DNA of 64,000 bases from Candidatus Omnitrophota bacterium (GCA_017992455.1 JAGOOP010000004.1:24567-88566); one strand, 5' to 3'; positions 1-64,000 are shown, counted from the stretch's first letter. Numbers and translations: made by a program. Notes: a model not told the origin generated them from the letters alone.

Positions 1-798
1 CGCGTGAACGCGCTGTTTCGCATCGAGCCAGTCTACGGCATGGCCGCTTGCCGAGAATACCAGCGGCCCTGAAATCCCGAAATGGGTGAACACCAGTTCA
101 CCGATATCCGAAGTAAAAGAATCCCGTTCGCCGCTCAGCTCCAGACGGACGTTTTTAAGCGTTAATCCCTGCGGGAAAATAAAATCTTTTTTCAGAACGA
201 GCGGCACCAGGCCGGGGCGCAGCGCGCAGATCCGGTGGCCGAACTTCTGTGCGATCCTGATCCCGTCGCCGGTAGAGCCGGTGAACGCGTATGAGACGCC
301 GCCGGTGGCGAGGATGACGCTGCGGGCCGCACGCGTGCTCTTATCAGGAAGCATGACCGCCGCAACCGCATTATCCCTGACGACAATGCCTCTGACCTGC
401 GTATTATAGAGCGTTTCGATCTTTTGCTGGATCAGTTCCCGCACGAGCGCGTCGCGGATGACCGTTGACCGGTCGAGGAACGGGAAAACGCGGTTCTGGC
501 GCTCGACCTTGAGCCGGACGCCGCGCTCCTCAAAGAACCGCATGAGGTCCTGATTGAAAAATTTCTTGAATGCGTCCCTTAAGAACGGGCCGTTGGAAAA
601 ATGCGGAAGGAATTCTTCAAGCGGGCAGGCATTGGTAAGGTTGCATCTGCCCTTGCCGCTCAACAGGATCTTGTGGCCGGCTGCGGGATTCTTTTCGATG
701 AGCGTAACCTGCCGGTGAAGCTGGGTGGCGCGAATCGCGGCCATCATGCCGGCAGGGCCCGCGCCTATCACGATGATCTGTCCGGACCGTTGCTCCAC
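1..798 (-). CDS. FAD/NAD(P)-binding flavoprotein, HI0933/YhiN (BaiN-like) family; partial, C-terminus beyond left window edge
   Basis: Own reverse-strand translation (absent from ORF track, no in-window stop): GTG at 798, VEQRSGQIIVIGAGPAGMMAAIRA (GxGxxG), KILLSGKGRCNLTN, ATGGVSYAFTGSTGDGIRIAQKFGH; frame open to base 1. Confidence 0.75.
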   Translation of the reverse strand, partial: MEQRSGQIIVIGAGPAGMMAAIRATQLHRQVTLIEKNPAAGHKILLSGKGRCNLTNACPLEEFLPHFSNGPFLRDAFKKFFNQDLMRFFEERGVRLKVERQNRVFPFLDRSTVIRDALVRELIQQKIETLYNTQVRGIVVRDNAVAAVMLPDKSTRAARSVILATGGVSYAFTGSTGDGIRIAQKFGHRICALRPGLVPLVLKKDFIFPQGLTLKNVRLELSGERDSFTSDIGELVFTHFGISGPLVFSASGHAVDWLDAKQRVHA

Positions 799-800
799 CG

Positions 801-1361
801 CTATACCCCGAGGTCGGCGATAGTGAAGATCGGCGAGAGCGCGATACCGGCAGCGGCGCAATTCTCGCGAGCGCCTTCGCAGCGGTCAACGATCACGATG
901 GCGCGCTCCACGCGGACCTGCATGGCGTCGAGCACCGCCTTTGCCTCGATGAGGGATGTGCCGGACGTCGCCACGTCGTCGACAAGGATCACCCGCATGC
1001 CTGCCGCAAGCGCGGGGCCTTCGACCTGCCGCTGTGTGCCGTGGCCTTTGGCGGCCTTGCGCACGATGAACGTTTTGATCGGCACTTTGCGGATGTGCGC
1101 CAGCGCCGCGACCGCGCCGACGATCGGGTCTGCGCCGAGCGTGGGGCCGCCGAATGCGTCGATCTTTTCATCCTGTATCATATCAAGGATGATCGAGCCG
1201 GCCAGATACGCGCCTTCGGGCAGCATGGTGATGATCCTGCCGTCAAGGTAAAAACTGCTCTCCTTGCCCGAGGACAGGATAAATGTGCCTTTCTTGAGCG
1301 CCTCTTTTTTCAAGAGAGCGAGCAGTTCAGACTTTAATCGTGCCGTTTCAGGTCTATCCAT
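801..1361 (-). CDS. pyrE: orotate phosphoribosyltransferase
   Basis: ORF 801..1412; PRPP loop VILVDDVATSGTS; trimmed to ATG 1361 (MDRPETARLKSELLALL) because a consensus promoter lies at 1371-1399 inside the longer ORF. Confidence 0.85.
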   Translation of the reverse strand: MDRPETARLKSELLALLKKEALKKGTFILSSGKESSFYLDGRIITMLPEGAYLAGSIILDMIQDEKIDAFGGPTLGADPIVGAVAALAHIRKVPIKTFIVRKAAKGHGTQRQVEGPALAAGMRVILVDDVATSGTSLIEAKAVLDAMQVRVERAIVIVDRCEGARENCAAAGIALSPIFTIADLGV

Positions 1362-1370
1362 AGCATCATT

Positions 1371-1399
1371 ATTGTACCCTCGGACACCCCCCCTGTCAA
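1371..1399 (-). promoter_or_regulatory. sigma70-type promoter for pyrE (TTGACA-17-TACAAT)
   Basis: Reverse strand: TTGACA (1399-1394) gggggggtgtccgaggg TACAAT (1376-1371); only 9 nt from -10 to ATG 1361, so leaderless or very short leader. Confidence 0.5.
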
Positions 1400-1417
1400 G
1401 CGCCCAGCGCACCGGAA

Positions 1418-1529
1418 GTGCTAAAAACGGGGTCAGAATTATTTAAATAGAAAACATGGGGACGGTTCTCTTCGAGAACCGTCCCCATGTTTTCCTAAAA
1501 ATAAATAATTCTGACCCCGTTTTTAGCAC
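1418..1529. repeat. composite palindromic repeat: family-1 arms (28 bp perfect, 1418-1445 / 1502-1529) enclosing a family-2 hairpin (1451-1470 / 1474-1493)
   Basis: GTGCTAAAAACGGGGTCAGAATTATTTA ... TAAATAATTCTGACCCCGTTTTTAGCAC; inner AAAACATGGGGACGGTTCTC ttc GAGAACCGTCCCCATGTTTT; arm recurs at 4622, 48667, 58413, 63973. Confidence 0.9.
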
Positions 1530-1538
1530 GCATTTGTT

Positions 1539-1567
1539 TTGACAAGCTGCGTTTTCATTGATATTAT
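1539..1567 (+). promoter_or_regulatory. sigma70-type promoter for comF-lptFG (TTGACA-17-TATTAT)
   Basis: TTGACA 1539-1544, 17-nt spacer, TATTAT 1562-1567. Confidence 0.5.
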
Positions 1568-1617
1568 AGTAACAATCGATGAGCAAAATCCATCGTTCAA
1601 ACGTGTGGGAGGCGCGT

Positions 1618-2400
1618 ATGCAGGGCCTGACGGCGCGGCAGTCTTCTCGAACGCGGATCGCATCTGCAAAACCGGTTTTGCAGAACTTCATCCGCAGTTT
1701 TGTGGACCTCGTGTATCCGCCGGCATGCCCCGTGTGCAAACAGCCGCTCCCCCGCGTTGCCATGGATACCATGGTATGCCTGTCCTGCTGGTCGCAGATC
1801 GCGTTGAACGAGCCGCCGTTCTGCCATGGATGCGGCAGGCAGATGAGCCGCAGGGACACCGCAAAGAACGTGTGCTCGCGGTGCATGCGCGAGCCCCGCG
1901 CGTACGACCGCGCATACTCGGTATGCGTGTACGACGGCGCGGTCAAAACGCTCATCCACGAGTTTAAATACAACGACAAACAGTATCTGGGCAGGCCGCT
2001 TTCGCGGCTGTTGATCGATTTCATAAAGAAATACGACGTGCCCGTCGGATATATGGATTACCTGATCCCGGTGCCCCTGCACGGCGCCAAATTGCGCGAG
2101 CGCGAGTTCAACCAGGCGCAGATACTCTGCGCGGAGGTCGCGCGTGCCTTCGATAAGCCGGTGCTCGAGGGAAACCTCTTCCGGTACCGTGCAACCGATA
2201 CGCAGGCGACGCTCGAGCCGCACCAGCGGTTCCTGAACGTCAAAGGGTGCTTCGGGGTGACCGAAAAACAATCCGTCACAGGCCGGAATTTCCTCCTCAT
2301 CGACGACGTTCTCACCACGGGTGCGACCGCGTCAGAAGCGGCCGGTGCATTAAAGGATGCGGGCGCGAACATCGTGTTCGCCTTAACGCTCGCAAGTTGA
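1618..2400 (+). CDS. comF: ComF-family phosphoribosyltransferase-like protein
   Basis: ORF 1579..2400; four N-terminal CxxC pairs (CPVC, CLSC, CHGC, CSRC) and PRTase loop FLLIDDVLTTGATASEA; ATG 1618 preferred (GGGAGG 5 nt upstream). Confidence 0.8.
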   Translation: MQGLTARQSSRTRIASAKPVLQNFIRSFVDLVYPPACPVCKQPLPRVAMDTMVCLSCWSQIALNEPPFCHGCGRQMSRRDTAKNVCSRCMREPRAYDRAYSVCVYDGAVKTLIHEFKYNDKQYLGRPLSRLLIDFIKKYDVPVGYMDYLIPVPLHGAKLREREFNQAQILCAEVARAFDKPVLEGNLFRYRATDTQATLEPHQRFLNVKGCFGVTEKQSVTGRNFLLIDDVLTTGATASEAAGALKDAGANIVFALTLAS

Positions 2401-2428
2401 TCCACAGGCCTGCACGCAGTAAACAAAC

Positions 2429-3526
2429 ATGAAGATCCTCAGAAATTATGTCATAAAAGAATTCCTCGGTCCGCTCATCGGGTCGCTTCTGGTCCTGACC
2501 TTTGTCATGATCCTGGGCAACCTCGTCAAGATCGCGGACCTCGTCATCAATAAAGGCGTCGATATACTGAGCGTCGTAAAACTTTTCCTGTTCATGATGC
2601 CGGCGCTCCTGACCTATACGGTCCCCATTGCGACGCTCGTCGCGGTGTTATTATCACTCGGCCGGCTTTCGGGCGACAACGAGATCGTGACCATGCGCGC
2701 AAGCGGCATCAACCTCGCTCATATCGTGATGCCGCTTCTGGTGATCGGGGCCGTCATGAGCCTGGTCCTCTTGATCTTCAACGACCGCATCGTGCCGTAC
2801 GCCCACTTTGCCCAGCGCAAGACCCTGGTGGACGTCGGGACCAAAAACCCCGCTGCGGCCCTGGAACCGGGCATATTCATCAACACGTTCGACAAATATA
2901 TCCTTTTCATCTACGCGATCGACGGCAACAGGCTCCAGAACGTCCGGATCTACGAGCCGCAGGGCGAGGACAAACCGACGCGGCTCATCATAGCGCGCCG
3001 GGGCGAGTTCATATCGGTCCCGGAGAGCAACATCGTCAAGCTCAAGCTCATGGACGGCACCGCCGATGAACCCGATCCCGATAATCCGAGCAATTTCTAT
3101 AAATTGAACTTCAAGACCTATTTCATGTCGCTGAACATCGCGCGCGCGCAATCAAAAGAGAATATCCTCAAAAAACCGAAAGATATGACCATCCGGGAGC
3201 TTGAAGCCGAGATGCGCGCTCTCCGGGCCCAGAAAATAGACCCGAGCCCGCTCGCCACCGAGGTCCATAAGAAGATATCGCTGGCGTTCTCGTGCCTGGT
3301 CTTCATACTCCTGGGCATGCCCATGGCGGTCATCACGCACCGGAGGGAAAAATCGATCAATTTCGGCATCGCATTCCTGATCGTGGGCGTGTATTATCTG
3401 CTCCTCCTGGGCTCGGAGGCGTTGAGCAGGCAGGGGTATCTCGACCCGCAGTTCGCCCTCTGGATACCGAACACGCTGTTCGGCCTGGCCGGCGGGATCC
3501 TCACCTATAAATTATGCGCATATTAG
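2429..3526 (+). CDS. lptF: LPS export ABC permease, LptF/LptG (YjgP/YjgQ) family
   Basis: 365 aa; hydrophobic N- and C-terminal blocks flanking a soluble central domain; MKILRNYVIKEFLGPL start typical of family; tandem with paralogue. Confidence 0.75.
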   Translation: MKILRNYVIKEFLGPLIGSLLVLTFVMILGNLVKIADLVINKGVDILSVVKLFLFMMPALLTYTVPIATLVAVLLSLGRLSGDNEIVTMRASGINLAHIVMPLLVIGAVMSLVLLIFNDRIVPYAHFAQRKTLVDVGTKNPAAALEPGIFINTFDKYILFIYAIDGNRLQNVRIYEPQGEDKPTRLIIARRGEFISVPESNIVKLKLMDGTADEPDPDNPSNFYKLNFKTYFMSLNIARAQSKENILKKPKDMTIRELEAEMRALRAQKIDPSPLATEVHKKISLAFSCLVFILLGMPMAVITHRREKSINFGIAFLIVGVYYLLLLGSEALSRQGYLDPQFALWIPNTLFGLAGGILTYKLCAY

Positions 3527-4620
3527 AGCGGTATATCCTCGGGTCGGTCTTTGTCATATTCTTCAGCTGCGCATTCACGTTCTTCTTCCTCTATATCATC
3601 ATCGACCTGTTCTCGCATCTTGACATGATCCTGAAGCAGGCGGTTTCCTGGGACGTCCTGCAACGTTATTATGCATCCTACCTGCCGATCATCTTCACCC
3701 AGGTCGCGCCCATCTCCTGCCTGCTTGCGAGCCTCTATACCTTTGCGCGCATGAACAAGGAGAACGAGATCATCGCCATGCGGTCGTCAGGATTGAGCAT
3801 CCTGCGGATAACGCGCGTGGTCATTGTATTCGGCATGATCGTGACCGGGGCCGTCTTCTGGGTCAACGACAGGATGGTGCCCCATGCGATGCTCGTCAGC
3901 AAGAAGATGCAGGAACAGATGGAAAGCGACACCGGAAAATCGCACAGCGATAAAAAAGGCCCGGACGTCATCATGGACTTCACCGTCTACGGCCTTCATA
4001 ACCGGCTTTTTTACATCAACAAGTTCTATCCGGCGGACAAAAAAATGATCGGCGTAACGGTGCTCGAGCATAACGAGAACCAGGACCTGCTCAGAAAGAC
4101 CGTTGCCTCTGCGGGGGAATATAAGGACGGGGTCTGGCACTTTTACCAAACGATCACCGACACATATGACGCCGACGGCAGGTCGATCGACGAGCATGTG
4201 TACAAGGAATTGGAAAGAATGCCGATCACCGAGACCCCGGAGGATTTTCTGGACCAGCGCCAGCATCCGGATTTCATGAACATCGCGCAACTGAAAGAAT
4301 ACATCTGGCGGCTTTCCAAAAGCGGCGCCACGACGGTCATCCGCAGCCTTCACATCGACCTGTACCAGCGCTATACGGCTCCGTTCACGAGCCTCATGAT
4401 CATCCTGCTGTCCATACCGTTCTCGCTGAAGATGAAAAAAAGAGCGACGGGGTTTTCGTCGCTCGGCCTGGCGCTTGTCGTCGGTTTCCTGTATTATATC
4501 TTGAATGCGGTCTCTATCGCCCTGGGCAAAGCCGGTATCCTGTTCCCGCTGTTGAGCGCTTCCCTCACCCACCTGACCGCGCTGTTCTACAGCCTCTACC
4601 TGATCAAAAAACTCCCGTAA
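3514..4620 (+). CDS. lptG: LPS export ABC permease, LptF/LptG family (second paralogue)
   Basis: 368 aa; MRILERYILGSVF start, same architecture; overlaps upstream paralogue by 13 nt. Confidence 0.75.
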   Translation: MRILERYILGSVFVIFFSCAFTFFFLYIIIDLFSHLDMILKQAVSWDVLQRYYASYLPIIFTQVAPISCLLASLYTFARMNKENEIIAMRSSGLSILRITRVVIVFGMIVTGAVFWVNDRMVPHAMLVSKKMQEQMESDTGKSHSDKKGPDVIMDFTVYGLHNRLFYINKFYPADKKMIGVTVLEHNENQDLLRKTVASAGEYKDGVWHFYQTITDTYDADGRSIDEHVYKELERMPITETPEDFLDQRQHPDFMNIAQLKEYIWRLSKSGATTVIRSLHIDLYQRYTAPFTSLMIILLSIPFSLKMKKRATGFSSLGLALVVGFLYYILNAVSIALGKAGILFPLLSASLTHLTALFYSLYLIKKLP

Positions 4621-4621
4621 G

Positions 4622-4708
4622 AAAGGCTAAAAACGGGGTCAGAATTATTTATTTGTCCGCTGCGTGTATCGCCGCAAATAAATAATTCTGACCCCGTTTT
4701 TAGCCTTT
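4622..4708. repeat. family-1 palindromic repeat, complete copy (34-bp perfect arms, 19-nt loop); likely bidirectional terminator
   Basis: AAAGGCTAAAAACGGGGTCAGAATTATTTATTTG (4622-4655) / exact reverse complement 4675-4708; fills the whole convergent gap between lptG stop (4620) and alr stop (4711). Confidence 0.9.
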
Positions 4709-4710
4709 TA

Positions 4711-6120
4711 TTATTTGAGGAATTTGATGCCGCAGGCGTACATGCCGTTGTCCGCGGGACGCGTCCAGACCGCGGTACCCCTGACGCGCACGGGATCGCG
4801 GCCGCGTTTTTCCAGGCTCATCTGATAGGTCCGGTACGGCAGGACCGGGTCGGGCGTATAGAGCTTCATCCCGGCCGCGCTGATATCGCCGGTTACGCCC
4901 GCCGTATCTGCCAGCGACGGGGTATCGAGGAACCGCACCGGAATGGCCTCGGGACTGCGCTCAGAACGACGTTTTTCGGCAGGGGGCGCGGCTTTTTTGC
5001 GATACACGCGCGGCACCCTGCTGTTGATGCCGCAGACGATCTCATACGGTATCGTGCCCGACAATGAAGCGAGGGATTCGGCGCTGATGCGCCGTTTTTT
5101 TTGCGTACCGATCAGAACCGCTTCATCGCCCGGCCGGACCAAAGCATCCCCCACATCGACCATGACCTGGTCCATGCACACCCTGCCTGCGATCGTGAAT
5201 CGCCGCCCGTTGATCAATACCGGCCCGGTGTTGGACAAACTGCGGGGATATCCGTCCCCGTACCCGACCGGCAGCGTCGCGATCCGCGTCGCACGCCGCG
5301 TCACATAGGTATGCCCGTAACTGACGCCGGTGCCTGCGCGGACATCTTTGACGTATACGACGCGCGTTTTTAAAGACATCACCGGGCGGATGTCTGCCGG
5401 AAGGCCTTTGACAGGGCGCAGGCCGTACAGGATCAATCCGGGCCTGACCATGGTAAAATGGCTGTCCGGATACGAAATAATGCCCATACTGTTGGCCGCA
5501 TGGACGAGCGGAATGGAGATCGAGGCCTTTCGCAGGCGGCCGACGAGCCGGCCGAACAAACGGATCTGCCTGCGCGTGAGCACGTCGTCTGAGTCGGCGC
5601 AGGCCAGATGAGTGAATATCCCTTCGATGCGGATATTCGGCAGTGCAGAGATCCGCCTGACCGGACCGAACGCCTGGTCGTGCATGATGCCGATGCGCCC
5701 CATACCCGTGTCTACCTTGATATGGATATCAACGCCCTGGCCGCGAAGACATGCCTGGCGGGAGAGCGCTTTTGCGAAAGCGAACGAACACACGGTCGGC
5801 GTAATGCGATGATCGAGCAGCGCAGGTATATCCTCTTCGCGGACAAGGCCCAGGACAAGGATCCTTCTGTCGATACCTGCCCGGCGCAGACGGACCGCCT
5901 CGTCGACGGACGCGACCGCAAGGAAATCAGCGCCCGCATCGGCCAGCTCTTGGGAAACAGGGATGAGCCCGTGGCCGTAGGCCTCTGCCTTGACGCAGGC
6001 CATGACCTTGACCCCTTTTTTGATCCGCGCCCTGACCGCGCGGAGATTATGGGAAAGATTGTCGAGATCTATCTCTGCCCACGTCTGGCGGTACCCTCGA
6101 ATATCATGCTGATCCGTCAT
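4711..6120 (-). CDS. alr: alanine racemase fused to a C-terminal PilZ (c-di-GMP-binding type) domain
   Basis: ORF 4711..6165. PLP-lysine motif ACVKAEAYGHG and GVSYGHTY. C-terminal ~87 aa (about 4714-4974) carries RRSER (RxxxR) and DISAAG (DxSxxG). ATG 6120 forms an ATGA overlap with the tsaB stop. Confidence 0.85.
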   Translation of the reverse strand: MTDQHDIRGYRQTWAEIDLDNLSHNLRAVRARIKKGVKVMACVKAEAYGHGLIPVSQELADAGADFLAVASVDEAVRLRRAGIDRRILVLGLVREEDIPALLDHRITPTVCSFAFAKALSRQACLRGQGVDIHIKVDTGMGRIGIMHDQAFGPVRRISALPNIRIEGIFTHLACADSDDVLTRRQIRLFGRLVGRLRKASISIPLVHAANSMGIISYPDSHFTMVRPGLILYGLRPVKGLPADIRPVMSLKTRVVYVKDVRAGTGVSYGHTYVTRRATRIATLPVGYGDGYPRSLSNTGPVLINGRRFTIAGRVCMDQVMVDVGDALVRPGDEAVLIGTQKKRRISAESLASLSGTIPYEIVCGINSRVPRVYRKKAAPPAEKRRSERSPEAIPVRFLDTPSLADTAGVTGDISAAGMKLYTPDPVLPYRTYQMSLEKRGRDPVRVRGTAVWTRPADNGMYACGIKFLK

Positions 6121-6842
6121 TTCTTCCCTCGATCGCGTGTCGCGCGGCGGTTTCGCACCTGGCACTCCTGCGGATGAAGATATTCAGGCCCTATCCTGAA
6201 AGGATGCGCGGTTTTGTGAGCCTGTATCAGGCGCATCCCCAGGGCAATGAGCGGCTGCGGATGCGGATGCCAGAGCTCTTTATCGATGATGACAGCGCCG
6301 GGAAACGCCGCCCTGATGCGGGACGAACAGATCTCGGATCCGTCACCGCCTATAACGATCTTTTTTGACGCGCGGGACGCGCGCGTCCGGCCCAGGCGCC
6401 TGATAAACGCGTCGTAACCCAGAAGCTCGTCCGCCCCAACCCTGCGGACACAGCCCGCAGTTTTAGAAAACCACCCGCAATACAGCATGGCGCGGCGGGC
6501 GTCGATAACGGGAACAATGAGGCCGTCCGGGATCGCCGGATGGGACGCGATCGCCTCAAGGGTGGAAACCCCGGCGATCTTCCGCGCGTTGGCCCATGCC
6601 ATTGCCTTGACCGCGGCATGGCCGATGCGAAGCGCAGTGAACGATCCGGGGCCGAGCCCCAGAACATAATGCTCGATATCGCGCGGCTGCATCCCTGCCG
6701 CGCACAGCGCGCGCCCGATCGTCGGCACCAGTACGCGGGACAACGCGATCCCCGTATCCAGGACGTATTCGAACATGCGTTCGCCGTTGACGATGCCCAG
6801 ACAGAGGTATTTGCTCGAAGTGTCAAGCGCGAGTATCTTCAT
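6117..6842 (-). CDS. tsaB: tRNA t6A37 threonylcarbamoyltransferase complex dimerisation subunit TsaB
   Basis: MKILALDTSSKYLCLGIV N-terminus, ASKHA fold pattern; next to tsaE. Confidence 0.8.
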   Translation of the reverse strand: MKILALDTSSKYLCLGIVNGERMFEYVLDTGIALSRVLVPTIGRALCAAGMQPRDIEHYVLGLGPGSFTALRIGHAAVKAMAWANARKIAGVSTLEAIASHPAIPDGLIVPVIDARRAMLYCGWFSKTAGCVRRVGADELLGYDAFIRRLGRTRASRASKKIVIGGDGSEICSSRIRAAFPGAVIIDKELWHPHPQPLIALGMRLIQAHKTAHPFRIGPEYLHPQECQVRNRRATRDRGKK

Positions 6843-7290
6843 CGATCCTCTTCAAAACTTCCTTATATGCCGCGCCGACCGCGGTCACGCGGATCCTGCG
6901 CGTATTCCTGCCGGCCGGGCGCATCTCGACTTTCAAATACGCATCGGGAATAAGCGTTCCCATCTTCCCTGCCCATTCGATGACCGCAACGCCGTTATCG
7001 AACATATATTCTTCATACCCCAGGTCCTCGATCTGTCCCGCGTCCTGGATGCGGTAAAGATCGAAATGATACATGGGCATGCGGCCTTCATACCGGTGCA
7101 TCAGGACGAACGTCGGGCTGGTGACGCAGGCGCGGTCTATGCCCAGCCCGTGCGCGATCCCTTTTGCAAGAACGGTCTTTCCCGAACCGAGGTCCCCGAA
7201 CAGGCAGACGATATCGCCCGGCCGCGCATGGCGCGCGATGCGCCTGCCGAACCGCAGCGTATCCCTGACTGAACCGGAAACGATATGCAT
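6823..7290 (-). CDS. tsaE: tRNA t6A37 ATPase subunit TsaE
   Basis: 155 aa, P-loop GDLGSGKT, YHFDLYR motif. Confidence 0.85.
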   Translation of the reverse strand: MHIVSGSVRDTLRFGRRIARHARPGDIVCLFGDLGSGKTVLAKGIAHGLGIDRACVTSPTFVLMHRYEGRMPMYHFDLYRIQDAGQIEDLGYEEYMFDNGVAVIEWAGKMGTLIPDAYLKVEMRPAGRNTRRIRVTAVGAAYKEVLKRIDEDTRA

Positions 7291-7291
7291 G

Positions 7292-8185
7292 TTAAAAATG
7301 CCGGTATCCCGCGCGCGAAAGGCCGCGCACCCGTCCGCGTTTATCCACGATCGTATAGCCGCGTCTGCGCGCCACGATCTCGCCGATAGGCTTGAACGCG
7401 GCCGAGCCTTTCATAAGGCGCGACGCCTGCCTGCGGTCGAGCGTAAATATCAATTCGAAATCCTCTCCGTCCTCGAGCGCCCCCGCAAGGCCCCGGGCAT
7501 CTTTGCTGACGGGGATCATTTCCTCATACAGCACGGCTCCGGCGCGGCTCGCGTCGAGTATATGCCCCAGGTCCTGGCTCAATCCGTCCGAGCAATCGAT
7601 CATCGCCGAAGGCTTGAAGCTCTTTGTCAGGAACGCCGCTTCTTCGAGCCGGGGCTCGAAACGCAGATGCCTGCCTTTGATGGAACCGCCGAACTCGCCG
7701 GTCGCAAAAACGATATCGCCCGGCCGGGCGCCGCTGCGCAGAACGAGTTTTTTCTTTTCGACCTCTCCGATCACGCTGACGTCTATGACCAGCCGGGGGG
7801 AAGCGCTGATATCCCCTCCAACCACGGACACGGCATATTGCCCGGCTAACCGCGCGAGCCCGCGGTACAGCGCTTCGACCTGCGCGACGCGCGAGCGCTT
7901 CGGCAGACCGATCGTCACCAGGCACCAGCGCGGAACGCCGCCGCACGAGGCGATATCAGAAAGGGATACCGCAAGGGATTTTCTGCCGACAAGGGCCGGA
8001 TCGTCCGATGACTTGAAATCAACGCCTTCGACGAGCATATCGCAGGTGTATAACAGGTACGCGCCCCGCGTATACGGCAGGACCGCGCAATCGTCGCCGA
8101 TGCCCTGTATGACCGACCGGTCGGCAGGCGCGATCCTGCGGATGCGTTCGATCAGGCCGAATTCTCCGATGTTGCTTACAAGCAT
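7292..8185 (-). CDS. thiL: thiamine-monophosphate kinase
   Basis: GEFGLIERI...GIGDDCAVL N-terminus, AIR-synthase-related fold. Confidence 0.8.
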   Translation of the reverse strand: MLVSNIGEFGLIERIRRIAPADRSVIQGIGDDCAVLPYTRGAYLLYTCDMLVEGVDFKSSDDPALVGRKSLAVSLSDIASCGGVPRWCLVTIGLPKRSRVAQVEALYRGLARLAGQYAVSVVGGDISASPRLVIDVSVIGEVEKKKLVLRSGARPGDIVFATGEFGGSIKGRHLRFEPRLEEAAFLTKSFKPSAMIDCSDGLSQDLGHILDASRAGAVLYEEMIPVSKDARGLAGALEDGEDFELIFTLDRRQASRLMKGSAAFKPIGEIVARRRGYTIVDKRGRVRGLSRAGYRHF

Positions 8186-9282
8186 TTTTTAGACTGCGGC
8201 GCAGCACGCCGCGCTCCCCGCAATGGCAGAACGCTCGTCCCTTTGAGCATCGACGCGCGGATATTCTTGAGGTACGGCGGCCTGACAATGCCGCAGTCGG
8301 TGATGATCGCGGTGATCAGCCCGTGGTCCGTCACGTCGAAGGCCGGGTTGTACACGGCTACCCCGCCGGCTGCGATCGGTTTTTTGAAAAAAAGACGGGT
8401 GACTTCGTCCGCAGGCCGCTGTTCGATATCGATATCGCGCCCGCTTCGCGCGCGCAGGTCAAAGGTCGAGCTCGGCGCCGCGACGTAGAAAGGTATCCGG
8501 TGATGATGCGCGAGCACCGCAAGCGAGTATGTCCCTATTTTATTGGCGGTATCCCCGTTTGCCGCGATCCGGTCTGCGCCGGTTATCACCGCATCGACCG
8601 ATCCCTGACGCATGAGCGATGCCGCCATGCTGTCGCATATAAGCGTAACATCAATTCCCTTCTTTTTCAACTCCCATGACGTCAGCCGCGCTCCCTGCAA
8701 AAGGGGCCGCGTTTCGCACGCGAATACCCTGAAACGCCTGCCCTGCTCCCGGGCGCGATACAATACTCCCAGCGCAGTGCCGTAGTCGATAGTCGCCAGT
8801 ATCCCGGCATTGCATACCGTCAATACGGAGAAGCCGTTTTTGATCAGGGGCGCGCCGGATCTGCCGATCCTGCGGCAGGTCTGCCGGTCTTCCTCGATGA
8901 TCAGCATCGCTTCTTTGAACAAAAGCCGCTTGATCTGCGCGATACTCTGGCGGCGGTTTGCGACCGCGACCGACGCCATGCGCTCAAGGCCCCAGAAAAG
9001 GTTCCGTGCCGTAGGCCGCGATGTGCCGAGATACCGGATCACGCGGTCCATCTGCGAAGCGAATTCCCGGTACGTTTTTGCGCCTGAATCCTTGATGCCC
9101 AGGTACACGCCCAGACCTGCCGCAGCCCCGAGCGCAGGAGCGCCCCGGACCTGAAGGACCCTGATCGCATGCCAGAGGCAGCGCAGGTCCCTGATATACA
9201 CGCGGCGCAGTTCAGCCGGCAGGCGCGTCTGGTCGATGATCCTGATCGCATTGCCCGCCCATTCGATCGTGCGCAGATTCAA
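8176..9282 (-). CDS. mtnA: S-methyl-5-thioribose-1-phosphate isomerase (eIF-2B alpha/beta/delta family)
   Basis: IRIIDQTRLP, VRGAPALG, VITGADRIAANGDTANKIGTY motifs. Confidence 0.8.
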   Translation of the reverse strand: MNLRTIEWAGNAIRIIDQTRLPAELRRVYIRDLRCLWHAIRVLQVRGAPALGAAAGLGVYLGIKDSGAKTYREFASQMDRVIRYLGTSRPTARNLFWGLERMASVAVANRRQSIAQIKRLLFKEAMLIIEEDRQTCRRIGRSGAPLIKNGFSVLTVCNAGILATIDYGTALGVLYRAREQGRRFRVFACETRPLLQGARLTSWELKKKGIDVTLICDSMAASLMRQGSVDAVITGADRIAANGDTANKIGTYSLAVLAHHHRIPFYVAAPSSTFDLRARSGRDIDIEQRPADEVTRLFFKKPIAAGGVAVYNPAFDVTDHGLITAIITDCGIVRPPYLKNIRASMLKGTSVLPLRGARRAAPQSKKCL

Positions 9283-9881
9283 GTCCCTCTCCTTTCAAGT
9301 TCCGAGATGCGCCGGACGATCTGCTTCCTGATACCCCGGCACTGGCCCGGTTTCAGAAGCGCCAGGACGGTCCGGTATGAGGCAAGCGCGCCGTCGTTGT
9401 CCCCGAGATTCATCTGAGCGTCGGCGAGATTATCATACGTCACCGCCCGCCCGGGCTCAAGCTCCAGCGCCGTGTAAAAACAGCCGATCGCCTCGGTATG
9501 CCTGCCGATATTGTTCAGGAGCCATCCTTTATTATGATAGATCGTGGCGTAATCCGGCTCAGCCGCGATGCCGCGGTCGAAAAAAGGCATTGCCCCGTCT
9601 ATAAGGCCGATCTCCACCATGCACAAAGCCCGGTCGTTGAACGCCGCGCCGTCATGCGGGTTGAGCGCGATCGCGCGATCGAGATGCTCGATCGCGGTGA
9701 CAAAGTTGCCGCGTATGATCTGGACCTGCGCCCTGAAATATTCCGCCTCTGCCGCGGCGCGGGCATCCTGCGCGGCCCGCAATCCCCGTCGGGCAAGCGC
9801 CAGGGCCTGCTTTTGCGTGCCGTAGGTGATCGCGTCATCGAGCTCTTTGCGCAGTACGGGGAAAAAAGCGTGTTTAGACAT
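9279..9881 (-). CDS. tetratricopeptide-repeat protein
   Basis: ORF 9279..9971; repeated A-x-x-Y/F-x-x-A-L-x-L-x-P helices; trimmed to ATG 9881 (MSKHAFF) just past tatD stop. Confidence 0.6.
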   Translation of the reverse strand: MSKHAFFPVLRKELDDAITYGTQKQALALARRGLRAAQDARAAAEAEYFRAQVQIIRGNFVTAIEHLDRAIALNPHDGAAFNDRALCMVEIGLIDGAMPFFDRGIAAEPDYATIYHNKGWLLNNIGRHTEAIGCFYTALELEPGRAVTYDNLADAQMNLGDNDGALASYRTVLALLKPGQCRGIRKQIVRRISELERRGT

Positions 9882-10659
9882 CGAGCGAAAAGAACCTGAC
9901 CGCATTCTGCGTCGTTGCCCGGCAGATATCCTCGAACGGAACGTTGCGCAGTCCCGCGACCGTTTCCGCAAGCAGGCGGACCGAAGCGGGCTCGTTGCGC
10001 TTTCCGCGCGATCCTTCGGGAGACAGATACGGGGCGTCGGTCTCGAGGAACAGACGGTCGAGCGGAACGATCGCGGCCAGATCGCGCAGGCCCTGGGATC
10101 TTTTATACGTTATGTTGCACGTAAAAGAGATATAAAAACCCATGTCCAGGCAATCGCGCATGAAACGCTCATCGCCCGAGAAACAATGGACGACGGCGCG
10201 CTCCAGCTTTTCCTCCCTGACGATGCGCAGGGTATCTTCCGCCGCCTGCCGGGTATGGATCACAACAGGCAGGTCCAGGTCCTGCGCCATGCGGATGAAC
10301 GATACGAACAGCCGCTGCTGGCTGTCCTGCGGGGAGAGATTGCGGTAATAATCGAGGCCGATCTCTCCGATGGCAACGACCTTGTCCGCGGCGGCAAGCG
10401 ACCGGACCTGCGCGAGGTCGCTGTCGCTGAAATCCCTGGCGTCATGCGGATGGCAGCCGACCACGGCGTACACATTCGGGTATTTTTTTGCAAGATCGAC
10501 GGAATTGACCGAACCCTCAAGGCTGGAACCGATATTGATGATGCGCCGCACGCCCTGCGCTTCGGCCCTGCGGATGACCTCGCCGCGGTCGGCGTCGTAA
10601 TCGTGAAAGTCGATATGGGCATGCGTATCTATCAGTTCGACGTCGGTCTGCAGTGGCAT
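9874..10659 (-). CDS. tatD: TatD-family metal-dependent hydrolase/DNase
   Basis: LIDTHAHIDFH metal motif, 261 aa TIM-barrel size. Confidence 0.85.
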   Translation of the reverse strand: MPLQTDVELIDTHAHIDFHDYDADRGEVIRRAEAQGVRRIINIGSSLEGSVNSVDLAKKYPNVYAVVGCHPHDARDFSDSDLAQVRSLAAADKVVAIGEIGLDYYRNLSPQDSQQRLFVSFIRMAQDLDLPVVIHTRQAAEDTLRIVREEKLERAVVHCFSGDERFMRDCLDMGFYISFTCNITYKRSQGLRDLAAIVPLDRLFLETDAPYLSPEGSRGKRNEPASVRLLAETVAGLRNVPFEDICRATTQNAVRFFSLDV

Positions 10660-10666
10660 GATCGTG

Positions 10667-12205
10667 CTATTTCTTTTCCGTGCGTTTTTTGCCGTCCGTT
10701 TCTATCCGCGGGAACAGCGGCGCGCCTTTGGCGATCGTGTCCCGGCCGAGCTGTTCTTTGATTGACCGCGCGGTCCCGGGCATGAACGGCTCGATAAGCG
10801 ATCCGGCCGTTCGTATCACTTCCACCAAAAGCCGCATGAACGCCCGGAGCTGTTCGTCCTTGCTTTCTTTTGCCAGGTTCCACGGCTTGGTCTCTTCGAC
10901 ATATTTATTCGCCATATTGATAAGCCCCCAGAGCTGTTCGAGCGCGGCTGAAAAATTCGCGTCCTGCGCAGGCGATAACGACTGTTCCATCAGTCCGTCG
11001 ATCTCGCCGATCAGGCGGACGATCTCGGCACCGCGTTCGTCGAACCGGTACGCGCCGATATCGACCGCGGGGACATTGCCGTTATAATATTTTTCGACCA
11101 TGGTCAGCGTCCGGAACACGAGATTCCCCAGGTCATTGGCGAGATCTCCGTTGAACCGCTTGACGATGGCCTCCTCGGAAAAGTTTCCGTCAAGGCCGAA
11201 GGGCACCTCCCGGACGAGAAAATACCGGTAGACGTCGACCCCGTATTTCTTCGACATGTCAAGGGGCGCGACGACATTGCCGCGGGATTTGGACATCTTC
11301 GCGTCGTTGATGAGCCACCAGCCGTGGACGAGAAGGCTGTGCGGCGGCTCGATGCCGAGCGCGCGGAGCATGATGGGCCAATAGATGGCATGCTGGCGCA
11401 GGATATCCTTTGCCATGAGCTGAACGTCGGCCGGCCACCATTTCGACCGGTATACGCCGTCCGCATCGAACTCTCCGACCGCGCTGATATAATTGATCAG
11501 CGCGTCGAACCAGACATAGGTGACATGGCCGGGCGAGAACGGCAGCGGGATCCCCCATGACAGCCGCTCCTTCGGACGGGAAATACACAGATCGGTCAGC
11601 GTGTTCTGCCTCAGGAAGCTCAACACTTCGTTGCGCCTGATCACGGGACGCACGAAATCAGGATGTTCTTCGATGTACGAGATGAGCCAGTCCTGGTATT
11701 TCGAAAGCCTGAAGAAAAAATTCTGCTCCGCGATGTGCTCGACCGGCCGCCGGCAGTCGGGGCACAGCTTGTCGACCGCCTGCTCTTCGGTCCAGAAGCT
11801 CTCGCAGGGAGAACAATACCATCCTTCATACGTCGACTGATAGATATCGCCCTTTTGATACACGATCTCAAGCACGCGGCGGACGAATTGCTTGTGGCGT
11901 TCTTCCGTCGTGCGGATAAAATCGTCATATGAGATACCGAGATCCGCCCACAGGTCTTTGAATTTCCGGGCGATGCCGTCGGCAAAGGCCTGCGGTTCGA
12001 TGCCGGCTTGCGCCGCGGCCCGTTGTATCTTCTGCCCGTGCTCGTCGGTGCCGGTCAGAAACCAGACGCGGCCCGCCCCGAGGGACCGGCGCATCCGCCG
12101 CGCGAGGATATCGGCGGCGATCGTCGTATATGAATGGCCGATATGCGGCTCGGCGTTCACGTAATACAGCGGCGTCGTTATGTAGAATTTCTTATCCATC
12201 GTCAC
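10667..12205 (-). CDS. metG: methionine--tRNA ligase (short form)
   Basis: PHIGHSYTT (HIGH) and KMSKSRGN (KMSKS) motifs. Confidence 0.9.
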   Translation of the reverse strand: MTMDKKFYITTPLYYVNAEPHIGHSYTTIAADILARRMRRSLGAGRVWFLTGTDEHGQKIQRAAAQAGIEPQAFADGIARKFKDLWADLGISYDDFIRTTEERHKQFVRRVLEIVYQKGDIYQSTYEGWYCSPCESFWTEEQAVDKLCPDCRRPVEHIAEQNFFFRLSKYQDWLISYIEEHPDFVRPVIRRNEVLSFLRQNTLTDLCISRPKERLSWGIPLPFSPGHVTYVWFDALINYISAVGEFDADGVYRSKWWPADVQLMAKDILRQHAIYWPIMLRALGIEPPHSLLVHGWWLINDAKMSKSRGNVVAPLDMSKKYGVDVYRYFLVREVPFGLDGNFSEEAIVKRFNGDLANDLGNLVFRTLTMVEKYYNGNVPAVDIGAYRFDERGAEIVRLIGEIDGLMEQSLSPAQDANFSAALEQLWGLINMANKYVEETKPWNLAKESKDEQLRAFMRLLVEVIRTAGSLIEPFMPGTARSIKEQLGRDTIAKGAPLFPRIETDGKKRTEKK

Positions 12206-12984
12206 TTGTACTGGACCTCGGCCTGCGTTCCGTCCTCCTGCTCGACCATGACCGTGCGCTTGAACACGTTGACGCTGACGACCTTGCCCTTGACGTTGTT
12301 GACGGAGATACGCTCTCCCTCGCGCGGCAGCCCTTTGGCCAGGACCTTATAGGTCCCGTATTCATAGTTCAGGCAGCACATGAGCCTGCCGCAGATGCCC
12401 GAGATCTTGGGCGTGTTGAGCGGAAGCCCCTCTTCCTTTGCCATCTTGATGGTCACCGGCTCGAAATCCTTTAAGAACGTCGCGCAGCACAGCTCCCTGC
12501 CGCACGGCCCGAAACCGCCGAAGAACCGCGTTTCGTCCCGCACGCCGATCTGCCGCAGCTCGATGCGCGCCTTGAATATCTTGGCGAGGTCCTTGACAAG
12601 GTCGCGGAAATCGACCCGGCCGTTCGAGGTGAAATAGAACACGATCTTGCTGCGGTCGAAGGAATATTCAGCCTGCACCAGCTTCATCTCCAGCTTGTGC
12701 TCGTCGATCTTGCGGGAACAGGTGTTAAATGCCTCTTTCGACTTTGCGCGGTTCTCCTCGATCCGTTTCAGGTCATCTGCCTGCGCAATGCGCAATATCT
12801 TTTTGACCGGCGGTTTCTCTCCCGCAGCGGGAGGGATCTGCTTGAGCGAAACGACCTGGCCGTAATCGTGGCCGCGGTCGTGTTCGACGATGACGTAATC
12901 GCCTTCCTTGACCTGACAATCACCGGGATAATAGGGGAACGTCTGGCCCGTATCCCGCAATCGCACGCATATTGTATTTTCCAT
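12202..12984 (-). CDS. ricT: PSP1-domain protein (RicT/YaaT-like)
   Basis: 260 aa; cysteine cluster CGRELCCATFL ... CGRLMCCLNYE typical of PSP1/YaaT; follows holB as in Firmicutes. Confidence 0.75.
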   Translation of the reverse strand: MENTICVRLRDTGQTFPYYPGDCQVKEGDYVIVEHDRGHDYGQVVSLKQIPPAAGEKPPVKKILRIAQADDLKRIEENRAKSKEAFNTCSRKIDEHKLEMKLVQAEYSFDRSKIVFYFTSNGRVDFRDLVKDLAKIFKARIELRQIGVRDETRFFGGFGPCGRELCCATFLKDFEPVTIKMAKEEGLPLNTPKISGICGRLMCCLNYEYGTYKVLAKGLPREGERISVNNVKGKVVSVNVFKRTVMVEQEDGTQAEVQYK

Positions 12985-13002
12985 ATCACGCCTCTCTTAT
13001 GA

Positions 13003-14022
13003 TCACGCCGGAGGCGACTGCCTGCACCCGGCGATCATATTCGATACCAGTAATTTCTTGTTCACGTTGCGCCCCACGTTCAGGGCTGATTCGGATAAAA
13101 GATCGAAAATGCGGTCGAGGTCCGCGAATGAATACCTCCGCGCGCCCTCCGCAAGCTCTGCGGCACGGTCCGCATGGATGAGCTCCTGCCCTCCGGCGCC
13201 GGTCTTGAGCAGATATATGTCCCTGAACCACGACGCCAGGATGCTGAAACTGGCGCTCAAGTCCTGACGCGAGGCCGCCGGGACCGGGTCGTCGAGCCGC
13301 CTGCCGCTGTCGCAGAACAGGTCGATGATCTTGTTCTTTTCTTCGAAAATGCCGCGTTCCTTCAGCTTCAACGCCGCGCCCAGGCTCCCCTCGGAAAAGA
13401 ACGCGAGAAAATGCGCCTCTTTCGGGCTGCAGGCTGCGCCGCCTTCCCTCGGCCGGCGCAGCGTCTGCTCAAGCGCACTGCGGGATAAGGGATAGAACTT
13501 CACCATCCTGCACCGCGACAGGATCGTCGGCAGCAGCAGCGAGCGCCGGTCGGTGATCAGGATGATCACGCTGTCTGACGGAGGTTCTTCCAGTGTTTTC
13601 AAGAATGCATTGGCGGATTCAAGGTTCAGCTCATGCGCATTGTTGATGATGAACACTTTTTTACGGCCCTCATACGGCCGGTAATTGATATCCTCCTGCA
13701 GCTGGCGGATCTGCGCGATGCGTATCTGGCCGGGCTCTTCCGGATCCTTGTCCGCTGCGCCGCCCGGCGCGGCGGATGAATCGACGATATGCACGTCCGG
13801 ATGCGCATCTTTATCGATCTTCCGGCAGGACACGCACTCGTCACAGCCGGATGCGCCGGGCGTCAGGCAATTGAGCGCTTTGGCAAAGGCAGCCGCAGTC
13901 AGCGCTTTGCCCACGCCCGCAGGGCCGGTGAAAAGATACGCGCCGTCGGCGGCTGCGGTACCGATATATCCTTTCAGCCTGCCGACCGCTTTCTCCTGTC
14001 CGATAATATCGCCGAATGTCAT
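13003..14022 (-). CDS. holB: DNA polymerase III subunit delta-prime
   Basis: GPAGVGKALTA P-loop-like, zinc module CDECVSC, SRC motif (ILSRCRMV). Confidence 0.8.
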   Translation of the reverse strand: MTFGDIIGQEKAVGRLKGYIGTAAADGAYLFTGPAGVGKALTAAAFAKALNCLTPGASGCDECVSCRKIDKDAHPDVHIVDSSAAPGGAADKDPEEPGQIRIAQIRQLQEDINYRPYEGRKKVFIINNAHELNLESANAFLKTLEEPPSDSVIILITDRRSLLLPTILSRCRMVKFYPLSRSALEQTLRRPREGGAACSPKEAHFLAFFSEGSLGAALKLKERGIFEEKNKIIDLFCDSGRRLDDPVPAASRQDLSASFSILASWFRDIYLLKTGAGGQELIHADRAAELAEGARRYSFADLDRIFDLLSESALNVGRNVNKKLLVSNMIAGCRQSPPA

Positions 14023-14651
14023 ATGCGGTACTTACGCCTCTGTAACAAAGCCGTCACTTCCGCGCGGACGGCCGCCTGTGTCCGGTCTTTATCCGCAGCG
14101 ACCTTCACGATCCTGAAGCGGCGCGGCTCGGACCGCGCCAGTGCCATATATCCGCGCCTGACCCGCGCGTGGTAGGCGAAATCGCGCCTCTCGATACGGT
14201 CCTTGCGCGCTCCGATATTGCCGAGCGCTTTTTTTAACGGCAGATCGAGCAGGAGGGTCAGGTCGGGCTTGATGGCCGACGTTGCGAACGACCCGAGCGA
14301 CCGGATGAGCTTCACGTTCATGCCGAGGCCGCAGCCCTGATACACGACCGTTGAATCGAGGAACCGGTCGCATAAAACGATCGCCCCGCCTGCAAGCGCA
14401 GGCTTGATGACCTCTTCCACGGTCTGGCAGCGGCTGGCCATGTAAAGCAATAATTCGGTGCCTGCCGCCATTGCCGCGTTGGACGGGTCCAGGAGGATAT
14501 TCCTGATCATTTCGCTGATATGCGTGCCTCCCGGCTCGCGCAGATAAACCACCGTGCAGCCCTGCTTGATCAAATGGTCATACAGGAGCCTCGACTGCGT
14601 GCTTTTGCCGCAGCGCTCCGAACCTTCGAATGTGATGAACACACCTTTCAC
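14019..14651 (-). CDS. tmk: dTMP (thymidylate) kinase
   Basis: ORF 14019..14720; P-loop FEGSERCGKST; start moved to GTG 14651 (AGGAG + 6 nt upstream), longer ORF reads through the 26-bp stem element. Confidence 0.85.
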   Translation of the reverse strand: MKGVFITFEGSERCGKSTQSRLLYDHLIKQGCTVVYLREPGGTHISEMIRNILLDPSNAAMAAGTELLLYMASRCQTVEEVIKPALAGGAIVLCDRFLDSTVVYQGCGLGMNVKLIRSLGSFATSAIKPDLTLLLDLPLKKALGNIGARKDRIERRDFAYHARVRRGYMALARSEPRRFRIVKVAADKDRTQAAVRAEVTALLQRRKYRI

Positions 14652-14671
14652 ATGGAACTCCTGGTATTGGG

Positions 14672-14825
14672 CGGGCTGTGTGGGTGCCTTCTCAGGGCAT
14701 GTGAAGCCCCGAGCGGGCACGGATCACCCGCAATCTAAATGCTCAGTGAGAGCGAGGGGCGGAACTGAGTGAGCCGGCCTCGCAGGGGCCGGCGAACGTC
14801 CCTGAGAAGGCACCCACACAGCCCG
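14672..14825. other. 154-nt structured intergenic element: 26-bp perfect closing inverted repeat around three small hairpins
   Basis: CGGGCTGTGTGGGTGCCTTCTCAGGG (14672-14697) = exact reverse complement of 14800-14825. Inner stems at 14713-17/14727-31, 14742-47/14764-69 and 14773-79/14787-93. Lies 7 nt after the cysS stop and 20 nt before the tmk start. Confidence 0.8.
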
Positions 14826-14832
14826 GCCATTC

Positions 14833-16239
14833 CTATAATTTCCTGCGCCAGGTGGTGCCGTCCTTCGTGTCCTCAAGGATGACGCCCCTCGCTTCAAGCG
14901 ATGCCCGGATACCGTCGGATTCCTTGAACTTTTTCGCCGCCTTGTATCGCGCGCGCTCGGCGATCAATGCCCGCACTTCTTCATCAGGTACGCCGCCGGA
15001 TACGCGCGCCTGGAACGACAACCCGAAAATGGCCGCGATCTCTTTTATGAAACCGGCCGCGGACGCCAGTTTCTGCGCCTGTCCGCCGTTGTCCGCTCCG
15101 TCAAGGACCTTGTTGCAGGCGGTCACGACGTCGAAAAGAACGGACAGTCCCCGCGGGGTATTAAAATCGTCGTCCATGAACCGCAGGAACTGCTCTTTGA
15201 ACGGCGCGCAGAAATCATCCGCGCCCGGATCGGCGCCCGCGCGTTCATCGCCGAGCCTGCTCAAAAGGGTTGTGATACGCTCGTATGCCTGCGTCGCCTC
15301 CTCCATCTTCTTATCGGAAAAATCGATGGGGCTGGAATAGTGAGCCTGTAAGAAGAATATTTTGAGCACATCCGGGTGATATTTCTTAAGCGCTTCCTTG
15401 ATCGTGATAAAATTCCCAAGGGATTTCGACATTTTCTGGCCGTTGATGGTCAGAAGGCCGTGATGGATCCAGTGCGTGGCGAACGACTTCCCGGTCAAGG
15501 CCTCTGCCTGCGCGATCTCGTTCTCGTGATGCGGGAATATGAGATCGCGGCCGCCGGCGTGAATATCGATCGTATCGCTTTCGAGGTATTTCATCGACAT
15601 GACCGAACATTCGATGTGCCAGCCTGGTCTGCCCGGTCCCCAGGGGCTCTCCCATGAGGGTTCGCCCGGCTTCGACGCCTTCCAGAGCGCGAAATCGAGC
15701 GGATCGCGCTTGTTCTCGTCGGAATCCTTGCGCACGCCCGTGAGCATCGCTTCGATGCTCTGGCCCGAGAGTTTCCCGTAGGACGAGAACTTCCGCACGT
15801 TGAAATACACGCCTGTCCCGGTCACGTAGGCGTACTTTTTTTCGATAAGCTTTTCTATATGCGCGATCATCCCGGGGATGTTCTCCGTCGCGCGCGGCTC
15901 GATATCGGCCCGGGGGATCCCGAGCGCCTTCATGTCTTCGTAATACCGCTCGATATATCTGGCCACGAGCCCTTTCCAATCGGCCTGCAATTCATTCGCG
16001 CGGTTGATGATCTTATCGTCGATATCGGTGATGTTGCGCACGAACAGGACGTCATACCCGCGGTACGACAGATACCGGCGTATCACCTCGAATATATAGA
16101 GGCTCCGCGCGTGGCCGATATGGCAGTCGTCATACACGGTCACCCCGCACGAATACATGGTAAGCCGGGGCGCTGCCTGCACGGCGAGCGCTTCCTTCTT
16201 TTGCGTAAGTGAATTATAAATGGTCAGCGGCGCGGGCAT
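14833..16239 (-). CDS. cysS: cysteine--tRNA ligase
   Basis: CHIGHARS (HIGH) and KMSKSLGN motifs; ATG 16239 (MPAPLTIYNSL) preferred, alternative 16287. Confidence 0.9.
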   Translation of the reverse strand: MPAPLTIYNSLTQKKEALAVQAAPRLTMYSCGVTVYDDCHIGHARSLYIFEVIRRYLSYRGYDVLFVRNITDIDDKIINRANELQADWKGLVARYIERYYEDMKALGIPRADIEPRATENIPGMIAHIEKLIEKKYAYVTGTGVYFNVRKFSSYGKLSGQSIEAMLTGVRKDSDENKRDPLDFALWKASKPGEPSWESPWGPGRPGWHIECSVMSMKYLESDTIDIHAGGRDLIFPHHENEIAQAEALTGKSFATHWIHHGLLTINGQKMSKSLGNFITIKEALKKYHPDVLKIFFLQAHYSSPIDFSDKKMEEATQAYERITTLLSRLGDERAGADPGADDFCAPFKEQFLRFMDDDFNTPRGLSVLFDVVTACNKVLDGADNGGQAQKLASAAGFIKEIAAIFGLSFQARVSGGVPDEEVRALIAERARYKAAKKFKESDGIRASLEARGVILEDTKDGTTWRRKL

Positions 16240-16243
16240 AGGT

Positions 16244-16927
16244 TCATTTCTTCTTTTCAAGTTGTTCGATGCGTTTCTCAAGCTCATCGATCGTCTGCAT
16301 CAGGGGATCGAGGATATGGATATGGTCGAGCGAGATGTCGATCTTGCGGCCTTCCTGCCTGGTGATCCGGCCCGGGACGCCGACAACGGTCGAATTCTGG
16401 GGAACATCCTTGATGACAACGGCGTTGGCGCCGATATACGCGTTATCGCCGACAATGATATTGCCGAGCACCTTGGCGCCCGCGCCGATGACCACGTTAT
16501 TGCCGATGGTCGGATGGCGCTTGCCTTTTTCAAGCCCCGTGCCGCCGAGGGTAACGCCCTGGTACAGGAGAACATCGTCGCCGATGACCGCCGTTTCCCC
16601 GATCACGACCCCCATGCCGTGATCGATGAAAAAACGCTTGCCGATCCGGGCGCCCGGATGGATCTCGATCCCGGTCATGGAACGCGCACACTGGCTGACG
16701 GCCCGCGCGATAAAGAACAGGCCCCGCTCGTAAAAAAAGTGAGCGATGCGGTTATAGATGAGCGCATGGAGCCCCTGGTACAAAAGCACGACCTCCAGCA
16801 CGCTGCGGACCGCCGGGTCGCGCTTTTGGATCGTCCGGATCTCATCGGTGAAGACCGTCGATATGATAAAAAGCTTCAGGATGAACAGGACTGCAAGGAC
16901 CAGGATGACCGCCAGTATCGTGATCAC
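16244..16927 (-). CDS. cysE: serine O-acetyltransferase with hydrophobic N-terminal extension
   Basis: [13 protein letters not shown], hexapeptide repeats [11 protein letters not shown]...[13 protein letters not shown]...; only in-frame start is GTG 16927, giving [23 protein letters not shown]. Confidence 0.85.
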
Positions 16928-16928
16928 G

Positions 16929-17408
16929 TCATACCCCTTTCATTATCAGTGCCGTTGCCCAGCAGGCGATCCCCTGCGACCGGCCCAGCGGGCCGAGCCT
17001 TTCAGGGGTCGTTGCCTTCACGCCGACGCACGATACCGGTATCCCGAGCGCGGCTGCGATATTACGGGCCATGTCTTTCTTGTGACCTCCCAGGCGCGGC
17101 TCCTGGCAGATGATCACCGAATCGATATTGCCGATGCGGAATCCTTTTTTTCTTAACCGCGCGCGCACCGCGCGCAATAATTCCATGCTCGATATCCCTT
17201 TATACGCAGGGTCAGTATCGGGAAAATGTTCTCCGATGTCTCCCATGCCCGCGGCGCCGAGCAGCGCATCGCACACGGCATGGAGCAGGCAATCCGCGTC
17301 GGAATGCCCGTCCAATCCTCTGGAGAACGGCACGATCTTCCCTCCGAGGATAAGTTTGCGGCCCTTCTTAAACCGATGAATGTCATACCCTATGCCGACT
17401 TTGTTCAT
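16929..17408 (-). CDS. ispF: 2-C-methyl-D-erythritol 2,4-cyclodiphosphate synthase
   Basis: [26 protein letters not shown] motifs. Confidence 0.9.
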
Positions 17409-18109
17409 CGATTGCTCCTTGCATGCACGAACGCCCGCGCAACGCGCAGGTCTTCGGGAGTGGTGATCTTTATATTGCCGTACGCGCCCATGACGACCGC
17501 GACCGGCACCCCGAGTTTCTCCACCAGGCCGGCGTCATCCGTCACCGCCGCGCCCGCGCATGCCCGGTACGCTTTTAAGATGATATCTTTCCTGAACAAT
17601 TGAGGGGTCTGTATCTCCCAGAGCCGCGAACGGTCAAGGGTCTGCCGGACTATCCCGCCGCTGCCCGGCCGGTCCGATATGACCTCTTTGATCGTGGCCT
17701 TTACCGGAACGCCCGGTATCGCCGTCCCGGTCCTGCGCGCAGCGCGGATGAGCCGCGCCAGGCACGCCGCATCGACGAACGGCCGCGCGGCATCGTGCAC
17801 CATGACATATCCGCATTCCGGCGCAAGCGCTCCAAGGCCGTTTTTCACCGAATCCTGCCGCCTGGTGCCCCCGTTGACGACGCCGATGACTTTTTTCGAA
17901 CCCGACGCCCTGACGCATTGGACCACGGCGCGCCGGTTCGATCGGTTGGCGACGACTACGATGGACGCGATCTCGGGGCAGGCGGATAGGACCCTGAGCG
18001 AATATTCCAGGACCTGTTTCGAACCCAGACGCACCAGCGGCTTGGAAACTTTTGACTTGAGCCTTTCGCCCCTGCCTGCGGCAAGGACGACCGCGCAGAT
18101 ATTCATCAT
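17405..18109 (-). CDS. ispD: 2-C-methyl-D-erythritol 4-phosphate cytidylyltransferase
   Basis: [13 protein letters not shown]-terminal motif; 4-nt overlap with ispF. Confidence 0.9.
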
Positions 18110-19083
18110 TTATTCGTTAGCTTGGTAAAGATCATCCTTCCGGCAGGGGTCTGCAGGACGGACGTCACGGCAACCTTGACCTCCTGGCCGATGAGCCGGC
18201 GCGCCTCTTCGACGACCACCATGGTGCCGTCGTCAAGGTATCCGACCGCCTGGTTGTACTCCTTGCCTTCTTTGAGAAGCTTCAACGTCATCAATTCGCC
18301 CGGGAATACGACGGGCTTGAGCGCGTTCGCCAGCTCGTTGATGTTGAGCACCTTCACTCCCTGGAAGCTCGCCACGTGGTTCAGGTTGAAATCGACGGTC
18401 ATGATCTTGGCTTCGAGCAGCTGCGCAAGCTTGACGAGCTTGGCATCGACCTCTTTGATATCGGGGACGTCGTCGTCATGCAGCGACAGATTGACCCCGG
18501 TCTCTTTCTGTATGGAATTGAGGATCTCAAGCCCCCGCCTGCCGCGCTGGCGCTTGATCGGATCGGTGGAATCGGCGATCTGCTGCAGCTCTTTCAGGAC
18601 GAATTTCGGCACGATGATCTTGCCTTCGAGGAATTTTGTCTTAAGGATATCCGTGATCCTGCCGTCGATGATGACGCTGGTGTCGAGCAGGGTCAGTTCC
18701 TCGTTCTGATCCTGCCGGCGCAGGCGCACATAGGGGATGATGATATTGAACTCGTCCTTTCCCCGCAGGCCGATCACCATGCCCAGATAACAGAACACGA
18801 GCGTCAGGATCGTCCTGCTGATCGCCAGGCTCTCCGGGGGTATCGGCATCAGGTAGAACGCATCCCCCACGAGTTTCGCCATGATAAGGCCGAGGATAAG
18901 GCCGAAGACGCTCGATGACAGGCCGCGCACCGATACGGACCGCATCCCCAGTTCCAGCGCCACGATCACCACGCTGACGACCGCGCCCACTCCGGCGCCG
19001 ACCCAGGAATTGACGCCGGCTAATTGATATCCGACCATGGTGCTGGCAACGATAAAAAGAAAACGCAATGATATCAGGTTCAT
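18106..19083 (-). CDS. membrane-anchored PIN/TRAM-domain protein (YacL-like)
   Basis: Four N-terminal hydrophobic helices, PIN core [12 protein letters not shown]-terminal TRAM-like [21 protein letters not shown]; position between radA and ispD. Confidence 0.75.
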
Positions 19084-19085
19084 TT

Positions 19086-20483
19086 CTAAGCCCTCCCTCC
19101 AATGACAATATCCATCGCTTCCTTAAGCGTGGAAACAGGGACCAGCTTGATGGTGTTCCCTCCCATTTTCAATCCCTTGATGCTGTTCGCCGGCACGACG
19201 CACTGTTTGAATCCGAGCTTCTGCGCCTCGTTGAGCCGTATGGATATCTGCGATATGCTGCGGATCTCCCCGGTCAAGCCCACTTCACCGAGCACTGCCG
19301 TGTCCGCGGGCGCGGTCCGGTCAAGGAACGCGGACGCGACCGCAAGGGCCACGCCGAGATCGCACGCGGGATCTTCGACCTTGAAGCCTCCGGCGATATT
19401 CACGAAGATATCCTGCGCCTCGAGCGCCAGCCCCATGCGTTTTTCAAGGACCGCGACGAGAAGCGTCAAGCGGTTGAAATCGAACCCCTGCGCCCTGCGC
19501 GTGGCATACCCGAAATTCGACCGGGAAACGAGCGCCTGGACCTCAACCAGAAGCGCCCGGCCGCCCTCGACGGATGAAACGACGAGCGACCCCGGGACGT
19601 TGTGCGGCCGCTCGGACAGGAATATCTCCGAGGGGTTGCTGACTTCCTTCAATCCCTCCGACGCCATCTCGAAAACGCCGATCTCGTTGGTGGAGCCGAA
19701 CCGGTTCTTGACCGCGCGCAGGATCCGGTATGTCGAGAACCGGTCGCCCTCAAAATACAGGACCGTATCGACGATATGCTCGAGCACCCGCGGCCCCGCA
19801 AGCGTCCCTTCCTTGGTCACGTGGCCGATGATGAATACCGACGTGCCGGTCGATTTGGCAAGCTGGGTCAGGATACCCGCGCACTCGCGGACCTGGCTGA
19901 CGCTGCCCGGCGCCGATCCGACCGCCGTATCGAACATCACCTGTATTGAATCGATAAAAACGATATCCGGCTTCAACTGCCGGATGTACCCGGTGACGAG
20001 CGAAAGGTCCGTCTGGTTGACGATATATAATTTCCCCTGCTGCGCGTGCGCGCCGAGCCGCTGTGCGCGCAGTTTCGTCTGCGCCACCGATTCCTCTCCC
20101 GAAACATACAGGACGGTCCTGCCCCCGGCGGAAAGCTGGTTCGATATCTGAAGGGAGATCGTCGATTTGCCGATGCCCGGGTCGCCGCCGATCAAAACGA
20201 CGGATCCGGCCACGATGCCGCCGCCGAGGACCCGGTCGAGTTCGGCGATGCCGGCGGACGTGCGGCTGCCCTCTGCCGGCTCGACGTCTTTTAAAAGCAC
20301 GGGCGGCCGGTCATATCCGGCGCCGCGCCGGCCTCCTGCGGGGGATGCGGGGGGCGCAAAATCCTCCTCGACGAACGAGTTCCAGCTGCTGCAATCCGGG
20401 CATTTGCCCAGCCACTTCGGGGACTGGTACCCGCACCGCTGGCATGCAAAAACGCTTTTTTTTCTGGCGATAGTCCGGTTCAT
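19086..20483 (-). CDS. radA: DNA repair protein RadA/Sms
   Basis: Zinc finger [18 protein letters not shown], Walker [16 protein letters not shown] motif, Lon-like C-terminus. Confidence 0.9.
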
Positions 20484-20516
20484 CGTGATGACCGCGCGGG
20501 CGTGTTTATCGGGCGT

Positions 20517-21206
20517 TTATTTCCTCGGGGCGGGCTTTTCCTTACCCTTCCAGAACAATTTCCACGGATGACTCTTGAGGTCCACGACAAGCGCCTCGAG
20601 CTCGTTGTAGATCTCATCCTCGTATAAAAGCTTGCCGACGGTGCCTTCGCCGTTCTTGATGCGGGACACCCCGTCGTCGATGTTGAGCGTCAGGGTCTTT
20701 ATGGAATCCGCCACGCCGTTGATGCTCGTCAGCGTGGTGTCCAGTCTGGTCGCAAGGTTCTTTGCGAGCTCCCCGAACTCCTGCATGGCGAACGGGTCGT
20801 TGCCGACCATAGTGTCCCCGTCCTTGAGCACGTCGGAAAAGTCCTTTCCCGGCATGATCTCGATATATTTCTCCCCGAGGATCCCGAGGGTGTTCACCCA
20901 TACGGTCGAGTCGCGGGGGATATTGATGCTCTTGGTTATGATACTGACCATCCGGACCTTCGGCCGCTCGCCCTTGACCGGGAAGAAGAACTCGATCGCC
21001 TTGATCTCGCCGACGTCGACGCCGGCGAAACGGACGGGCGAGCCGACCTTGACGCCGTTTATGAAATTGAAGGTGAAGTTCACGCGGTAGGTCAACAGGG
21101 TATTCTTGAAATCGCCGATATAGAGGACGAATATCATCAGGACCACCATGCCGGCGAACACGAACCCGCCGACCCTCAATTCGAGCTTGCTCTTGCCGAA
21201 TATCAT
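20517..21206 (-). CDS. mlaD: MlaD/MCE-domain protein
   Basis: N-terminal TM anchor then MCE fold pattern (GSPVRFAGVDVGEI). Confidence 0.75.
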   Translation of the reverse strand: MIFGKSKLELRVGGFVFAGMVVLMIFVLYIGDFKNTLLTYRVNFTFNFINGVKVGSPVRFAGVDVGEIKAIEFFFPVKGERPKVRMVSIITKSINIPRDSTVWVNTLGILGEKYIEIMPGKDFSDVLKDGDTMVGNDPFAMQEFGELAKNLATRLDTTLTSINGVADSIKTLTLNIDDGVSRIKNGEGTVGKLLYEDEIYNELEALVVDLKSHPWKLFWKGKEKPAPRK

Positions 21207-21225
21207 GTCTGCCTCCGTAGTATGA

Positions 21226-21996
21226 TTAGATAAAGCTGTCGGTCGCCTCGGTTATCGGCCCCTTGGCGAGGCCGTTGATGAACTGATGGACGACCGGATG
21301 CGTCGTGTTCTGGATCTCTCCCGGGGTCCCTTCGGCGATGATCTTGCCGTTAAAAAGCATCGCGATGTGATCGGCGATCTTATAGGCGCTTTTCATGTCG
21401 TGCGTGACCACGATCGAGGTCACCTTGAGCTTGTCGTGGAGCGAACGGATCAGTTCGTTGATGGAATCCGCGGTGATCGGGTCCATGCCGGTCGTCGGCT
21501 CATCATAGAGGATGACCTCCGGCTTGATGCAGATCGCGCGGGCCAGCGCCACGCGCTTGCGCATGCCGCCGGACAGCTCCGAGGGCATGAGATTGCCGAT
21601 ACCCGACAAACCGACAAGCGAAAGCGCCTCTTCCACCCGCTCGTATAATTCGTCCCCGCAAACGCCGAAATGCTCGATCAGCTCGAAACCCACGTTCTCT
21701 CCCACGGTCAGGGAATCGAACAGCGCGCCGCCCTGAAAGACCATGTTCATGCGCATGCGCACTTCATCGAGCTGTTTGGGCCTGAGCTGCCAGATGTCCA
21801 GCCCGTCGACATACACGGCGCCGGTATCCGGCTGAAGTATCCCGACCATATGCTTCAACAGCACGCTCTTGCCGCAGCCCGACCTTCCGATGACGACGAG
21901 GGTCGAGCCCTTTTCCACGGAAAGGCTCACGTTGTTGAGCACGCGGTGCGTATTGAAGCTCTTGGTGACGTGTTTGATCTCGATCGTATGCATCAC
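21226..21996 (-). CDS. mlaF: ABC transporter ATP-binding protein (MlaF-like)
   Basis: Walker A GRSGCGKS, signature LSGGMRKRVALARA, Walker B ILYDEPT. Confidence 0.8.
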   Translation of the reverse strand: MMHTIEIKHVTKSFNTHRVLNNVSLSVEKGSTLVVIGRSGCGKSVLLKHMVGILQPDTGAVYVDGLDIWQLRPKQLDEVRMRMNMVFQGGALFDSLTVGENVGFELIEHFGVCGDELYERVEEALSLVGLSGIGNLMPSELSGGMRKRVALARAICIKPEVILYDEPTTGMDPITADSINELIRSLHDKLKVTSIVVTHDMKSAYKIADHIAMLFNGKIIAEGTPGEIQNTTHPVVHQFINGLAKGPITEATDSFI

Positions 21997-22774
21997 GGAA
22001 AAATGAAATAGAACAACGCGGTGAAGAAGCAGTCGCAGGCGATGATAAGGATGAACGAGATGACCACCGATTGGGTGGTCGCCTTGCCCACGCCTTCAGC
22101 CCCGCCTTCGACGTTAAACCCCTCGTAACAGCTCACGAACGCGATGATCATACCGAAAAAAACCGTCTTGATCAGACCCGTAAAAAGGTCCTTGAACTGC
22201 AGGGAATCGAACGCGATCGTCATGTACATCTTGGACGGTATGCCCAGCTTCGTGACGCAGATGATCCATCCGCCGACGATGCCGATCATGTCCGCGAACA
22301 GCGTCAGGATCGGCAGCATCATGGCGAGGGCGACGAACCGCGGCACGACAAGGTATTTGACCGGGTTGGTCGCCAGCGTCGTCAGCGCGTCGATCTGCTC
22401 GGTGACCTGCATGGACCCGAGCTCCGCGGTGATCGAAGCGCCCACGCGGCCCGCGACGATGAGCGCGGTGATGACCGGACCGAGCTCCCGCACGATGGAA
22501 AGCGCGACGATGCTTGCGATATACATCTCGGCGCCGAGCTGACGCATAAGATACGATATCTGGAACGAAAAGATGACGCCGATAAAGAACGAGATGAGCG
22601 CGACGATGAGGAAGCTGTCGAGCCCCGCCTTCTTTGACTGTTCGAGGATACGTCGGCGCTTGTACGGCGGCGTAACGGTCAGGATGACCGTCTGGAACGC
22701 AAGCGACGTGATGCCCCCGAGGAATCCCAGGAAGGTGCGCGTCCGCTCCTCAAGCGTATCTTCGATCCGGCGTA

Positions 22775-22781
<7 letters not shown>
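21993..22781 (-). CDS. mlaE: ABC transporter permease (MlaE-like)
   Basis: 262-aa polytopic permease, overlaps mlaF by 4 nt. Confidence 0.75.
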
Positions 22782-25192
<2,411 letters not shown>

Positions 25193-25219
25193 AGGTCCTC
25201 TCCTTAAGAAAGCTTTGAT

Positions 25220-26269
25220 TTATTTTGCCAGCTTGCTGCGGATCAGTTCCGCGCGTTTGATATCCCGTTCCTGGGACGTGAGTTTCTTATCCTCTATCTT
25301 CTGCAAATGCGCCGGCTGTATCAAAAGGAACAGCTCGTTGACATGCCGGCGGTTGATGTCCTTGATAAGGCCCAGATCGCAGCCGAGGCGCACGAGCGAC
25401 AACAACTCGGTGGTTTCCTGGCTCGTGATGATATGCGCGCTTTTCAATATGCCGTAACTGCGGCTGATCTTGTCCTCGAGCATGCCGCGGTTCGACGCGA
25501 GAAGCGTTTCCCTGCACTGGGATTCCTGCTCGATGATCTGGCGGATCAGGTTATTGATGCTCTGGATGATATCGTTCTCGGATTGGCCGAGCGACACCTG
25601 ATTCGATATCTGGAAAAAGTTCCCGGTCGCCTGCGTGCCTTCGCCGTAGAGGCCGCGCGTCGTAAAGGACAGCTTGGCGATCGCCGCCAGCACCTGATTG
25701 ATCTGGCGCGTCATGACCAGCGCCGGCAGATGCAGCATCACCGACCCGCGCATGCCCGTGCCCGCGTTCGTCGGGCAGGCGGTGAGATACCCCCATTCCT
25801 GAGAGAACGCGAACGGCAGTTCCTTCGCAAGCGAATCGTCGAGCCGGTTCATGGTATCCCACGCCTCGGGCAGGTTGAAGCCGGACTGCATCACCTGCGC
25901 GCGGATATGGTCCTCCTCGTTGATCATGACCGAAACGACCTCCTCCTCGTCCACGATCACCGCTTTCGAATTCGTCTTCTGCGCGTGCTCGTACGACATG
26001 AGATGCCGTTCGACGAGGAATTGCTTATCGACGGTATCGAGCTCCTCGAGGACGAACATGGTCATTTTTTTAAGCACGTCGCTTTTCGCGACCGCCTCTC
26101 TGCAGGTATCAAGCGCGGACTTGCCCTGTTTCTTGCTCGCCCAATGCGGGAACGGTAATTTATCGATATTGCGGGCAAGCCGCAGGCGGCTCGATATGAC
26201 GATATCGCTGTGGGGCCCGGTGCCTTTGAGCCATTCGCACGTATGGGTCAAAAGATCGTTCAATTGCAT
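25220..26269 (-). CDS. mcsB: protein arginine kinase McsB
   Basis: Guanido-kinase signature CPTNAGTGMRGSVMLHLPAL. Confidence 0.85.
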   Translation of the reverse strand: MQLNDLLTHTCEWLKGTGPHSDIVISSRLRLARNIDKLPFPHWASKKQGKSALDTCREAVAKSDVLKKMTMFVLEELDTVDKQFLVERHLMSYEHAQKTNSKAVIVDEEEVVSVMINEEDHIRAQVMQSGFNLPEAWDTMNRLDDSLAKELPFAFSQEWGYLTACPTNAGTGMRGSVMLHLPALVMTRQINQVLAAIAKLSFTTRGLYGEGTQATGNFFQISNQVSLGQSENDIIQSINNLIRQIIEQESQCRETLLASNRGMLEDKISRSYGILKSAHIITSQETTELLSLVRLGCDLGLIKDINRRHVNELFLLIQPAHLQKIEDKKLTSQERDIKRAELIRSKLAK

Positions 26270-26272
26270 GCG

Positions 26273-26824
26273 CTATTCCTTTTTGCTTTCCGGATGTCCC
26301 GACCGCTCGAGTTCCTTGATCTGGTCGCGCAGGCGAGCAGCCTCCTCATACGCCTCCGCCTCGATCGCCTTCTGCAGGCGGATGCGCAAAGCCGCGATAT
26401 CATCCTGCCTGACAACGGTGCGCGCCTCGCGCGGCTCGGCCTTCCTGCGGGGAAGCTTTGCGATGCGCGACGCGGGCGCCTTTCCGCAGTGGAGGTTCGA
26501 CCCGTGTATCCGCTTGAGCAGCGGCCCCAGGAAACTGCGGAACTCCGCATAGCACTCGCCGCAGCCGAGCCGGCCGATCTTCTTGAAATCCTTGAAGGTC
26601 ATGCCGCAGTTCGGGCACTTGAGGACCAGCCCTTCTTTCTCGTCTTTCTGCTTTTCGAAGCCCGCAAGCCCGGCGAGCAGGTCCGACAGGCCGAACTGCT
26701 GCTCCATCTGCGCGCTCTTCTTATGCGCGCATTCCTCGCACAAATGCAGTTCGTTCATCTGGTCGTCGATGATCTCGGTCAGATGCACCGTCGCAGGGTT
26801 CTTGCCGCAAATATCGCATATCAT
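26273..26824 (-). CDS. mcsA: McsA-like activator (zinc fingers + UVR motif)
   Basis: CDICG...CEEC, CPNCG...CGEC fingers; C-terminal UVR helix AIEAEAYEEAARLRDQIKELE. Confidence 0.8.
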   Translation of the reverse strand: MICDICGKNPATVHLTEIIDDQMNELHLCEECAHKKSAQMEQQFGLSDLLAGLAGFEKQKDEKEGLVLKCPNCGMTFKDFKKIGRLGCGECYAEFRSFLGPLLKRIHGSNLHCGKAPASRIAKLPRRKAEPREARTVVRQDDIAALRIRLQKAIEAEAYEEAARLRDQIKELERSGHPESKKE

Positions 26825-26842
26825 GTTCGCGATCCTTTCCGG

Positions 26843-27712
26843 TTAATACTTTACGCCGTCGGTTTTCGTCAATTCCTTGAATGCCTTGATCAGCCTGAGG
26901 GTCATCTTCCCCGGTTTGCCCGTGCCGATGGTCCTGCCGTCGATCTTTACCACCGGGACGATCTCCGCGGCGGTGCCGGTCAGGAAACATTCATCGGCGT
27001 TATATATCTCATGCCGGGTGATGACATGCTCATGGGTCTCGATCTTTTCATTGTCCGCGATCTCCAGCACAGCGTCGCGGGTGATACCGCGCAATGTGCC
27101 CATGCACTGGGGCGGCGTATACAGATGGTTGCCCTTGACGGTAAAAATATTATCGCCGGTACATTCAGCGACATACCCCATATTATCGAGCATGATCGCT
27201 TCGTCGTATCCGAGATTCGTCGCTTCGATCTTCGCCAGGATATTGTTAAGGTAATTGAGCGTTTTCAACTGGGGGTTCAACGCCTCGGGAAGATTGCGCA
27301 CCGTCGGGACCGTAATGATCGCCAATCCTTCTTTGTAGAATTTCTCGGGATACAGCGCTATGGTATCCGCGATGATGATGACCGAGGGGCCGCCCGTGCA
27401 TTTGCGCGGGTCGAGGCCGAGATCGCCCACGCCGCGCGTGACGATCGGCCGGATATAGGCATCGGTCAGGTTATTGGCCTTGAGGGTATCCACGATCGCC
27501 CTGCACATCTGCTCCTGCGTCAGCGGGATCTTCAGCATAAGGCTCTGCGCCGATTCGAACATCCGCACCACATGCTCTTTTAATTTGAACACGCGGCGGT
27601 TGTACGCGCGGATGCCTTCGAAGATACCGTCCCCGTACAAAAGCCCGTGATCGAACACGGACACTTTTGCGTCTTCCTTCTTGACGAATTTCCCGTTCAT
27701 ATAGATCTTCAT
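26843..27712 (-). CDS. ilvE: branched-chain amino acid aminotransferase (class IV)
   Basis: VSVFDHGLLYGDGIFEGIR; ATG 27712 has AAGGAGG 7 nt upstream (ORF track start 27739). Confidence 0.85.
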   Translation of the reverse strand: MKIYMNGKFVKKEDAKVSVFDHGLLYGDGIFEGIRAYNRRVFKLKEHVVRMFESAQSLMLKIPLTQEQMCRAIVDTLKANNLTDAYIRPIVTRGVGDLGLDPRKCTGGPSVIIIADTIALYPEKFYKEGLAIITVPTVRNLPEALNPQLKTLNYLNNILAKIEATNLGYDEAIMLDNMGYVAECTGDNIFTVKGNHLYTPPQCMGTLRGITRDAVLEIADNEKIETHEHVITRHEIYNADECFLTGTAAEIVPVVKIDGRTIGTGKPGKMTLRLIKAFKELTKTDGVKY

Positions 27713-27735
27713 ACCGCTGCCTCCTTGCATGATCG

Positions 27736-28422
27736 TCAATGCGCCAGCAACCCGTCTTTCAGATAATACGTTGTGCGGGCGCTCGCTGCCAGATCCCTGT
27801 TATGCGTGACGAGGATCACGGTCATATCCGTCTGCCGCTGGATCCCCAGCAGCAGGTCGATGATGGCCTGGCCCGTTGCGGAATCGAGATTTCCCGTCGG
27901 TTCGTCGCATAACAGCAGTTCCGGCTTGTTCATGAGCGCGCGCGCGAGCGCCACGCGCTGCTGTTCGCCGCCGGACAACTGCGCCGGAAAATGCCCCATC
28001 CGGTCGGCCAGCCCCGTGCTCTCGAGCAGTTCGACGGCGCGGCCGCGGATATGTCCCGGGCGCGATCTCCTTCCCGCCGATATCAATGCCGGCATGCACA
28101 CGTTCTCGAGCACCGTGAATTCCGGCAGCAAATGATAGAACTGGAAAACGAACCCGATCCTTCTGTTCCGCAGCACCGACAGCGCCGCGTCCGACAAAGC
28201 ATACAGGTCGTGGCCGAACAGCCGCACCGAACCCTGGGTCGGGATATCGAGGCCGCCCAATATATGCAGGAGCGTCGATTTTCCCGCGCCCGACGGCCCC
28301 ACCAGCGCGGTAAAAGTCCCCTTGTCAATGGCAAGGTCGACTCCTTTGAGGACTTCGAGCTCCTTGCCCGCCGACGTATAAACCTTATGGATGTTCTTTG
28401 CTTCGATCATGGCGCTATTCAT
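27736..28422 (-). CDS. lolD: lipoprotein-releasing ABC ATP-binding protein LolD
   Basis: Walker A GPSGAGKST, LSGGEQQRVALARAL; start ambiguous (28422 or 28410). Confidence 0.8.
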   Translation of the reverse strand: MNSAMIEAKNIHKVYTSAGKELEVLKGVDLAIDKGTFTALVGPSGAGKSTLLHILGGLDIPTQGSVRLFGHDLYALSDAALSVLRNRRIGFVFQFYHLLPEFTVLENVCMPALISAGRRSRPGHIRGRAVELLESTGLADRMGHFPAQLSGGEQQRVALARALMNKPELLLCDEPTGNLDSATGQAIIDLLLGIQRQTDMTVILVTHNRDLAASARTTYYLKDGLLAH

Positions 28423-29614
28423 ACCGGAGCGCCTCAACGGGCCTCATCGACGCCGCTTTGAACGCCGGATACACGCACGACACAAGCGTGATGCACATGG
28501 CCGCCGCCGCCACCAGCGCCAGGTCCGGCCACACCTGCAGGGCGACCGGCAGCCGGTCTATATAATACACGTCCTGCGGCAGCTTGATGAACTGGTATTT
28601 TTTGAGCAGATAGCACAGGATGACCCCGCCGGCGGTCCCGGAAAAGGTGCCGGCGAACCCGATGGCCAGCCCCTGCAGCATGAACACCTTCCTGATATCC
28701 GCCGACGACATGCCCAGCGCCTTGAGTATGCCGATATCCTTGGTCTTCTCGACCACCATGACGATCAGCGTCGAGATGATGTTGAAGGACGCCACGAGGA
28801 TGATCAGCGTCAAGATAATGAACATGGTCAGCTTTTCCAGCTTGAGCGCAGCGAAGAAATTCTGGTTCTGCTCCATCCAGGTCTTATACGTGTATTCGTA
28901 GCCGAGCGCGGCCTGAAGCTGGCGCTTGACCGTATCGGCGTAATACACATTGTCCAGTTTTATCGAAAGAGCGCTGATAATGCCTTCGGCCCCCAGTATC
29001 GATTGCGCGCGGCCGAGATCGAAAAAAACAAGGTTCATGTCGTAATCGTACATGCCGGAACTGAATATCCCCGCGACCCGCGCCGTAACGGTCTTCCCGA
29101 GCGCCGAATAGAACGTGAGGGGCGAGCCGAGCCCGGCGCCGAGGTACAGAGCCAGTTCCTTGCCGATGATGACGCTGTCGGCGCCCAGGTCCTGAAGGCT
29201 GCCCTTGACGATACTGCGCGATATGCGGCTCGTCGCCTGTTCCCGCTCCGGATCGATGCCCCTGAACGACAGGGCCATGAACCGTTTGCCCTCGGAGACA
29301 AGCACCTGCCCCTGGACGAACGGACTGACCGCAAGGACGTGCTCGTTCGGCCGGATCTTATCGACCGCGTCGTCGTATTCCGCCGCGTTCATGCCGTCGT
29401 ATTTTGCGACGGTGATATGCGAATAATTGCCGATGATCTTATCGCGCAGGTCGATGTCGAAACCGGTCATGACCGCGATCACGACGATAAGCGCCATGAC
29501 GCCGATGGCGACGCCGAGTATCGAGATAAGGCTTATCAAAGAGATGAATTTCTCTTTGCGTTTGGTGATCAGGTACCGCCAGGCGATGAAAAAACTTACC
29601 GACATGGAGTTCAC
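28415..29614 (-). CDS. lolC: lipoprotein-releasing ABC permease LolC/LolE (FtsX-like)
   Basis: 399 aa, MacB/FtsX architecture, FIAWRYL N-terminus. Confidence 0.8.
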   Translation of the reverse strand: MNSMSVSFFIAWRYLITKRKEKFISLISLISILGVAIGVMALIVVIAVMTGFDIDLRDKIIGNYSHITVAKYDGMNAAEYDDAVDKIRPNEHVLAVSPFVQGQVLVSEGKRFMALSFRGIDPEREQATSRISRSIVKGSLQDLGADSVIIGKELALYLGAGLGSPLTFYSALGKTVTARVAGIFSSGMYDYDMNLVFFDLGRAQSILGAEGIISALSIKLDNVYYADTVKRQLQAALGYEYTYKTWMEQNQNFFAALKLEKLTMFIILTLIILVASFNIISTLIVMVVEKTKDIGILKALGMSSADIRKVFMLQGLAIGFAGTFSGTAGGVILCYLLKKYQFIKLPQDVYYIDRLPVALQVWPDLALVAAAAMCITLVSCVYPAFKAASMRPVEALRYE

Positions 29615-31068
29615 GCAGCCTCTTGGTTGCCGCCGGGGCGCAATAACGGGAACAAAATGACCTCGCGGATGGACGGCTGTCCGGTCAGAAGCATCACGAG
29701 CCGGTCGATGCCGATGCCCAGACCCCCTGCATTGGGCATGCCGTGCTCGAGGGCGAGGACATATTCCTCGTCAACGGTCTTCTGGCCCGATTCGCCGGGA
29801 TCCCTGACCTCTTCCTCGAACCTGCGGCGCTGTTCCTGCGGGTCGTTGAGCTCGGAATAGGCATTGCCGACCTCCATGCCTGCGATAAAAAGTTCGAAAC
29901 GTTCCGACAACAGCGGATTATCGGGCTTCGTCTTCGCGAGCGGGCACAGGCTCGTATAATAATCCGTGACGAACGTCGGATTGACCGACATGCCGGCCTC
30001 AAGGGTATCCTCGATGATCTTGTTGATCTGCGTGCGGCTCAAGACATCCACGTCGCGCGCCGCGCCCCGCTCCTTGAGTTTGGCGAGCATCGCCTCGGGC
30101 GTATCCTGCGGCTCGATGCCGAATTTCTCTTTCACCAGGTCCGCGAACGAAACGCGCTTCCACGGCGGGGTCAGGTCGATCTCTTTACCCTGGAAGCTGA
30201 AATCGAGCTTTCCGAACACCGCCTGCGCGGCGTTAACGATCAGGCTCTCGCACAAATGCATCATGCCCTCGAAATCTGAATACGCGCAATATGCCTCGAG
30301 CATGGTGAATTCCGGATTATGTTTGACGGAGACTCCTTCGTTGCGGAACGACCGGTTGATCTCATACACTTTGTCGAGCCCGCCGACCAGGAGCCGTTTG
30401 AGATACAGCTCAGGCGCTATCCTCAGAAAAAGATCCATGTCATATTCGTTATGGTGCGTTGTGAACGGCCTTCCCGCTGCGCCGCCGGCGATCGGGTGCA
30501 TCATGGGCGTTTCCACCTCGAGAAAACCGCGTTCGTCAAGGGTTTTACGCAGGGACTGGATGATCCGGCTGCGGGCAAGGAACACCCCACGCACGTCTTC
30601 GTTCGATACGAGGTCGAGGTACCGCTGGCGGTACCGTGCCTCGACGTCGCGCAGGCCGTGCCATTTTTCAGGCAGAGGCCGCAATGCCTTTGCCAGGACC
30701 GAGAATTTCTCGACCTTCACGGTCTGCTCATTCGTGTGCGTCAGGAACAATTCGCCCGCCGCGCACAGGAAATCCGCGACCTCGATATTCTCCAGAGCGG
30801 CGAACAGGTCGGCGCCCACGCCGTCCGCCTTGATATAAAGCTGGATCCTGCCCGTGGCGTCCCGCAAATCAGCGAACACGACCTTGCCATGGCCGCGTTT
30901 GGCCGTCAGCCTGCCGCAGATCACGACCTTTTTTCCAGCCTCGAACTCTTCCCTGACCCGTCCTATATCGACATGGCCTGCAAACGGCTTTCCGTAACCC
31001 TGGATCCCGCTCTCTTGCAGGTTTTTGAGCTTCAATATCCTCTGCTGTATCAATTCATGCAATTCCAT
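29611..31068 (-). CDS. lysS: lysine--tRNA ligase (class II)
   Basis: OB-fold N-terminus, FRNEGVSVKHNPEFTMLEAY, GLGIGIDRLVMLL motif 3. Confidence 0.9.
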   Translation of the reverse strand: MELHELIQQRILKLKNLQESGIQGYGKPFAGHVDIGRVREEFEAGKKVVICGRLTAKRGHGKVVFADLRDATGRIQLYIKADGVGADLFAALENIEVADFLCAAGELFLTHTNEQTVKVEKFSVLAKALRPLPEKWHGLRDVEARYRQRYLDLVSNEDVRGVFLARSRIIQSLRKTLDERGFLEVETPMMHPIAGGAAGRPFTTHHNEYDMDLFLRIAPELYLKRLLVGGLDKVYEINRSFRNEGVSVKHNPEFTMLEAYCAYSDFEGMMHLCESLIVNAAQAVFGKLDFSFQGKEIDLTPPWKRVSFADLVKEKFGIEPQDTPEAMLAKLKERGAARDVDVLSRTQINKIIEDTLEAGMSVNPTFVTDYYTSLCPLAKTKPDNPLLSERFELFIAGMEVGNAYSELNDPQEQRRRFEEEVRDPGESGQKTVDEEYVLALEHGMPNAGGLGIGIDRLVMLLTGQPSIREVILFPLLRPGGNQEAA

Positions 31069-31126
31069 AATGCGCCCTCTGTTCCCGAAGCGTATCTATA
31101 TCGCGTAGCAACAACTTAGCTCTTTT

Positions 31127-31155
31127 ATTATATAGTAATCCATCCCCTGTGTCAA
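31127..31155 (-). promoter_or_regulatory. consensus sigma70 promoter for lysS array (TTGACA-17-TATAAT)
   Basis: Reverse strand TTGACA (31155-31150) caggggatggattacta TATAAT (31132-31127); -35 overlaps truB stop. Confidence 0.55.
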
Positions 31156-31856
31156 TCATTAGCGGCAGAGCGGATACTCTCATAGAACGGCTGTATCCTG
31201 GACGGATCAACGTCATCAAGTTCGATTGCCTGTCCGATCTTGAACGGCCCGACAGCGCAGCGTTCCAGCCGTATGATATGGCCGGCAGAGCCCATGTCGC
31301 GGGCCACATCCTCCGCAAGCTGGCGCACATACGTGCCTTTGGAACAACGCATGTAAAAAGAAATATCGGGCAGTGAGAAGCCAATGATCCTGAGATCGTC
31401 TATGCGGACCGGCCTGGGTTGGCGTTCGACCTCCTGCCCCTGTAAGGCAAGGCGGTACAATCGCTTTCCTTTGTGCTTGACGGCGGAGAACATGGGCGGG
31501 GTCTGCATGATGTCCCCGCGGTAACGCGCGAACGCCGCCTGCGCCGTTTCTTCGCTGATATGGTTGAACGGCTTTTCCTCGACGACGGATCCCGAAGAAT
31601 CGCCGGAGTCGGTGCGGCTTCCGAGCCGCAGGACAGCAGAATATTCCTTGTCGAATTTCAGGAACCGGTCGAACAGCCGCGTTGCCCTGCCCACGAGGAT
31701 GACAAGCACGCCCGTGGCGATCGGGTCCAAAGTCCCCGCATGGCCGACTTTTTTCATTCCGATCTTGCGGCGCACCACTGCCACAACATCGTGCGAGGTA
31801 AACCCGCGCGGTTTGTTCACAACGATGATGCCGTCCGGGTTCCGTTGCTGTATCAT
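31152..31856 (-). CDS. truB: tRNA pseudouridine(55) synthase
   Basis: Catalytic motif VGHAGTLDPIATGVL. Confidence 0.85.
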   Translation of the reverse strand: MIQQRNPDGIIVVNKPRGFTSHDVVAVVRRKIGMKKVGHAGTLDPIATGVLVILVGRATRLFDRFLKFDKEYSAVLRLGSRTDSGDSSGSVVEEKPFNHISEETAQAAFARYRGDIMQTPPMFSAVKHKGKRLYRLALQGQEVERQPRPVRIDDLRIIGFSLPDISFYMRCSKGTYVRQLAEDVARDMGSAGHIIRLERCAVGPFKIGQAIELDDVDPSRIQPFYESIRSAAND

Positions 31857-31862
31857 AGCGGA

Positions 31863-32219
31863 TTAGAATCTCTGGCTGGTCTTGATGCCCTGGCTGCGCA
31901 GCTGGGCAAGCTTTTCCCTGGAGCACCGGGGGCACAGAAAAACCGCAGGCGCGTCGGTCCGGTCGTAATCCCTGGCCTTCACCAGCCTGCGCAAAGGCGC
32001 CTCTTTCCCGCACCGGTCGCAATGCCCCATGTCCTTGACATGCCAGACCTCGAATACGGCAGAGGTAAAGATGAATTTATCGACCCAGAAGAATATGGCT
32101 CCTCCGATAAGGTTGGCGATGACCGTCGACCAGATACCGGCGCCGAGACGGCGCACGACGAGCCACAATATCGGCGTGCTCAACTGCCACCTGATCAGAT
32201 AAAAAATAAATCGTTTCAT
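31863..32219 (-). CDS. hypothetical small membrane protein with C-terminal CxxC...CxxC zinc-ribbon
   Basis: 118 aa, two hydrophobic helices, CDRCG...CPRC. Confidence 0.45.
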   Translation of the reverse strand: MKRFIFYLIRWQLSTPILWLVVRRLGAGIWSTVIANLIGGAIFFWVDKFIFTSAVFEVWHVKDMGHCDRCGKEAPLRRLVKARDYDRTDAPAVFLCPRCSREKLAQLRSQGIKTSQRF

Positions 32220-32225
32220 GAAAGC

Positions 32226-33194
32226 TCAGAAATATTCGTGTGCGGCCAGGTACCCGGAATAATCCTTCACGGCCTCGTCGAGCGGCGTAATGGCGTGGCG
32301 GCAGCCGGCCTTGCGCAGTTTCGAAAGATCCGCCTCGGTGAAATACTGGTACTTGTCCCTGATCCCGGCAGGCATTTCGATATACCGAATGTCAGGCTTC
32401 ATATCGAGCGCGGAGAACAATACCCGCGCCAGGTCGTTCCAGGACCGCGCGGAGCCGCTGCCGATGTTAAAGATGCCTTTTTTTGCCGGATGCGTAATGA
32501 AATAATACACCATGGCGACGGCATCCTTGACGTAGATGAAATCGCGTTTCTGTTGGCCGTCCGCATACGCCGGGTTGTACGATTTGAACAGCCGCATCGG
32601 CTCGCCCCGCTTCACCCCGTCGAACACCTTGCAGACGAGCGACATCATATCGCCTTTATGGTATTCGTTCGGGCCGAAGACGTTGAAGAATTTGAAGCCG
32701 GTGACCCTGGCTGACAGCTTGCTGCGGATAAGCCACAGGTCGAAAAGCTGCTTCGAATACCCGTACATGTTAAGCGGCCGCAGGGTCAATGATACCTCGT
32801 CGCTGTCAGAATAGCCGAATGATCCGTCCCCGTAGGTGGCAGCTGACGACGCATAAAAAAACGGTATTTTTTTCGCGAGCGCCCATTCGCACAGCCGCCG
32901 CGTATAGCGGTAATTGTTCCGGATAAGATACGACGCGTCGGTCTCGGTCGTGGACGTCGCGGCGCCCATATGGATGACCCGGTCGAACGCAGTCCCGATG
33001 CGGCCGCCTTCGAGCAATTCGAGAAATTCATCTTTCTCGATATAATCATCGAATGCCTTTCCGGCAAGGTTCTTCCACTTCTCCGCGGAGCCGAGCTCAT
33101 CGACCACCAGGATGTCGTCGATGCCTTCGGCGTTCAGTTTCGATATCAGGCAGCTGCCGATAAAGCCCGCGCCGCCGGTAACAATGACCTTCAT
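32226..33194 (-). CDS. hldD: ADP-L-glycero-D-manno-heptose 6-epimerase
   Basis: VTGGAGFIGS Rossmann start, extended SDR, YxxxK (YGYSK). Confidence 0.8.
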   Translation of the reverse strand: MKVIVTGGAGFIGSCLISKLNAEGIDDILVVDELGSAEKWKNLAGKAFDDYIEKDEFLELLEGGRIGTAFDRVIHMGAATSTTETDASYLIRNNYRYTRRLCEWALAKKIPFFYASSAATYGDGSFGYSDSDEVSLTLRPLNMYGYSKQLFDLWLIRSKLSARVTGFKFFNVFGPNEYHKGDMMSLVCKVFDGVKRGEPMRLFKSYNPAYADGQQKRDFIYVKDAVAMVYYFITHPAKKGIFNIGSGSARSWNDLARVLFSALDMKPDIRYIEMPAGIRDKYQYFTEADLSKLRKAGCRHAITPLDEAVKDYSGYLAAHEYF

Positions 33195-33217
33195 AGGGCG
33201 CCTCCTTAATACCCTCT

Positions 33218-33246
33218 ATCATACGAAAAAAGGCGATTTGAGTCAA
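33218..33246 (-). promoter_or_regulatory. sigma70 promoter for hldD operon (TTGACT-17-TATGAT)
   Basis: Reverse strand TTGACT (33246-33241), 17-nt spacer, TATGAT (33223-33218); AAGGAGG RBS before ATG 33194. Confidence 0.55.
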
Positions 33247-33283
33247 TACAATTAGCAATCGACCCCGTAGGCCTGCTAAGAAA

Positions 33284-33326
33284 TCCCAGGGGCCCTGTTT
33301 GAAGCATTCAAACAGGGCCCCTGGGA
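33284..33326 (-). terminator. intrinsic-terminator-like hairpin after the cheW-MCP-Cache operon
   Basis: 20-bp perfect stem (CCCAGGGGCCCTGTTTGAA gca TTCAAACAGGGCCCCTGGG), followed on minus strand by aTTTCTT. Confidence 0.6.
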
Positions 33327-33353
33327 CAAAAACACTTCTCTACCGCGGCGGTC

Positions 33354-33845
33354 TTATTTCTTATACCCTACATACCAGATACCGATGATCGCGCCCGAAG
33401 AATCCTTGATGGGCTCATACCCGGTCTCATATTTCTCTCCCAGGATATCCGCCTCGCCATAGAACGCCTCGCCTGCCTTGATCTTCTTGATGGCGGCGCC
33501 GTTGGGGTCCAAAAGCGTTCCGACAGCCCTGTTGCCGTCCTTGATGACATTGGTGGAGATACGCTTGAAATCATTGCCGACTTTGGCAAAGATCGTGGCG
33601 GTGCCGCCGTAATTATCGGCGATCTCATCGACGATGTCGTAATTGCCGTTCATCTCGTCCTCGCCGAACATCAACGTGCCGCTGTCGAGTGCGGGAGCGC
33701 CGAGCGCCAAGGTCTTGTCCTCAAGCGCCTTGATGGCGGTCTTCACTTTTTCCTCAACGCTCTGGGCGTAAAGGAACCCGGCGCCGGCGAAACACGCAAC
33801 GACCAGAACCACCAGTATTGCAACTGCTTTCATGTACCCTTTCAT
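33354..33845 (-). CDS. secreted/anchored stand-alone Cache (Cache_3-Cache_2-like) sensor-domain protein
   Basis: Signal/anchor MKAVAILVVLVVACFAGAG; GGTATIFAKVGNDFKRISTNV...GNRAVGTLLD...YGEADILGEKYETGYEPIKD...GIWYVGY; no transmitter domain. Confidence 0.75.
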   Translation of the reverse strand: MKGYMKAVAILVVLVVACFAGAGFLYAQSVEEKVKTAIKALEDKTLALGAPALDSGTLMFGEDEMNGNYDIVDEIADNYGGTATIFAKVGNDFKRISTNVIKDGNRAVGTLLDPNGAAIKKIKAGEAFYGEADILGEKYETGYEPIKDSSGAIIGIWYVGYKK

Positions 33846-33898
33846 TTCCCGCTCCTTTCGTATAAGTTCAACCGTCGTTCCTTATCCTGACGATCACG

Positions 33899-36049
33899 CT
33901 ATGCTTTTTCTGATCTCTCACCTCCCCGTTGATTTGATGCTGCGGCGGCTTCAGTGGAATCAAGCTTGAATTTGCTGACGATCGACATAAGATCAGCGGA
34001 CAGCCGCGCAAGCTCCTGCGCGGACGCGGACATTTCCTGCATGGAAGCGGTCTGCTCTTCGGTGCTTGAGGTCACTTCCTGCGCGGTCGATGCGGACTCC
34101 CGGGCGATCTTGACGACCTCATTCAGGCTCTTGACCACCTGTTCGACCTCGATGATGATCTGATGGCCGAATGCGACGATCTCAGAAGTTACGCCTGATG
34201 CGCTCTTGGCAGCCTCGGTGATGCCGTTCAGGACCGCAGAGATATTGGTAACCTGCGTTTTTCCTTCCTGCACCTCTTTGGAGCTCACATCGATGGCGTT
34301 GACCGCGTGCGTGGTCTCGGTCTGGATCGAACGGATCAGGCCGCCGATCTTGCGCACTGCCTCGGCAGACCCTTCGGCAAGTTTCCTGACCTCTTCTGCG
34401 ACGACGGCAAACCCGCGTCCTGCCTCGCCTGCGCGCGCCGCTTCGATTGCCGCGTTCAAAGCAAGGAGATTGGTCTGGTCGGCGATAGACGTGATCGTCT
34501 CGGTGATCTCGCCGATCTGCTGGGACATCTGGCCGAGCTTCTGGATGACCTGCGCGGTATCGGTAACGGCGCTTGTCAGCTGCTCGATCTTGGCCACCGC
34601 GACATCAGCGGCTTTTTTGCCCTGCATTGCGGTGTCGCTCGCATCGGTAACGGTCTTATTCGCGGTTTGCGCATTATCGACCATCTGTTTGATGCTCGCC
34701 GATGCCTTTTCCATGGTCTCGAACGTTTCGTCGATGCGCTGGGCCTGGGTCTCCGCGCCCTTGCTCACTTTCGTGATCGCGGTCGAGACTTCCTGGGTGG
34801 TCGCGTTCATCTCCTCGGAAGAAGAGGACATCTCCTGAGCGGAACTCGCCACCTTATTCGCCGACATGCGCACCTGCGTGATTATATTGTTCATGGTCTT
34901 GACGATGTCGTTGAAGGCATTGGCCATCATGCCCAGCTCATCCTTGCTTTTGATCGTAACGCGCTGGGTCAGGTCGCCGTTGGATATCGGCACGCTCGTG
35001 TCGATGAGCGCCTTGACGGGCTTGTTGATCGACGTAACGAGCACGAAGGAAATGAGGAGGCCGAGGAACACGGATATGACAAATCCGATGATCATGACGA
35101 CCGAGGTGCCTGACAGGGAATTGACCGACCTCTTCGAAGCGGCGGAAATATCCTTGATGCTGACCTCGGAGTTCTCCTTGACAAGCGCGAGGATCTGATT
35201 GGACAGATCGTCCAGTTTCTTTGCCTCTGCGTCCTTTTGCTGCCACTTCTGCGCGAATGACGCGTATGCGGCCTTTGTGTTGTCTGAGGCCTTCTGGATA
35301 TCGTCAAGCATCTTGCGCAGCGCCTTATGCCGCACATTGGTTATCTTTTTCAACTCTCCGACGATCTTGTTCACCTGGACGAACAGGACATTCGCATCGG
35401 TTATAACCCTCGGATTGCGGGTCACCTGCGCGCGCATGCCCACTTTATCGAGCTTGAACGCCAGATCGTTGAGATCCTTGACATATTGTATCTTGTTCAG
35501 CCGGTCCTGGAGTTTCTCCGCCTTGACCCCGACGGCGATCTCGCCCGACATTTCTCCGAGCTGGACCTTAAGGAATGCGGCAGCAGCGTCGAGGTAGACC
35601 CTGCCGGCGTCGGTCGCTTTTCCGCGCTCGGTATTAAGGCCGTTGGTGAGCTCCACGATCTGGTTCAACCCGCGCTCGTAATTTTTGAGCATCGCGTTCA
35701 TCTTACCGACAGAATCTTCCAACTGTTTAAGCCCGGAGGATTTCTTCGCCACCGCTTCCGCTTCCCCGAGAAGCTTTTTTGTCTCTTCAAGGTCCTTGCG
35801 GATCGCGGCAAGCGTCTTTTTGTCCCCGCTGACAAGATATGCCTGCGTCAGGATATAGGTATTGGAGACCATGCGCTCTATCTGATTGGAAAGATTGACG
35901 CTCGGCAGGTTCTCGTTCGAGAGGACGCCGGTTATCGTCTTGACGCGGGACAGATTGACGATCGTCAGGGTCCCGACCAGGAGCAATAACCCGAGTATGA
36001 TAACGTATCCGCCGCCTATCTTCCACCCCAGTTTGATGTCTTTTAACAT
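33899..36049 (-). CDS. methyl-accepting chemotaxis protein with long helical periplasmic domain
   Basis: 716 aa; 2 TM, HAMP, signalling hairpin [32 protein letters not shown]. Confidence 0.9.
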
Positions 36050-36088
36050 GCTTCCCCCTTTTGTATTATGCCGTTCTCTCTCATAAAT

Positions 36089-36577
36089 CTACGAAACCGC
36101 TGCCGGCTTCACATGCCGCTCTACCTGCGCGAACTCATCAGGAGTGATGATCATGTTCAGGTCAAGAAAGACCAGGAGCCGGTCCTTGAGCTTGACAATA
36201 CCCCGTATATAATGTTCGGGGACCTCGGTGTTGACGAGCGACGGCACTTCTTCCATACAGCTTGATGAAAGGCGAAGGACCTCGGATACGGAATCCACGA
36301 TCATGCCCACGGTTTTCTTGCCCACTTCGACCACGATGATACGCGTGGTCTGGCCCCGTTCTTTTGATCTGAGGCCGATGCGTTTTGCCAGGTCGATGAC
36401 CGCAAGCACCTGGCCGCGCAGATTGACCGCTCCTTCGATGAAATCCGGAGCCTTGGGAAGATGGGTTATCTGCACAAGGCGGATGATCTCCCTGACCTGG
36501 TTGATATCCATGCCGAATTCCTGATCCCCGACCGTGAAAGCGACAAGCTGGTATTCTTTCGGTTTATCCTCAGCCAC
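36089..36577 (-). CDS. cheW: chemotaxis coupling protein CheW
   Basis: YQLVAFTVGDQEFGMDINQVREI; track start 36604 is TTG; GTG 36577 preferred (AGGAGG 4 nt upstream), ATG 36592 alternative. Confidence 0.85.
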   Translation of the reverse strand: MAEDKPKEYQLVAFTVGDQEFGMDINQVREIIRLVQITHLPKAPDFIEGAVNLRGQVLAVIDLAKRIGLRSKERGQTTRIIVVEVGKKTVGMIVDSVSEVLRLSSSCMEEVPSLVNTEVPEHYIRGIVKLKDRLLVFLDLNMIITPDEFAQVERHVKPAAVS

Positions 36578-36602
36578 GGCTCCTCCTGTCATGACCGTAA
36601 AC

Positions 36603-36644
36603 AAAAAAACGCCTCAAAGCAATGCACCCCATTGCCTTCAGGCG
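36603..36644 (-). terminator. intrinsic terminator/attenuator in the cheW leader
   Basis: 15-bp stem 36610-36624/36630-36644 (one mismatch, one G-U), 5-nt loop, then 7 U (plus-strand A run 36603-36609); sits between promoter 36709-36736 and cheW start. Confidence 0.5.
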
Positions 36645-36708
36645 ATTACAAAAAAACCCCATCATTTGAGCCAATTACCCACGGATAATCAGCATATTGT
36701 ATGGTCAT

Positions 36709-36736
36709 ATAATATCATATCGTTACTTTCTGTCAA
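36709..36736 (-). promoter_or_regulatory. sigma70 promoter upstream of cheW leader (TTGACA-16-TATTAT)
   Basis: Reverse strand TTGACA (36736-36731) gaaagtaacgatatga TATTAT (36714-36709). Confidence 0.5.
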
Positions 36737-36803
36737 TATATTTTTTTCTATACCCCTTGTTCCGCAATGTGTTGTGACGCCCTTTGATGTGATATGAAAT
36801 TTG

Positions 36804-36831
36804 TTGCCTGCGCATGGATTTTTGTTATAAT
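36804..36831 (+). promoter_or_regulatory. sigma70 promoter for PilZ gene (TTGCCT-16-TGtTATAAT, extended -10)
   Basis: TTGCCT 36804-36809; TATAAT 36826-36831 preceded by TGT. Confidence 0.5.
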
Positions 36832-36859
36832 ATCCCTGAGCACAAACACGGAGGCGTTT

Positions 36860-37147
36860 ATGCAGGAAAGACGCAAAACCGGCAGGTTACCGCGCCAGGA
36901 ACGGACGTTCATCGAGCACGGTGCAGGAAAAAAAGAAACCATCCTTCTTGACATCAGTATCGGCGGCATGCGCGTCCAGCTTGATGAAGCCATGAAAGTC
37001 GGCACTCCGCTGACGCTCAAAGCCAGCATCCTGCCCCACGCAGGCGCCTTCTTTATGGCAGGGACCGTGACCTGGGTCAAAGAAAGCTCTCCCGGCGTTT
37101 ACGAAACCGGCGTCAAATTCAACAAAGTAAGCACCATACCGCTCTAA
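36860..37147 (+). CDS. stand-alone PilZ-domain protein
   Basis: ORF 36794..37147; ATG 36860 after GGAGG; RRKTGR (RRxxxR) and DISIGG (DxSxxG). Confidence 0.8.
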   Translation: MQERRKTGRLPRQERTFIEHGAGKKETILLDISIGGMRVQLDEAMKVGTPLTLKASILPHAGAFFMAGTVTWVKESSPGVYETGVKFNKVSTIPL

Positions 37148-37149
37148 AA

Positions 37150-37190
37150 CAAGGGGACGGTTCTCAAAGAACGAGAACCGTCCCCTATGT
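37150..37190. repeat. family-2 hairpin repeat, solo copy
   Basis: AGGGGACGGTTCTC aaagaac GAGAACCGTCCCCT + ATGTTT; same core as 1451-1493 and 48706-48752; starts 3 nt after PilZ stop. Confidence 0.75.
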
Positions 37191-37226
37191 TTCCGCTGTA
37201 ACTGGCAAAAGAACATTATACGGAAT

Positions 37227-37279
37227 AAAAAGAGACGGTGTAATTTTGTGATCCTCTCAAAATTACACCGTCTCTTTTT
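37227..37279. terminator. bidirectional terminator hairpin between convergent PilZ and MCP genes
   Basis: 21-bp perfect stem AAAAAGAGACGGTGTAATTTT / AAAATTACACCGTCTCTTTTT, 11-nt loop; A/T runs on both sides. Confidence 0.7.
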
Positions 37280-37286
37280 ATTCTAT

Positions 37287-39041
37287 CTACGCTTTTTTGC
37301 CTGACGCAGCTGATTTCTCGTCCAGCTTGAATTTGCCGACCATTTCTTTCAGGTCCATGGCCAGGCGCGCGAGCTCCTGCGCAGATGCGGACATCTCTTC
37401 CATCGACGCAGTCTGTTCCTGCGTGCTCGACGACACTTCCTGGACGGTCGAGGCCGATTCCTTCGCGATCGCAGCGACCTCGTTGATCGCCTTGACCACA
37501 CGCTCGACCTCGACGACTAATTGCTGTCCCGATTCCGAGATCGAACTGGTCACGCTCGATGCATCCCGCGCGGTTTTATTGATCTCGGTCAGGACGTCTG
37601 CGATCTTGGCAACCTGCGTCTTGCCTTCCATGACCTCTTTCGAGCTCATTTCGATGGCGCTGACCGCATGGCCCGTCTCGGACTGGATCGAGCGGATCAG
37701 GCCGCCGATCTTGCGCACTGCCTCGGCAGACCCTTCGGCAAGCTTCCTCACCTCTTCTGCAACGACCGCAAACCCGCGTCCTGCCTCGCCTGCGCGCGCC
37801 GCTTCGATTGCCGCGTTCAAGGCAAGGAGGTTGGTCTGGTCGGCAATAGACGTGATCGTTTCGGTGATCTCTCCGATCTGCTGGGACATCTGGCCGAGGT
37901 TCTGGATGACCTTTGCCGTATCCATAACGGTCCCTGCAAGCTTCTCGATCTTGTCAACGGTCAACTGCGCGGTATTGCGGCCTGTTTCGGATACGGAACT
38001 CGTCTGCTCGACTGCCTTGTTGGCGCTTTGAGCGCTTGCGACCATGGTCTTCAGGCTCGCGGCGGTCTTTTCCATGGTCATGAACGTTTCTTCGACGCGC
38101 TCTGCCTGGGTATTCGCGCCTTTTGAAACCTTCTGAACGGCTGTCGAGACTTCCTGCGTGGTCGCGTTCATCTCTTCGGAAGAGGAGGACATTTCCTGCG
38201 CGGAGCTGGCGACCTTATCGGCGCTCGTGCGCACCTGATACACGACATTATGCATTGCGGCGATGATGCTGTTGAACGCCTGGCCGATCCTGCCCAATTC
38301 GTCCTGGGTCTTGATATTGATCTTGGCGGTCAGGTCGCCGGAGGTGACCGGGGCCGTGCCTTTGATAAGGATTCCGACGGGATTGGTGAGCATCCTGCGC
38401 ATCAGGAATGTGACCAGGACGATCATCAGGATCAAGCCGATGACGGAAAATACTATGTTGTTGAACTGTGTCTTGCGCATCGCAGACTCGATAGGAGCCC
38501 AGTCGAGGCAGATCCGCAGGACTCCGAGCCATTCCATCTTGGCGCCGTGGCAGTTATGACAGCTTTTTTCGTTCGGGATGGGCTTGAGGACCGTAAAGAC
38601 CCTGCCTTTGGCGTTGCGGCGCGGCTCAAGGCCTTCGAAATGCGCGCCGTCAAGCGCCGCGTTCAGGTTCTTTTCGATGACGGACTGATCGGCCTTGACG
38701 TCGAGCTTTTTGCCGTTCAACGCTGTATCCGTCGCGCGCTTGACCTCGCCTGAATGCTCGGTCAGCTGCATCTCGACAATGCCCTTGACGTTCTTGAATT
38801 GATCGAACTGCATCTGGATGACGTCCTGATCCCCGGTCATCATGGGATACCTGATGGCGGTCATGACCGTGTCGGCCAGTTCAAGCGCAGCGTTCTTCTC
38901 GCGGTCGAACAATGTATCGTTCTGCGACGCCACGTTCATGAACGTGATGATCGCCAGGCTCAACACCAATCCCGCGCTCAGCCATACGGCAAGCTTGTTC
39001 CCTATGGATTTTTTTACATTGAAGATCTCGATCATATCCAC
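37287..39041 (-). CDS. methyl-accepting chemotaxis protein with periplasmic c-type haem-binding motif (CxxCH)
   Basis: 584 aa; TM1 - ~150-aa periplasmic domain containing [13 protein letters not shown] - TM2 - HAMP - MCP signalling domain. Confidence 0.85.
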
Positions 39042-39062
39042 CCCGCTTTTATCAAGTCCCTG

Positions 39063-39494
39063 TTAGAAATCGGCAGTTCTGTGCGTTTTCATGCAGATAT
39101 GGCACTGAATGCACACGTCCTTGTCCCGGACATACGATTTCATCGCCTGCATAGCGACCCTGTCCCCGGGATTCGAGGCATGTAAGCCTCCTGCCCCGTG
39201 GCACGCTTCACACTGCTTATAACGCAGATGAGGCGTCTCGTCTTCCGAAACATAACCGCCGGGCTCCCCGTATCCGGTCACATGGCATTTCAGGCATTCG
39301 GGATCCTTTGTCTTGCCCCGCATCTTGAGCACCGCCCATGCCTTGGTGAATTTGCGCGCTTCGAAATCCTTATACTGCTGGGGATGGCAGCCTTTGCATT
39401 TTTCCGCGCCGATGAACTGGTTCTCCTGAGCGGACGCCGCAGCGGCAACGGAAATGAAACAAACCGCCAGCACATACATGATCGCCTTTTTCAT
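39063..39494 (-). CDS. periplasmic tetrahaem cytochrome c
   Basis: ORF 39063..39587 trimmed to ATG 39494 (AAGGAGG 6 nt upstream); Sec signal MKKAIMYVLAVCFISVAAAASA; CKGCH, CLKCH, CEACH, CIQCH. Confidence 0.85.
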   Translation of the reverse strand: MKKAIMYVLAVCFISVAAAASAQENQFIGAEKCKGCHPQQYKDFEARKFTKAWAVLKMRGKTKDPECLKCHVTGYGEPGGYVSEDETPHLRYKQCEACHGAGGLHASNPGDRVAMQAMKSYVRDKDVCIQCHICMKTHRTADF

Positions 39495-39555
39495 TGCATA
39501 CCTCCTTGATTGCGCTTTGGGATAATCATCCTTACTGCTTACAATCACTGGACTT

Positions 39556-39583
39556 ATCATAGCGTAATTCCTGCCTCTGTCAA
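39556..39583 (-). promoter_or_regulatory. sigma70 promoter for cytochrome c / haem-MCP operon (TTGACA-16-TATGAT)
   Basis: Reverse strand TTGACA (39583-39578) gaggcaggaattacgc TATGAT (39561-39556). Confidence 0.5.
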
Positions 39584-39599
39584 GCATAAAATGGAACGG

Positions 39600-39767
39600 T
39601 TATTCTTTTTTCCCGCTTTTGCGGTCCTCATCGCTGCCTGACACGTTCTTCTTGAATTCTTTGATGCCCTCGCCCAATGATCGCGCGATCTGGGGTATCT
39701 TTCCCGCCCCGAAGATCAGCAGCACGATCAGCAAAATGATCAATAACTCACCCATTCCGAATCTCAT
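39600..39767 (-). CDS. tatA: twin-arginine translocase subunit TatA (55 aa, below ORF-track cut-off)
   Basis: Own translation: MRFGMGELLIILLIVLLIFGAGKIPQIARSLGEGIKEFKKNVSGSDEDRKSGKKE; AGGAGG 7 nt upstream of ATG 39767. Confidence 0.8.
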   Translation of the reverse strand: MRFGMGELLIILLIVLLIFGAGKIPQIARSLGEGIKEFKKNVSGSDEDRKSGKKE

Positions 39768-40500
39768 GAACCTTCCTCCTCTCGATGAAACGCGCGACCA
39801 TGATCCCTGTTTCGAACAATACCAGAAGCGGCAACGCCATCAGGATCTGCGAAAAAACATCGGGCCCGGGCGTGAGCGCCGCCGCGGCGATGAATATAAA
39901 AACGATGATGAACCTTCTCTGCCTGCGCAGCGTCTCAGACCTGAGGATCCCTGCCTTTGCCAGAAATCCGATGGCAAGCGGCAGTTCGAAGATGCATCCG
40001 AACGCGAACACCATGGCGAACACGAACGACAGATACCGCGAAATGCTGATCATCGGCACCAGCACATCGGAGCCGTATGCAAGGAGAAACCCGACCCCGA
40101 CGGGCAATATCAAAAAATAGCAGAACGACGCGCCTGTTGCAAAGAGCAGGACGGAGATGACGGTGATACGGCCCGCCATGTGTTTTTCTCCGGGCATAAG
40201 CCCGCGCTCGATAAAACTCCAGAACTGAAAAAGAACGAACGGCATACTGACGAACAACCCGAGAAAAAAAGCGAGTTTGAACCGTGTCCAGAACGCCTCG
40301 ACCGGCCCGGTGAAAATGAACGTTCCGACGGGCCTGGCAAGGTCCCGGATAACGATGTCAACCGCCGGATATACCGCAAACCCGCAGGCAGCCACCGCGA
40401 GCAAGGAATAGATAAGCCGTTTTTTCAGCTCCTCGAGATGCACAAGAAGCGGGATCGGCTCATCAAACCGGCCGGTCTTTTGTTTCGTCTTTATATCCAA
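39748..40500 (-). CDS. tatC: twin-arginine translocase subunit TatC
   Basis: 250 aa, six hydrophobic segments, LVHLEELKKRLIYSLL N-terminal motif. Confidence 0.85.
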   Translation of the reverse strand: MDIKTKQKTGRFDEPIPLLVHLEELKKRLIYSLLAVAACGFAVYPAVDIVIRDLARPVGTFIFTGPVEAFWTRFKLAFFLGLFVSMPFVLFQFWSFIERGLMPGEKHMAGRITVISVLLFATGASFCYFLILPVGVGFLLAYGSDVLVPMISISRYLSFVFAMVFAFGCIFELPLAIGFLAKAGILRSETLRRQRRFIIVFIFIAAAALTPGPDVFSQILMALPLLVLFETGIMVARFIERRKVHEIRNG

Positions 40501-40696
40501 GCTTTCTTTCGACTTCTTCCTTTATATCTACCGGCGGCTCCTGCTCGAGCGCCTCTTTCAGGTCCATGGTCGCGCGCTTGAACGACGCCATTGCTTTGCC
40601 CAGCTGACGGCCGAGGTCAGGCAGGCGTTTGGGCCCGACGACCAGCAGGGCGACGACAAACACCAGAAGGAGCTCGGGCATGCCGACGTTGAACAC
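40463..40696 (-). CDS. tatB: twin-arginine translocase TatB-like (TatA/B family) subunit
   Basis: MFNVGMPELLLVFVVALLVVGPKRLPDLGRQLGK; GTG start 1 nt after hypA-like stop. Confidence 0.75.
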   Translation of the reverse strand: MFNVGMPELLLVFVVALLVVGPKRLPDLGRQLGKAMASFKRATMDLKEALEQEPPVDIKEEVERKLGYKDETKDRPV

Positions 40697-40697
40697 G

Positions 40698-40934
40698 TCA
40701 GTTCTCCACTTCCAGTTCTATGACGCGCGACTCAAGATCATCCCCCTGGACGACGTCGAGCCGCGAATCCTCGGCGAGCGTGCCTTTGGCGACCATCTCG
40801 AACGCATGGGTCAATGATTCGGGCGTCGTATGGCCGTCATTGCCCAGCTCTACCTTGATCGACCGGACCCGCTTGCCGCCGGCCTTTTGAAGGCACAGGC
40901 TCAACACTTCTTTGGCCACTCCGACCTCATGCAT
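40698..40934 (-). CDS. hypA: HypA-like nickel metallochaperone lacking the zinc-finger domain (78 aa)
   Basis: ORF 40698..41030 trimmed to ATG 40934 (GGAGGAAA RBS); MHE nickel-site N-terminus; no CxxC...CxxC block. Confidence 0.6.
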   Translation of the reverse strand: MHEVGVAKEVLSLCLQKAGGKRVRSIKVELGNDGHTTPESLTHAFEMVAKGTLAEDSRLDVVQGDDLESRVIELEVEN

Positions 40935-41373
40935 GCTGTATTTCCTCCAGTACGAGCTGTCCGAGCCTCGGCAGGGCTGCCCGGACCTCGTCGGTAAGTT
41001 CCATGCCCCAATCGACGGTCTTCGGTTCAACGCCGAAAACAGTGACCTGCGGCATGGCGCCGGTAAGCTTGACGATATTAAAAATATCCTTCAGGCACAC
41101 ATCGTGCAGCGATGTCTGAGGGAATGCCTCGACCTCGAAATCCTCGGGGGCGAATTTATAGATATCCCCGGGAACGCCGTCCGCCTGCACCGCGTCGACG
41201 ATAACAACCCGGTCGGAACCCTCGATAAAACTCAGCAGGTCAAACCCGCCCGTTGCTCCGTCGACCAGCTCCACGTCTGCGGGAAGTTTTTCCTTTTGCA
41301 AATAGCGTATCAGATGGACCCCGATACCCTCATCCCGGAACAACAGGTTGCCGCAGCCGATGATCCGCTTCAC
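40927..41373 (-). CDS. [NiFe] hydrogenase maturation endopeptidase (HyaD/HybD family)
   Basis: IIGCGNLLFRDEGIGV, VIVDAV, SLHD motifs; GTG 41373 two nt after large-subunit stop. Confidence 0.8.
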   Translation of the reverse strand: MKRIIGCGNLLFRDEGIGVHLIRYLQKEKLPADVELVDGATGGFDLLSFIEGSDRVVIVDAVQADGVPGDIYKFAPEDFEVEAFPQTSLHDVCLKDIFNIVKLTGAMPQVTVFGVEPKTVDWGMELTDEVRAALPRLGQLVLEEIQHA

Positions 41374-41375
41374 CG

Positions 41376-42791
41376 TTATACGACGCGGAATTTCTTCATC
41401 TCGCCGCTCGGCTTGATCAGATGCACCGCGCAGGCGATACAAGGGTCGAACGACCTGACGATCCTGACCACCTCAAGCGGATTATCCGTATCGACGATGG
41501 ACGTGCCGACAAGCGCCTCTTCGACCGGACCGCGCGCGCCTTTGTCATCGCGGGGAGCGCAGTTCCATGTCGTGGGCACCACTGCCTGATAATTATCGAT
41601 CTTCTTATTGGCGATCTTGATCCAGTGGCCTAAAGCGCCGCGTGCGCCTTCGGTCAATCCCATGCCTTCGCCTGAATCCGGGACCTTCGTTTCCGCGCAG
41701 GCAGGCTGCCCGGGTTTCAATTGCAACACCCATTCCTCCAGGGCATCGGCGAGTTTCTTCGCCTCGAGCGCGCGCGCAGCATGGCGGTCGATGACGGATA
41801 TGCCCTGGCGGTAATCGCCGTTGACCCACATGCGGGCAAGAGGACCGACTTCATACGGCTGGTTATCATACCGGGGAGCCTTGAGCCACGAATAACCGCC
41901 GGATTTCTCCGCTTCGGGATCAGTCACGCCGTCCGAGGGCTTCTTGCCTGAACTCGAGTTCTTGTAATAAGAGTATTTGACGTCTTCGGTTATCTTGTTG
42001 GCGTCAAAATCAAGCACCCGGTCCTTGGAAAAACGGCCTGCCTTGAACAACTTGCTCTTTCCGGCCGTATCGAGCGGGAACGCGCCGTAGGAAAGCAGAT
42101 TGCCGTATCCGCGGCCGATCTGCTTGTAATCGGAATAGATATCCGCGACGCCGAGCACATCGGGGATGTACACGTCGTTGACGAACGCCTTGATCTCGCG
42201 CAAGCGCCACAGGAACGACGCGATCTTGTCAACCGAAGGCGTGCATGTCACTCCGCCGACGACCATTGCCGTCTGCGGAGGCATTTTTCCGCCCCATATC
42301 GCCAGCATCTCGTGACACTTCTTGCGCATCTCAAGCGCCTGGAGATAATGCGCAACATAGGTGTCGTTGACCTTTGGCGGAAGCCGGAAATCGCCCGAAT
42401 ACCGCGGCACGAACGGCGGGATCGCCGGCCCGTTGACATAATCGAGCGCTGCAAGATGGTAGAAATGCAGGATATGCGACTGCAGATGGTTGGCGCCGAG
42501 CATCAAGTTCCTGATGATCCTTCCGTTGTCGGGAACCGTGACCTTGAACGCGTCGTCAAGGCACATGATGGACGCGGTGCCGTGCGCCATGGGGCAGACC
42601 CCGCAGATGCGCTGCGTGATCTGACCTGCGTCGCGGGGATCGCGCCCCTTCAAGATGACCTCGATGCCGCGCCAGAGCGTTCCCGAACTGTATGCGTCGG
42701 TGACCTTGCCGTCATTGACCTCGACGGTGACCTTTAAATGCCCTTCGATCCTTGTTACCGGATCTATCGATATTTTCTGCGTAGCCATCAA
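41376..42791 (-). CDS. [NiFe] hydrogenase large subunit
   Basis: RIEGH, RICGVCPMAHG, C-terminal DPCIACAVH followed by a 14-aa tail; 471 aa. Confidence 0.9.
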   Translation of the reverse strand: MMATQKISIDPVTRIEGHLKVTVEVNDGKVTDAYSSGTLWRGIEVILKGRDPRDAGQITQRICGVCPMAHGTASIMCLDDAFKVTVPDNGRIIRNLMLGANHLQSHILHFYHLAALDYVNGPAIPPFVPRYSGDFRLPPKVNDTYVAHYLQALEMRKKCHEMLAIWGGKMPPQTAMVVGGVTCTPSVDKIASFLWRLREIKAFVNDVYIPDVLGVADIYSDYKQIGRGYGNLLSYGAFPLDTAGKSKLFKAGRFSKDRVLDFDANKITEDVKYSYYKNSSSGKKPSDGVTDPEAEKSGGYSWLKAPRYDNQPYEVGPLARMWVNGDYRQGISVIDRHAARALEAKKLADALEEWVLQLKPGQPACAETKVPDSGEGMGLTEGARGALGHWIKIANKKIDNYQAVVPTTWNCAPRDDKGARGPVEEALVGTSIVDTDNPLEVVRIVRSFDPCIACAVHLIKPSGEMKKFRVV

Positions 42792-42818
42792 AACCTCCTT
42801 ATATTATATATGGGCCCC

Positions 42819-43766
42819 TTATACGATCTCGCTGTCTGCCTTAGGCCACTGGTCCTTTGGCAATGCCGCATAGAACGGCGCTTTTCCGTCCGGGAAATCC
42901 TCGCTGCAGCAGCCGATACAGATGGAGCCGGCTCCGATACACCAGTTCACGCCGTTATTCCATTTGCGCAGCGGGCAATCTGAACTTGCCATCGGGCCTT
43001 TGCAGCCGAGATTGATCAAGCAGCCGGGATCGCCGAATTTCTTGGCGAATTTGCCTTCGCTGAAATACGAGAAGTTGGGGCAGTTTTGATGGACGGTCTC
43101 TCCGAAGAACAGTTTCGGACGGCCGAGCTTATCCAGTTCAGGGAGCCCGAACAACAACACGTGCACGACCGTTCCCAGGATCCAGTCAGGGTGCGGAGGG
43201 CATCCCATGATATTGATGATCGGCACGCCTGAGACGACCTGTGAGACCGGCTTGCATTCAGTCGGGTTCGGTTTGCCGGCTGGGATGCCGCCGAAAGACG
43301 CGCAATCTCCGACTGCAAGGATCGCTTTGGCCTTCGGGCCGATATCCTTGACCAGGTCCAGCATGGTCACTTCTTTGCCGTCTTTCTCGCCGAGCGTGCA
43401 ATACACGCCGTGATCTTTTGTCGGGACAGCGCCTTCCACAACAAGGAAGAATTCGCCTTTGGCTTTTTCCGCGATCGTATCGAGGTATGAGAATGCGAGT
43501 TCTCCCGACGCTGCCATGACGTTCGAATGATATTCAAGGCTGATGATCTTGGTGAGGACATCGGCGATCTTCGGATGCGCGGTGTTCAACAGCGATACGC
43601 TGCAGCCGGAGCAGCTTGCGCCCTGCAGCCAGATGACCGGCGGCCTCTTTGCCGCAGCTTCTTCCAATGCAGAAACGAGTTTCGGCACAGCCATCTGGGA
43701 AAGACCCATTCCCATTGCAGACGCGCTGCACAACTGCAAGAATTCACGCCTCGTAAGTTCCATCAT
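42819..43766 (-). CDS. [NiFe] hydrogenase small subunit, Tat-exported
   Basis: Twin-arginine signal LTRREFLQL; GASCSGCSVS proximal cluster motif; second ATG (43763) may be the start. Confidence 0.9.
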   Translation of the reverse strand: MMELTRREFLQLCSASAMGMGLSQMAVPKLVSALEEAAAKRPPVIWLQGASCSGCSVSLLNTAHPKIADVLTKIISLEYHSNVMAASGELAFSYLDTIAEKAKGEFFLVVEGAVPTKDHGVYCTLGEKDGKEVTMLDLVKDIGPKAKAILAVGDCASFGGIPAGKPNPTECKPVSQVVSGVPIINIMGCPPHPDWILGTVVHVLLFGLPELDKLGRPKLFFGETVHQNCPNFSYFSEGKFAKKFGDPGCLINLGCKGPMASSDCPLRKWNNGVNWCIGAGSICIGCCSEDFPDGKAPFYAALPKDQWPKADSEIV

Positions 43767-43812
43767 CCCTCCTCTTTTTTTATTAAACCCTTTTTCAAAA
43801 CTATTTATAAAT

Positions 43813-43843
43813 AAAAAAAGCCGAAAAAGATTCCTTTTTCAGC
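43813..43843 (-). terminator. weak terminator-like hairpin in the hydrogenase leader
   Basis: Minus strand GCUGAAAAAG gaau CUUUUUCGGC + UUUUUUU (plus A run 43813-43819); about 50-75 nt upstream of small-subunit start. Confidence 0.3.
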
Positions 43844-44050
43844 TTGCGAACACTTCAATGCGTGTCTTGACCCGTGGCAGCATTATCCTCCTGATTTGAC
43901 TATGGTTGTATCATAAAATAAAAAACATGTCAAGCAATTACGAAAGAAATCCGGGCACAGCGCATTGCGAGGAATGCGCGCAAATATACTTCTCATTTGC
44001 ATGTTTTGTGTTAGAATAGTGCCGAAGCTTTAGAAAAAGGATCCCTTCAC

Positions 44051-46342
44051 ATGCGATCGGCGTTCAAGATAGATATAGAGGGAGTTGTCCAGGGCGTCGG
44101 ATTCAGGCCGTTCGTGCACCGGCTTGCCAAGCGCCTGGGCATCGACGGATATGTGCTCAACACCTCGCAGGGCGTTTCCATCCACGCCGAAACTGACCGG
44201 CCGAAGATGAACGCATTCCTCAAAGCGCTTCAGGCGGAAGTGCCGCCGCTGGCGCGCATAACCGGAACGCGCGCCCGGGCCGCGGCCGCCGAGGGCATCA
44301 GCGGATTTTCCATCAGGGACAGCAGAAAAACCGCGGGGCATGCGGCGCTTGTTTCTGCCGATATCGGCACCTGCGTTGACTGCCTTGCCGAAATGAACAG
44401 CGATACCGACCGCAGATACCGGTATCCATTCATCAACTGCACGAACTGCGGCCCCCGTTTTTCCATCATACAGAACATGCCCTACGACCGTCCGGCCACC
44501 ACCATGAAGGCGTTCAACATGTGCATGGACTGCGCCACCGAATACAGCGATATGGATTCCCGGCGCTACCATGCCCAGCCCAACGCCTGCCCTATTTGCG
44601 GGCCGCAGGTATCGCTCGTGTGCGCAGGGCGCACGATCGCGGCCGGAGAAGATGCGATAACGGAGACCATTCGCCGGATCCGCGCAGGCTCGATCGTGGC
44701 GATAAAAGGCGTGGGCGGCTTCCACATCGCCTGCGATGCCCGCAACGGCATGGCGGTACAGCGGCTGCGCAGCCTCAAAAAAAGGCCGTCAAAGCCGTTC
44801 GCGGTCATGGTAGCGGATACAAAAAAAGCGCAGGCATTCGCCGAGGTGCCGCAAACGGAACAGGAACTGCTCAACAGCCCCGAGCGGCCGGTCGTGCTCC
44901 TGAAGAAAAAGGACAAAAACGGACTGTGCCCCGAATTAAGCCCGGACAATAATTATCTCGGGATCATGATCTGCTATACTCCGCTGCATTACCTGTTATT
45001 CGACCGCAACCTCTCCGACGGCAAGCCGCTCGACTGTATCGTCATGACAAGCGGCAATGTCGCGGACGAGCCGCTTGAGATCGACAACGATCAGGCGATG
45101 AGGAACCTGTCGGGGATCTGCGATCATTTCCTGGTCCACAACCGCGCGATCCATAACCGTGTCGACGATTCGATCGTCCAGGTGATGGACGGGAAGCCCG
45201 TCATGCTGCGGCGCAGCCGCGGATATGCGCCGTTCCCGTTCTTTGCGCAAAGGACCATGAAGCCGACACTTGCCTGCGGCGCCGAACTGAAAAACACGTT
45301 CTGCCTTGCTGATGGTCCGCGTTTTGTGCTCAGCCAGTATATCGGCGACCTTAAAACATACGCGACCTATCAGTTCTACCGAGAGGCGGTCGCGCGGCTC
45401 GAAAAACTTTTTAGCGTCAAACCCGCGATCGTGGCCCATGACCTTCATCCCGACTATCTTTCCACGCATTATGCCGCGGCATTGCGGGCCAAAAAGAAAA
45501 AACTCGCCCTCATCCCCGTACAGCATCACCGGGCGCACTGCGCCAGCGTCATCGCCGAACATGCGATCAAAGGAAAGATCATCGGCGTCTGTTTTGACGG
45601 GACCGGCTGCGGCGAAGACAACAGGATCTGGGGCGGAGAGTTCTTTCACGGAACGTTGTCGAACCTCAAGCGCGCCGGCCGCTTCGAATACGTGGCCATG
45701 CCCGGCGGGGATAAAGCGACGCAGGAGCCCTTCCGCATGGCCATCAGCTACCTTTATCAGGCGTTCGGCGAGGACATATACCGGCTCAACATAGGATTCA
45801 TAAACAAATACCAGAATTCACTCGCGGATTTCATCACGCTCGCAAAGCTCAAACCGGTCCTGACCTCAAGCGCAGGCAGATTGTTCGACGCGGTGAGCGC
45901 GATCCTGGGCATCTGCGACCGCATCACGTATGAAGCGCAGGCAGCGATCAGGCTGCAGATGTTCGCCGAACGTTCGCGGACGACAAAGGCCTACCGCTTC
46001 GGCATTTTTGAAGAAGAGAATATGCTGATCGTTGACAGCGGCCCGATGCTCGAACAGCTCGTCAAAGACCTCCGGGCGTATGTATCCCGGGAGGATATCG
46101 CGCGCAAATTCCATAACGGACTGGCAGGCCTTATCGCGCGCATGTGCGGGGCCATTCGCGCCAGGACAAAAACGGATACTGTCTGCCTGTGCGGAGGAGT
46201 GTTCCAGAACAAGCTTCTTCTCGAAACAACCGCGGGGCATTTACGCAAAAACAGATTCATTGTGTATTACAACGAAGTGCTGCCCTCGAATGACGGAGCG
46301 GTCTCGCTCGGCCAGGCGGCGCTTGCCAATGCAAAAAATTAA
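44051..46342 (+). CDS. hypF: carbamoyltransferase HypF
   Basis: Acylphosphatase start VQGVGFRPFV, two CxxC-x18-CxxC zinc fingers (CVDC...CTNC; CMDC...CPIC), YrdC and Kae1-like domains. Confidence 0.9.
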   Translation: MRSAFKIDIEGVVQGVGFRPFVHRLAKRLGIDGYVLNTSQGVSIHAETDRPKMNAFLKALQAEVPPLARITGTRARAAAAEGISGFSIRDSRKTAGHAALVSADIGTCVDCLAEMNSDTDRRYRYPFINCTNCGPRFSIIQNMPYDRPATTMKAFNMCMDCATEYSDMDSRRYHAQPNACPICGPQVSLVCAGRTIAAGEDAITETIRRIRAGSIVAIKGVGGFHIACDARNGMAVQRLRSLKKRPSKPFAVMVADTKKAQAFAEVPQTEQELLNSPERPVVLLKKKDKNGLCPELSPDNNYLGIMICYTPLHYLLFDRNLSDGKPLDCIVMTSGNVADEPLEIDNDQAMRNLSGICDHFLVHNRAIHNRVDDSIVQVMDGKPVMLRRSRGYAPFPFFAQRTMKPTLACGAELKNTFCLADGPRFVLSQYIGDLKTYATYQFYREAVARLEKLFSVKPAIVAHDLHPDYLSTHYAAALRAKKKKLALIPVQHHRAHCASVIAEHAIKGKIIGVCFDGTGCGEDNRIWGGEFFHGTLSNLKRAGRFEYVAMPGGDKATQEPFRMAISYLYQAFGEDIYRLNIGFINKYQNSLADFITLAKLKPVLTSSAGRLFDAVSAILGICDRITYEAQAAIRLQMFAERSRTTKAYRFGIFEEENMLIVDSGPMLEQLVKDLRAYVSREDIARKFHNGLAGLIARMCGAIRARTKTDTVCLCGGVFQNKLLLETTAGHLRKNRFIVYYNEVLPSNDGAVSLGQAALANAKN

Positions 46343-46347
46343 ACACT

Positions 46348-46566
46348 ATGTGCCTTGCCATACCGGTTAGAATCATCAAGCTCGACGGCACGCATGCCGA
46401 AGTGGATGCCAACGGCGTCAGGCGCGACGCGGACGTGCGGTTCGTGGACGATGTGAAAGCCGGCGACTATATCCTGCTCCACGCGGGGTTCGCCATCGAG
46501 AAGATAGACGAACAACAGGCGCGTGAAACGCTCGAATTGCTCAAAAACATCTATTACGACCAATGA
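46348..46566 (+). CDS. hypC: hydrogenase assembly chaperone HypC
   Basis: MCLAIP N-terminus, 72 aa. Confidence 0.9.
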   Translation: MCLAIPVRIIKLDGTHAEVDANGVRRDADVRFVDDVKAGDYILLHAGFAIEKIDEQQARETLELLKNIYYDQ

Positions 46567-47648
46567 AATATATCGACGAGTTCCGCGACAAAGAGATCGT
46601 CAAAGGGCTGATCTCGGCCATCAATGCGTCCGCCCGCGCAAAGATCAACCTCATGGAAGTCTGCGGCACGCACACCATGGCGATCTTCCGGTCGGGGATC
46701 AAGCAGATCCTGCCCTCCTCGATCGATCTCATCTCAGGCCCGGGCTGCCCGGTGTGCGTGACGTCGCAATCGGATATCGACCGGATGCTGTCGCTGGCGC
46801 GCAATAAGGATATCGTCATCACGACGTTCGGCGACATGCTCAAGGTCCCGGGGACAAAAGGGTCGCTTGAAAAAGAGAACGCAGGCGGCGCGGACATCAG
46901 GATCGTGTACAGCCCGCTCGATGCCCTTGCGATCGCAGGGCGCGAACCCCGGAAGGAAGTCGTGTTCCTTGCGGTCGGGTTCGAGACCACGGCGCCGGTC
47001 ATCGCTTCGGTCGTCAGCGATGCGGCGCAAAAAAAGATCGGGAATTTCTCGATCTACTCCTGCCACAAGACCATACCGCCGGCGATGAAAGCCCTGCTCG
47101 AAGCGCAGGAGCTTCAGATCGACGGGTTCCTGTGCCCGGGCCATGTGACATCGATCATCGGATCGCGCGCATATGACTTTATCGCAGCCGATTACGGCAT
47201 CCCCTGCGTGGTAAGCGGGTTCGAACCGACGGATATACTCGAGACCGTGCTGATGCTCATCCGGCAGAAAGAAAAGAACCGGGCCTGTGTCGAGGTCCAG
47301 TACGCGCGCGCGGTCCGGCGGCAAGGCAATGTAAAAGCGCAGGAAATGATGGACAGGGTTTTCGAGCCGGCTGACGCTGACTGGCGCGGACTGGGCAGCA
47401 TACTGCAGAGCGGCCTGCGGCTGCGCACAGCATATCGTTCGTTCGACGCGGCTGTCAAATTCCGGATACCCGCTTTCAAAACAACCGAACCCCGGGGATG
47501 TATGTGCGGGGAGGTCCTGCGGGGCGCCAAAACGCCGCAGCAGTGCAGGTTATTCGCAAAGGCCTGCACGCCGGAAAACCCGTTCGGTCCGTGCATGGTA
47601 TCGTCCGAAGGGACCTGCGCGGCGTGGTTCAAATATAACAGGGGTTAA
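46563..47648 (+). CDS. hypD: hydrogenase formation protein HypD
   Basis: MEVCGTHT, GPGCPVCV, FEPT motifs. Confidence 0.9.
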   Translation: MKYIDEFRDKEIVKGLISAINASARAKINLMEVCGTHTMAIFRSGIKQILPSSIDLISGPGCPVCVTSQSDIDRMLSLARNKDIVITTFGDMLKVPGTKGSLEKENAGGADIRIVYSPLDALAIAGREPRKEVVFLAVGFETTAPVIASVVSDAAQKKIGNFSIYSCHKTIPPAMKALLEAQELQIDGFLCPGHVTSIIGSRAYDFIAADYGIPCVVSGFEPTDILETVLMLIRQKEKNRACVEVQYARAVRRQGNVKAQEMMDRVFEPADADWRGLGSILQSGLRLRTAYRSFDAAVKFRIPAFKTTEPRGCMCGEVLRGAKTPQQCRLFAKACTPENPFGPCMVSSEGTCAAWFKYNRG

Positions 47649-47651
47649 AAC

Positions 47652-48668
47652 ATGGACGAAAAAATATTATTAGCGCACGGTTCAGGCGGAAAGCTGACGC
47701 ACCGGCTCTTAAGCGAGATCGTGTTCCCCGCGTTCTCCAATCCGATATTGAAAAAATGCGAGGACGCAGCTGTGGTGCCGATGGAGGGCAGATGCGCGTT
47801 CACGACCGATTCATTCGTCATCCAGCCGGTATTCTTTCCCGGCGGCGACATCGGGAAGCTTGCGGTCTGCGGCACGGTCAATGACCTTGCGGTCATGGGC
47901 GCCCGCCCCCGATACCTCACCGCCGCCTGTATCATAGAAGAAGGGCTGGAGATCTCCGTCCTGCGAACGGTCGTCGCGTCCATGGCTCAGGCGGCAAAAA
48001 AAGCGGGCGTTCAGATCGTCGGCGGGGACCTGAAGGTCGTTGAAAAAGGCGCCTGCGATAAGATATTCATCAATACGACAGGCATCGGGCTCATCTTGAA
48101 AACCTGCCGCATCTCCGCAAATAATGCCCGGCCCGGAGACTGCGTCATCATCAACGGCACGATCGGCGATCACGGCGCCGCGGTCATGTCAGCGCGCAAA
48201 GATTATAAGCTGCGCAGTTCCATCCGCAGCGACTGCGCCTGCCTCAACGGCCTTATTGAACGCGTACTCCGTGCCGCGCCGGGTGTTCATGTCATGCGCG
48301 ATCCGACGCGCGGCGGCGTGGCGACCACGCTCAAGGAGATCGCGCTCCAGTCGAATGTGGAGATACTGATCGAAGAAGACGCCCTGCCGGTAAACGGCCC
48401 GGTGCGCGGCTTATGCGAAATACTCGGCATCGATCCGCTCTATATGGCCAACGAAGGCAAGGTGCTCGTATTCGCCCCGGCCAAAGACGCTCAAAAGATC
48501 ATAGCCGCCATGCGAAAACATCCGCTCGGAAAACGCGCAGCCGTCATCGGCCGCGTAACAAGCCAGCCTGCCCGTTCGGACACCCCGCATGTGCTCCTCC
48601 ACACCTCCATCGGCTCCACCCGCATCATCGACATGCTCTCCGGCGGCCAGCTCCCCCGCATCTGCTAA
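47652..48668 (+). CDS. hypE: carbamoyl dehydratase HypE
   Basis: AIR-synthase-like fold, C-terminal PRIC. Confidence 0.9.
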   Translation: MDEKILLAHGSGGKLTHRLLSEIVFPAFSNPILKKCEDAAVVPMEGRCAFTTDSFVIQPVFFPGGDIGKLAVCGTVNDLAVMGARPRYLTAACIIEEGLEISVLRTVVASMAQAAKKAGVQIVGGDLKVVEKGACDKIFINTTGIGLILKTCRISANNARPGDCVIINGTIGDHGAAVMSARKDYKLRSSIRSDCACLNGLIERVLRAAPGVHVMRDPTRGGVATTLKEIALQSNVEILIEEDALPVNGPVRGLCEILGIDPLYMANEGKVLVFAPAKDAQKIIAAMRKHPLGKRAAVIGRVTSQPARSDTPHVLLHTSIGSTRIIDMLSGGQLPRIC

Positions 48669-48752
48669 AGGCTAAAAACGGGGTCAGAATTATTTATTTT
48701 CCCGAAAAACATAGGGACGGTTCTCGAAAAACGAGAACCGTCCCTATGTTTT
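48667..48752. repeat. family-1 left arm (48667-48700) joined to family-2 hairpin (48706-48726 / 48732-48752); no right arm
   Basis: AAAGGCTAAAAACGGGGTCAGAATTATTTATTTT cccg AAAACATAGGGACGGTTCTCG aaaaa CGAGAACCGTCCCTATGTTTT; begins on hypE stop codon. Confidence 0.9.
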
Positions 48753-48882
48753 AAACGGCAAAGGGGACAATCGACTGTTGCTTTTTGCCGACATTACTGT
48801 TCAGGCACCCTTTGCCGTCTTTCTACCTTAAGCATACTCTATATCCGGGGAATGTAAATGGCCTGTTTCCCCTTTTTATTGA

Positions 48883-49764
48883 CTAATCTCCTGTTTTCTG
48901 TCCAGTTGCAGGCTGTAACGCATCCCCGCCTGCTCCGGCAGATCTGATCCCCAGATACAGATAAACAACATACGCCAGAATATACACCAACGGAAAGAAC
49001 GGTATGCGCAGGCCGATAATATCGCAGAACGCAGCGATGCACGTCGCAGGCACTAATGCATACGCTCCTGTATTCCATATCTCTTTATACGTCATCTTCA
49101 CCTTGACGACCGCGACAATGATCAGCGAAACAAGGCTGAATATGAACACATGGAGCGGCTTGGTGCAGCTGTACACGACGAACCAGAACAACACAAGAAC
49201 GGGGAATATCCACATGCCGATGATATCGATCCACCGGTTGACGAATTTCGGCACCAGATCGAACTGCCGCTGTTCAAAAGACAGCGCGAACCCCTGCGGC
49301 CCGGGAGTGATCGTGAACGACGCGTTCTCCAGATTGTACGTCTTTATCTCCGCGGATGCGTTCCGGCCCGATGTCTGCTTGGTAAGCAGCTGCCGCGCGG
49401 TCAAAATCGCCGCATTCTGATAGCTCGACATGATCTCAGAAACCTTGCCGGGTTCCGGCTCTATAATAACGGCGAACTGCTGGCCTTCTGCCTTATATTC
49501 CTTGACGAACGCCTGCTTCGGTTCTATGAGATCCCCCTTGGCCATCTTGATAACAGGGAATTCAGCCGATATCCTGGGCATATTCTCATTGACCCATTTT
49601 TTCGCAACGGACAGTCCGGACAGGGCGACGGCGGTATATTTGACCGATACGGCCGCGCTGATGATAAGGACGAACACGAGCAGAAAACCGATGCTCCTGC
49701 CGACCGACTGCCGCGATATCCGGGGGTAAAATCCGGGATCGAATGCGCCGAACATGCCGAACAT
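48883..49764 (-). CDS. polytopic membrane protein, DUF1189-like
   Basis: 293 aa; N-terminal FYPRISRQSVGRSIGFLLVFVLII pattern, soluble insert, C-terminal TM bundle; family call from memory only. Confidence 0.5.
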   Translation of the reverse strand: MFGMFGAFDPGFYPRISRQSVGRSIGFLLVFVLIISAAVSVKYTAVALSGLSVAKKWVNENMPRISAEFPVIKMAKGDLIEPKQAFVKEYKAEGQQFAVIIEPEPGKVSEIMSSYQNAAILTARQLLTKQTSGRNASAEIKTYNLENASFTITPGPQGFALSFEQRQFDLVPKFVNRWIDIIGMWIFPVLVLFWFVVYSCTKPLHVFIFSLVSLIIVAVVKVKMTYKEIWNTGAYALVPATCIAAFCDIIGLRIPFFPLVYILAYVVYLYLGIRSAGAGGDALQPATGQKTGD

Positions 49765-49847
49765 ACGCTCCTCCTGTGTTGGCGTACAGACTGCATCACC
49801 GAGTATTTTCTCTTTTCAATCCGCCGTTTCTTTGATAGTATTATACC

Positions 49848-51533
49848 ATGATCTCAATGCTGACAATCAAAAATTTCGGGCTCATCGATTCCCTGTCGAT
49901 CGATCTCTCCAGAGGACTCACGGTCCTGACCGGCGAAACAGGCGCGGGCAAATCAATACTGATCGACGGCCTGCGCTTCTGCCTTGGCGAAAAGATCAGC
50001 GCCTCGGCGGTCAGGGACCCGAACGCGCCGTGCAGAGCCGAGCTCGTCATCGAAATTTCCTCCGGCCTCATACGCGAGTATCCGCCCCTCGAAGAGCTGA
50101 CTGCCGGAGAAGACCAGCTCATCATCAACCGCACCCTTTTGCCCGACGGCAAAACGAAGGCCAGGATCAACGGCCTCGCCGTAACGCTTGCCCAGCTGAA
50201 AGCTCTCGGGGACCATCTGATGGATTTCCACGGGCCCCATGACCACCAGATGATCCTTTCCCCAGAAGCTCATCGGGGGATCCTCGACCGGCTGTGCGCC
50301 ATGGATACGAACATGGCTGCCTATACGCAGATATACGAACAGTATATGCAACTCAAGCATGAACGGCAGCAGCTTGGGGAACTCGCTGCAACGCGCCGGC
50401 GGGATATCGAAATGCTCGAGCACCAGATCAAGGAGCTTTCAGCCGTGCCCCTTGACGAGGAACAGTACGATCTCCTTATTGAACAGCAGACAAAACTCAA
50501 CAACGCGGAGAAGCTCTATGAAGCCGCGCAGCAGATGCTTGCGGCGATCGAGCGCGACGATACGGGGGTGAGCGAAGGGCTGGCGTCCGCGTTCCCTCAT
50601 GCCAAGACATTGAACAGGATCGATCCGGCAACGGAACGGTTCACCAGGTCCCTGGCTGACATCCAGGATTCTGTCAGCGTGCTCGCGCAGGAATTGCGCG
50701 GATATCTGGACAGTCTCTCTTTTGAGCCTGAAGAAGCGGCGCAGATCAACCGGCGATGCGATCTTTATTACGATATCAAGCGCAAATACGGGCCGGAGAT
50801 CGCGCACGCGGCCGCATACCTGGAACAGACCAGGGAAAAATACGAGCGTATTGTTCACGCCGAGGAGAACACCCGCGCGCTCGACGAAAAAGCCGCCGCT
50901 GCCGAAATTGCGCTGCGACGATCGGCGGCAGTGCTGACAAAGCACCGGCTCAAGGCAGGCCAGGCCCTCAAGAGAACGATCGAGCAGGAACTGAAGGAAC
51001 TGGGCATACAACACGTAAAATTCGACTGCCGCATCGAAAAAAGCGGGTTCACTGCGGCCGGAGCGGACGCGGTCACGTTCTATATCAGCCCCAATAAAGG
51101 CGAGGACCTCAAGCCCCTGGCCGATATCGTCTCCTCGGGCGAGGCGGCGCGGCTCATGCTCGCTTTAAAAAAAGCGCTTATCGAAGCGGATCCCATCCCC
51201 GTGCTCATCTTCGACGAGATCGACGCGCAGATCGGCGGCAGGCTCGGCACGGTCATCGGCAAAAAGCTCAAGGAACTCTCCCGCAACAGGCAGGTCATCG
51301 CCATCACGCATCTGCCGCAGATCGCCTCGTTCGCCGATACCCACTTGAAGATCGTCAAAAAGGTCGCCGGGGAACGCACGGTCACGCACGTCGAGCGCCT
51401 GGATGCCGACGGAACTCTCAAAGAACTGGCGCAGATGATGTCGGGTGAGCGTGAAACGGGGATCGCGCTCGATCACGCGCGGGAACTGGTCAACATGGCG
51501 AAGCGGCAGCGTCACTCGGCGGGAGCGGTATAG
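49848..51533 (+). CDS. recN: DNA repair protein RecN
   Basis: LTIKNFGLI, Walker A GETGAGKS, SMC-like coiled coil, SGGE-type signature SSGEAARLMLAL; alternative start 49857. Confidence 0.9.
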   Translation: MISMLTIKNFGLIDSLSIDLSRGLTVLTGETGAGKSILIDGLRFCLGEKISASAVRDPNAPCRAELVIEISSGLIREYPPLEELTAGEDQLIINRTLLPDGKTKARINGLAVTLAQLKALGDHLMDFHGPHDHQMILSPEAHRGILDRLCAMDTNMAAYTQIYEQYMQLKHERQQLGELAATRRRDIEMLEHQIKELSAVPLDEEQYDLLIEQQTKLNNAEKLYEAAQQMLAAIERDDTGVSEGLASAFPHAKTLNRIDPATERFTRSLADIQDSVSVLAQELRGYLDSLSFEPEEAAQINRRCDLYYDIKRKYGPEIAHAAAYLEQTREKYERIVHAEENTRALDEKAAAAEIALRRSAAVLTKHRLKAGQALKRTIEQELKELGIQHVKFDCRIEKSGFTAAGADAVTFYISPNKGEDLKPLADIVSSGEAARLMLALKKALIEADPIPVLIFDEIDAQIGGRLGTVIGKKLKELSRNRQVIAITHLPQIASFADTHLKIVKKVAGERTVTHVERLDADGTLKELAQMMSGERETGIALDHARELVNMAKRQRHSAGAV

Positions 51534-52921
51534 ACGATGTTTATCCTGAGGTCCTGCGTGTTCGCGATCGCCTCTTTGCATGCGAGCGCGTTGTCGAGCG
51601 ACAGCCGCGCCTGGTCCTTATCCCCGCGGTAACTGTCGCTGACGCACACTTCGTTGAAATATTCGATCTTGTTCTCGATCACGGCCGGATCGGGCACGAT
51701 CCACCCCGCTTCGAACACCGCAGATCCCCCCTCGGCTTTTACCAGACCCAGAACGCATCCCATGCATTCGATATCATGCAGGAACAAGGGGTCGCGTGCC
51801 GTCATCGTTATCGAATCGTTTTCATGGCCGATAATGACGTACTCCGGCTTGACCTCTTTGACCGTGAACCTGATCACGGCACGGTCCTCTTCGCGGCCCT
51901 GCCGGGACATCTCCATGACGACCTCCTGATTCACCCGCGCCGTAAAGTTTACCGGCCCTGCCCCGATACAGCTCATGTCCGGGCTTGCGCGCACATCGGC
52001 GCGGACTGCATATGCGGCCGCGTCGATATCCAGATCGAAAACATACGGGCCCTTCGGATGCAGCGGCGTGGTGCCGATCGTGATCCTCGAATAGTCATAC
52101 AGCGCCGGCCCCGTATTCTTCAAAAGGCAGGCGTTGATATAGAGGTAATGCGCGGAATTGCCCTGCGACAGGAATAGATCTGTCTTGCGGCCGCAGAACC
52201 CGAGGGTAAAATCGCCGGATCTGAACGCGTAGAATTCTATCTTAAGCTTCAACCAGTCGATAAGGCCGTCGTTGTCCGCATCGATCTCCTGGATGCCGGT
52301 CACGCCGCGGCACACGGGCATGATCGGTTTATTCCGGTCGGAAAGTCCGGCATCCTGTTCAAGCCTTTGGCCGAACGAATACAGATACTGCCAGAGGATC
52401 TCCCGGGCCCTGGTGTTGCGGCTGTTATACAGGCGGATCGTTTTTTTCCGGTCATCCACACGGATCGATATCCTGAATTCCGCGGATGCCGGATCGTCGG
52501 GCTCCTGATCAGGCAGCGCATCAAGGCCGTGCTCGAACAGGAACTGCCCCATCCAGTATAATTCTTCGGGCAGGACCGATATTTTTTCCAGCGTATCACG
52601 CATCTGGATCGTTGCCGCGCCGTCGCCGGACAGGGTATACGCCATCAGGTCCTCGACGGCATGCTTGCCCAGAGGGGTATTCAGGAATGAAATTTTCAGG
52701 TTTTTGTCGCGGGGGTTCCTGTTCAGGCGGGTTTTCAGTTCAAGGGCGAGCGTTCGCCAGAAAACAGTCTCTTTTTCGGGTTCTGCCGCTTCCTGGTCCT
52801 GCGGCCAGTACAGGATCTGCTCCTGCGCGGCGCAAAGCCCTGCACAAAGAAAAAAAACGGATACGCCTGCAGAAAAACGTCTCACGAACAGCGCGTGCCT
52901 CGCAGGCCCATCCGTTACCAT
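51512..52921 (-). CDS. hypothetical secreted protein
   Basis: 469 aa, signal-like VSVFFLCAGLCAAQE; no recognised motif; 3' end overlaps recN 3' end by 22 nt. Confidence 0.5.
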   Translation of the reverse strand: MVTDGPARHALFVRRFSAGVSVFFLCAGLCAAQEQILYWPQDQEAAEPEKETVFWRTLALELKTRLNRNPRDKNLKISFLNTPLGKHAVEDLMAYTLSGDGAATIQMRDTLEKISVLPEELYWMGQFLFEHGLDALPDQEPDDPASAEFRISIRVDDRKKTIRLYNSRNTRAREILWQYLYSFGQRLEQDAGLSDRNKPIMPVCRGVTGIQEIDADNDGLIDWLKLKIEFYAFRSGDFTLGFCGRKTDLFLSQGNSAHYLYINACLLKNTGPALYDYSRITIGTTPLHPKGPYVFDLDIDAAAYAVRADVRASPDMSCIGAGPVNFTARVNQEVVMEMSRQGREEDRAVIRFTVKEVKPEYVIIGHENDSITMTARDPLFLHDIECMGCVLGLVKAEGGSAVFEAGWIVPDPAVIENKIEYFNEVCVSDSYRGDKDQARLSLDNALACKEAIANTQDLRINIVYTAPAE

Positions 52922-53358
52922 AAGACAATACTCCCGGTAAAATCTACCGGCTGTAATTTTGCTACCGCCTCTTCGATCCTGCGCTGATCTGTCATCAACG
53001 CAACGGGCAGGTCTTTGCCTGCCATGCTCATCTTCATGAAATGATACGGAATATCGGCCGCTTCCATCGCCTTTGCAGCAGCCTCGCGGTCCTCATCCGT
53101 ATCGATGACCATGATCTCGACGAACGTCTCGGGCAGTTCCTCCGCACCCGGAACCTGCGCAGCCGGATTGCCGTCGTCTTCGCGTTCCATCTCCGGGGCC
53201 GCGTTGAGCGCTATGCCGCGGCGCCGCGCTTCCTCCTCCAACAAGGCGTAGGCTCCCTCAACGAAAGCGTCAGGCCCGTCCCCGAGCAATTCGAGGACCT
53301 GCGCGTCGGCGTACTCTTCATAAAGTTTTTGCAACTTGGCCCGTTCATTCTGATCCAT
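52915..53358 (-). CDS. hypothetical acidic cytoplasmic protein
   Basis: 147 aa; coding-like composition, overlaps neighbours by 7 and 14 nt. Confidence 0.5.
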   Translation of the reverse strand: MDQNERAKLQKLYEEYADAQVLELLGDGPDAFVEGAYALLEEEARRRGIALNAAPEMEREDDGNPAAQVPGAEELPETFVEIMVIDTDEDREAAAKAMEAADIPYHFMKMSMAGKDLPVALMTDQRRIEEAVAKLQPVDFTGSIVLW

Positions 53359-54040
53359 GGTCAGCCTCCGCGCTTTTCAACGGGTCCAGCCGCTCGATAG
53401 ACGCGCTCAAGGCTTCGATGCGCTGCAGCATCTGCCGCTGGAGCTCTTTCAAAGCGGCGATCTCCTCTTCGAGAGCCAGAAGCCTCCGCGCAATGAACTC
53501 ATCCGGCGGCTCAAGCACAAGCTGCGATCCCCGCTGCGTGACCCTGGTCCCCCGGGCAACGTATACGGAATGCTCCCCGACCTTGATGAGCTCCATGCCG
53601 GAAGGGACCTGTGTTTCGTTCGCGTCTTGGGCATACGCGCCCGCGCCGCCCAGACACAGGACGAACAGAACAAAGCCGGCGATCAATCTCCGGATCTGCG
53701 CCAGAAGATGCTCAAGATCGAACGGCTTGGGTATATACGCATCCGCTCCCAATACTCTGCCGACGACATGATCGGCATCGGAATCCTTTGCCGTCAGCAT
53801 GATCACGGGCGTGTTCTCGGTGTCCGGCTGTTTTTTGAGATCCCTGCATATCTGTTCGCCGGGAACATCCGGCAACACAAGGTCCAGAAGGATGATATCT
53901 GGCCTGCATGCGGCCGCTTTCAAAGATCCTCCTTTGCCGTCATGCGCGATAACGACGTCGAATCCTTCTTTCTGGAGCGCCTCTTCCAGGACCTGGCACA
54001 AAAGAAGGCTGTCCTCGATGATCAGTATCTTATTTCCCAT
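53345..54040 (-). CDS. receiver (REC) domain protein with C-terminal TM anchor and extracytoplasmic coiled-coil tail
   Basis: ORF 53345..54262 trimmed to ATG 54040. REC motifs: ILIIEDS, ILLDLVLPDV, IMLTAKD, YIPKPF. Then LIAGFVLFVLCLGGAGAYA and a ~90-aa tail; no DNA-binding or enzymatic output domain. Confidence 0.75.
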   Translation of the reverse strand: MGNKILIIEDSLLLCQVLEEALQKEGFDVVIAHDGKGGSLKAAACRPDIILLDLVLPDVPGEQICRDLKKQPDTENTPVIMLTAKDSDADHVVGRVLGADAYIPKPFDLEHLLAQIRRLIAGFVLFVLCLGGAGAYAQDANETQVPSGMELIKVGEHSVYVARGTRVTQRGSQLVLEPPDEFIARRLLALEEEIAALKELQRQMLQRIEALSASIERLDPLKSAEADHGSE

Positions 54041-54044
54041 ACCG

Positions 54045-54839
54045 TTATTGTATATGTTCCAGAGGGAGATGTAAACTTTTTTCTCTGTTGCCGGGGATAT
54101 GGCAATGCGCGTCTTTGCGCAGGCTGTGCGGGACTTCCAGGCCGTGGGATTCAAGCAGCCGTTTATCGGAAAGAACCTCGGCCACGCCGCCCTGGGCGAC
54201 GATCGTGCCGCGGTCGAGCACGGCGACGGAATCGCACAGCTCGATGACGAATTCCAGGTCATGGGTAGCGATGACCTTGGTGACCGGCAGTTCCTTCAGA
54301 AGCTCGATCAGGCCCCGGCGGTGCTTGGGATCGAGATTGCTCGTGGGCTCGTCGAGCACGAGGATCTCTGGATTCATGGAAAGGACCGTTGCGAGGGAAA
54401 TTCGCTTTTTCTCGCCGAAGCTCAAATGATGGGACGAGCGTTTCATGGCAGGGAGCATATCGACAAGCTCCAGCGCCCTGATCACCGCATCCCGCGCCGC
54501 GTGGCCGGGCAGCCGCATGTTGAGCGGCCCGAACGCGACGTCGTCGAAGACCGTGGGCATGAACAGCTGCGCGTCGGGGTCCTGGAACACCAGTCCCACT
54601 TTGCCGCGGATAAGCGCCAGGTCCCTGTCGCTGACCCGGGTGCCGCATATCCTCACCGACCCTTCCTGTTTGAGGATACCGTTGAGATGGAGCAGCAGCG
54701 TTGACTTGCCCGCGCCGTTGGGGCCGATAAGCCCGAGCGTCTGTCCGCGGGCAACGGAAAGGTCCACCCCTGCCAGGGCCGGAGTCCCGTCCGGATACGT
54801 GAAGCGGACATCCTGTAACTCAACAATGGGCTGTTCCAT
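54045..54839 (-). CDS. ECF-type Ni/Co transporter ATPase (CbiO/NikO)
   Basis: Walker A GPNGAGKST, signature LSFGEKKRISLA, Walker B LVLDEPT. Confidence 0.85.
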   Translation of the reverse strand: MEQPIVELQDVRFTYPDGTPALAGVDLSVARGQTLGLIGPNGAGKSTLLLHLNGILKQEGSVRICGTRVSDRDLALIRGKVGLVFQDPDAQLFMPTVFDDVAFGPLNMRLPGHAARDAVIRALELVDMLPAMKRSSHHLSFGEKKRISLATVLSMNPEILVLDEPTSNLDPKHRRGLIELLKELPVTKVIATHDLEFVIELCDSVAVLDRGTIVAQGGVAEVLSDKRLLESHGLEVPHSLRKDAHCHIPGNREKSLHLPLEHIQ

Positions 54840-54846
54840 ATTCCTC

Positions 54847-55617
54847 TTATACTCCGCTGAACCTGATCAGGATCAGGATAATGAACACGAATGCGCAGAA
54901 ATACACGTCGTTGCGGGTCATGCGCCAGTCGTGCATGGCCCGGACCGGCCCTGTGTAGCCGCGGCAGCACATAGCCAGATACACGGTCTCGGCTTTTTCA
55001 TACGACCGGATGAACAGCACTCCGACGATATTGGCCAGGGTCCTGATCTGCCCCCATCCGCCTTCCCGCGCACAACGCGACGCCCGCGCGACTTGCATCT
55101 TCTCCAGCTCATCCTCGATGACGAACAGGTACCGGTACATGAACGAAACGATCATGACCAGAAGGCGCGGCATGCGCAGCCGCTCGAATCCCTTGAGCAG
55201 ATCGACGAAATCAGTGGTATTGACAAGAAGGATGCTGCATACGATCGACAGATACGCCTTCACCAGCACGTTCCACATGAGCAAAAGCCCGGTGTGCGTG
55301 ACCGCAAGGCGCGCGGGCCCGATGTTCAAAGAGAATACTGCGACCCCGGACCGGTAGAACGGGATGAAAAGCGCGATACAGAACACGATCGGCATCATCT
55401 CAAAGGATCTCTTCATGACGAACAAAGGCGGGACGCGCGATATCGCAACCAGGCAGGACAGCACGAAGAAATACAGCACGAACGACCGCATATGCTCCGG
55501 AGGGGTCAGCACGACGAATACGATGCATGCGAACAAAGCGATGATCTTGGCGACCGGGTCCCTGCGGTGCAGGATGCTGTCCAGACGGCTGTACTCGTCG
55601 AGGAATGCGTGTTTCAC
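54847..55617 (-). CDS. ECF-type Ni/Co transporter transmembrane component (CbiQ/NikQ)
   Basis: 256-aa polytopic protein between PDGLE protein and ATPase. Confidence 0.75.
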   Translation of the reverse strand: MKHAFLDEYSRLDSILHRRDPVAKIIALFACIVFVVLTPPEHMRSFVLYFFVLSCLVAISRVPPLFVMKRSFEMMPIVFCIALFIPFYRSGVAVFSLNIGPARLAVTHTGLLLMWNVLVKAYLSIVCSILLVNTTDFVDLLKGFERLRMPRLLVMIVSFMYRYLFVIEDELEKMQVARASRCAREGGWGQIRTLANIVGVLFIRSYEKAETVYLAMCCRGYTGPVRAMHDWRMTRNDVYFCAFVFIILILIRFSGV

Positions 55618-55907
55618 GCGGTCCCTTTCTTCTTTAACAAAGCCCCGAACCCGCAGGCTGCGCCGAACACGAGCAGCGTGCCCGCGACGCCTGCCGCGGA
55701 CGTGGCGAGCTTTTCGCTTTTGACACCGGGCCAGGAATAATCGGGCACGGGAGAAGCGACAACAGGTTCGGCCTCGCCTTTTTCCAGAAAGCCTTTATCC
55801 TCGGCAACGCGCTCAAGGCCGTCGGGAAACGACGACGCGAACGGGGAAAGCGCCATGGCCAGGAAAAGCGCCGCGAGCAGACCGAACAGGATCTCCTTTT
55901 TATTCAC
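55614..55907 (-). CDS. PDGLE-domain small membrane protein (CbiN/NikN-position component)
   Basis: 97 aa; literal FPDGLE motif, TM helices at both ends. Confidence 0.7.
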   Translation of the reverse strand: MNKKEILFGLLAALFLAMALSPFASSFPDGLERVAEDKGFLEKGEAEPVVASPVPDYSWPGVKSEKLATSAAGVAGTLLVFGAACGFGALLKKKGTA

Positions 55908-56538
55908 GGGAACCCTCCTTATATATAAGGTCAGGCCGCACCTTGAGCACGAACGAGTACACCAGGCACGTAATGACCGCCTCTCCTATTCCGATCAGCG
56001 CATGGACGCCGAGCATCGCAGGTAACACGGCCTTGAGCGGAGAGGTCCCTGAAACGGCAAGCTGCAGCGAGCATACGCTTGAGGCCAGGATCACGGACAG
56101 CCATGACGCAACGGCCACAGCCGCGATACGTCCCGGCTTGCCGAACATGGCTTTGCAGAGCCGGTAGATATAATATCCGCCCATTGCCCCCACAAAGGAC
56201 ATATTGAAGATGTTCGCGCCGAGCGCGGTCAGCCCTCCGTCCTGAAAGATCAGACATTGTACCATAAGCACGACCGCTATGACAATAGCTCCCGCGCACG
56301 GCCCCAGGAAGACCGCTGCAAGGACCCCGCCGAGGAAATGGCCCGAGGTCCCGCCGGCAACGGGAAAGTTGAGCATCTGCGCCGCAAAAACGAACGCGGA
56401 CATGACGCCCATCAGAGGCACGACCTTCTCTTTCATCTGCCGCGATGCCTGGCGGATACATGCGCCCAGGCCTCCTGCCGATACTGCCCAGGCCGTTGCC
56501 CAGGTGCCGGCGCTTAAGAACCCGTCCGGAATATGCAT
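55900..56538 (-). CDS. Ni/Co transporter substrate-capture subunit (CbiM/NikM)
   Basis: MHIPDGFL N-terminus diagnostic of CbiM/NikM. Confidence 0.85.
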   Translation of the reverse strand: MHIPDGFLSAGTWATAWAVSAGGLGACIRQASRQMKEKVVPLMGVMSAFVFAAQMLNFPVAGGTSGHFLGGVLAAVFLGPCAGAIVIAVVLMVQCLIFQDGGLTALGANIFNMSFVGAMGGYYIYRLCKAMFGKPGRIAAVAVASWLSVILASSVCSLQLAVSGTSPLKAVLPAMLGVHALIGIGEAVITCLVYSFVLKVRPDLIYKEGSRE

Positions 56539-56553
56539 GAAGCCTCCTTTTAT

Positions 56554-57864
56554 TTAATACTCCACCTGTCCACGCAGGCCGCACACCACAATAGTGCCGT
56601 CGCCGTTGGCCGCATCCTTGCCGTACGGCCGCCAGATCATCTGCAGGTCAGGGCTGATCCGGAGATGATCGTTGACCTTGCAGTTGTAATACCATTCCAG
56701 GTGCGATTCGGTCCGTGCAAGCAGGCCGTTGGCGTTGCGGTATTTATCGGACGGCGTGATCTGGCCGAAACCGATACCCGTCACATCATCCGGCCTTCCC
56801 CACAAAGCTCCTTTGGCCTGCGGCCCGAAGCTCCAGGACCGTTCGAGGGAAAAATCGCTGCCGTTAAGATACACATCGGGGTTCTGCCAGCCGTAGCGGG
56901 CAAAAACGCCGAAAATATCCGTCAGCTCCTGGTCGAGGCTGATGCCCCAGCCATAGCTGTTCTCCTTATCCCTGGCCGCATCCGTCCATTTCGTATGGTT
57001 ATCGCCGCTGCGCCAGGCGACAAAGCGGTAATTCCCGCCTCTCGCGAACAACTGCGGCTTGAAATTGATCTGGCTTGCGAGGAACAGGGAATCGAACACA
57101 TCGTTCCACCCTGCCTTGCTGTCAGAGGCAAATAACTCGATATCGAGAAGATCCGACGGAGCCAGAGAGAAACGCGCCCCTGCCCCGTTACTCGAGGGAA
57201 ATTCTATGACGGGAGAATTGCCGAATATCAGGGACATGAACTGCGAGGTATCCATGTTCGCGTATTCATTGGTATCGATATAATTGGTCGCATCGAGTTT
57301 GCCGAATGTCACGGTCAGAGGCAGGCTTTTAAAATACTGCTCATACCATGCCTCGGGCATATAGACGCTGGAGTTATCACACGCGTTGTTATTGACATTG
57401 CCGTAAAGCTGCAGGGCCCGGTCCGCGCCTGCGCCGGGCGCGGATTTGAACTGGACATATGCGAAGCCATAATCCTCGAATTCCTTTTCAAAAGATATCT
57501 TTGCGGTCATGGACGCATCGGTCGCGTCCTCGCGCGCCGACAACTGGTTTGCGCCGTTGGCGTTGCGCACTGCCTGGACGATCGTGGTCGATTCGAAACC
57601 GATCATGATCCCCTCGAGCGCTTGTTCGCCTGCCGCAGGGACCTGTGCCGCCGACAATGCCGGCGCCTGTTCCGGTGCCGAGAGCCGGCGCTCCAAAGAT
57701 TCGATCCGCTGCTGCTGCGCCTGGACCGTCCTCCTCAATCCCCGGATCTCCGCGAGCAATTCCTCATTGGTCACCGGATCAGCCCAGACCAGGGCCGGAG
57801 ATAAAAAATATATTCCGGCAATGAAGCCGCACGACCATTTTCCTGCTGCTATGCGCCGTAACAC
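56554..57864 (-). CDS. putative outer-membrane porin with N-terminal coiled coil (OprB-like)
   Basis: Signal peptide, coiled coil EELLAEIRGLRRTVQAQQQRIESLERRL, alternating beta-strand pattern, C-terminal aromatic (VEY). Confidence 0.5.
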   Translation of the reverse strand: MLRRIAAGKWSCGFIAGIYFLSPALVWADPVTNEELLAEIRGLRRTVQAQQQRIESLERRLSAPEQAPALSAAQVPAAGEQALEGIMIGFESTTIVQAVRNANGANQLSAREDATDASMTAKISFEKEFEDYGFAYVQFKSAPGAGADRALQLYGNVNNNACDNSSVYMPEAWYEQYFKSLPLTVTFGKLDATNYIDTNEYANMDTSQFMSLIFGNSPVIEFPSSNGAGARFSLAPSDLLDIELFASDSKAGWNDVFDSLFLASQINFKPQLFARGGNYRFVAWRSGDNHTKWTDAARDKENSYGWGISLDQELTDIFGVFARYGWQNPDVYLNGSDFSLERSWSFGPQAKGALWGRPDDVTGIGFGQITPSDKYRNANGLLARTESHLEWYYNCKVNDHLRISPDLQMIWRPYGKDAANGDGTIVVCGLRGQVEY

Positions 57865-57931
57865 AACGCCCTCCCGCTGTTCACACGACTAAAAAAATCG
57901 TGTTACTGCTCGACAAAAAAATATCACCGTT

Positions 57932-58348
57932 CTACGCCAGATCCTTCCCCGTGGTCGCCATGCTCAATGTGCCGAACTTGACGCCCTTGGTTCCGCGCAT
58001 TTTATCGGAAAGCTCCTGTATCTTGTCAGGCTTGCCCTTGACCGCGATGATCTCAAGGCAGTTATGATGGTCGATATGGATATGCTGGCTTGCGAATATG
58101 ACCCCGCCGAAATCATGCTGGAGGTCTGTGAGGGTGGTGACGAGCTCGCGCTTGTGGTGGTCGTACACGAGGGTGATCGCGCCGACAACTTCCTCTTTCG
58201 AGGACCATTCGTCCTTGACGAGCTCGGCGCGGATGAGGTCGCGCAGCGCCTCGGACCTGTTGCCGTAGCCTTTGGCTCCGAGCAAACGGTCCCACTGCTG
58301 TAAAAGGCTTTTCTCAAGCGATACCCCGAACCGCACGAGCGACGACAT
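57932..58348 (-). CDS. nikR: nickel-responsive regulator NikR
   Basis: Ribbon-helix-helix VRFGVSLEKSLL; C-terminal His/Cys site VYDHHKRE...HIHIDHHNCLE. Confidence 0.85.
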   Translation of the reverse strand: MSSLVRFGVSLEKSLLQQWDRLLGAKGYGNRSEALRDLIRAELVKDEWSSKEEVVGAITLVYDHHKRELVTTLTDLQHDFGGVIFASQHIHIDHHNCLEIIAVKGKPDKIQELSDKMRGTKGVKFGTLSMATTGKDLA

Positions 58349-58375
58349 ATTCCCCTCAGTGTTATGAATATAATT

Positions 58376-58403
58376 ATTGTAGCACTAAACAAATCCTTGT
58401 CAA
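58376..58403 (-). promoter_or_regulatory. sigma70 promoter for nikR operon (TTGACA-16-TACAAT)
   Basis: Reverse strand TTGACA (58403-58398) aggatttgtttagtgc TACAAT (58381-58376). Confidence 0.55.
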
Positions 58404-58412
58404 GCTGATAAA

Positions 58413-58497
58413 GGGCTCAAAAACGGGGTCAGAATTATTTATTTGCCGAGAGCCGGGTAGGCAGCAAATAAATAATTCTGACCCCGTTTTTGAGCCC
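58413..58497. repeat. family-1 palindromic repeat, complete copy (34-bp perfect arms, 17-nt loop)
   Basis: GGGCTCAAAAACGGGGTCAGAATTATTTATTTGC (58413-58446) / exact reverse complement 58464-58497; between ccsA stop and nikR promoter. Confidence 0.9.
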
Positions 58498-58513
58498 CGT
58501 TTTCAGCACTTTG

Positions 58514-59305
58514 CTACGAATAGCTGTGGAGACCGGGGAGGATGAAGTTGACGCCGATGAAGGTGAAGAGCGTTGCGAGGAAGCCGAGGATGCACAGCCA
58601 GGAGGCTTTGGCATCCCGCCAGCCGCGCAGGATGCGCATATGCAGATATACGACGTACACGAGCCAGGTGATCAGCGAACAGGTTTCTTTCGGGTCCCAG
58701 CCCCAGTACGTTCCCCAGGCCGCATCCGCCCAGGCAGACCCGGTCGTCATGCCGATGGTCAAGAACGGGAACCCGAATATGATGAGCCGGTACATGAGCG
58801 TATCGAGAAGCCGCAGCGGATCCGCCCCTGCGCTGCGCCGCATGTTCGATACGATATACAGGATGCCGAGCACGAACGCAAGGCTTATTGCGCCGTAGCC
58901 GATAAAATAGGTGATGACATGCACCGCCATCCATTTGCTCTGTAATGCGGGCACGAGCGGCTTCAGAGCGCTTGAGCCGAAGAACGCTCCGAAGAGCAGG
59001 CATAACGCAAGCATCAACGAAGGGATGAACAGGACTGCGGCGCGATACATGCGGTCGAATATGAAATACACCGCGATGATCGCCCACGAGAACAGGATAA
59101 GCGATTCGTACATGCTGGCGAACGGCGGCCGGCCTGCCGCATGCCAGCGCGCGAGGATCAGTCCGGAATGGAACAAAAACCCGATACGCATGCACCACAG
59201 CGCGAGCTTCTGTCCCGCCCCCTGCTTCCGCGCCGGCGCAATGCCGGTAAAGACAGCGGCTGCGATATACGAGATAAAACAGGCTTTTAAGAGATGATCA
59301 GTCAT
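58514..59305 (-). CDS. ccsA: cytochrome c biogenesis (system II) haem-handling protein CcsA/ResC
   Basis: Trp-rich WGTYWGWDPKE motif; ORF 58514..59329, ATG 59305 preferred. Confidence 0.85.
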   Translation of the reverse strand: MTDHLLKACFISYIAAAVFTGIAPARKQGAGQKLALWCMRIGFLFHSGLILARWHAAGRPPFASMYESLILFSWAIIAVYFIFDRMYRAAVLFIPSLMLALCLLFGAFFGSSALKPLVPALQSKWMAVHVITYFIGYGAISLAFVLGILYIVSNMRRSAGADPLRLLDTLMYRLIIFGFPFLTIGMTTGSAWADAAWGTYWGWDPKETCSLITWLVYVVYLHMRILRGWRDAKASWLCILGFLATLFTFIGVNFILPGLHSYS

Positions 59306-60320
59306 TGCGTTGGGCACGTACCGGGGCAAGCGACGCTTTGAATTTAGGATAAAAGATCGCGATGATGCCGATATTCATGAGGATAAAACCCAGGAACACG
59401 ATCCTGACGCCCGGGTCATACACGACGTCAAGGCCGGTCCAGGAAAGCTCTACGGAATCATAGCGGGATTGATACAGCGTATACCCGCGGTATGAAAGCG
59501 GAGCATTGACCTTGATGTCCGCAGTAAAAGATGCATGCCGCTGCGGATCGGTGACGCGCACCCTGCTGCGGTATGCCTTGATGTGCGGCTCGAGATCGAA
59601 CCGGAAACGCACATTGGGGTCGCCCCCCATTTCTATGTCGGGATGCAGGGAGAACACCCACCGCTCTCCGGCGCCGGTCGGCCCGGTCACGCGGACCAGC
59701 ACAGCAGGGTTCAGGGGCTGCGGGGAACGGCTCACGGGCGTATGGTCCTGGTCAAAGACAAAATGAGGGATGTATTGCAGGACCGAGAACGAATACCCCG
59801 TATCCCCGAGCTGATATTCCTGCCCCGGCTGCGCCAGATATTTTCCGACGAAATCGGCATTTTCGACGCGCGCGCGCATGGGATACCCCTCATGCGCCGT
59901 TTCATACCATTCGAGGGAAAAATCCTCGAGCGTCACGATGAACGGAAGCTCCCGCGCGCCGCCGGCGGCCATGAACTCATCGGAGCTCTGGCCTTCAGAC
60001 AGTTCCATCGAACCGCGGAACCCGAACACCGCGCTCATGAGACAGCCGAGCAGGATGACCAGGACCGATGCATGGGTAACGGCGGATGCGATCTTTGCCC
60101 GATGGAAGAAAAGACGGTCGATGCTGCATGCGAGCAGGTTGAGGGCGAACGCAGCCAGCAGGCAGAAAAACCATACGCTTGAATAAACAAGCGGCTGCTT
60201 TTCCGCAGGCAAAAGCGCGCCGGCGAACGATACGGCGATGATGGCCCACAACAAAACGAGCGTGAGCCTGACAGAGCCCAGCGCCTTCCAGACCGGATTT
60301 CCCGTGAGAGATCTTTTCAT
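59298..60320 (-). CDS. resB: cytochrome c biogenesis protein ResB/Ccs1 (short form)
   Basis: N-terminal LGSVRLTLVLLWAI pattern, large periplasmic domain, C-terminal TM; adjacent ccsA. Confidence 0.75.
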   Translation of the reverse strand: MKRSLTGNPVWKALGSVRLTLVLLWAIIAVSFAGALLPAEKQPLVYSSVWFFCLLAAFALNLLACSIDRLFFHRAKIASAVTHASVLVILLGCLMSAVFGFRGSMELSEGQSSDEFMAAGGARELPFIVTLEDFSLEWYETAHEGYPMRARVENADFVGKYLAQPGQEYQLGDTGYSFSVLQYIPHFVFDQDHTPVSRSPQPLNPAVLVRVTGPTGAGERWVFSLHPDIEMGGDPNVRFRFDLEPHIKAYRSRVRVTDPQRHASFTADIKVNAPLSYRGYTLYQSRYDSVELSWTGLDVVYDPGVRIVFLGFILMNIGIIAIFYPKFKASLAPVRAQRND

Positions 60321-60326
60321 AAAATA

Positions 60327-61619
60327 TTACACGCGCCTCGCCGCGGATGCAGCAGCCATGATGGTCTTTTTAAGGTCCTGCTCCGTATGCGCGAACGAAA
60401 AAAAGTTCGCCTCGAACTGGGACGGCGCGGTATAGATGCCGCTCTCAAGCATTGCCCCGAAGAAACGGGCGTACGCTTTCGTATCCGATGATCTCGCCGA
60501 CGCGTAATCACGGACACGCGCGCCGGTGAAAAAAACCGTGAACATGGATCCGGCGCGGTTGATCACAGCACGGACCCCGCTTCGTTTGAGAATATCCTCG
60601 ATCACCCGGCACAGTTCGGTCGTATCCGCATTGAGCCGGGTGTAATCCTTGTCCTGAAGCGCTTTCAGCACGGCGATGCCTGCGGCGACCGCAACGGGAT
60701 TGCCCGACAGGGTCCCTGCCTGATATACCTTTCCCGCCGGAGAAAGGTGATCCATGATCTCTTTCCTGCCCCCGTAGGCGGCCAGCGGCATGCCTCCTCC
60801 GATGATCTTGCCCAGGCACGTCAGGTCGGGCTCGATGCCGAACAGGCTCTGCACGCCGCCGTAGGTAAAACGGAACCCGCTGATGACCTCGTCGAAGATC
60901 AGCACGATCCCGTATTTGCGCGTCACTTCCCGCAGGGCTGCAAGGAACCCCGGATCAGGCAATATAACGCCCATGTTCGCCGCAACGGGCTCCACGATGA
61001 CCGCGGCGATCTCTTTATGCTTCGAACGCACGATGCGGCTGACCGCGTCGATATCATTATACGCGCACACGATCGTGTCCCTGCTCGTGCCGGCCGTCAC
61101 GCCGAGCGAATCCGGGACGCCGAAGGTGGCTCCGCCGGAACCCGCCTTGACCAGAAGGCTGTCGCTGTGGCCGTGATAACATCCTTCGAATTTCAGGATC
61201 TTGTCCCTGCCCGTGGCTCCGCGCGCGAGCCTGATCGCCGACATCGCGGCTTCCGTGCCGGAATTGACCAGCCGTATTTTCTCCATCGAGGGAACGGCGC
61301 GGCAGAGGATCTGCGCGAACAGCGTCTCGTTCCCGGTCGGAGCGCCGAATGACATGCCGCGTCCCGCCGCTTTCCTTACCGCCTCGACGATAGAAGGATA
61401 TGCGTGGCCGAGAACGAGCGCGCCCCACGACATGCAATAATCGACATACCGATCATTATCGGCATCGACGAGATGGCTGCCGGAACCCTGTTTCATGAAC
61501 ACCGGCCCGCCGCCGACCGCCCCGAACGCGCGCACCGGGCTGTTCACTCCGCCGACGAGCACCTCACAGGCCCGTTCGTACAATCCCTTTGACTGTTTAC
61601 CGCGCGCTCTTTTTTTCAT
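60327..61619 (-). CDS. hemL: glutamate-1-semialdehyde 2,1-aminomutase
   Basis: GGVNSPVRAF, class-III aminotransferase; ORF start 61652 or ATG 61619, both overlap PilZ 3' end. Confidence 0.9.
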   Translation of the reverse strand: MKKRARGKQSKGLYERACEVLVGGVNSPVRAFGAVGGGPVFMKQGSGSHLVDADNDRYVDYCMSWGALVLGHAYPSIVEAVRKAAGRGMSFGAPTGNETLFAQILCRAVPSMEKIRLVNSGTEAAMSAIRLARGATGRDKILKFEGCYHGHSDSLLVKAGSGGATFGVPDSLGVTAGTSRDTIVCAYNDIDAVSRIVRSKHKEIAAVIVEPVAANMGVILPDPGFLAALREVTRKYGIVLIFDEVISGFRFTYGGVQSLFGIEPDLTCLGKIIGGGMPLAAYGGRKEIMDHLSPAGKVYQAGTLSGNPVAVAAGIAVLKALQDKDYTRLNADTTELCRVIEDILKRSGVRAVINRAGSMFTVFFTGARVRDYASARSSDTKAYARFFGAMLESGIYTAPSQFEANFFSFAHTEQDLKKTIMAAASAARRV

Positions 61620-61977
61620 TCGGATCCGTTTTCTTCGCTTTCCCGTGGACATAATAGATCAGCCGCAGGCGGTTCTTAAGCTCCAGATTCTCGAAGCGCA
61701 TGCCGGTTTCATATATGAGCTTTCCGTCTTTGTCCCTGCCCGGATGCGTCTTCTGCCAGGCGACCCGCCCCCTGCACGTGAACGGCTTTTCATTATCCGG
61801 CAAATACACGAGCAGATCGATCACCGTATCATCGCTCAGCCTGCGGTCGAAACCCACGCAAAAACCGCCTGCAGAAACGTCGACGGAATACGCGCTGCCC
61901 TCGATCATCTCTTCCTTTATTTTATAGATGATCCGCAGCCTGCCGAAGACCCTTTTATATTTTCTTCGTTCTTCCAT
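61597..61977 (-). CDS. stand-alone PilZ-domain protein inside the haem operon
   Basis: ORF 61597..62106 trimmed to ATG 61977 (TGATG overlap with ahbAB stop); RRKYKR (RRxxxR), DVSAGG (DxSxxG). Confidence 0.8.
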   Translation of the reverse strand: MEERRKYKRVFGRLRIIYKIKEEMIEGSAYSVDVSAGGFCVGFDRRLSDDTVIDLLVYLPDNEKPFTCRGRVAWQKTHPGRDKDGKLIYETGMRFENLELKNRLRLIYYVHGKAKKTDPNEKKSAR

Positions 61978-62972
61978 CAGGAGGTGCGGGCCGGTTGACC
62001 CGCGTGAAAGCGCGTTTTTTTCAATTCCCTGACCGTGTACAGAACCTTCATGCCTTTTATTGTATGCCCGAGCGAACGCAAAATCAACTGCAATATTTTC
62101 CGGCACGCCTTTCGGTCAGCCGCGTGTATCATGGTATACATCGTGTACGGCCAGCCCGGCCGGGTCTTTCTTTGGTAACAATGGGATATCGGGCTGATCT
62201 GCGACAGCACCCGCGCCGCCCGGGAAATATCTTTTCGGTCTATCTGCCACGCGACGAGCGCGTTCGTCGTGAGGCCGATCTTATGATGGTCAAGCACGGC
62301 GCCGAACCTGCGGATGAGCTTTTTTCCCAGGGCTGTCCGGATACGCTCAAGCACCGCGTTTTCACTGCAGCCGATGCTGCGCGCCAGGGCCGCAAACGGC
62401 CGGCCGCTGAGATCCAGTTCCGTGCCCAGCTGCGCCAGCGCCCTGCGGCCGGGCGCGGCATATTTTTTTGACACCCTTCGCCCTGCGCATCCGCCCTGCG
62501 GCCTGTTTCTGCGCGGCTGATCCGCCAGCGGGAAGCGCGCATCGATCTTGAACATCCTGACCGTCGGCAGGTCCAGCCATTTCGAGATCCCCGCGTCCTG
62601 GCATATCCGTCCGACCAATGCCCTGCGCCGGCGGTCCGTCCGGCAGGTGATCGTGAACCACATATTATATTCGTCATCCCGCAGATAATTATGCGTTATT
62701 TCCGGATGGCTGTTTATGACAACGCTTACGCGCCGTATCCTGTCTGCAGGCACTGCGAGCGCGACCAGGCTGGAACGGAAACCCGCCTTTTTCGTATCGA
62801 GCACTGCGCCGATATACCGGATGACCCCGTCGGCGCGGAAGCGGCGCACCATGCGAAAGACCGATACAGGCCGCATATGAAGACGTTGGGCGATGACCGC
62901 ATAGGGCTGCGGGTCAAGAGGGAAATCATCCTGCAGGTATGACAGAACAAGCCTGTCTTTTTTATTCAGCAT
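61977..62972 (-). CDS. ahbAB: fused siroheme decarboxylase AhbA/AhbB (NirD/L/G/H, AsnC-like tandem)
   Basis: ORF 61977..63266 trimmed to ATG 62972 (MLNKKDRLVLSYLQDDFPL). Two HTH plus effector repeats ending HPEITHNYLR and ISPISHCYQR. Confidence 0.75.
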   Translation of the reverse strand: MLNKKDRLVLSYLQDDFPLDPQPYAVIAQRLHMRPVSVFRMVRRFRADGVIRYIGAVLDTKKAGFRSSLVALAVPADRIRRVSVVINSHPEITHNYLRDDEYNMWFTITCRTDRRRRALVGRICQDAGISKWLDLPTVRMFKIDARFPLADQPRRNRPQGGCAGRRVSKKYAAPGRRALAQLGTELDLSGRPFAALARSIGCSENAVLERIRTALGKKLIRRFGAVLDHHKIGLTTNALVAWQIDRKDISRAARVLSQISPISHCYQRKTRPGWPYTMYTMIHAADRKACRKILQLILRSLGHTIKGMKVLYTVRELKKTRFHAGQPARTS

Positions 62973-63963
62973 GTTTGACTGCCGGCGCGAACAGAGCGCA
63001 ATCGGGATCCTCGGCCATATAATCGCCGAAGTTATAGTATGCGCGGGCCCTGCATCCGCCGCAGGTCTGCTTATTGCCGCAGGTCCCGCATGCGCCGCCG
63101 TAGGCGAGCGTGCGCAATTTCGTAAAAACAGGATTGGCCTTCCACATCGCGCTGAAGGGCTCCTGACGGACATTGCCGACCAACAGCGGCAGGTACGGGC
63201 ACGGATGAACGTCGCCGTTAGGCAGGATACAGCAATAGGAAGTTCCGGCAAGGCAGCCGCGCGCAAACCGCATGTCAGTGCCCATGTGCTTTGCCAGGGG
63301 CACGAACTGCGGCGCGCACACCGGTTTCAGCTCGATCGGACAGTCCTTTTGCCTGCGCAGGATCTGTTCAAGCACGCGCCTGATATCCTGCGCGCTGATA
63401 AATACACTGTTGATATCCTTGCCCCGGCCCGTCGGCACTAAAAAGAAGATATGGTGCGCCTTTGCGCCGAGGGTGATAGCGAAATCCGTTATATCCATGA
63501 TCTCGTTGAAATTCCGCCTGGTCACGGTCGTATGCACCTGGAAATCAAGGCCGTGTTCTTTGCACATACGCATGGCAGCGACCGTCGCGTCCCATGCGCC
63601 TTTGTGCTTACGGAATGCGTCATGGATAGCGGCGTCTGTGCTGTCAAGGCTGATGCCCGCGCGCGCGATCCCGGCGGTTTTCAGCCGCCGGACGATCTCA
63701 GGCGTAAAGAGCGTGCCGTTCGAACCGAGCACCGGCCGCAGCCCTGCGGACCGTGCGTGCGCGATCAGATCGAATATATCCGTGCGCATGAGCGGCTCTC
63801 CGCCGCTCAATATGATGATCTGAAAGCCGGCTTTGGCGATCTCATCGAGCAGCGCCCTGCCTTCGTCCGTCGTTAATTCCTGCGGGGCCCTGTCGCCGGC
63901 GTCGCGGTAACAATGCTCGCACCTCAGATTGCACACCTTTGTCGTGTTCCAGGAAATGATCAT
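62962..63963 (-). CDS. radical SAM/SPASM haem biosynthesis enzyme, AhbC/AhbD (NirJ) family
   Basis: CNLRCEHCY radical-SAM cluster, C-terminal CGTCGNKQTCGGCRARAY; track start 63972 is TTG, ATG 63963 preferred. Confidence 0.8.
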   Translation of the reverse strand: MIISWNTTKVCNLRCEHCYRDAGDRAPQELTTDEGRALLDEIAKAGFQIIILSGGEPLMRTDIFDLIAHARSAGLRPVLGSNGTLFTPEIVRRLKTAGIARAGISLDSTDAAIHDAFRKHKGAWDATVAAMRMCKEHGLDFQVHTTVTRRNFNEIMDITDFAITLGAKAHHIFFLVPTGRGKDINSVFISAQDIRRVLEQILRRQKDCPIELKPVCAPQFVPLAKHMGTDMRFARGCLAGTSYCCILPNGDVHPCPYLPLLVGNVRQEPFSAMWKANPVFTKLRTLAYGGACGTCGNKQTCGGCRARAYYNFGDYMAEDPDCALFAPAVKHAE

Positions 63964-63972
63964 AAAGTTCAA

Positions 63973-64000
63973 GGGCTAAAAACGGGGTCAGAATTATTTA
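63973..64000. repeat. family-1 repeat arm, truncated by window end
   Basis: GGGCTAAAAACGGGGTCAGAATTATTTA; abuts the 5' end of the ahbC/D ORF. Confidence 0.85.

Follow-up and report, generated by a model that had tools for sequence, protein, structure and literature searches.

A tetrahaem cytochrome and a haem-c chemoreceptor encoded side by side, next to a periplasmic hydrogenase in Candidatus Omnitrophota, suggest a conserved redox-sensing module

Introduction

The question raised by the locus described here is which signal is perceived by a chemoreceptor with a predicted periplasmic haem c when its gene directly follows that of a multihaem cytochrome, and whether the two genes belong together at all. 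What periplasmic haem-c Cache/PAS sensors respond to physiologically is still under debate, redox potential being advanced in the work on Geobacter and NO in work of 2026. In the Geobacter homologues, the haem changes from a high-spin oxidised to a low-spin reduced form through the ligand Met60, and midpoint potentials of −156 and −251 mV have been reported for the sensor domains (PMC8396549). The domains of GSU0582 and GSU0935 also bind CO and NO reversibly, with displacement of Met60 (PMC8396549), and members of the sCache_heme family fused to signalling modules bind NO tightly and form no stable O2 complex, on which grounds they have been argued to be NO sensors (bioRxiv PMC12889525).

Results

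Organization of the cytochrome-receptor unit

Both genes lie on the minus strand of a 64,000-nucleotide stretch of DNA from a Candidatus Omnitrophota bacterium (GCA_017992455.1 JAGOOP010000004.1:24567-88566), which in its full length is referred to as the window. A sequence-only reading of this DNA had described a two-gene unit, with the cytochrome c gene first and the gene for a methyl-accepting chemotaxis protein (MCP) second, and each of the features it listed was recovered where it had been placed. A sigma-70-like promoter (39556-39583, minus strand; TTGACA-16 nt-TATGAT) with 11/12 consensus matches is located between tatA and the cytochrome gene. When the same interval was searched for a terminator-like site none was found, and there may be read-through into the cytochrome gene from the upstream hydrogenase and tat genes. 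The GTG start of the MCP gene lies 21 nt past the stop codon of the cytochrome gene, as had been proposed, and opens an ORF of 584 aa (39041 to 37287). Since the closest relatives, P0002 and P0001, begin with MIEIF/MLEIF, translation probably starts at the ATG at position 39035, which would give a protein of 582 aa and a gap of 27 nt.

The 3′ end of the unit is formed by an intrinsic terminator, a hairpin followed by a U-run (37225-37281, minus strand), with a ΔG of −34.1 kcal/mol and a z-score of −10.1, none of 200 shuffled sequences folding equally well; this structure was detected by folding and had been overlooked by a pattern scan. A PilZ-domain gene recognized by Pfam (36794-37147, plus strand) is convergent with the MCP gene and is found at the same position in L002-L005, L007 and L019-L022. 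CheW and a second MCP are encoded downstream of the haem MCP.

The first gene encodes a small c554-like tetrahaem cytochrome

The upstream ORF (39063-39494, minus strand, read from 39494) encodes a c-type cytochrome of 143 aa which, in keeping with the earlier prediction of a Sec-exported protein with four haem-binding sites, carries a Sec-type signal peptide (MKKAIMYVLAVCFISVAAAASA|QE) and CxxCH motifs starting at aa 33, 67, 95 and 128. Its ribosome-binding site is AGGAGG, and all four CxxCH sites show little or no variation among 84 homologues. Pfam placed the protein in Cytochrome_C554 (PF13435; 63.2 bits against a threshold of 20.8), the best sequence match in the PDB was the c554 structure 1bvb (E 6.7e-8, 28% identity), and an AF2 model (pLDDT 87.5) gave c554 1ft6 as the top Foldseek match with a modest TM-score of 0.53. 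Assignment to the class III cytochromes c3 (PF02085) was rejected on a score of 16.7 bits, below the cut-off of 22.9, and on the lack of any c3 structure among the Foldseek matches. Cytochrome c554 of Nitrosomonas europaea (1BVB, 1FT6), the best match in both sequence and fold, likewise has four haems, but the window cytochrome is far smaller (∼120 mature residues compared with 211) and is encoded in the context of a hydrogenase and a chemoreceptor, whereas the Nitrosomonas protein belongs to hydroxylamine oxidation.

The second gene encodes a chemoreceptor with a periplasmic sCache_heme sensor

The MCP (37287-39041, minus strand) starts with a transmembrane helix, TM1 (aa 17-35, 38937-38993; hydropathy peak at ∼aa 26), which is followed by the sensor domain (aa 36-195, 38457-38936), a second helix, TM2 (aa 196-214, 38400-38456; hydropathy peak at ∼aa 205), a HAMP domain (aa 213-261, 38259-38405; PF00672, 32.8 bits against 25) and the MCP signalling domain (aa 361-525, 37467-37961; PF00015, 137.2 bits against 34.6). 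The residues preceding TM1 carry a net charge of +1 and those following TM2 one of +3. Being located between two transmembrane helices, the sensor domain is predicted to be periplasmic, and a cytoplasmic placement, which would have spoken against the sequence-only reading, is not indicated. The single periplasmic CxxCH that had been noticed shortly before TM2 is a CHNCH motif at aa 161-165 (38547-38561), ∼30 residues upstream of that helix, and is the putative attachment site of the haem c.

The sensor belongs to the known sCache_heme family, which includes GSU0582/GSU0935 and DUF3365/Tll0287 (PF21563/PF11845), and we regard it as a divergent representative. It scored just under the Pfam gathering thresholds both for PF21563 (25.9 compared with 27 bits) and for the Tll0287-like PF11845 (21.0 compared with 24.1), with scores of up to 41.9 bits among homologues (L037), and phmmer matched it to 3b42 with an E-value of 1.4e-3. 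The AF2 model of the domain (pLDDT 96, pTM 0.89) shows a single Cache/PAS-like fold with a long N-terminal helix, in which the CHNCH motif falls within a short helix, model residues 124-130, that is flanked by a strand on either side. Foldseek aligned this model with the sCache domain of WalK (5is1; E 7.6e-7, TM-scores 0.64 and 0.72) and with 3b42 (E 1.8e-6) and 3b47 (E 4.6e-6); that the rmsd is high for the latter two is probably due to their domain-swapped dimers. The relationship to the GSU0582/GSU0935 sensors, which the sequence-only reading had named, has the joint support of phmmer, PF21563 and Foldseek.

A word-index protein search with the sensor gave only 7 matches, and an exhaustive profile search was needed to reveal the family: a profile built from the window MCP and six relatives retrieved 954 representatives at E≤1e-3. 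The earlier statement that haem-c chemoreceptors are known from a few anaerobes therefore underrates the size of the sensor family, sCache_heme comprising about 20,000 sequences (bioRxiv PMC12889525). The CxxCH motif was aligned in 118/125 family representatives and is conserved in orthologues of the receptor; by position, C161 was present in 125/125, C164 in 119/125 and H165 in 124/125. When the ORFs of the window were mapped greedily, CxxCH was seen in no ORFs other than those of the cytochrome and the MCP and, together with the aligned motif of the receptor, this argues against a chance occurrence of the motifs. When the sensor was aligned with GSU0935, Met67 (codon at 38841-38843), which lies within an invariant motif, stood opposite chain residue 26, corresponding with an offset of 34 to the distal ligand Met60, and it is therefore the predicted distal haem ligand; position 67 is occupied by M in 114 and by L in 11 of the 125 representatives. 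Cys/His ligation of the Tll0287 type was considered and rejected, the sole extra Cys near the motif being that of RICLDW, for which relatives have RIALDW or RIVLDW.

The order of TM1, a periplasmic single-CxxCH PAS/Cache-like domain, TM2, HAMP and MCP signalling domain is shared with GSU0582 and GSU0935 (3B47, 3B42), which gave the best PDB sequence matches and, among the fold matches, the highest identity to the window sensor (21-22%). The sequence similarity is low, and the window receptor adjoins a c554-like cytochrome and, in Omnitrophota, a hydrogenase, a linkage of which a literature search gave no description for the Geobacter proteins. DcrA of the anaerobe Desulfovibrio vulgaris is a further chemoreceptor that carries c-type haem in the periplasm, and a role in the sensing of redox potential or oxygen has been put forward for it (PMC8396549); in a comparison based on its published description, DcrA has an extra cytoplasmic PAS domain (PMC8396549), whereas Pfam found no PAS domain in the window MCP.

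The gene pair is the tail of a hydrogenase cluster

The adjoining hydrogenase of the sequence-only reading was borne out by Pfam and PDB matches. Genes for a periplasmic [NiFe] uptake hydrogenase (41376-43766, minus strand) encode a small subunit with the Tat motif RREFLQ (42819-43766) and a large subunit ending in DPCIACAVH (41376-42791), the latter being closest to periplasmic [NiFeSe] hydrogenases (5jsu in the PDB, E 3.6e-152). They are followed on the same strand by the ORF of a HycI-type maturation protease (40927-41442), a short HypA of 78 aa (40698-40934) and three tat genes (39600-40696), namely a TatA/B-family gene (40463-40696), tatC (39748-40500) and tatA (39600-39767), all assigned by Pfam. 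The tat genes thereby separate the hydrogenase genes from the cytochrome gene, a position that is kept in L001, L003 and L019-L022. Divergent from the hydrogenase operon is a hyp block (44051-48668, plus strand) composed of hypF (44051-46342; similar to the Pfam-annotated HypF of related loci), hypC (46348-46566; from the ORF map) and hypD and hypE (46563-47648 and 47652-48668; assigned by analogy with L027). The cytochrome and MCP genes are the tail of this larger conserved cluster, which runs from the hydrogenase through maturation and tat genes to the cytochrome and the receptor.

No gene for a cytochrome b subunit was found in the window cluster or in L019-L026, and, among the products of the clusters, the tetrahaem cytochrome alone is a candidate acceptor for electrons from the hydrogenase. 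In sulfate reducers, soluble multihaem cytochromes accept the electrons of periplasmic hydrogenases that lack a b-type subunit. The Desulfovibrio periplasmic [NiFe]/[NiFeSe] hydrogenase with its cytochrome c3 is likewise a two-subunit, Tat-exported enzyme that has no b-type subunit and is accompanied by a small soluble tetrahaem cytochrome, but the window cytochrome is not a c3, Cys replaces Sec in DPCxxCxxH, and the cluster includes a chemoreceptor gene. The system II maturation genes, whose presence in the window had been pointed out, were identified by Pfam (ResB and Cytochrom_C_asm) as ResB (59298-60320) and CcsA (58514-59329; together 58514-60320, minus strand), and in L113 the ResB/CcsA genes directly adjoin the tat, MCP and cytochrome genes.

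Cytochrome and sensor genes stay together across rearrangements and phyla

In a sample of loci collected by way of their sensors, a cytochrome gene lay at most two genes from the MCP gene in 9/9 assessable MCP loci (L001, L002, L003, L006, L007, L017, L026, L027 and L113), and it was nearby in 0/9 loci of non-MCP sCache_heme paralogues, eight of them from Omnitrophota and one, L018, from a Deltaproteobacteria MAG. The stand-alone 250-aa paralogues P0003 and P0007 have pfk, fba and ilvD as neighbours and lack an adjacent cytochrome. P0190, an MCP of the CHHCH type, stands outside this count because its contigs are too short upstream. The pair occurs in six gene orders: cytochrome-MCP; cytochrome-cytochrome-MCP; MCP-cytochrome-cytochrome; cytochrome-barrel-MCP-che operon; MCP-CheW-cytochrome; and Tat-MCP-cytochrome. 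In L024 and L026, the hydrogenase-cytochrome-MCP genes continue straight into chemotaxis genes (cheW-Y-C-D-B-A in L026, and cheW-W-Y-C-D-B up to the locus end in L024), and a gene for an outer-membrane β-barrel with weak Alginate_exp and MtrB_PioB matches is placed between cytochrome and MCP.

Structural genes of the hydrogenase, a Tat-exported [NiFe] enzyme without a cytochrome b subunit, are present in nine distinct loci, the window included. No hydrogenase is encoded nearby in L113 and L029, so that H2 need not be a universal input. A Deltaproteobacteria MAG has a same-clade cytochrome directly upstream of a haem-MCP and no hydrogenase, and in the metagenomic loci L035, L036, L037 and L039 the cytochrome gene is directly upstream of, or overlaps, an sCache_heme sensor gene. 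The sensors of L035, L037 and L039 are complete histidine kinases, while that of L036 ends with the contig after a PAS domain. The pairing of cytochrome and sensor is thus independent of the hydrogenase and of the output domain. The sCache_3 kinases encoded ∼900 nt downstream of a cytochrome gene in L041, L042 and L044 were not accepted as pairs, as they carry no CxxCH.

Among more distant small tetrahaem ORFs from metagenome loci, ∼28/38 had no sensor match at all, and since most of these homologues lack an adjacent sensor the cytochrome family as a whole is not dedicated to signalling. The distant homologue P0116 is encoded within a multihaem cluster with neither sensor nor hydrogenase, which indicates that the linkage is specific to one clade. 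The arrangement of receptor, cytochrome and hydrogenase had been called distinct on the sequence of the window alone, and the comparative data strengthen this claim in that the pair is conserved and the linkage to the hydrogenase outlasts several rearrangements.

Discussion

The gene pair is a real, conserved sensory module that has been kept together across several bacterial phyla, and its linkage of cytochrome and receptor appears to be new. In a literature search, no published description of a cytochrome or hydrogenase linkage was found for the Geobacter proteins or for the sCache_heme family, and nothing was found on the neighbours of GSU0582, GSU0935 and GSU0303 or, in relevant form, on H2 taxis tied to a hydrogenase and a chemoreceptor; two papers on Omnitrophota (PMC10066038 and PMC8542988) mention neither chemotaxis nor a hydrogenase-cytochrome-MCP cluster. 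As far as the accounts in PMC2886117 and PMC5789149 indicate, energy taxis through Aer and TlpD and the cytochrome-dependent ‘congregation’ of Shewanella are likewise behaviours steered by the redox state of electron transport and not by a chemical ligand. These receptors, however, use cytoplasmic FAD-PAS or other domains, whereas the window receptor combines a predicted covalent periplasmic haem with a dedicated adjacent cytochrome.

Because the pair is conserved across phyla and, in the Omnitrophota lineage, lies beside a periplasmic hydrogenase, our data suggest that the redox state of hydrogen-derived electrons is what guides the movement of the cell. In the scheme that we tentatively favour, with somewhat less than even confidence, reduction of the cytochrome by the hydrogenase governs, through the cytochrome, the redox state of the receptor haem, and the outcome drives energy or H2 taxis. 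The hydrogenase would oxidise H2 and pass the electrons to the tetrahaem cytochrome, a step that we infer from the conserved adjacency of the genes, and the cytochrome would exchange electrons with the haem of the receptor. Reduction of that haem would convert high-spin His/water into low-spin His/Met67 ligation, and this switch would move the long N-terminal helix, an extension of TM1, the signal then passing via TM2 and HAMP to CheA, so that swimming would be set by the supply of H2-derived electrons or by the periplasmic redox poise. By analogy, a multihaem cytochrome reduced by a hydrogenase could reach potentials of the Geobacter type. The redox relay is read from synteny, which cannot demonstrate electron transfer, and we count against it the NO-sensor argument of PMC12889525, the binding of NO and CO by the Geobacter domains and the sub-threshold PF21563 score. 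A bolder formulation, which we consider rather doubtful, is that this three-protein H2 relay for chemotaxis represents the first molecularly defined bacterial H2-taxis pathway and that the cytochrome together with sCache_heme is a portable redox input module for chemotaxis and kinases.

Of the competing explanations, the best supported, although we judge it unlikely, is that the receptor senses the gases NO, CO or O2. A gas would take the place of the distal Met on the ferrous haem, the cytochrome would keep the haem reduced or scavenge the gas, and the link to the hydrogenase would reflect taxis away from inhibitors of this enzyme and not towards H2. [NiFe] hydrogenases are indeed inhibited by O2, CO and NO, a ferrous haem in the periplasm needs a reductant, which would account for a dedicated cytochrome, and the conserved Met67 and CxxCH fit gas sensing as well as they fit a redox switch. 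The tight NO binding of sCache_heme signalling fusions (PMC12889525) and the displacement of Met60 by CO and NO in GSU0582 and GSU0935 (PMC8396549) point in the same direction. However, a tetrahaem carrier that remains adjacent across output types and phyla is more than gas sensing would obviously need, no NO-metabolism genes were seen in any cluster examined, and the CHH receptors that have to date been described as sensing NO are partnered by Ser/Thr kinases and not by cytochromes (10.64898/2026.05.25.727664).

It is less probable still that cytochrome and receptor do not interact, the cytochrome serving as acceptor of the hydrogenase while the MCP, whose haem would sense something else, is kept nearby by co-regulation or by shared export and maturation. 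Such an arrangement would agree with the position of the cytochrome gene, which in the window and in its close relatives comes after the genes for hydrogenase, maturation proteins and Tat, as expected of the redox partner of the enzyme, and related genomes often keep a gene order that has no direct protein-protein function. Yet the pair is retained without a nearby hydrogenase in L029/L030, in L113 and, with kinases, in L035/L037/L039, it outlasts at least six rearrangements, and in the same Omnitrophota genomes no cytochrome accompanies those sCache_heme paralogues that are not MCPs. Least probable of all is that the cytochrome is solely an accessory of the receptor, a redox ‘antenna’ to another periplasmic or extracellular donor or acceptor, with the hydrogenase adjacent through co-expression under reducing conditions: the pairs without hydrogenase in the Deltaproteobacteria MAG and the kinase loci and the β-barrel gene of L024/L026, which may point to a connection with the cell surface, are compatible with this, but no other acceptor of the hydrogenase is encoded in any cluster, the cluster is kept in several gene orders, and the corresponding hydrogenases of sulfate reducers rely on soluble multihaem cytochromes.

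The dedicated adjacent tetrahaem cytochrome, joined in Omnitrophota by a hydrogenase without a cytochrome b subunit, offers a concrete test for the debate between redox potential and NO as the signal of this sensor family. If the redox relay is true, bacterial signalling would have a redox-input module that can be reused, a simple chain of proteins would translate H2 into an output of the cell, and there would be an explanation for the way in which Omnitrophota and other uncultivated anaerobes locate sources of H2, for example syntrophic partners or hosts.

Results

The sequence-only reading had described a promoter followed by an exported cytochrome with four CxxCH sites and a chemoreceptor (MCP) with one periplasmic CxxCH, all of which were confirmed. 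The sigma-70-like promoter (39583-39556, minus strand; TTGACA-16-TATGAT, 11 of 12 consensus matches) begins 17 nt past the tatA stop codon. An AGGAGG ribosome-binding site, located 3' of it, precedes the cytochrome ORF (39494-39063, minus strand; 143 aa), whose product carries a Sec-type signal peptide and CxxCH motifs starting at residues 33, 67, 95 and 128. The chemoreceptor gene, termed haem-MCP (39041-37287, minus strand), would encode 584 aa from a GTG at 39041, 21 nt past the cytochrome stop codon; because the closest relatives start with MIEIF or MLEIF, the ATG at 39035, giving 582 aa and a 27-nt gap, is on sequence grounds the more likely start. Its hydrophobic segments are centred at about residues 26 and 205, and the stretch of ∼160 residues separating them contains one CHNCH (161-165); Pfam places a HAMP domain at 213-261 and an MCP signalling domain at 361-525. 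A terminator hairpin with a U-run (37281-37225, minus strand; −34 kcal/mol, z = −10) closes the cytochrome-MCP unit. No terminator-like site was found between tatA and the cytochrome gene, and thus read-through from the upstream genes is possible. In a greedy ORF map of the window, CxxCH was present in just these two ORFs. The presence of ResB and CcsA maturation genes also held up, Pfam locating them at 58.5-60.3 kb of the window within a hemL-resB-ccsA block (58514-61652; hemL assigned by position and ORF size only) ∼19 kb from the cluster.

The cytochrome matched Pfam Cytochrome_C554 (63 bits) and, in the PDB, c554 of N. europaea (E 6.7e-8), and c554 was also the sole meaningful Foldseek match of its model (pLDDT 87.5). 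All four CxxCH motifs and His105 were invariant or nearly so among 84 homologues. A class III c3 identity was rejected, the c3 profile scoring below threshold.

The haem-MCP sensor gave a sub-threshold, specific match to Mcp40H-20_sensor (PF21563; 25.9 bits, gathering cut-off 27) and a sub-threshold Pfam match to Tll0287-like. Using phmmer against the PDB, the sensor retrieved the periplasmic domain of Geobacter GSU0935 (3b42, E 1.4e-3) and GSU0582 (3b47), with alignments spanning the CxxCH region and an 'MMxGD' motif. With a profile of this protein and six relatives, 954 representatives reached E<=1e-3. Aligning 125 of these showed an invariant first Cys of CxxCH, the complete motif aligned in 118, and Met at the position of Met67 in 114, with Leu in the remainder; by a rough motif-based count they comprised ∼41 MCPs, ∼42 histidine kinases, ∼30 further long proteins and ∼12 short ones. 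When chain indices in the PDB alignments are converted to residue numbers, Met67 corresponds to Met60 of GSU0935, the sixth haem ligand upon reduction (PMC8396549). The AlphaFold2 model of residues 36-199 (pLDDT 96) predicts a five-stranded sheet, a long N-terminal helix, which would continue from TM1 and have Met67 at its end, and a short helix bearing CxxCH before the last strand. Foldseek placed the WalK sCache domain top, followed by 3b42 and 3b47, which had the top sequence identity among the matches (21-22%). The sCache_heme family of periplasmic haem-c sensors comprises ∼20,000 sequences with ∼99% conservation of CXXCH and a WalK-like fold (2026 preprint, PMC12889525), and the haem-MCP sensor shares both the CxxCH conservation and the fold. 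As sequence, family-wide and structural evidence match sCache_heme, the haem-MCP alone is a divergent member of this known family.

On the upstream side, the same strand carries, in order of transcription, genes for [NiFe] hydrogenase small and large subunits, a HycI-type maturation protease, a short HypA, a TatA/B-family protein, TatC and TatA. The small subunit bears a Tat motif (RREFLQ). The large subunit (41376-42791, minus strand) is nearest to periplasmic [NiFeSe] hydrogenases (5jsu, E 3.6e-152) and has Cys in place of their selenocysteine, in DPCIACAVH (DPCxxCxxH motif); it is a Cys variant of the [NiFeSe] lineage. The hydrogenase cluster encodes no cytochrome b subunit. Divergently from the operon are transcribed the hypFCDE genes, hypD and hypE being putative by analogy with locus L027. 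The HypA gene (40698-40934, minus strand) encodes only 78 aa, which match the Pfam profile over positions 1-65 out of 112, apparently without the C-terminal zinc domain, and homologues in L019-L022 are of equal size. The TatA/B-family gene, tatC and tatA (39600-40696, minus strand) are flanked by hypA and the cytochrome gene, an arrangement conserved in relatives; in L006 the TatA/B-family gene occurs in two copies ∼2 kb apart. On the 3' side of the haem-MCP follow a convergent PilZ-domain gene (36794-37147, plus strand), then cheW, a second MCP and a stand-alone sCache_3 protein of 163 aa (33354-36604, minus strand). The PilZ gene occupies the same place in L002-L005, L007 and L019-L022 (39-61% identity), and this conserved position suggests a c-di-GMP-binding partner of the cytochrome-MCP module. 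The second MCP, of 716 aa and with weak 4HB/HBM-like matches in its sensor, shares 64% identity with the haem-MCP in the HAMP and signalling part and differs in its sensor; both probably feed one chemotaxis pathway.

The closest relatives were Candidatus Omnitrophota MAGs. Searching the sensor alignment against one genome per species yielded 18 loci, eight of them with orthologous MCPs (the output domain of contig-cut L017 being presumed). The tetrahaem cytochrome was directly upstream in all six MCP loci having upstream sequence, with two copies in L006; L004 and L005, cut at the MCP start, fall outside this count. The cytochrome was found at none of nine sCache_heme paralogue loci with other outputs, eight of them from Omnitrophota genomes and one (L018) from a Deltaproteobacteria MAG. 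Three more sensor-first look-ups (P0147, P0155 and P0160, corresponding to L026, L027 and L113) each revealed a cytochrome within two genes, and cytochrome-first look-ups agreed with this picture.

Gene order varied around the pair. The window, L001, L003, L019 and L022 share SSU-LSU-HycI-HypA-TatB-TatC-TatA-cyt-MCP (SSU and LSU, hydrogenase subunits; cyt, tetrahaem cytochrome), L006 has ...TatA-CheW-cyt-cyt-MCP and L023 TatC-TatA-SSU-LSU-HycI-MCP-cyt-cyt. L024 and L026 have SSU-LSU-HycI-cyt-outer-membrane barrel-MCP and then chemotaxis genes (CheW-CheW-CheY-CheC-CheD-CheB, reaching the locus end, in L024; CheW-CheY-CheC-CheD-CheB-CheA in L026), L027 and L028 have HypA-MCP-CheW-cyt-HypFCDE, and L113 has HemL-ResB-CcsA-TatB-TatC-TatA-MCP-cyt. 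The pair has persisted through this extensive rearrangement, which favours a functional link over an inherited gene order. The beta-barrel gene separating cytochrome and haem-MCP (L024, 6743-8038; L026, 5583-6827) gave weak Alginate_exp and MtrB_PioB matches, hinting at a connection to the cell surface via porin and cytochrome. In L113 (525-6216), hemL, resB and ccsA adjoin the tat genes, haem-MCP and cytochrome gene.

The pair also occurs outside Omnitrophota and outside chemotaxis. In a Deltaproteobacteria MAG (L029, L030), a 40%-identical cytochrome gene lies 87 nt (by gene calls) upstream of a PF21563-type MCP with CFHCH, and no hydrogenase was found within 6 kb. When metagenomes were scanned with the cytochrome alignment, MCP-type sensors were found in L031-L034 (L031-L033 truncated by contig ends), and in L035, L036, L037 and L039 the cytochrome gene either lay directly upstream of an sCache_heme sensor gene or overlapped it; three of these sensor genes encode complete histidine kinases and that of L036 is cut after a PAS domain. 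Of 38 more distant small tetrahaem homologues, ∼28 showed no sensor match at all, and neither did the 400-600-aa fusion proteins; within the cytochrome family, sensor linkage is thus a property of one clade. Hybrid response-regulator/kinase relays follow the kinase pairs of L035 (657-9957), L037 (4025-11739) and L039 (201-4059), and Mrp/Nuo-like antiporter subunits (Proton_antipo_M, Oxidored_q2) precede those of L035 and L037, another link to energy metabolism. In a Spirochaete MAG (L012, 3287-5580, minus strand) a decayed-looking cytochrome gene (first motif CQYYH, ORF ending past the second haem site) precedes a haem-MCP, and a stand-alone or truncated sensor gene is divergent from it. Stand-alone sCache_heme paralogues of ∼250 aa (P0003-P0007, P0129, P0130; L008, 920-1687) lack an output domain; they contain two TM helices, and their cytoplasmic N-terminus is conserved (MKDEKLV..GLKxILKGxGEE). 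On the P0003 and P0007 contigs they lie beside pfk and fba (plus ilvD in P0007), without a cytochrome neighbour.

Discussion

Two predicted periplasmic haem proteins are encoded together, in Omnitrophota also with a periplasmic hydrogenase that has neither membrane anchor nor other acceptor. Desulfovibrio periplasmic hydrogenases work with cytochrome c3 as acceptor; by analogy, electrons from the hydrogenase may pass to the cytochrome, which could exchange them with the receptor haem. In the Geobacter homologues, whose midpoint potentials are −156 and −251 mV, reduction converts the haem from high-spin His/water to low-spin His/Met ligation (PMC8396549). At Met67, such a ligand switch might plausibly propagate to HAMP and from there to CheA, with energy taxis or H2 taxis as the output. 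We tentatively favour this relay from hydrogenase through cytochrome to receptor haem, at somewhat short of an even chance. Alternatively, the receptor haem might detect NO or CO, a role proposed for sCache_heme domains of the signalling type (PMC12889525), the cytochrome acting as reductant or scavenger; this is possible but rather doubtful, and likewise requires electron transfer between cytochrome and sensor. Mere co-location of the two genes is unlikely because pairs exist without a hydrogenase, and a cytochrome serving the sensor solely as its antenna seems quite improbable.

All single parts belong to known families: the receptor to sCache_heme (GSU0582/GSU0935), the cytochrome to c554 and the hydrogenase to the periplasmic [NiFe]/[NiFeSe] type. 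In the Geobacter sensor literature, sCache_heme preprints, Omnitrophota genomics and work on hydrogenases, chemotaxis and haem sensors, we found no published account of the conserved cytochrome-sensor pair or its fusion with the hydrogenase cluster, subscription journals being mostly outside this coverage so that an earlier description is possible; it is this pair and its fusion that appear undescribed. The pair offers a testable answer to what periplasmic haem sensors read and, if the H2 relay holds true, a hydrogen-taxis pathway would be defined.
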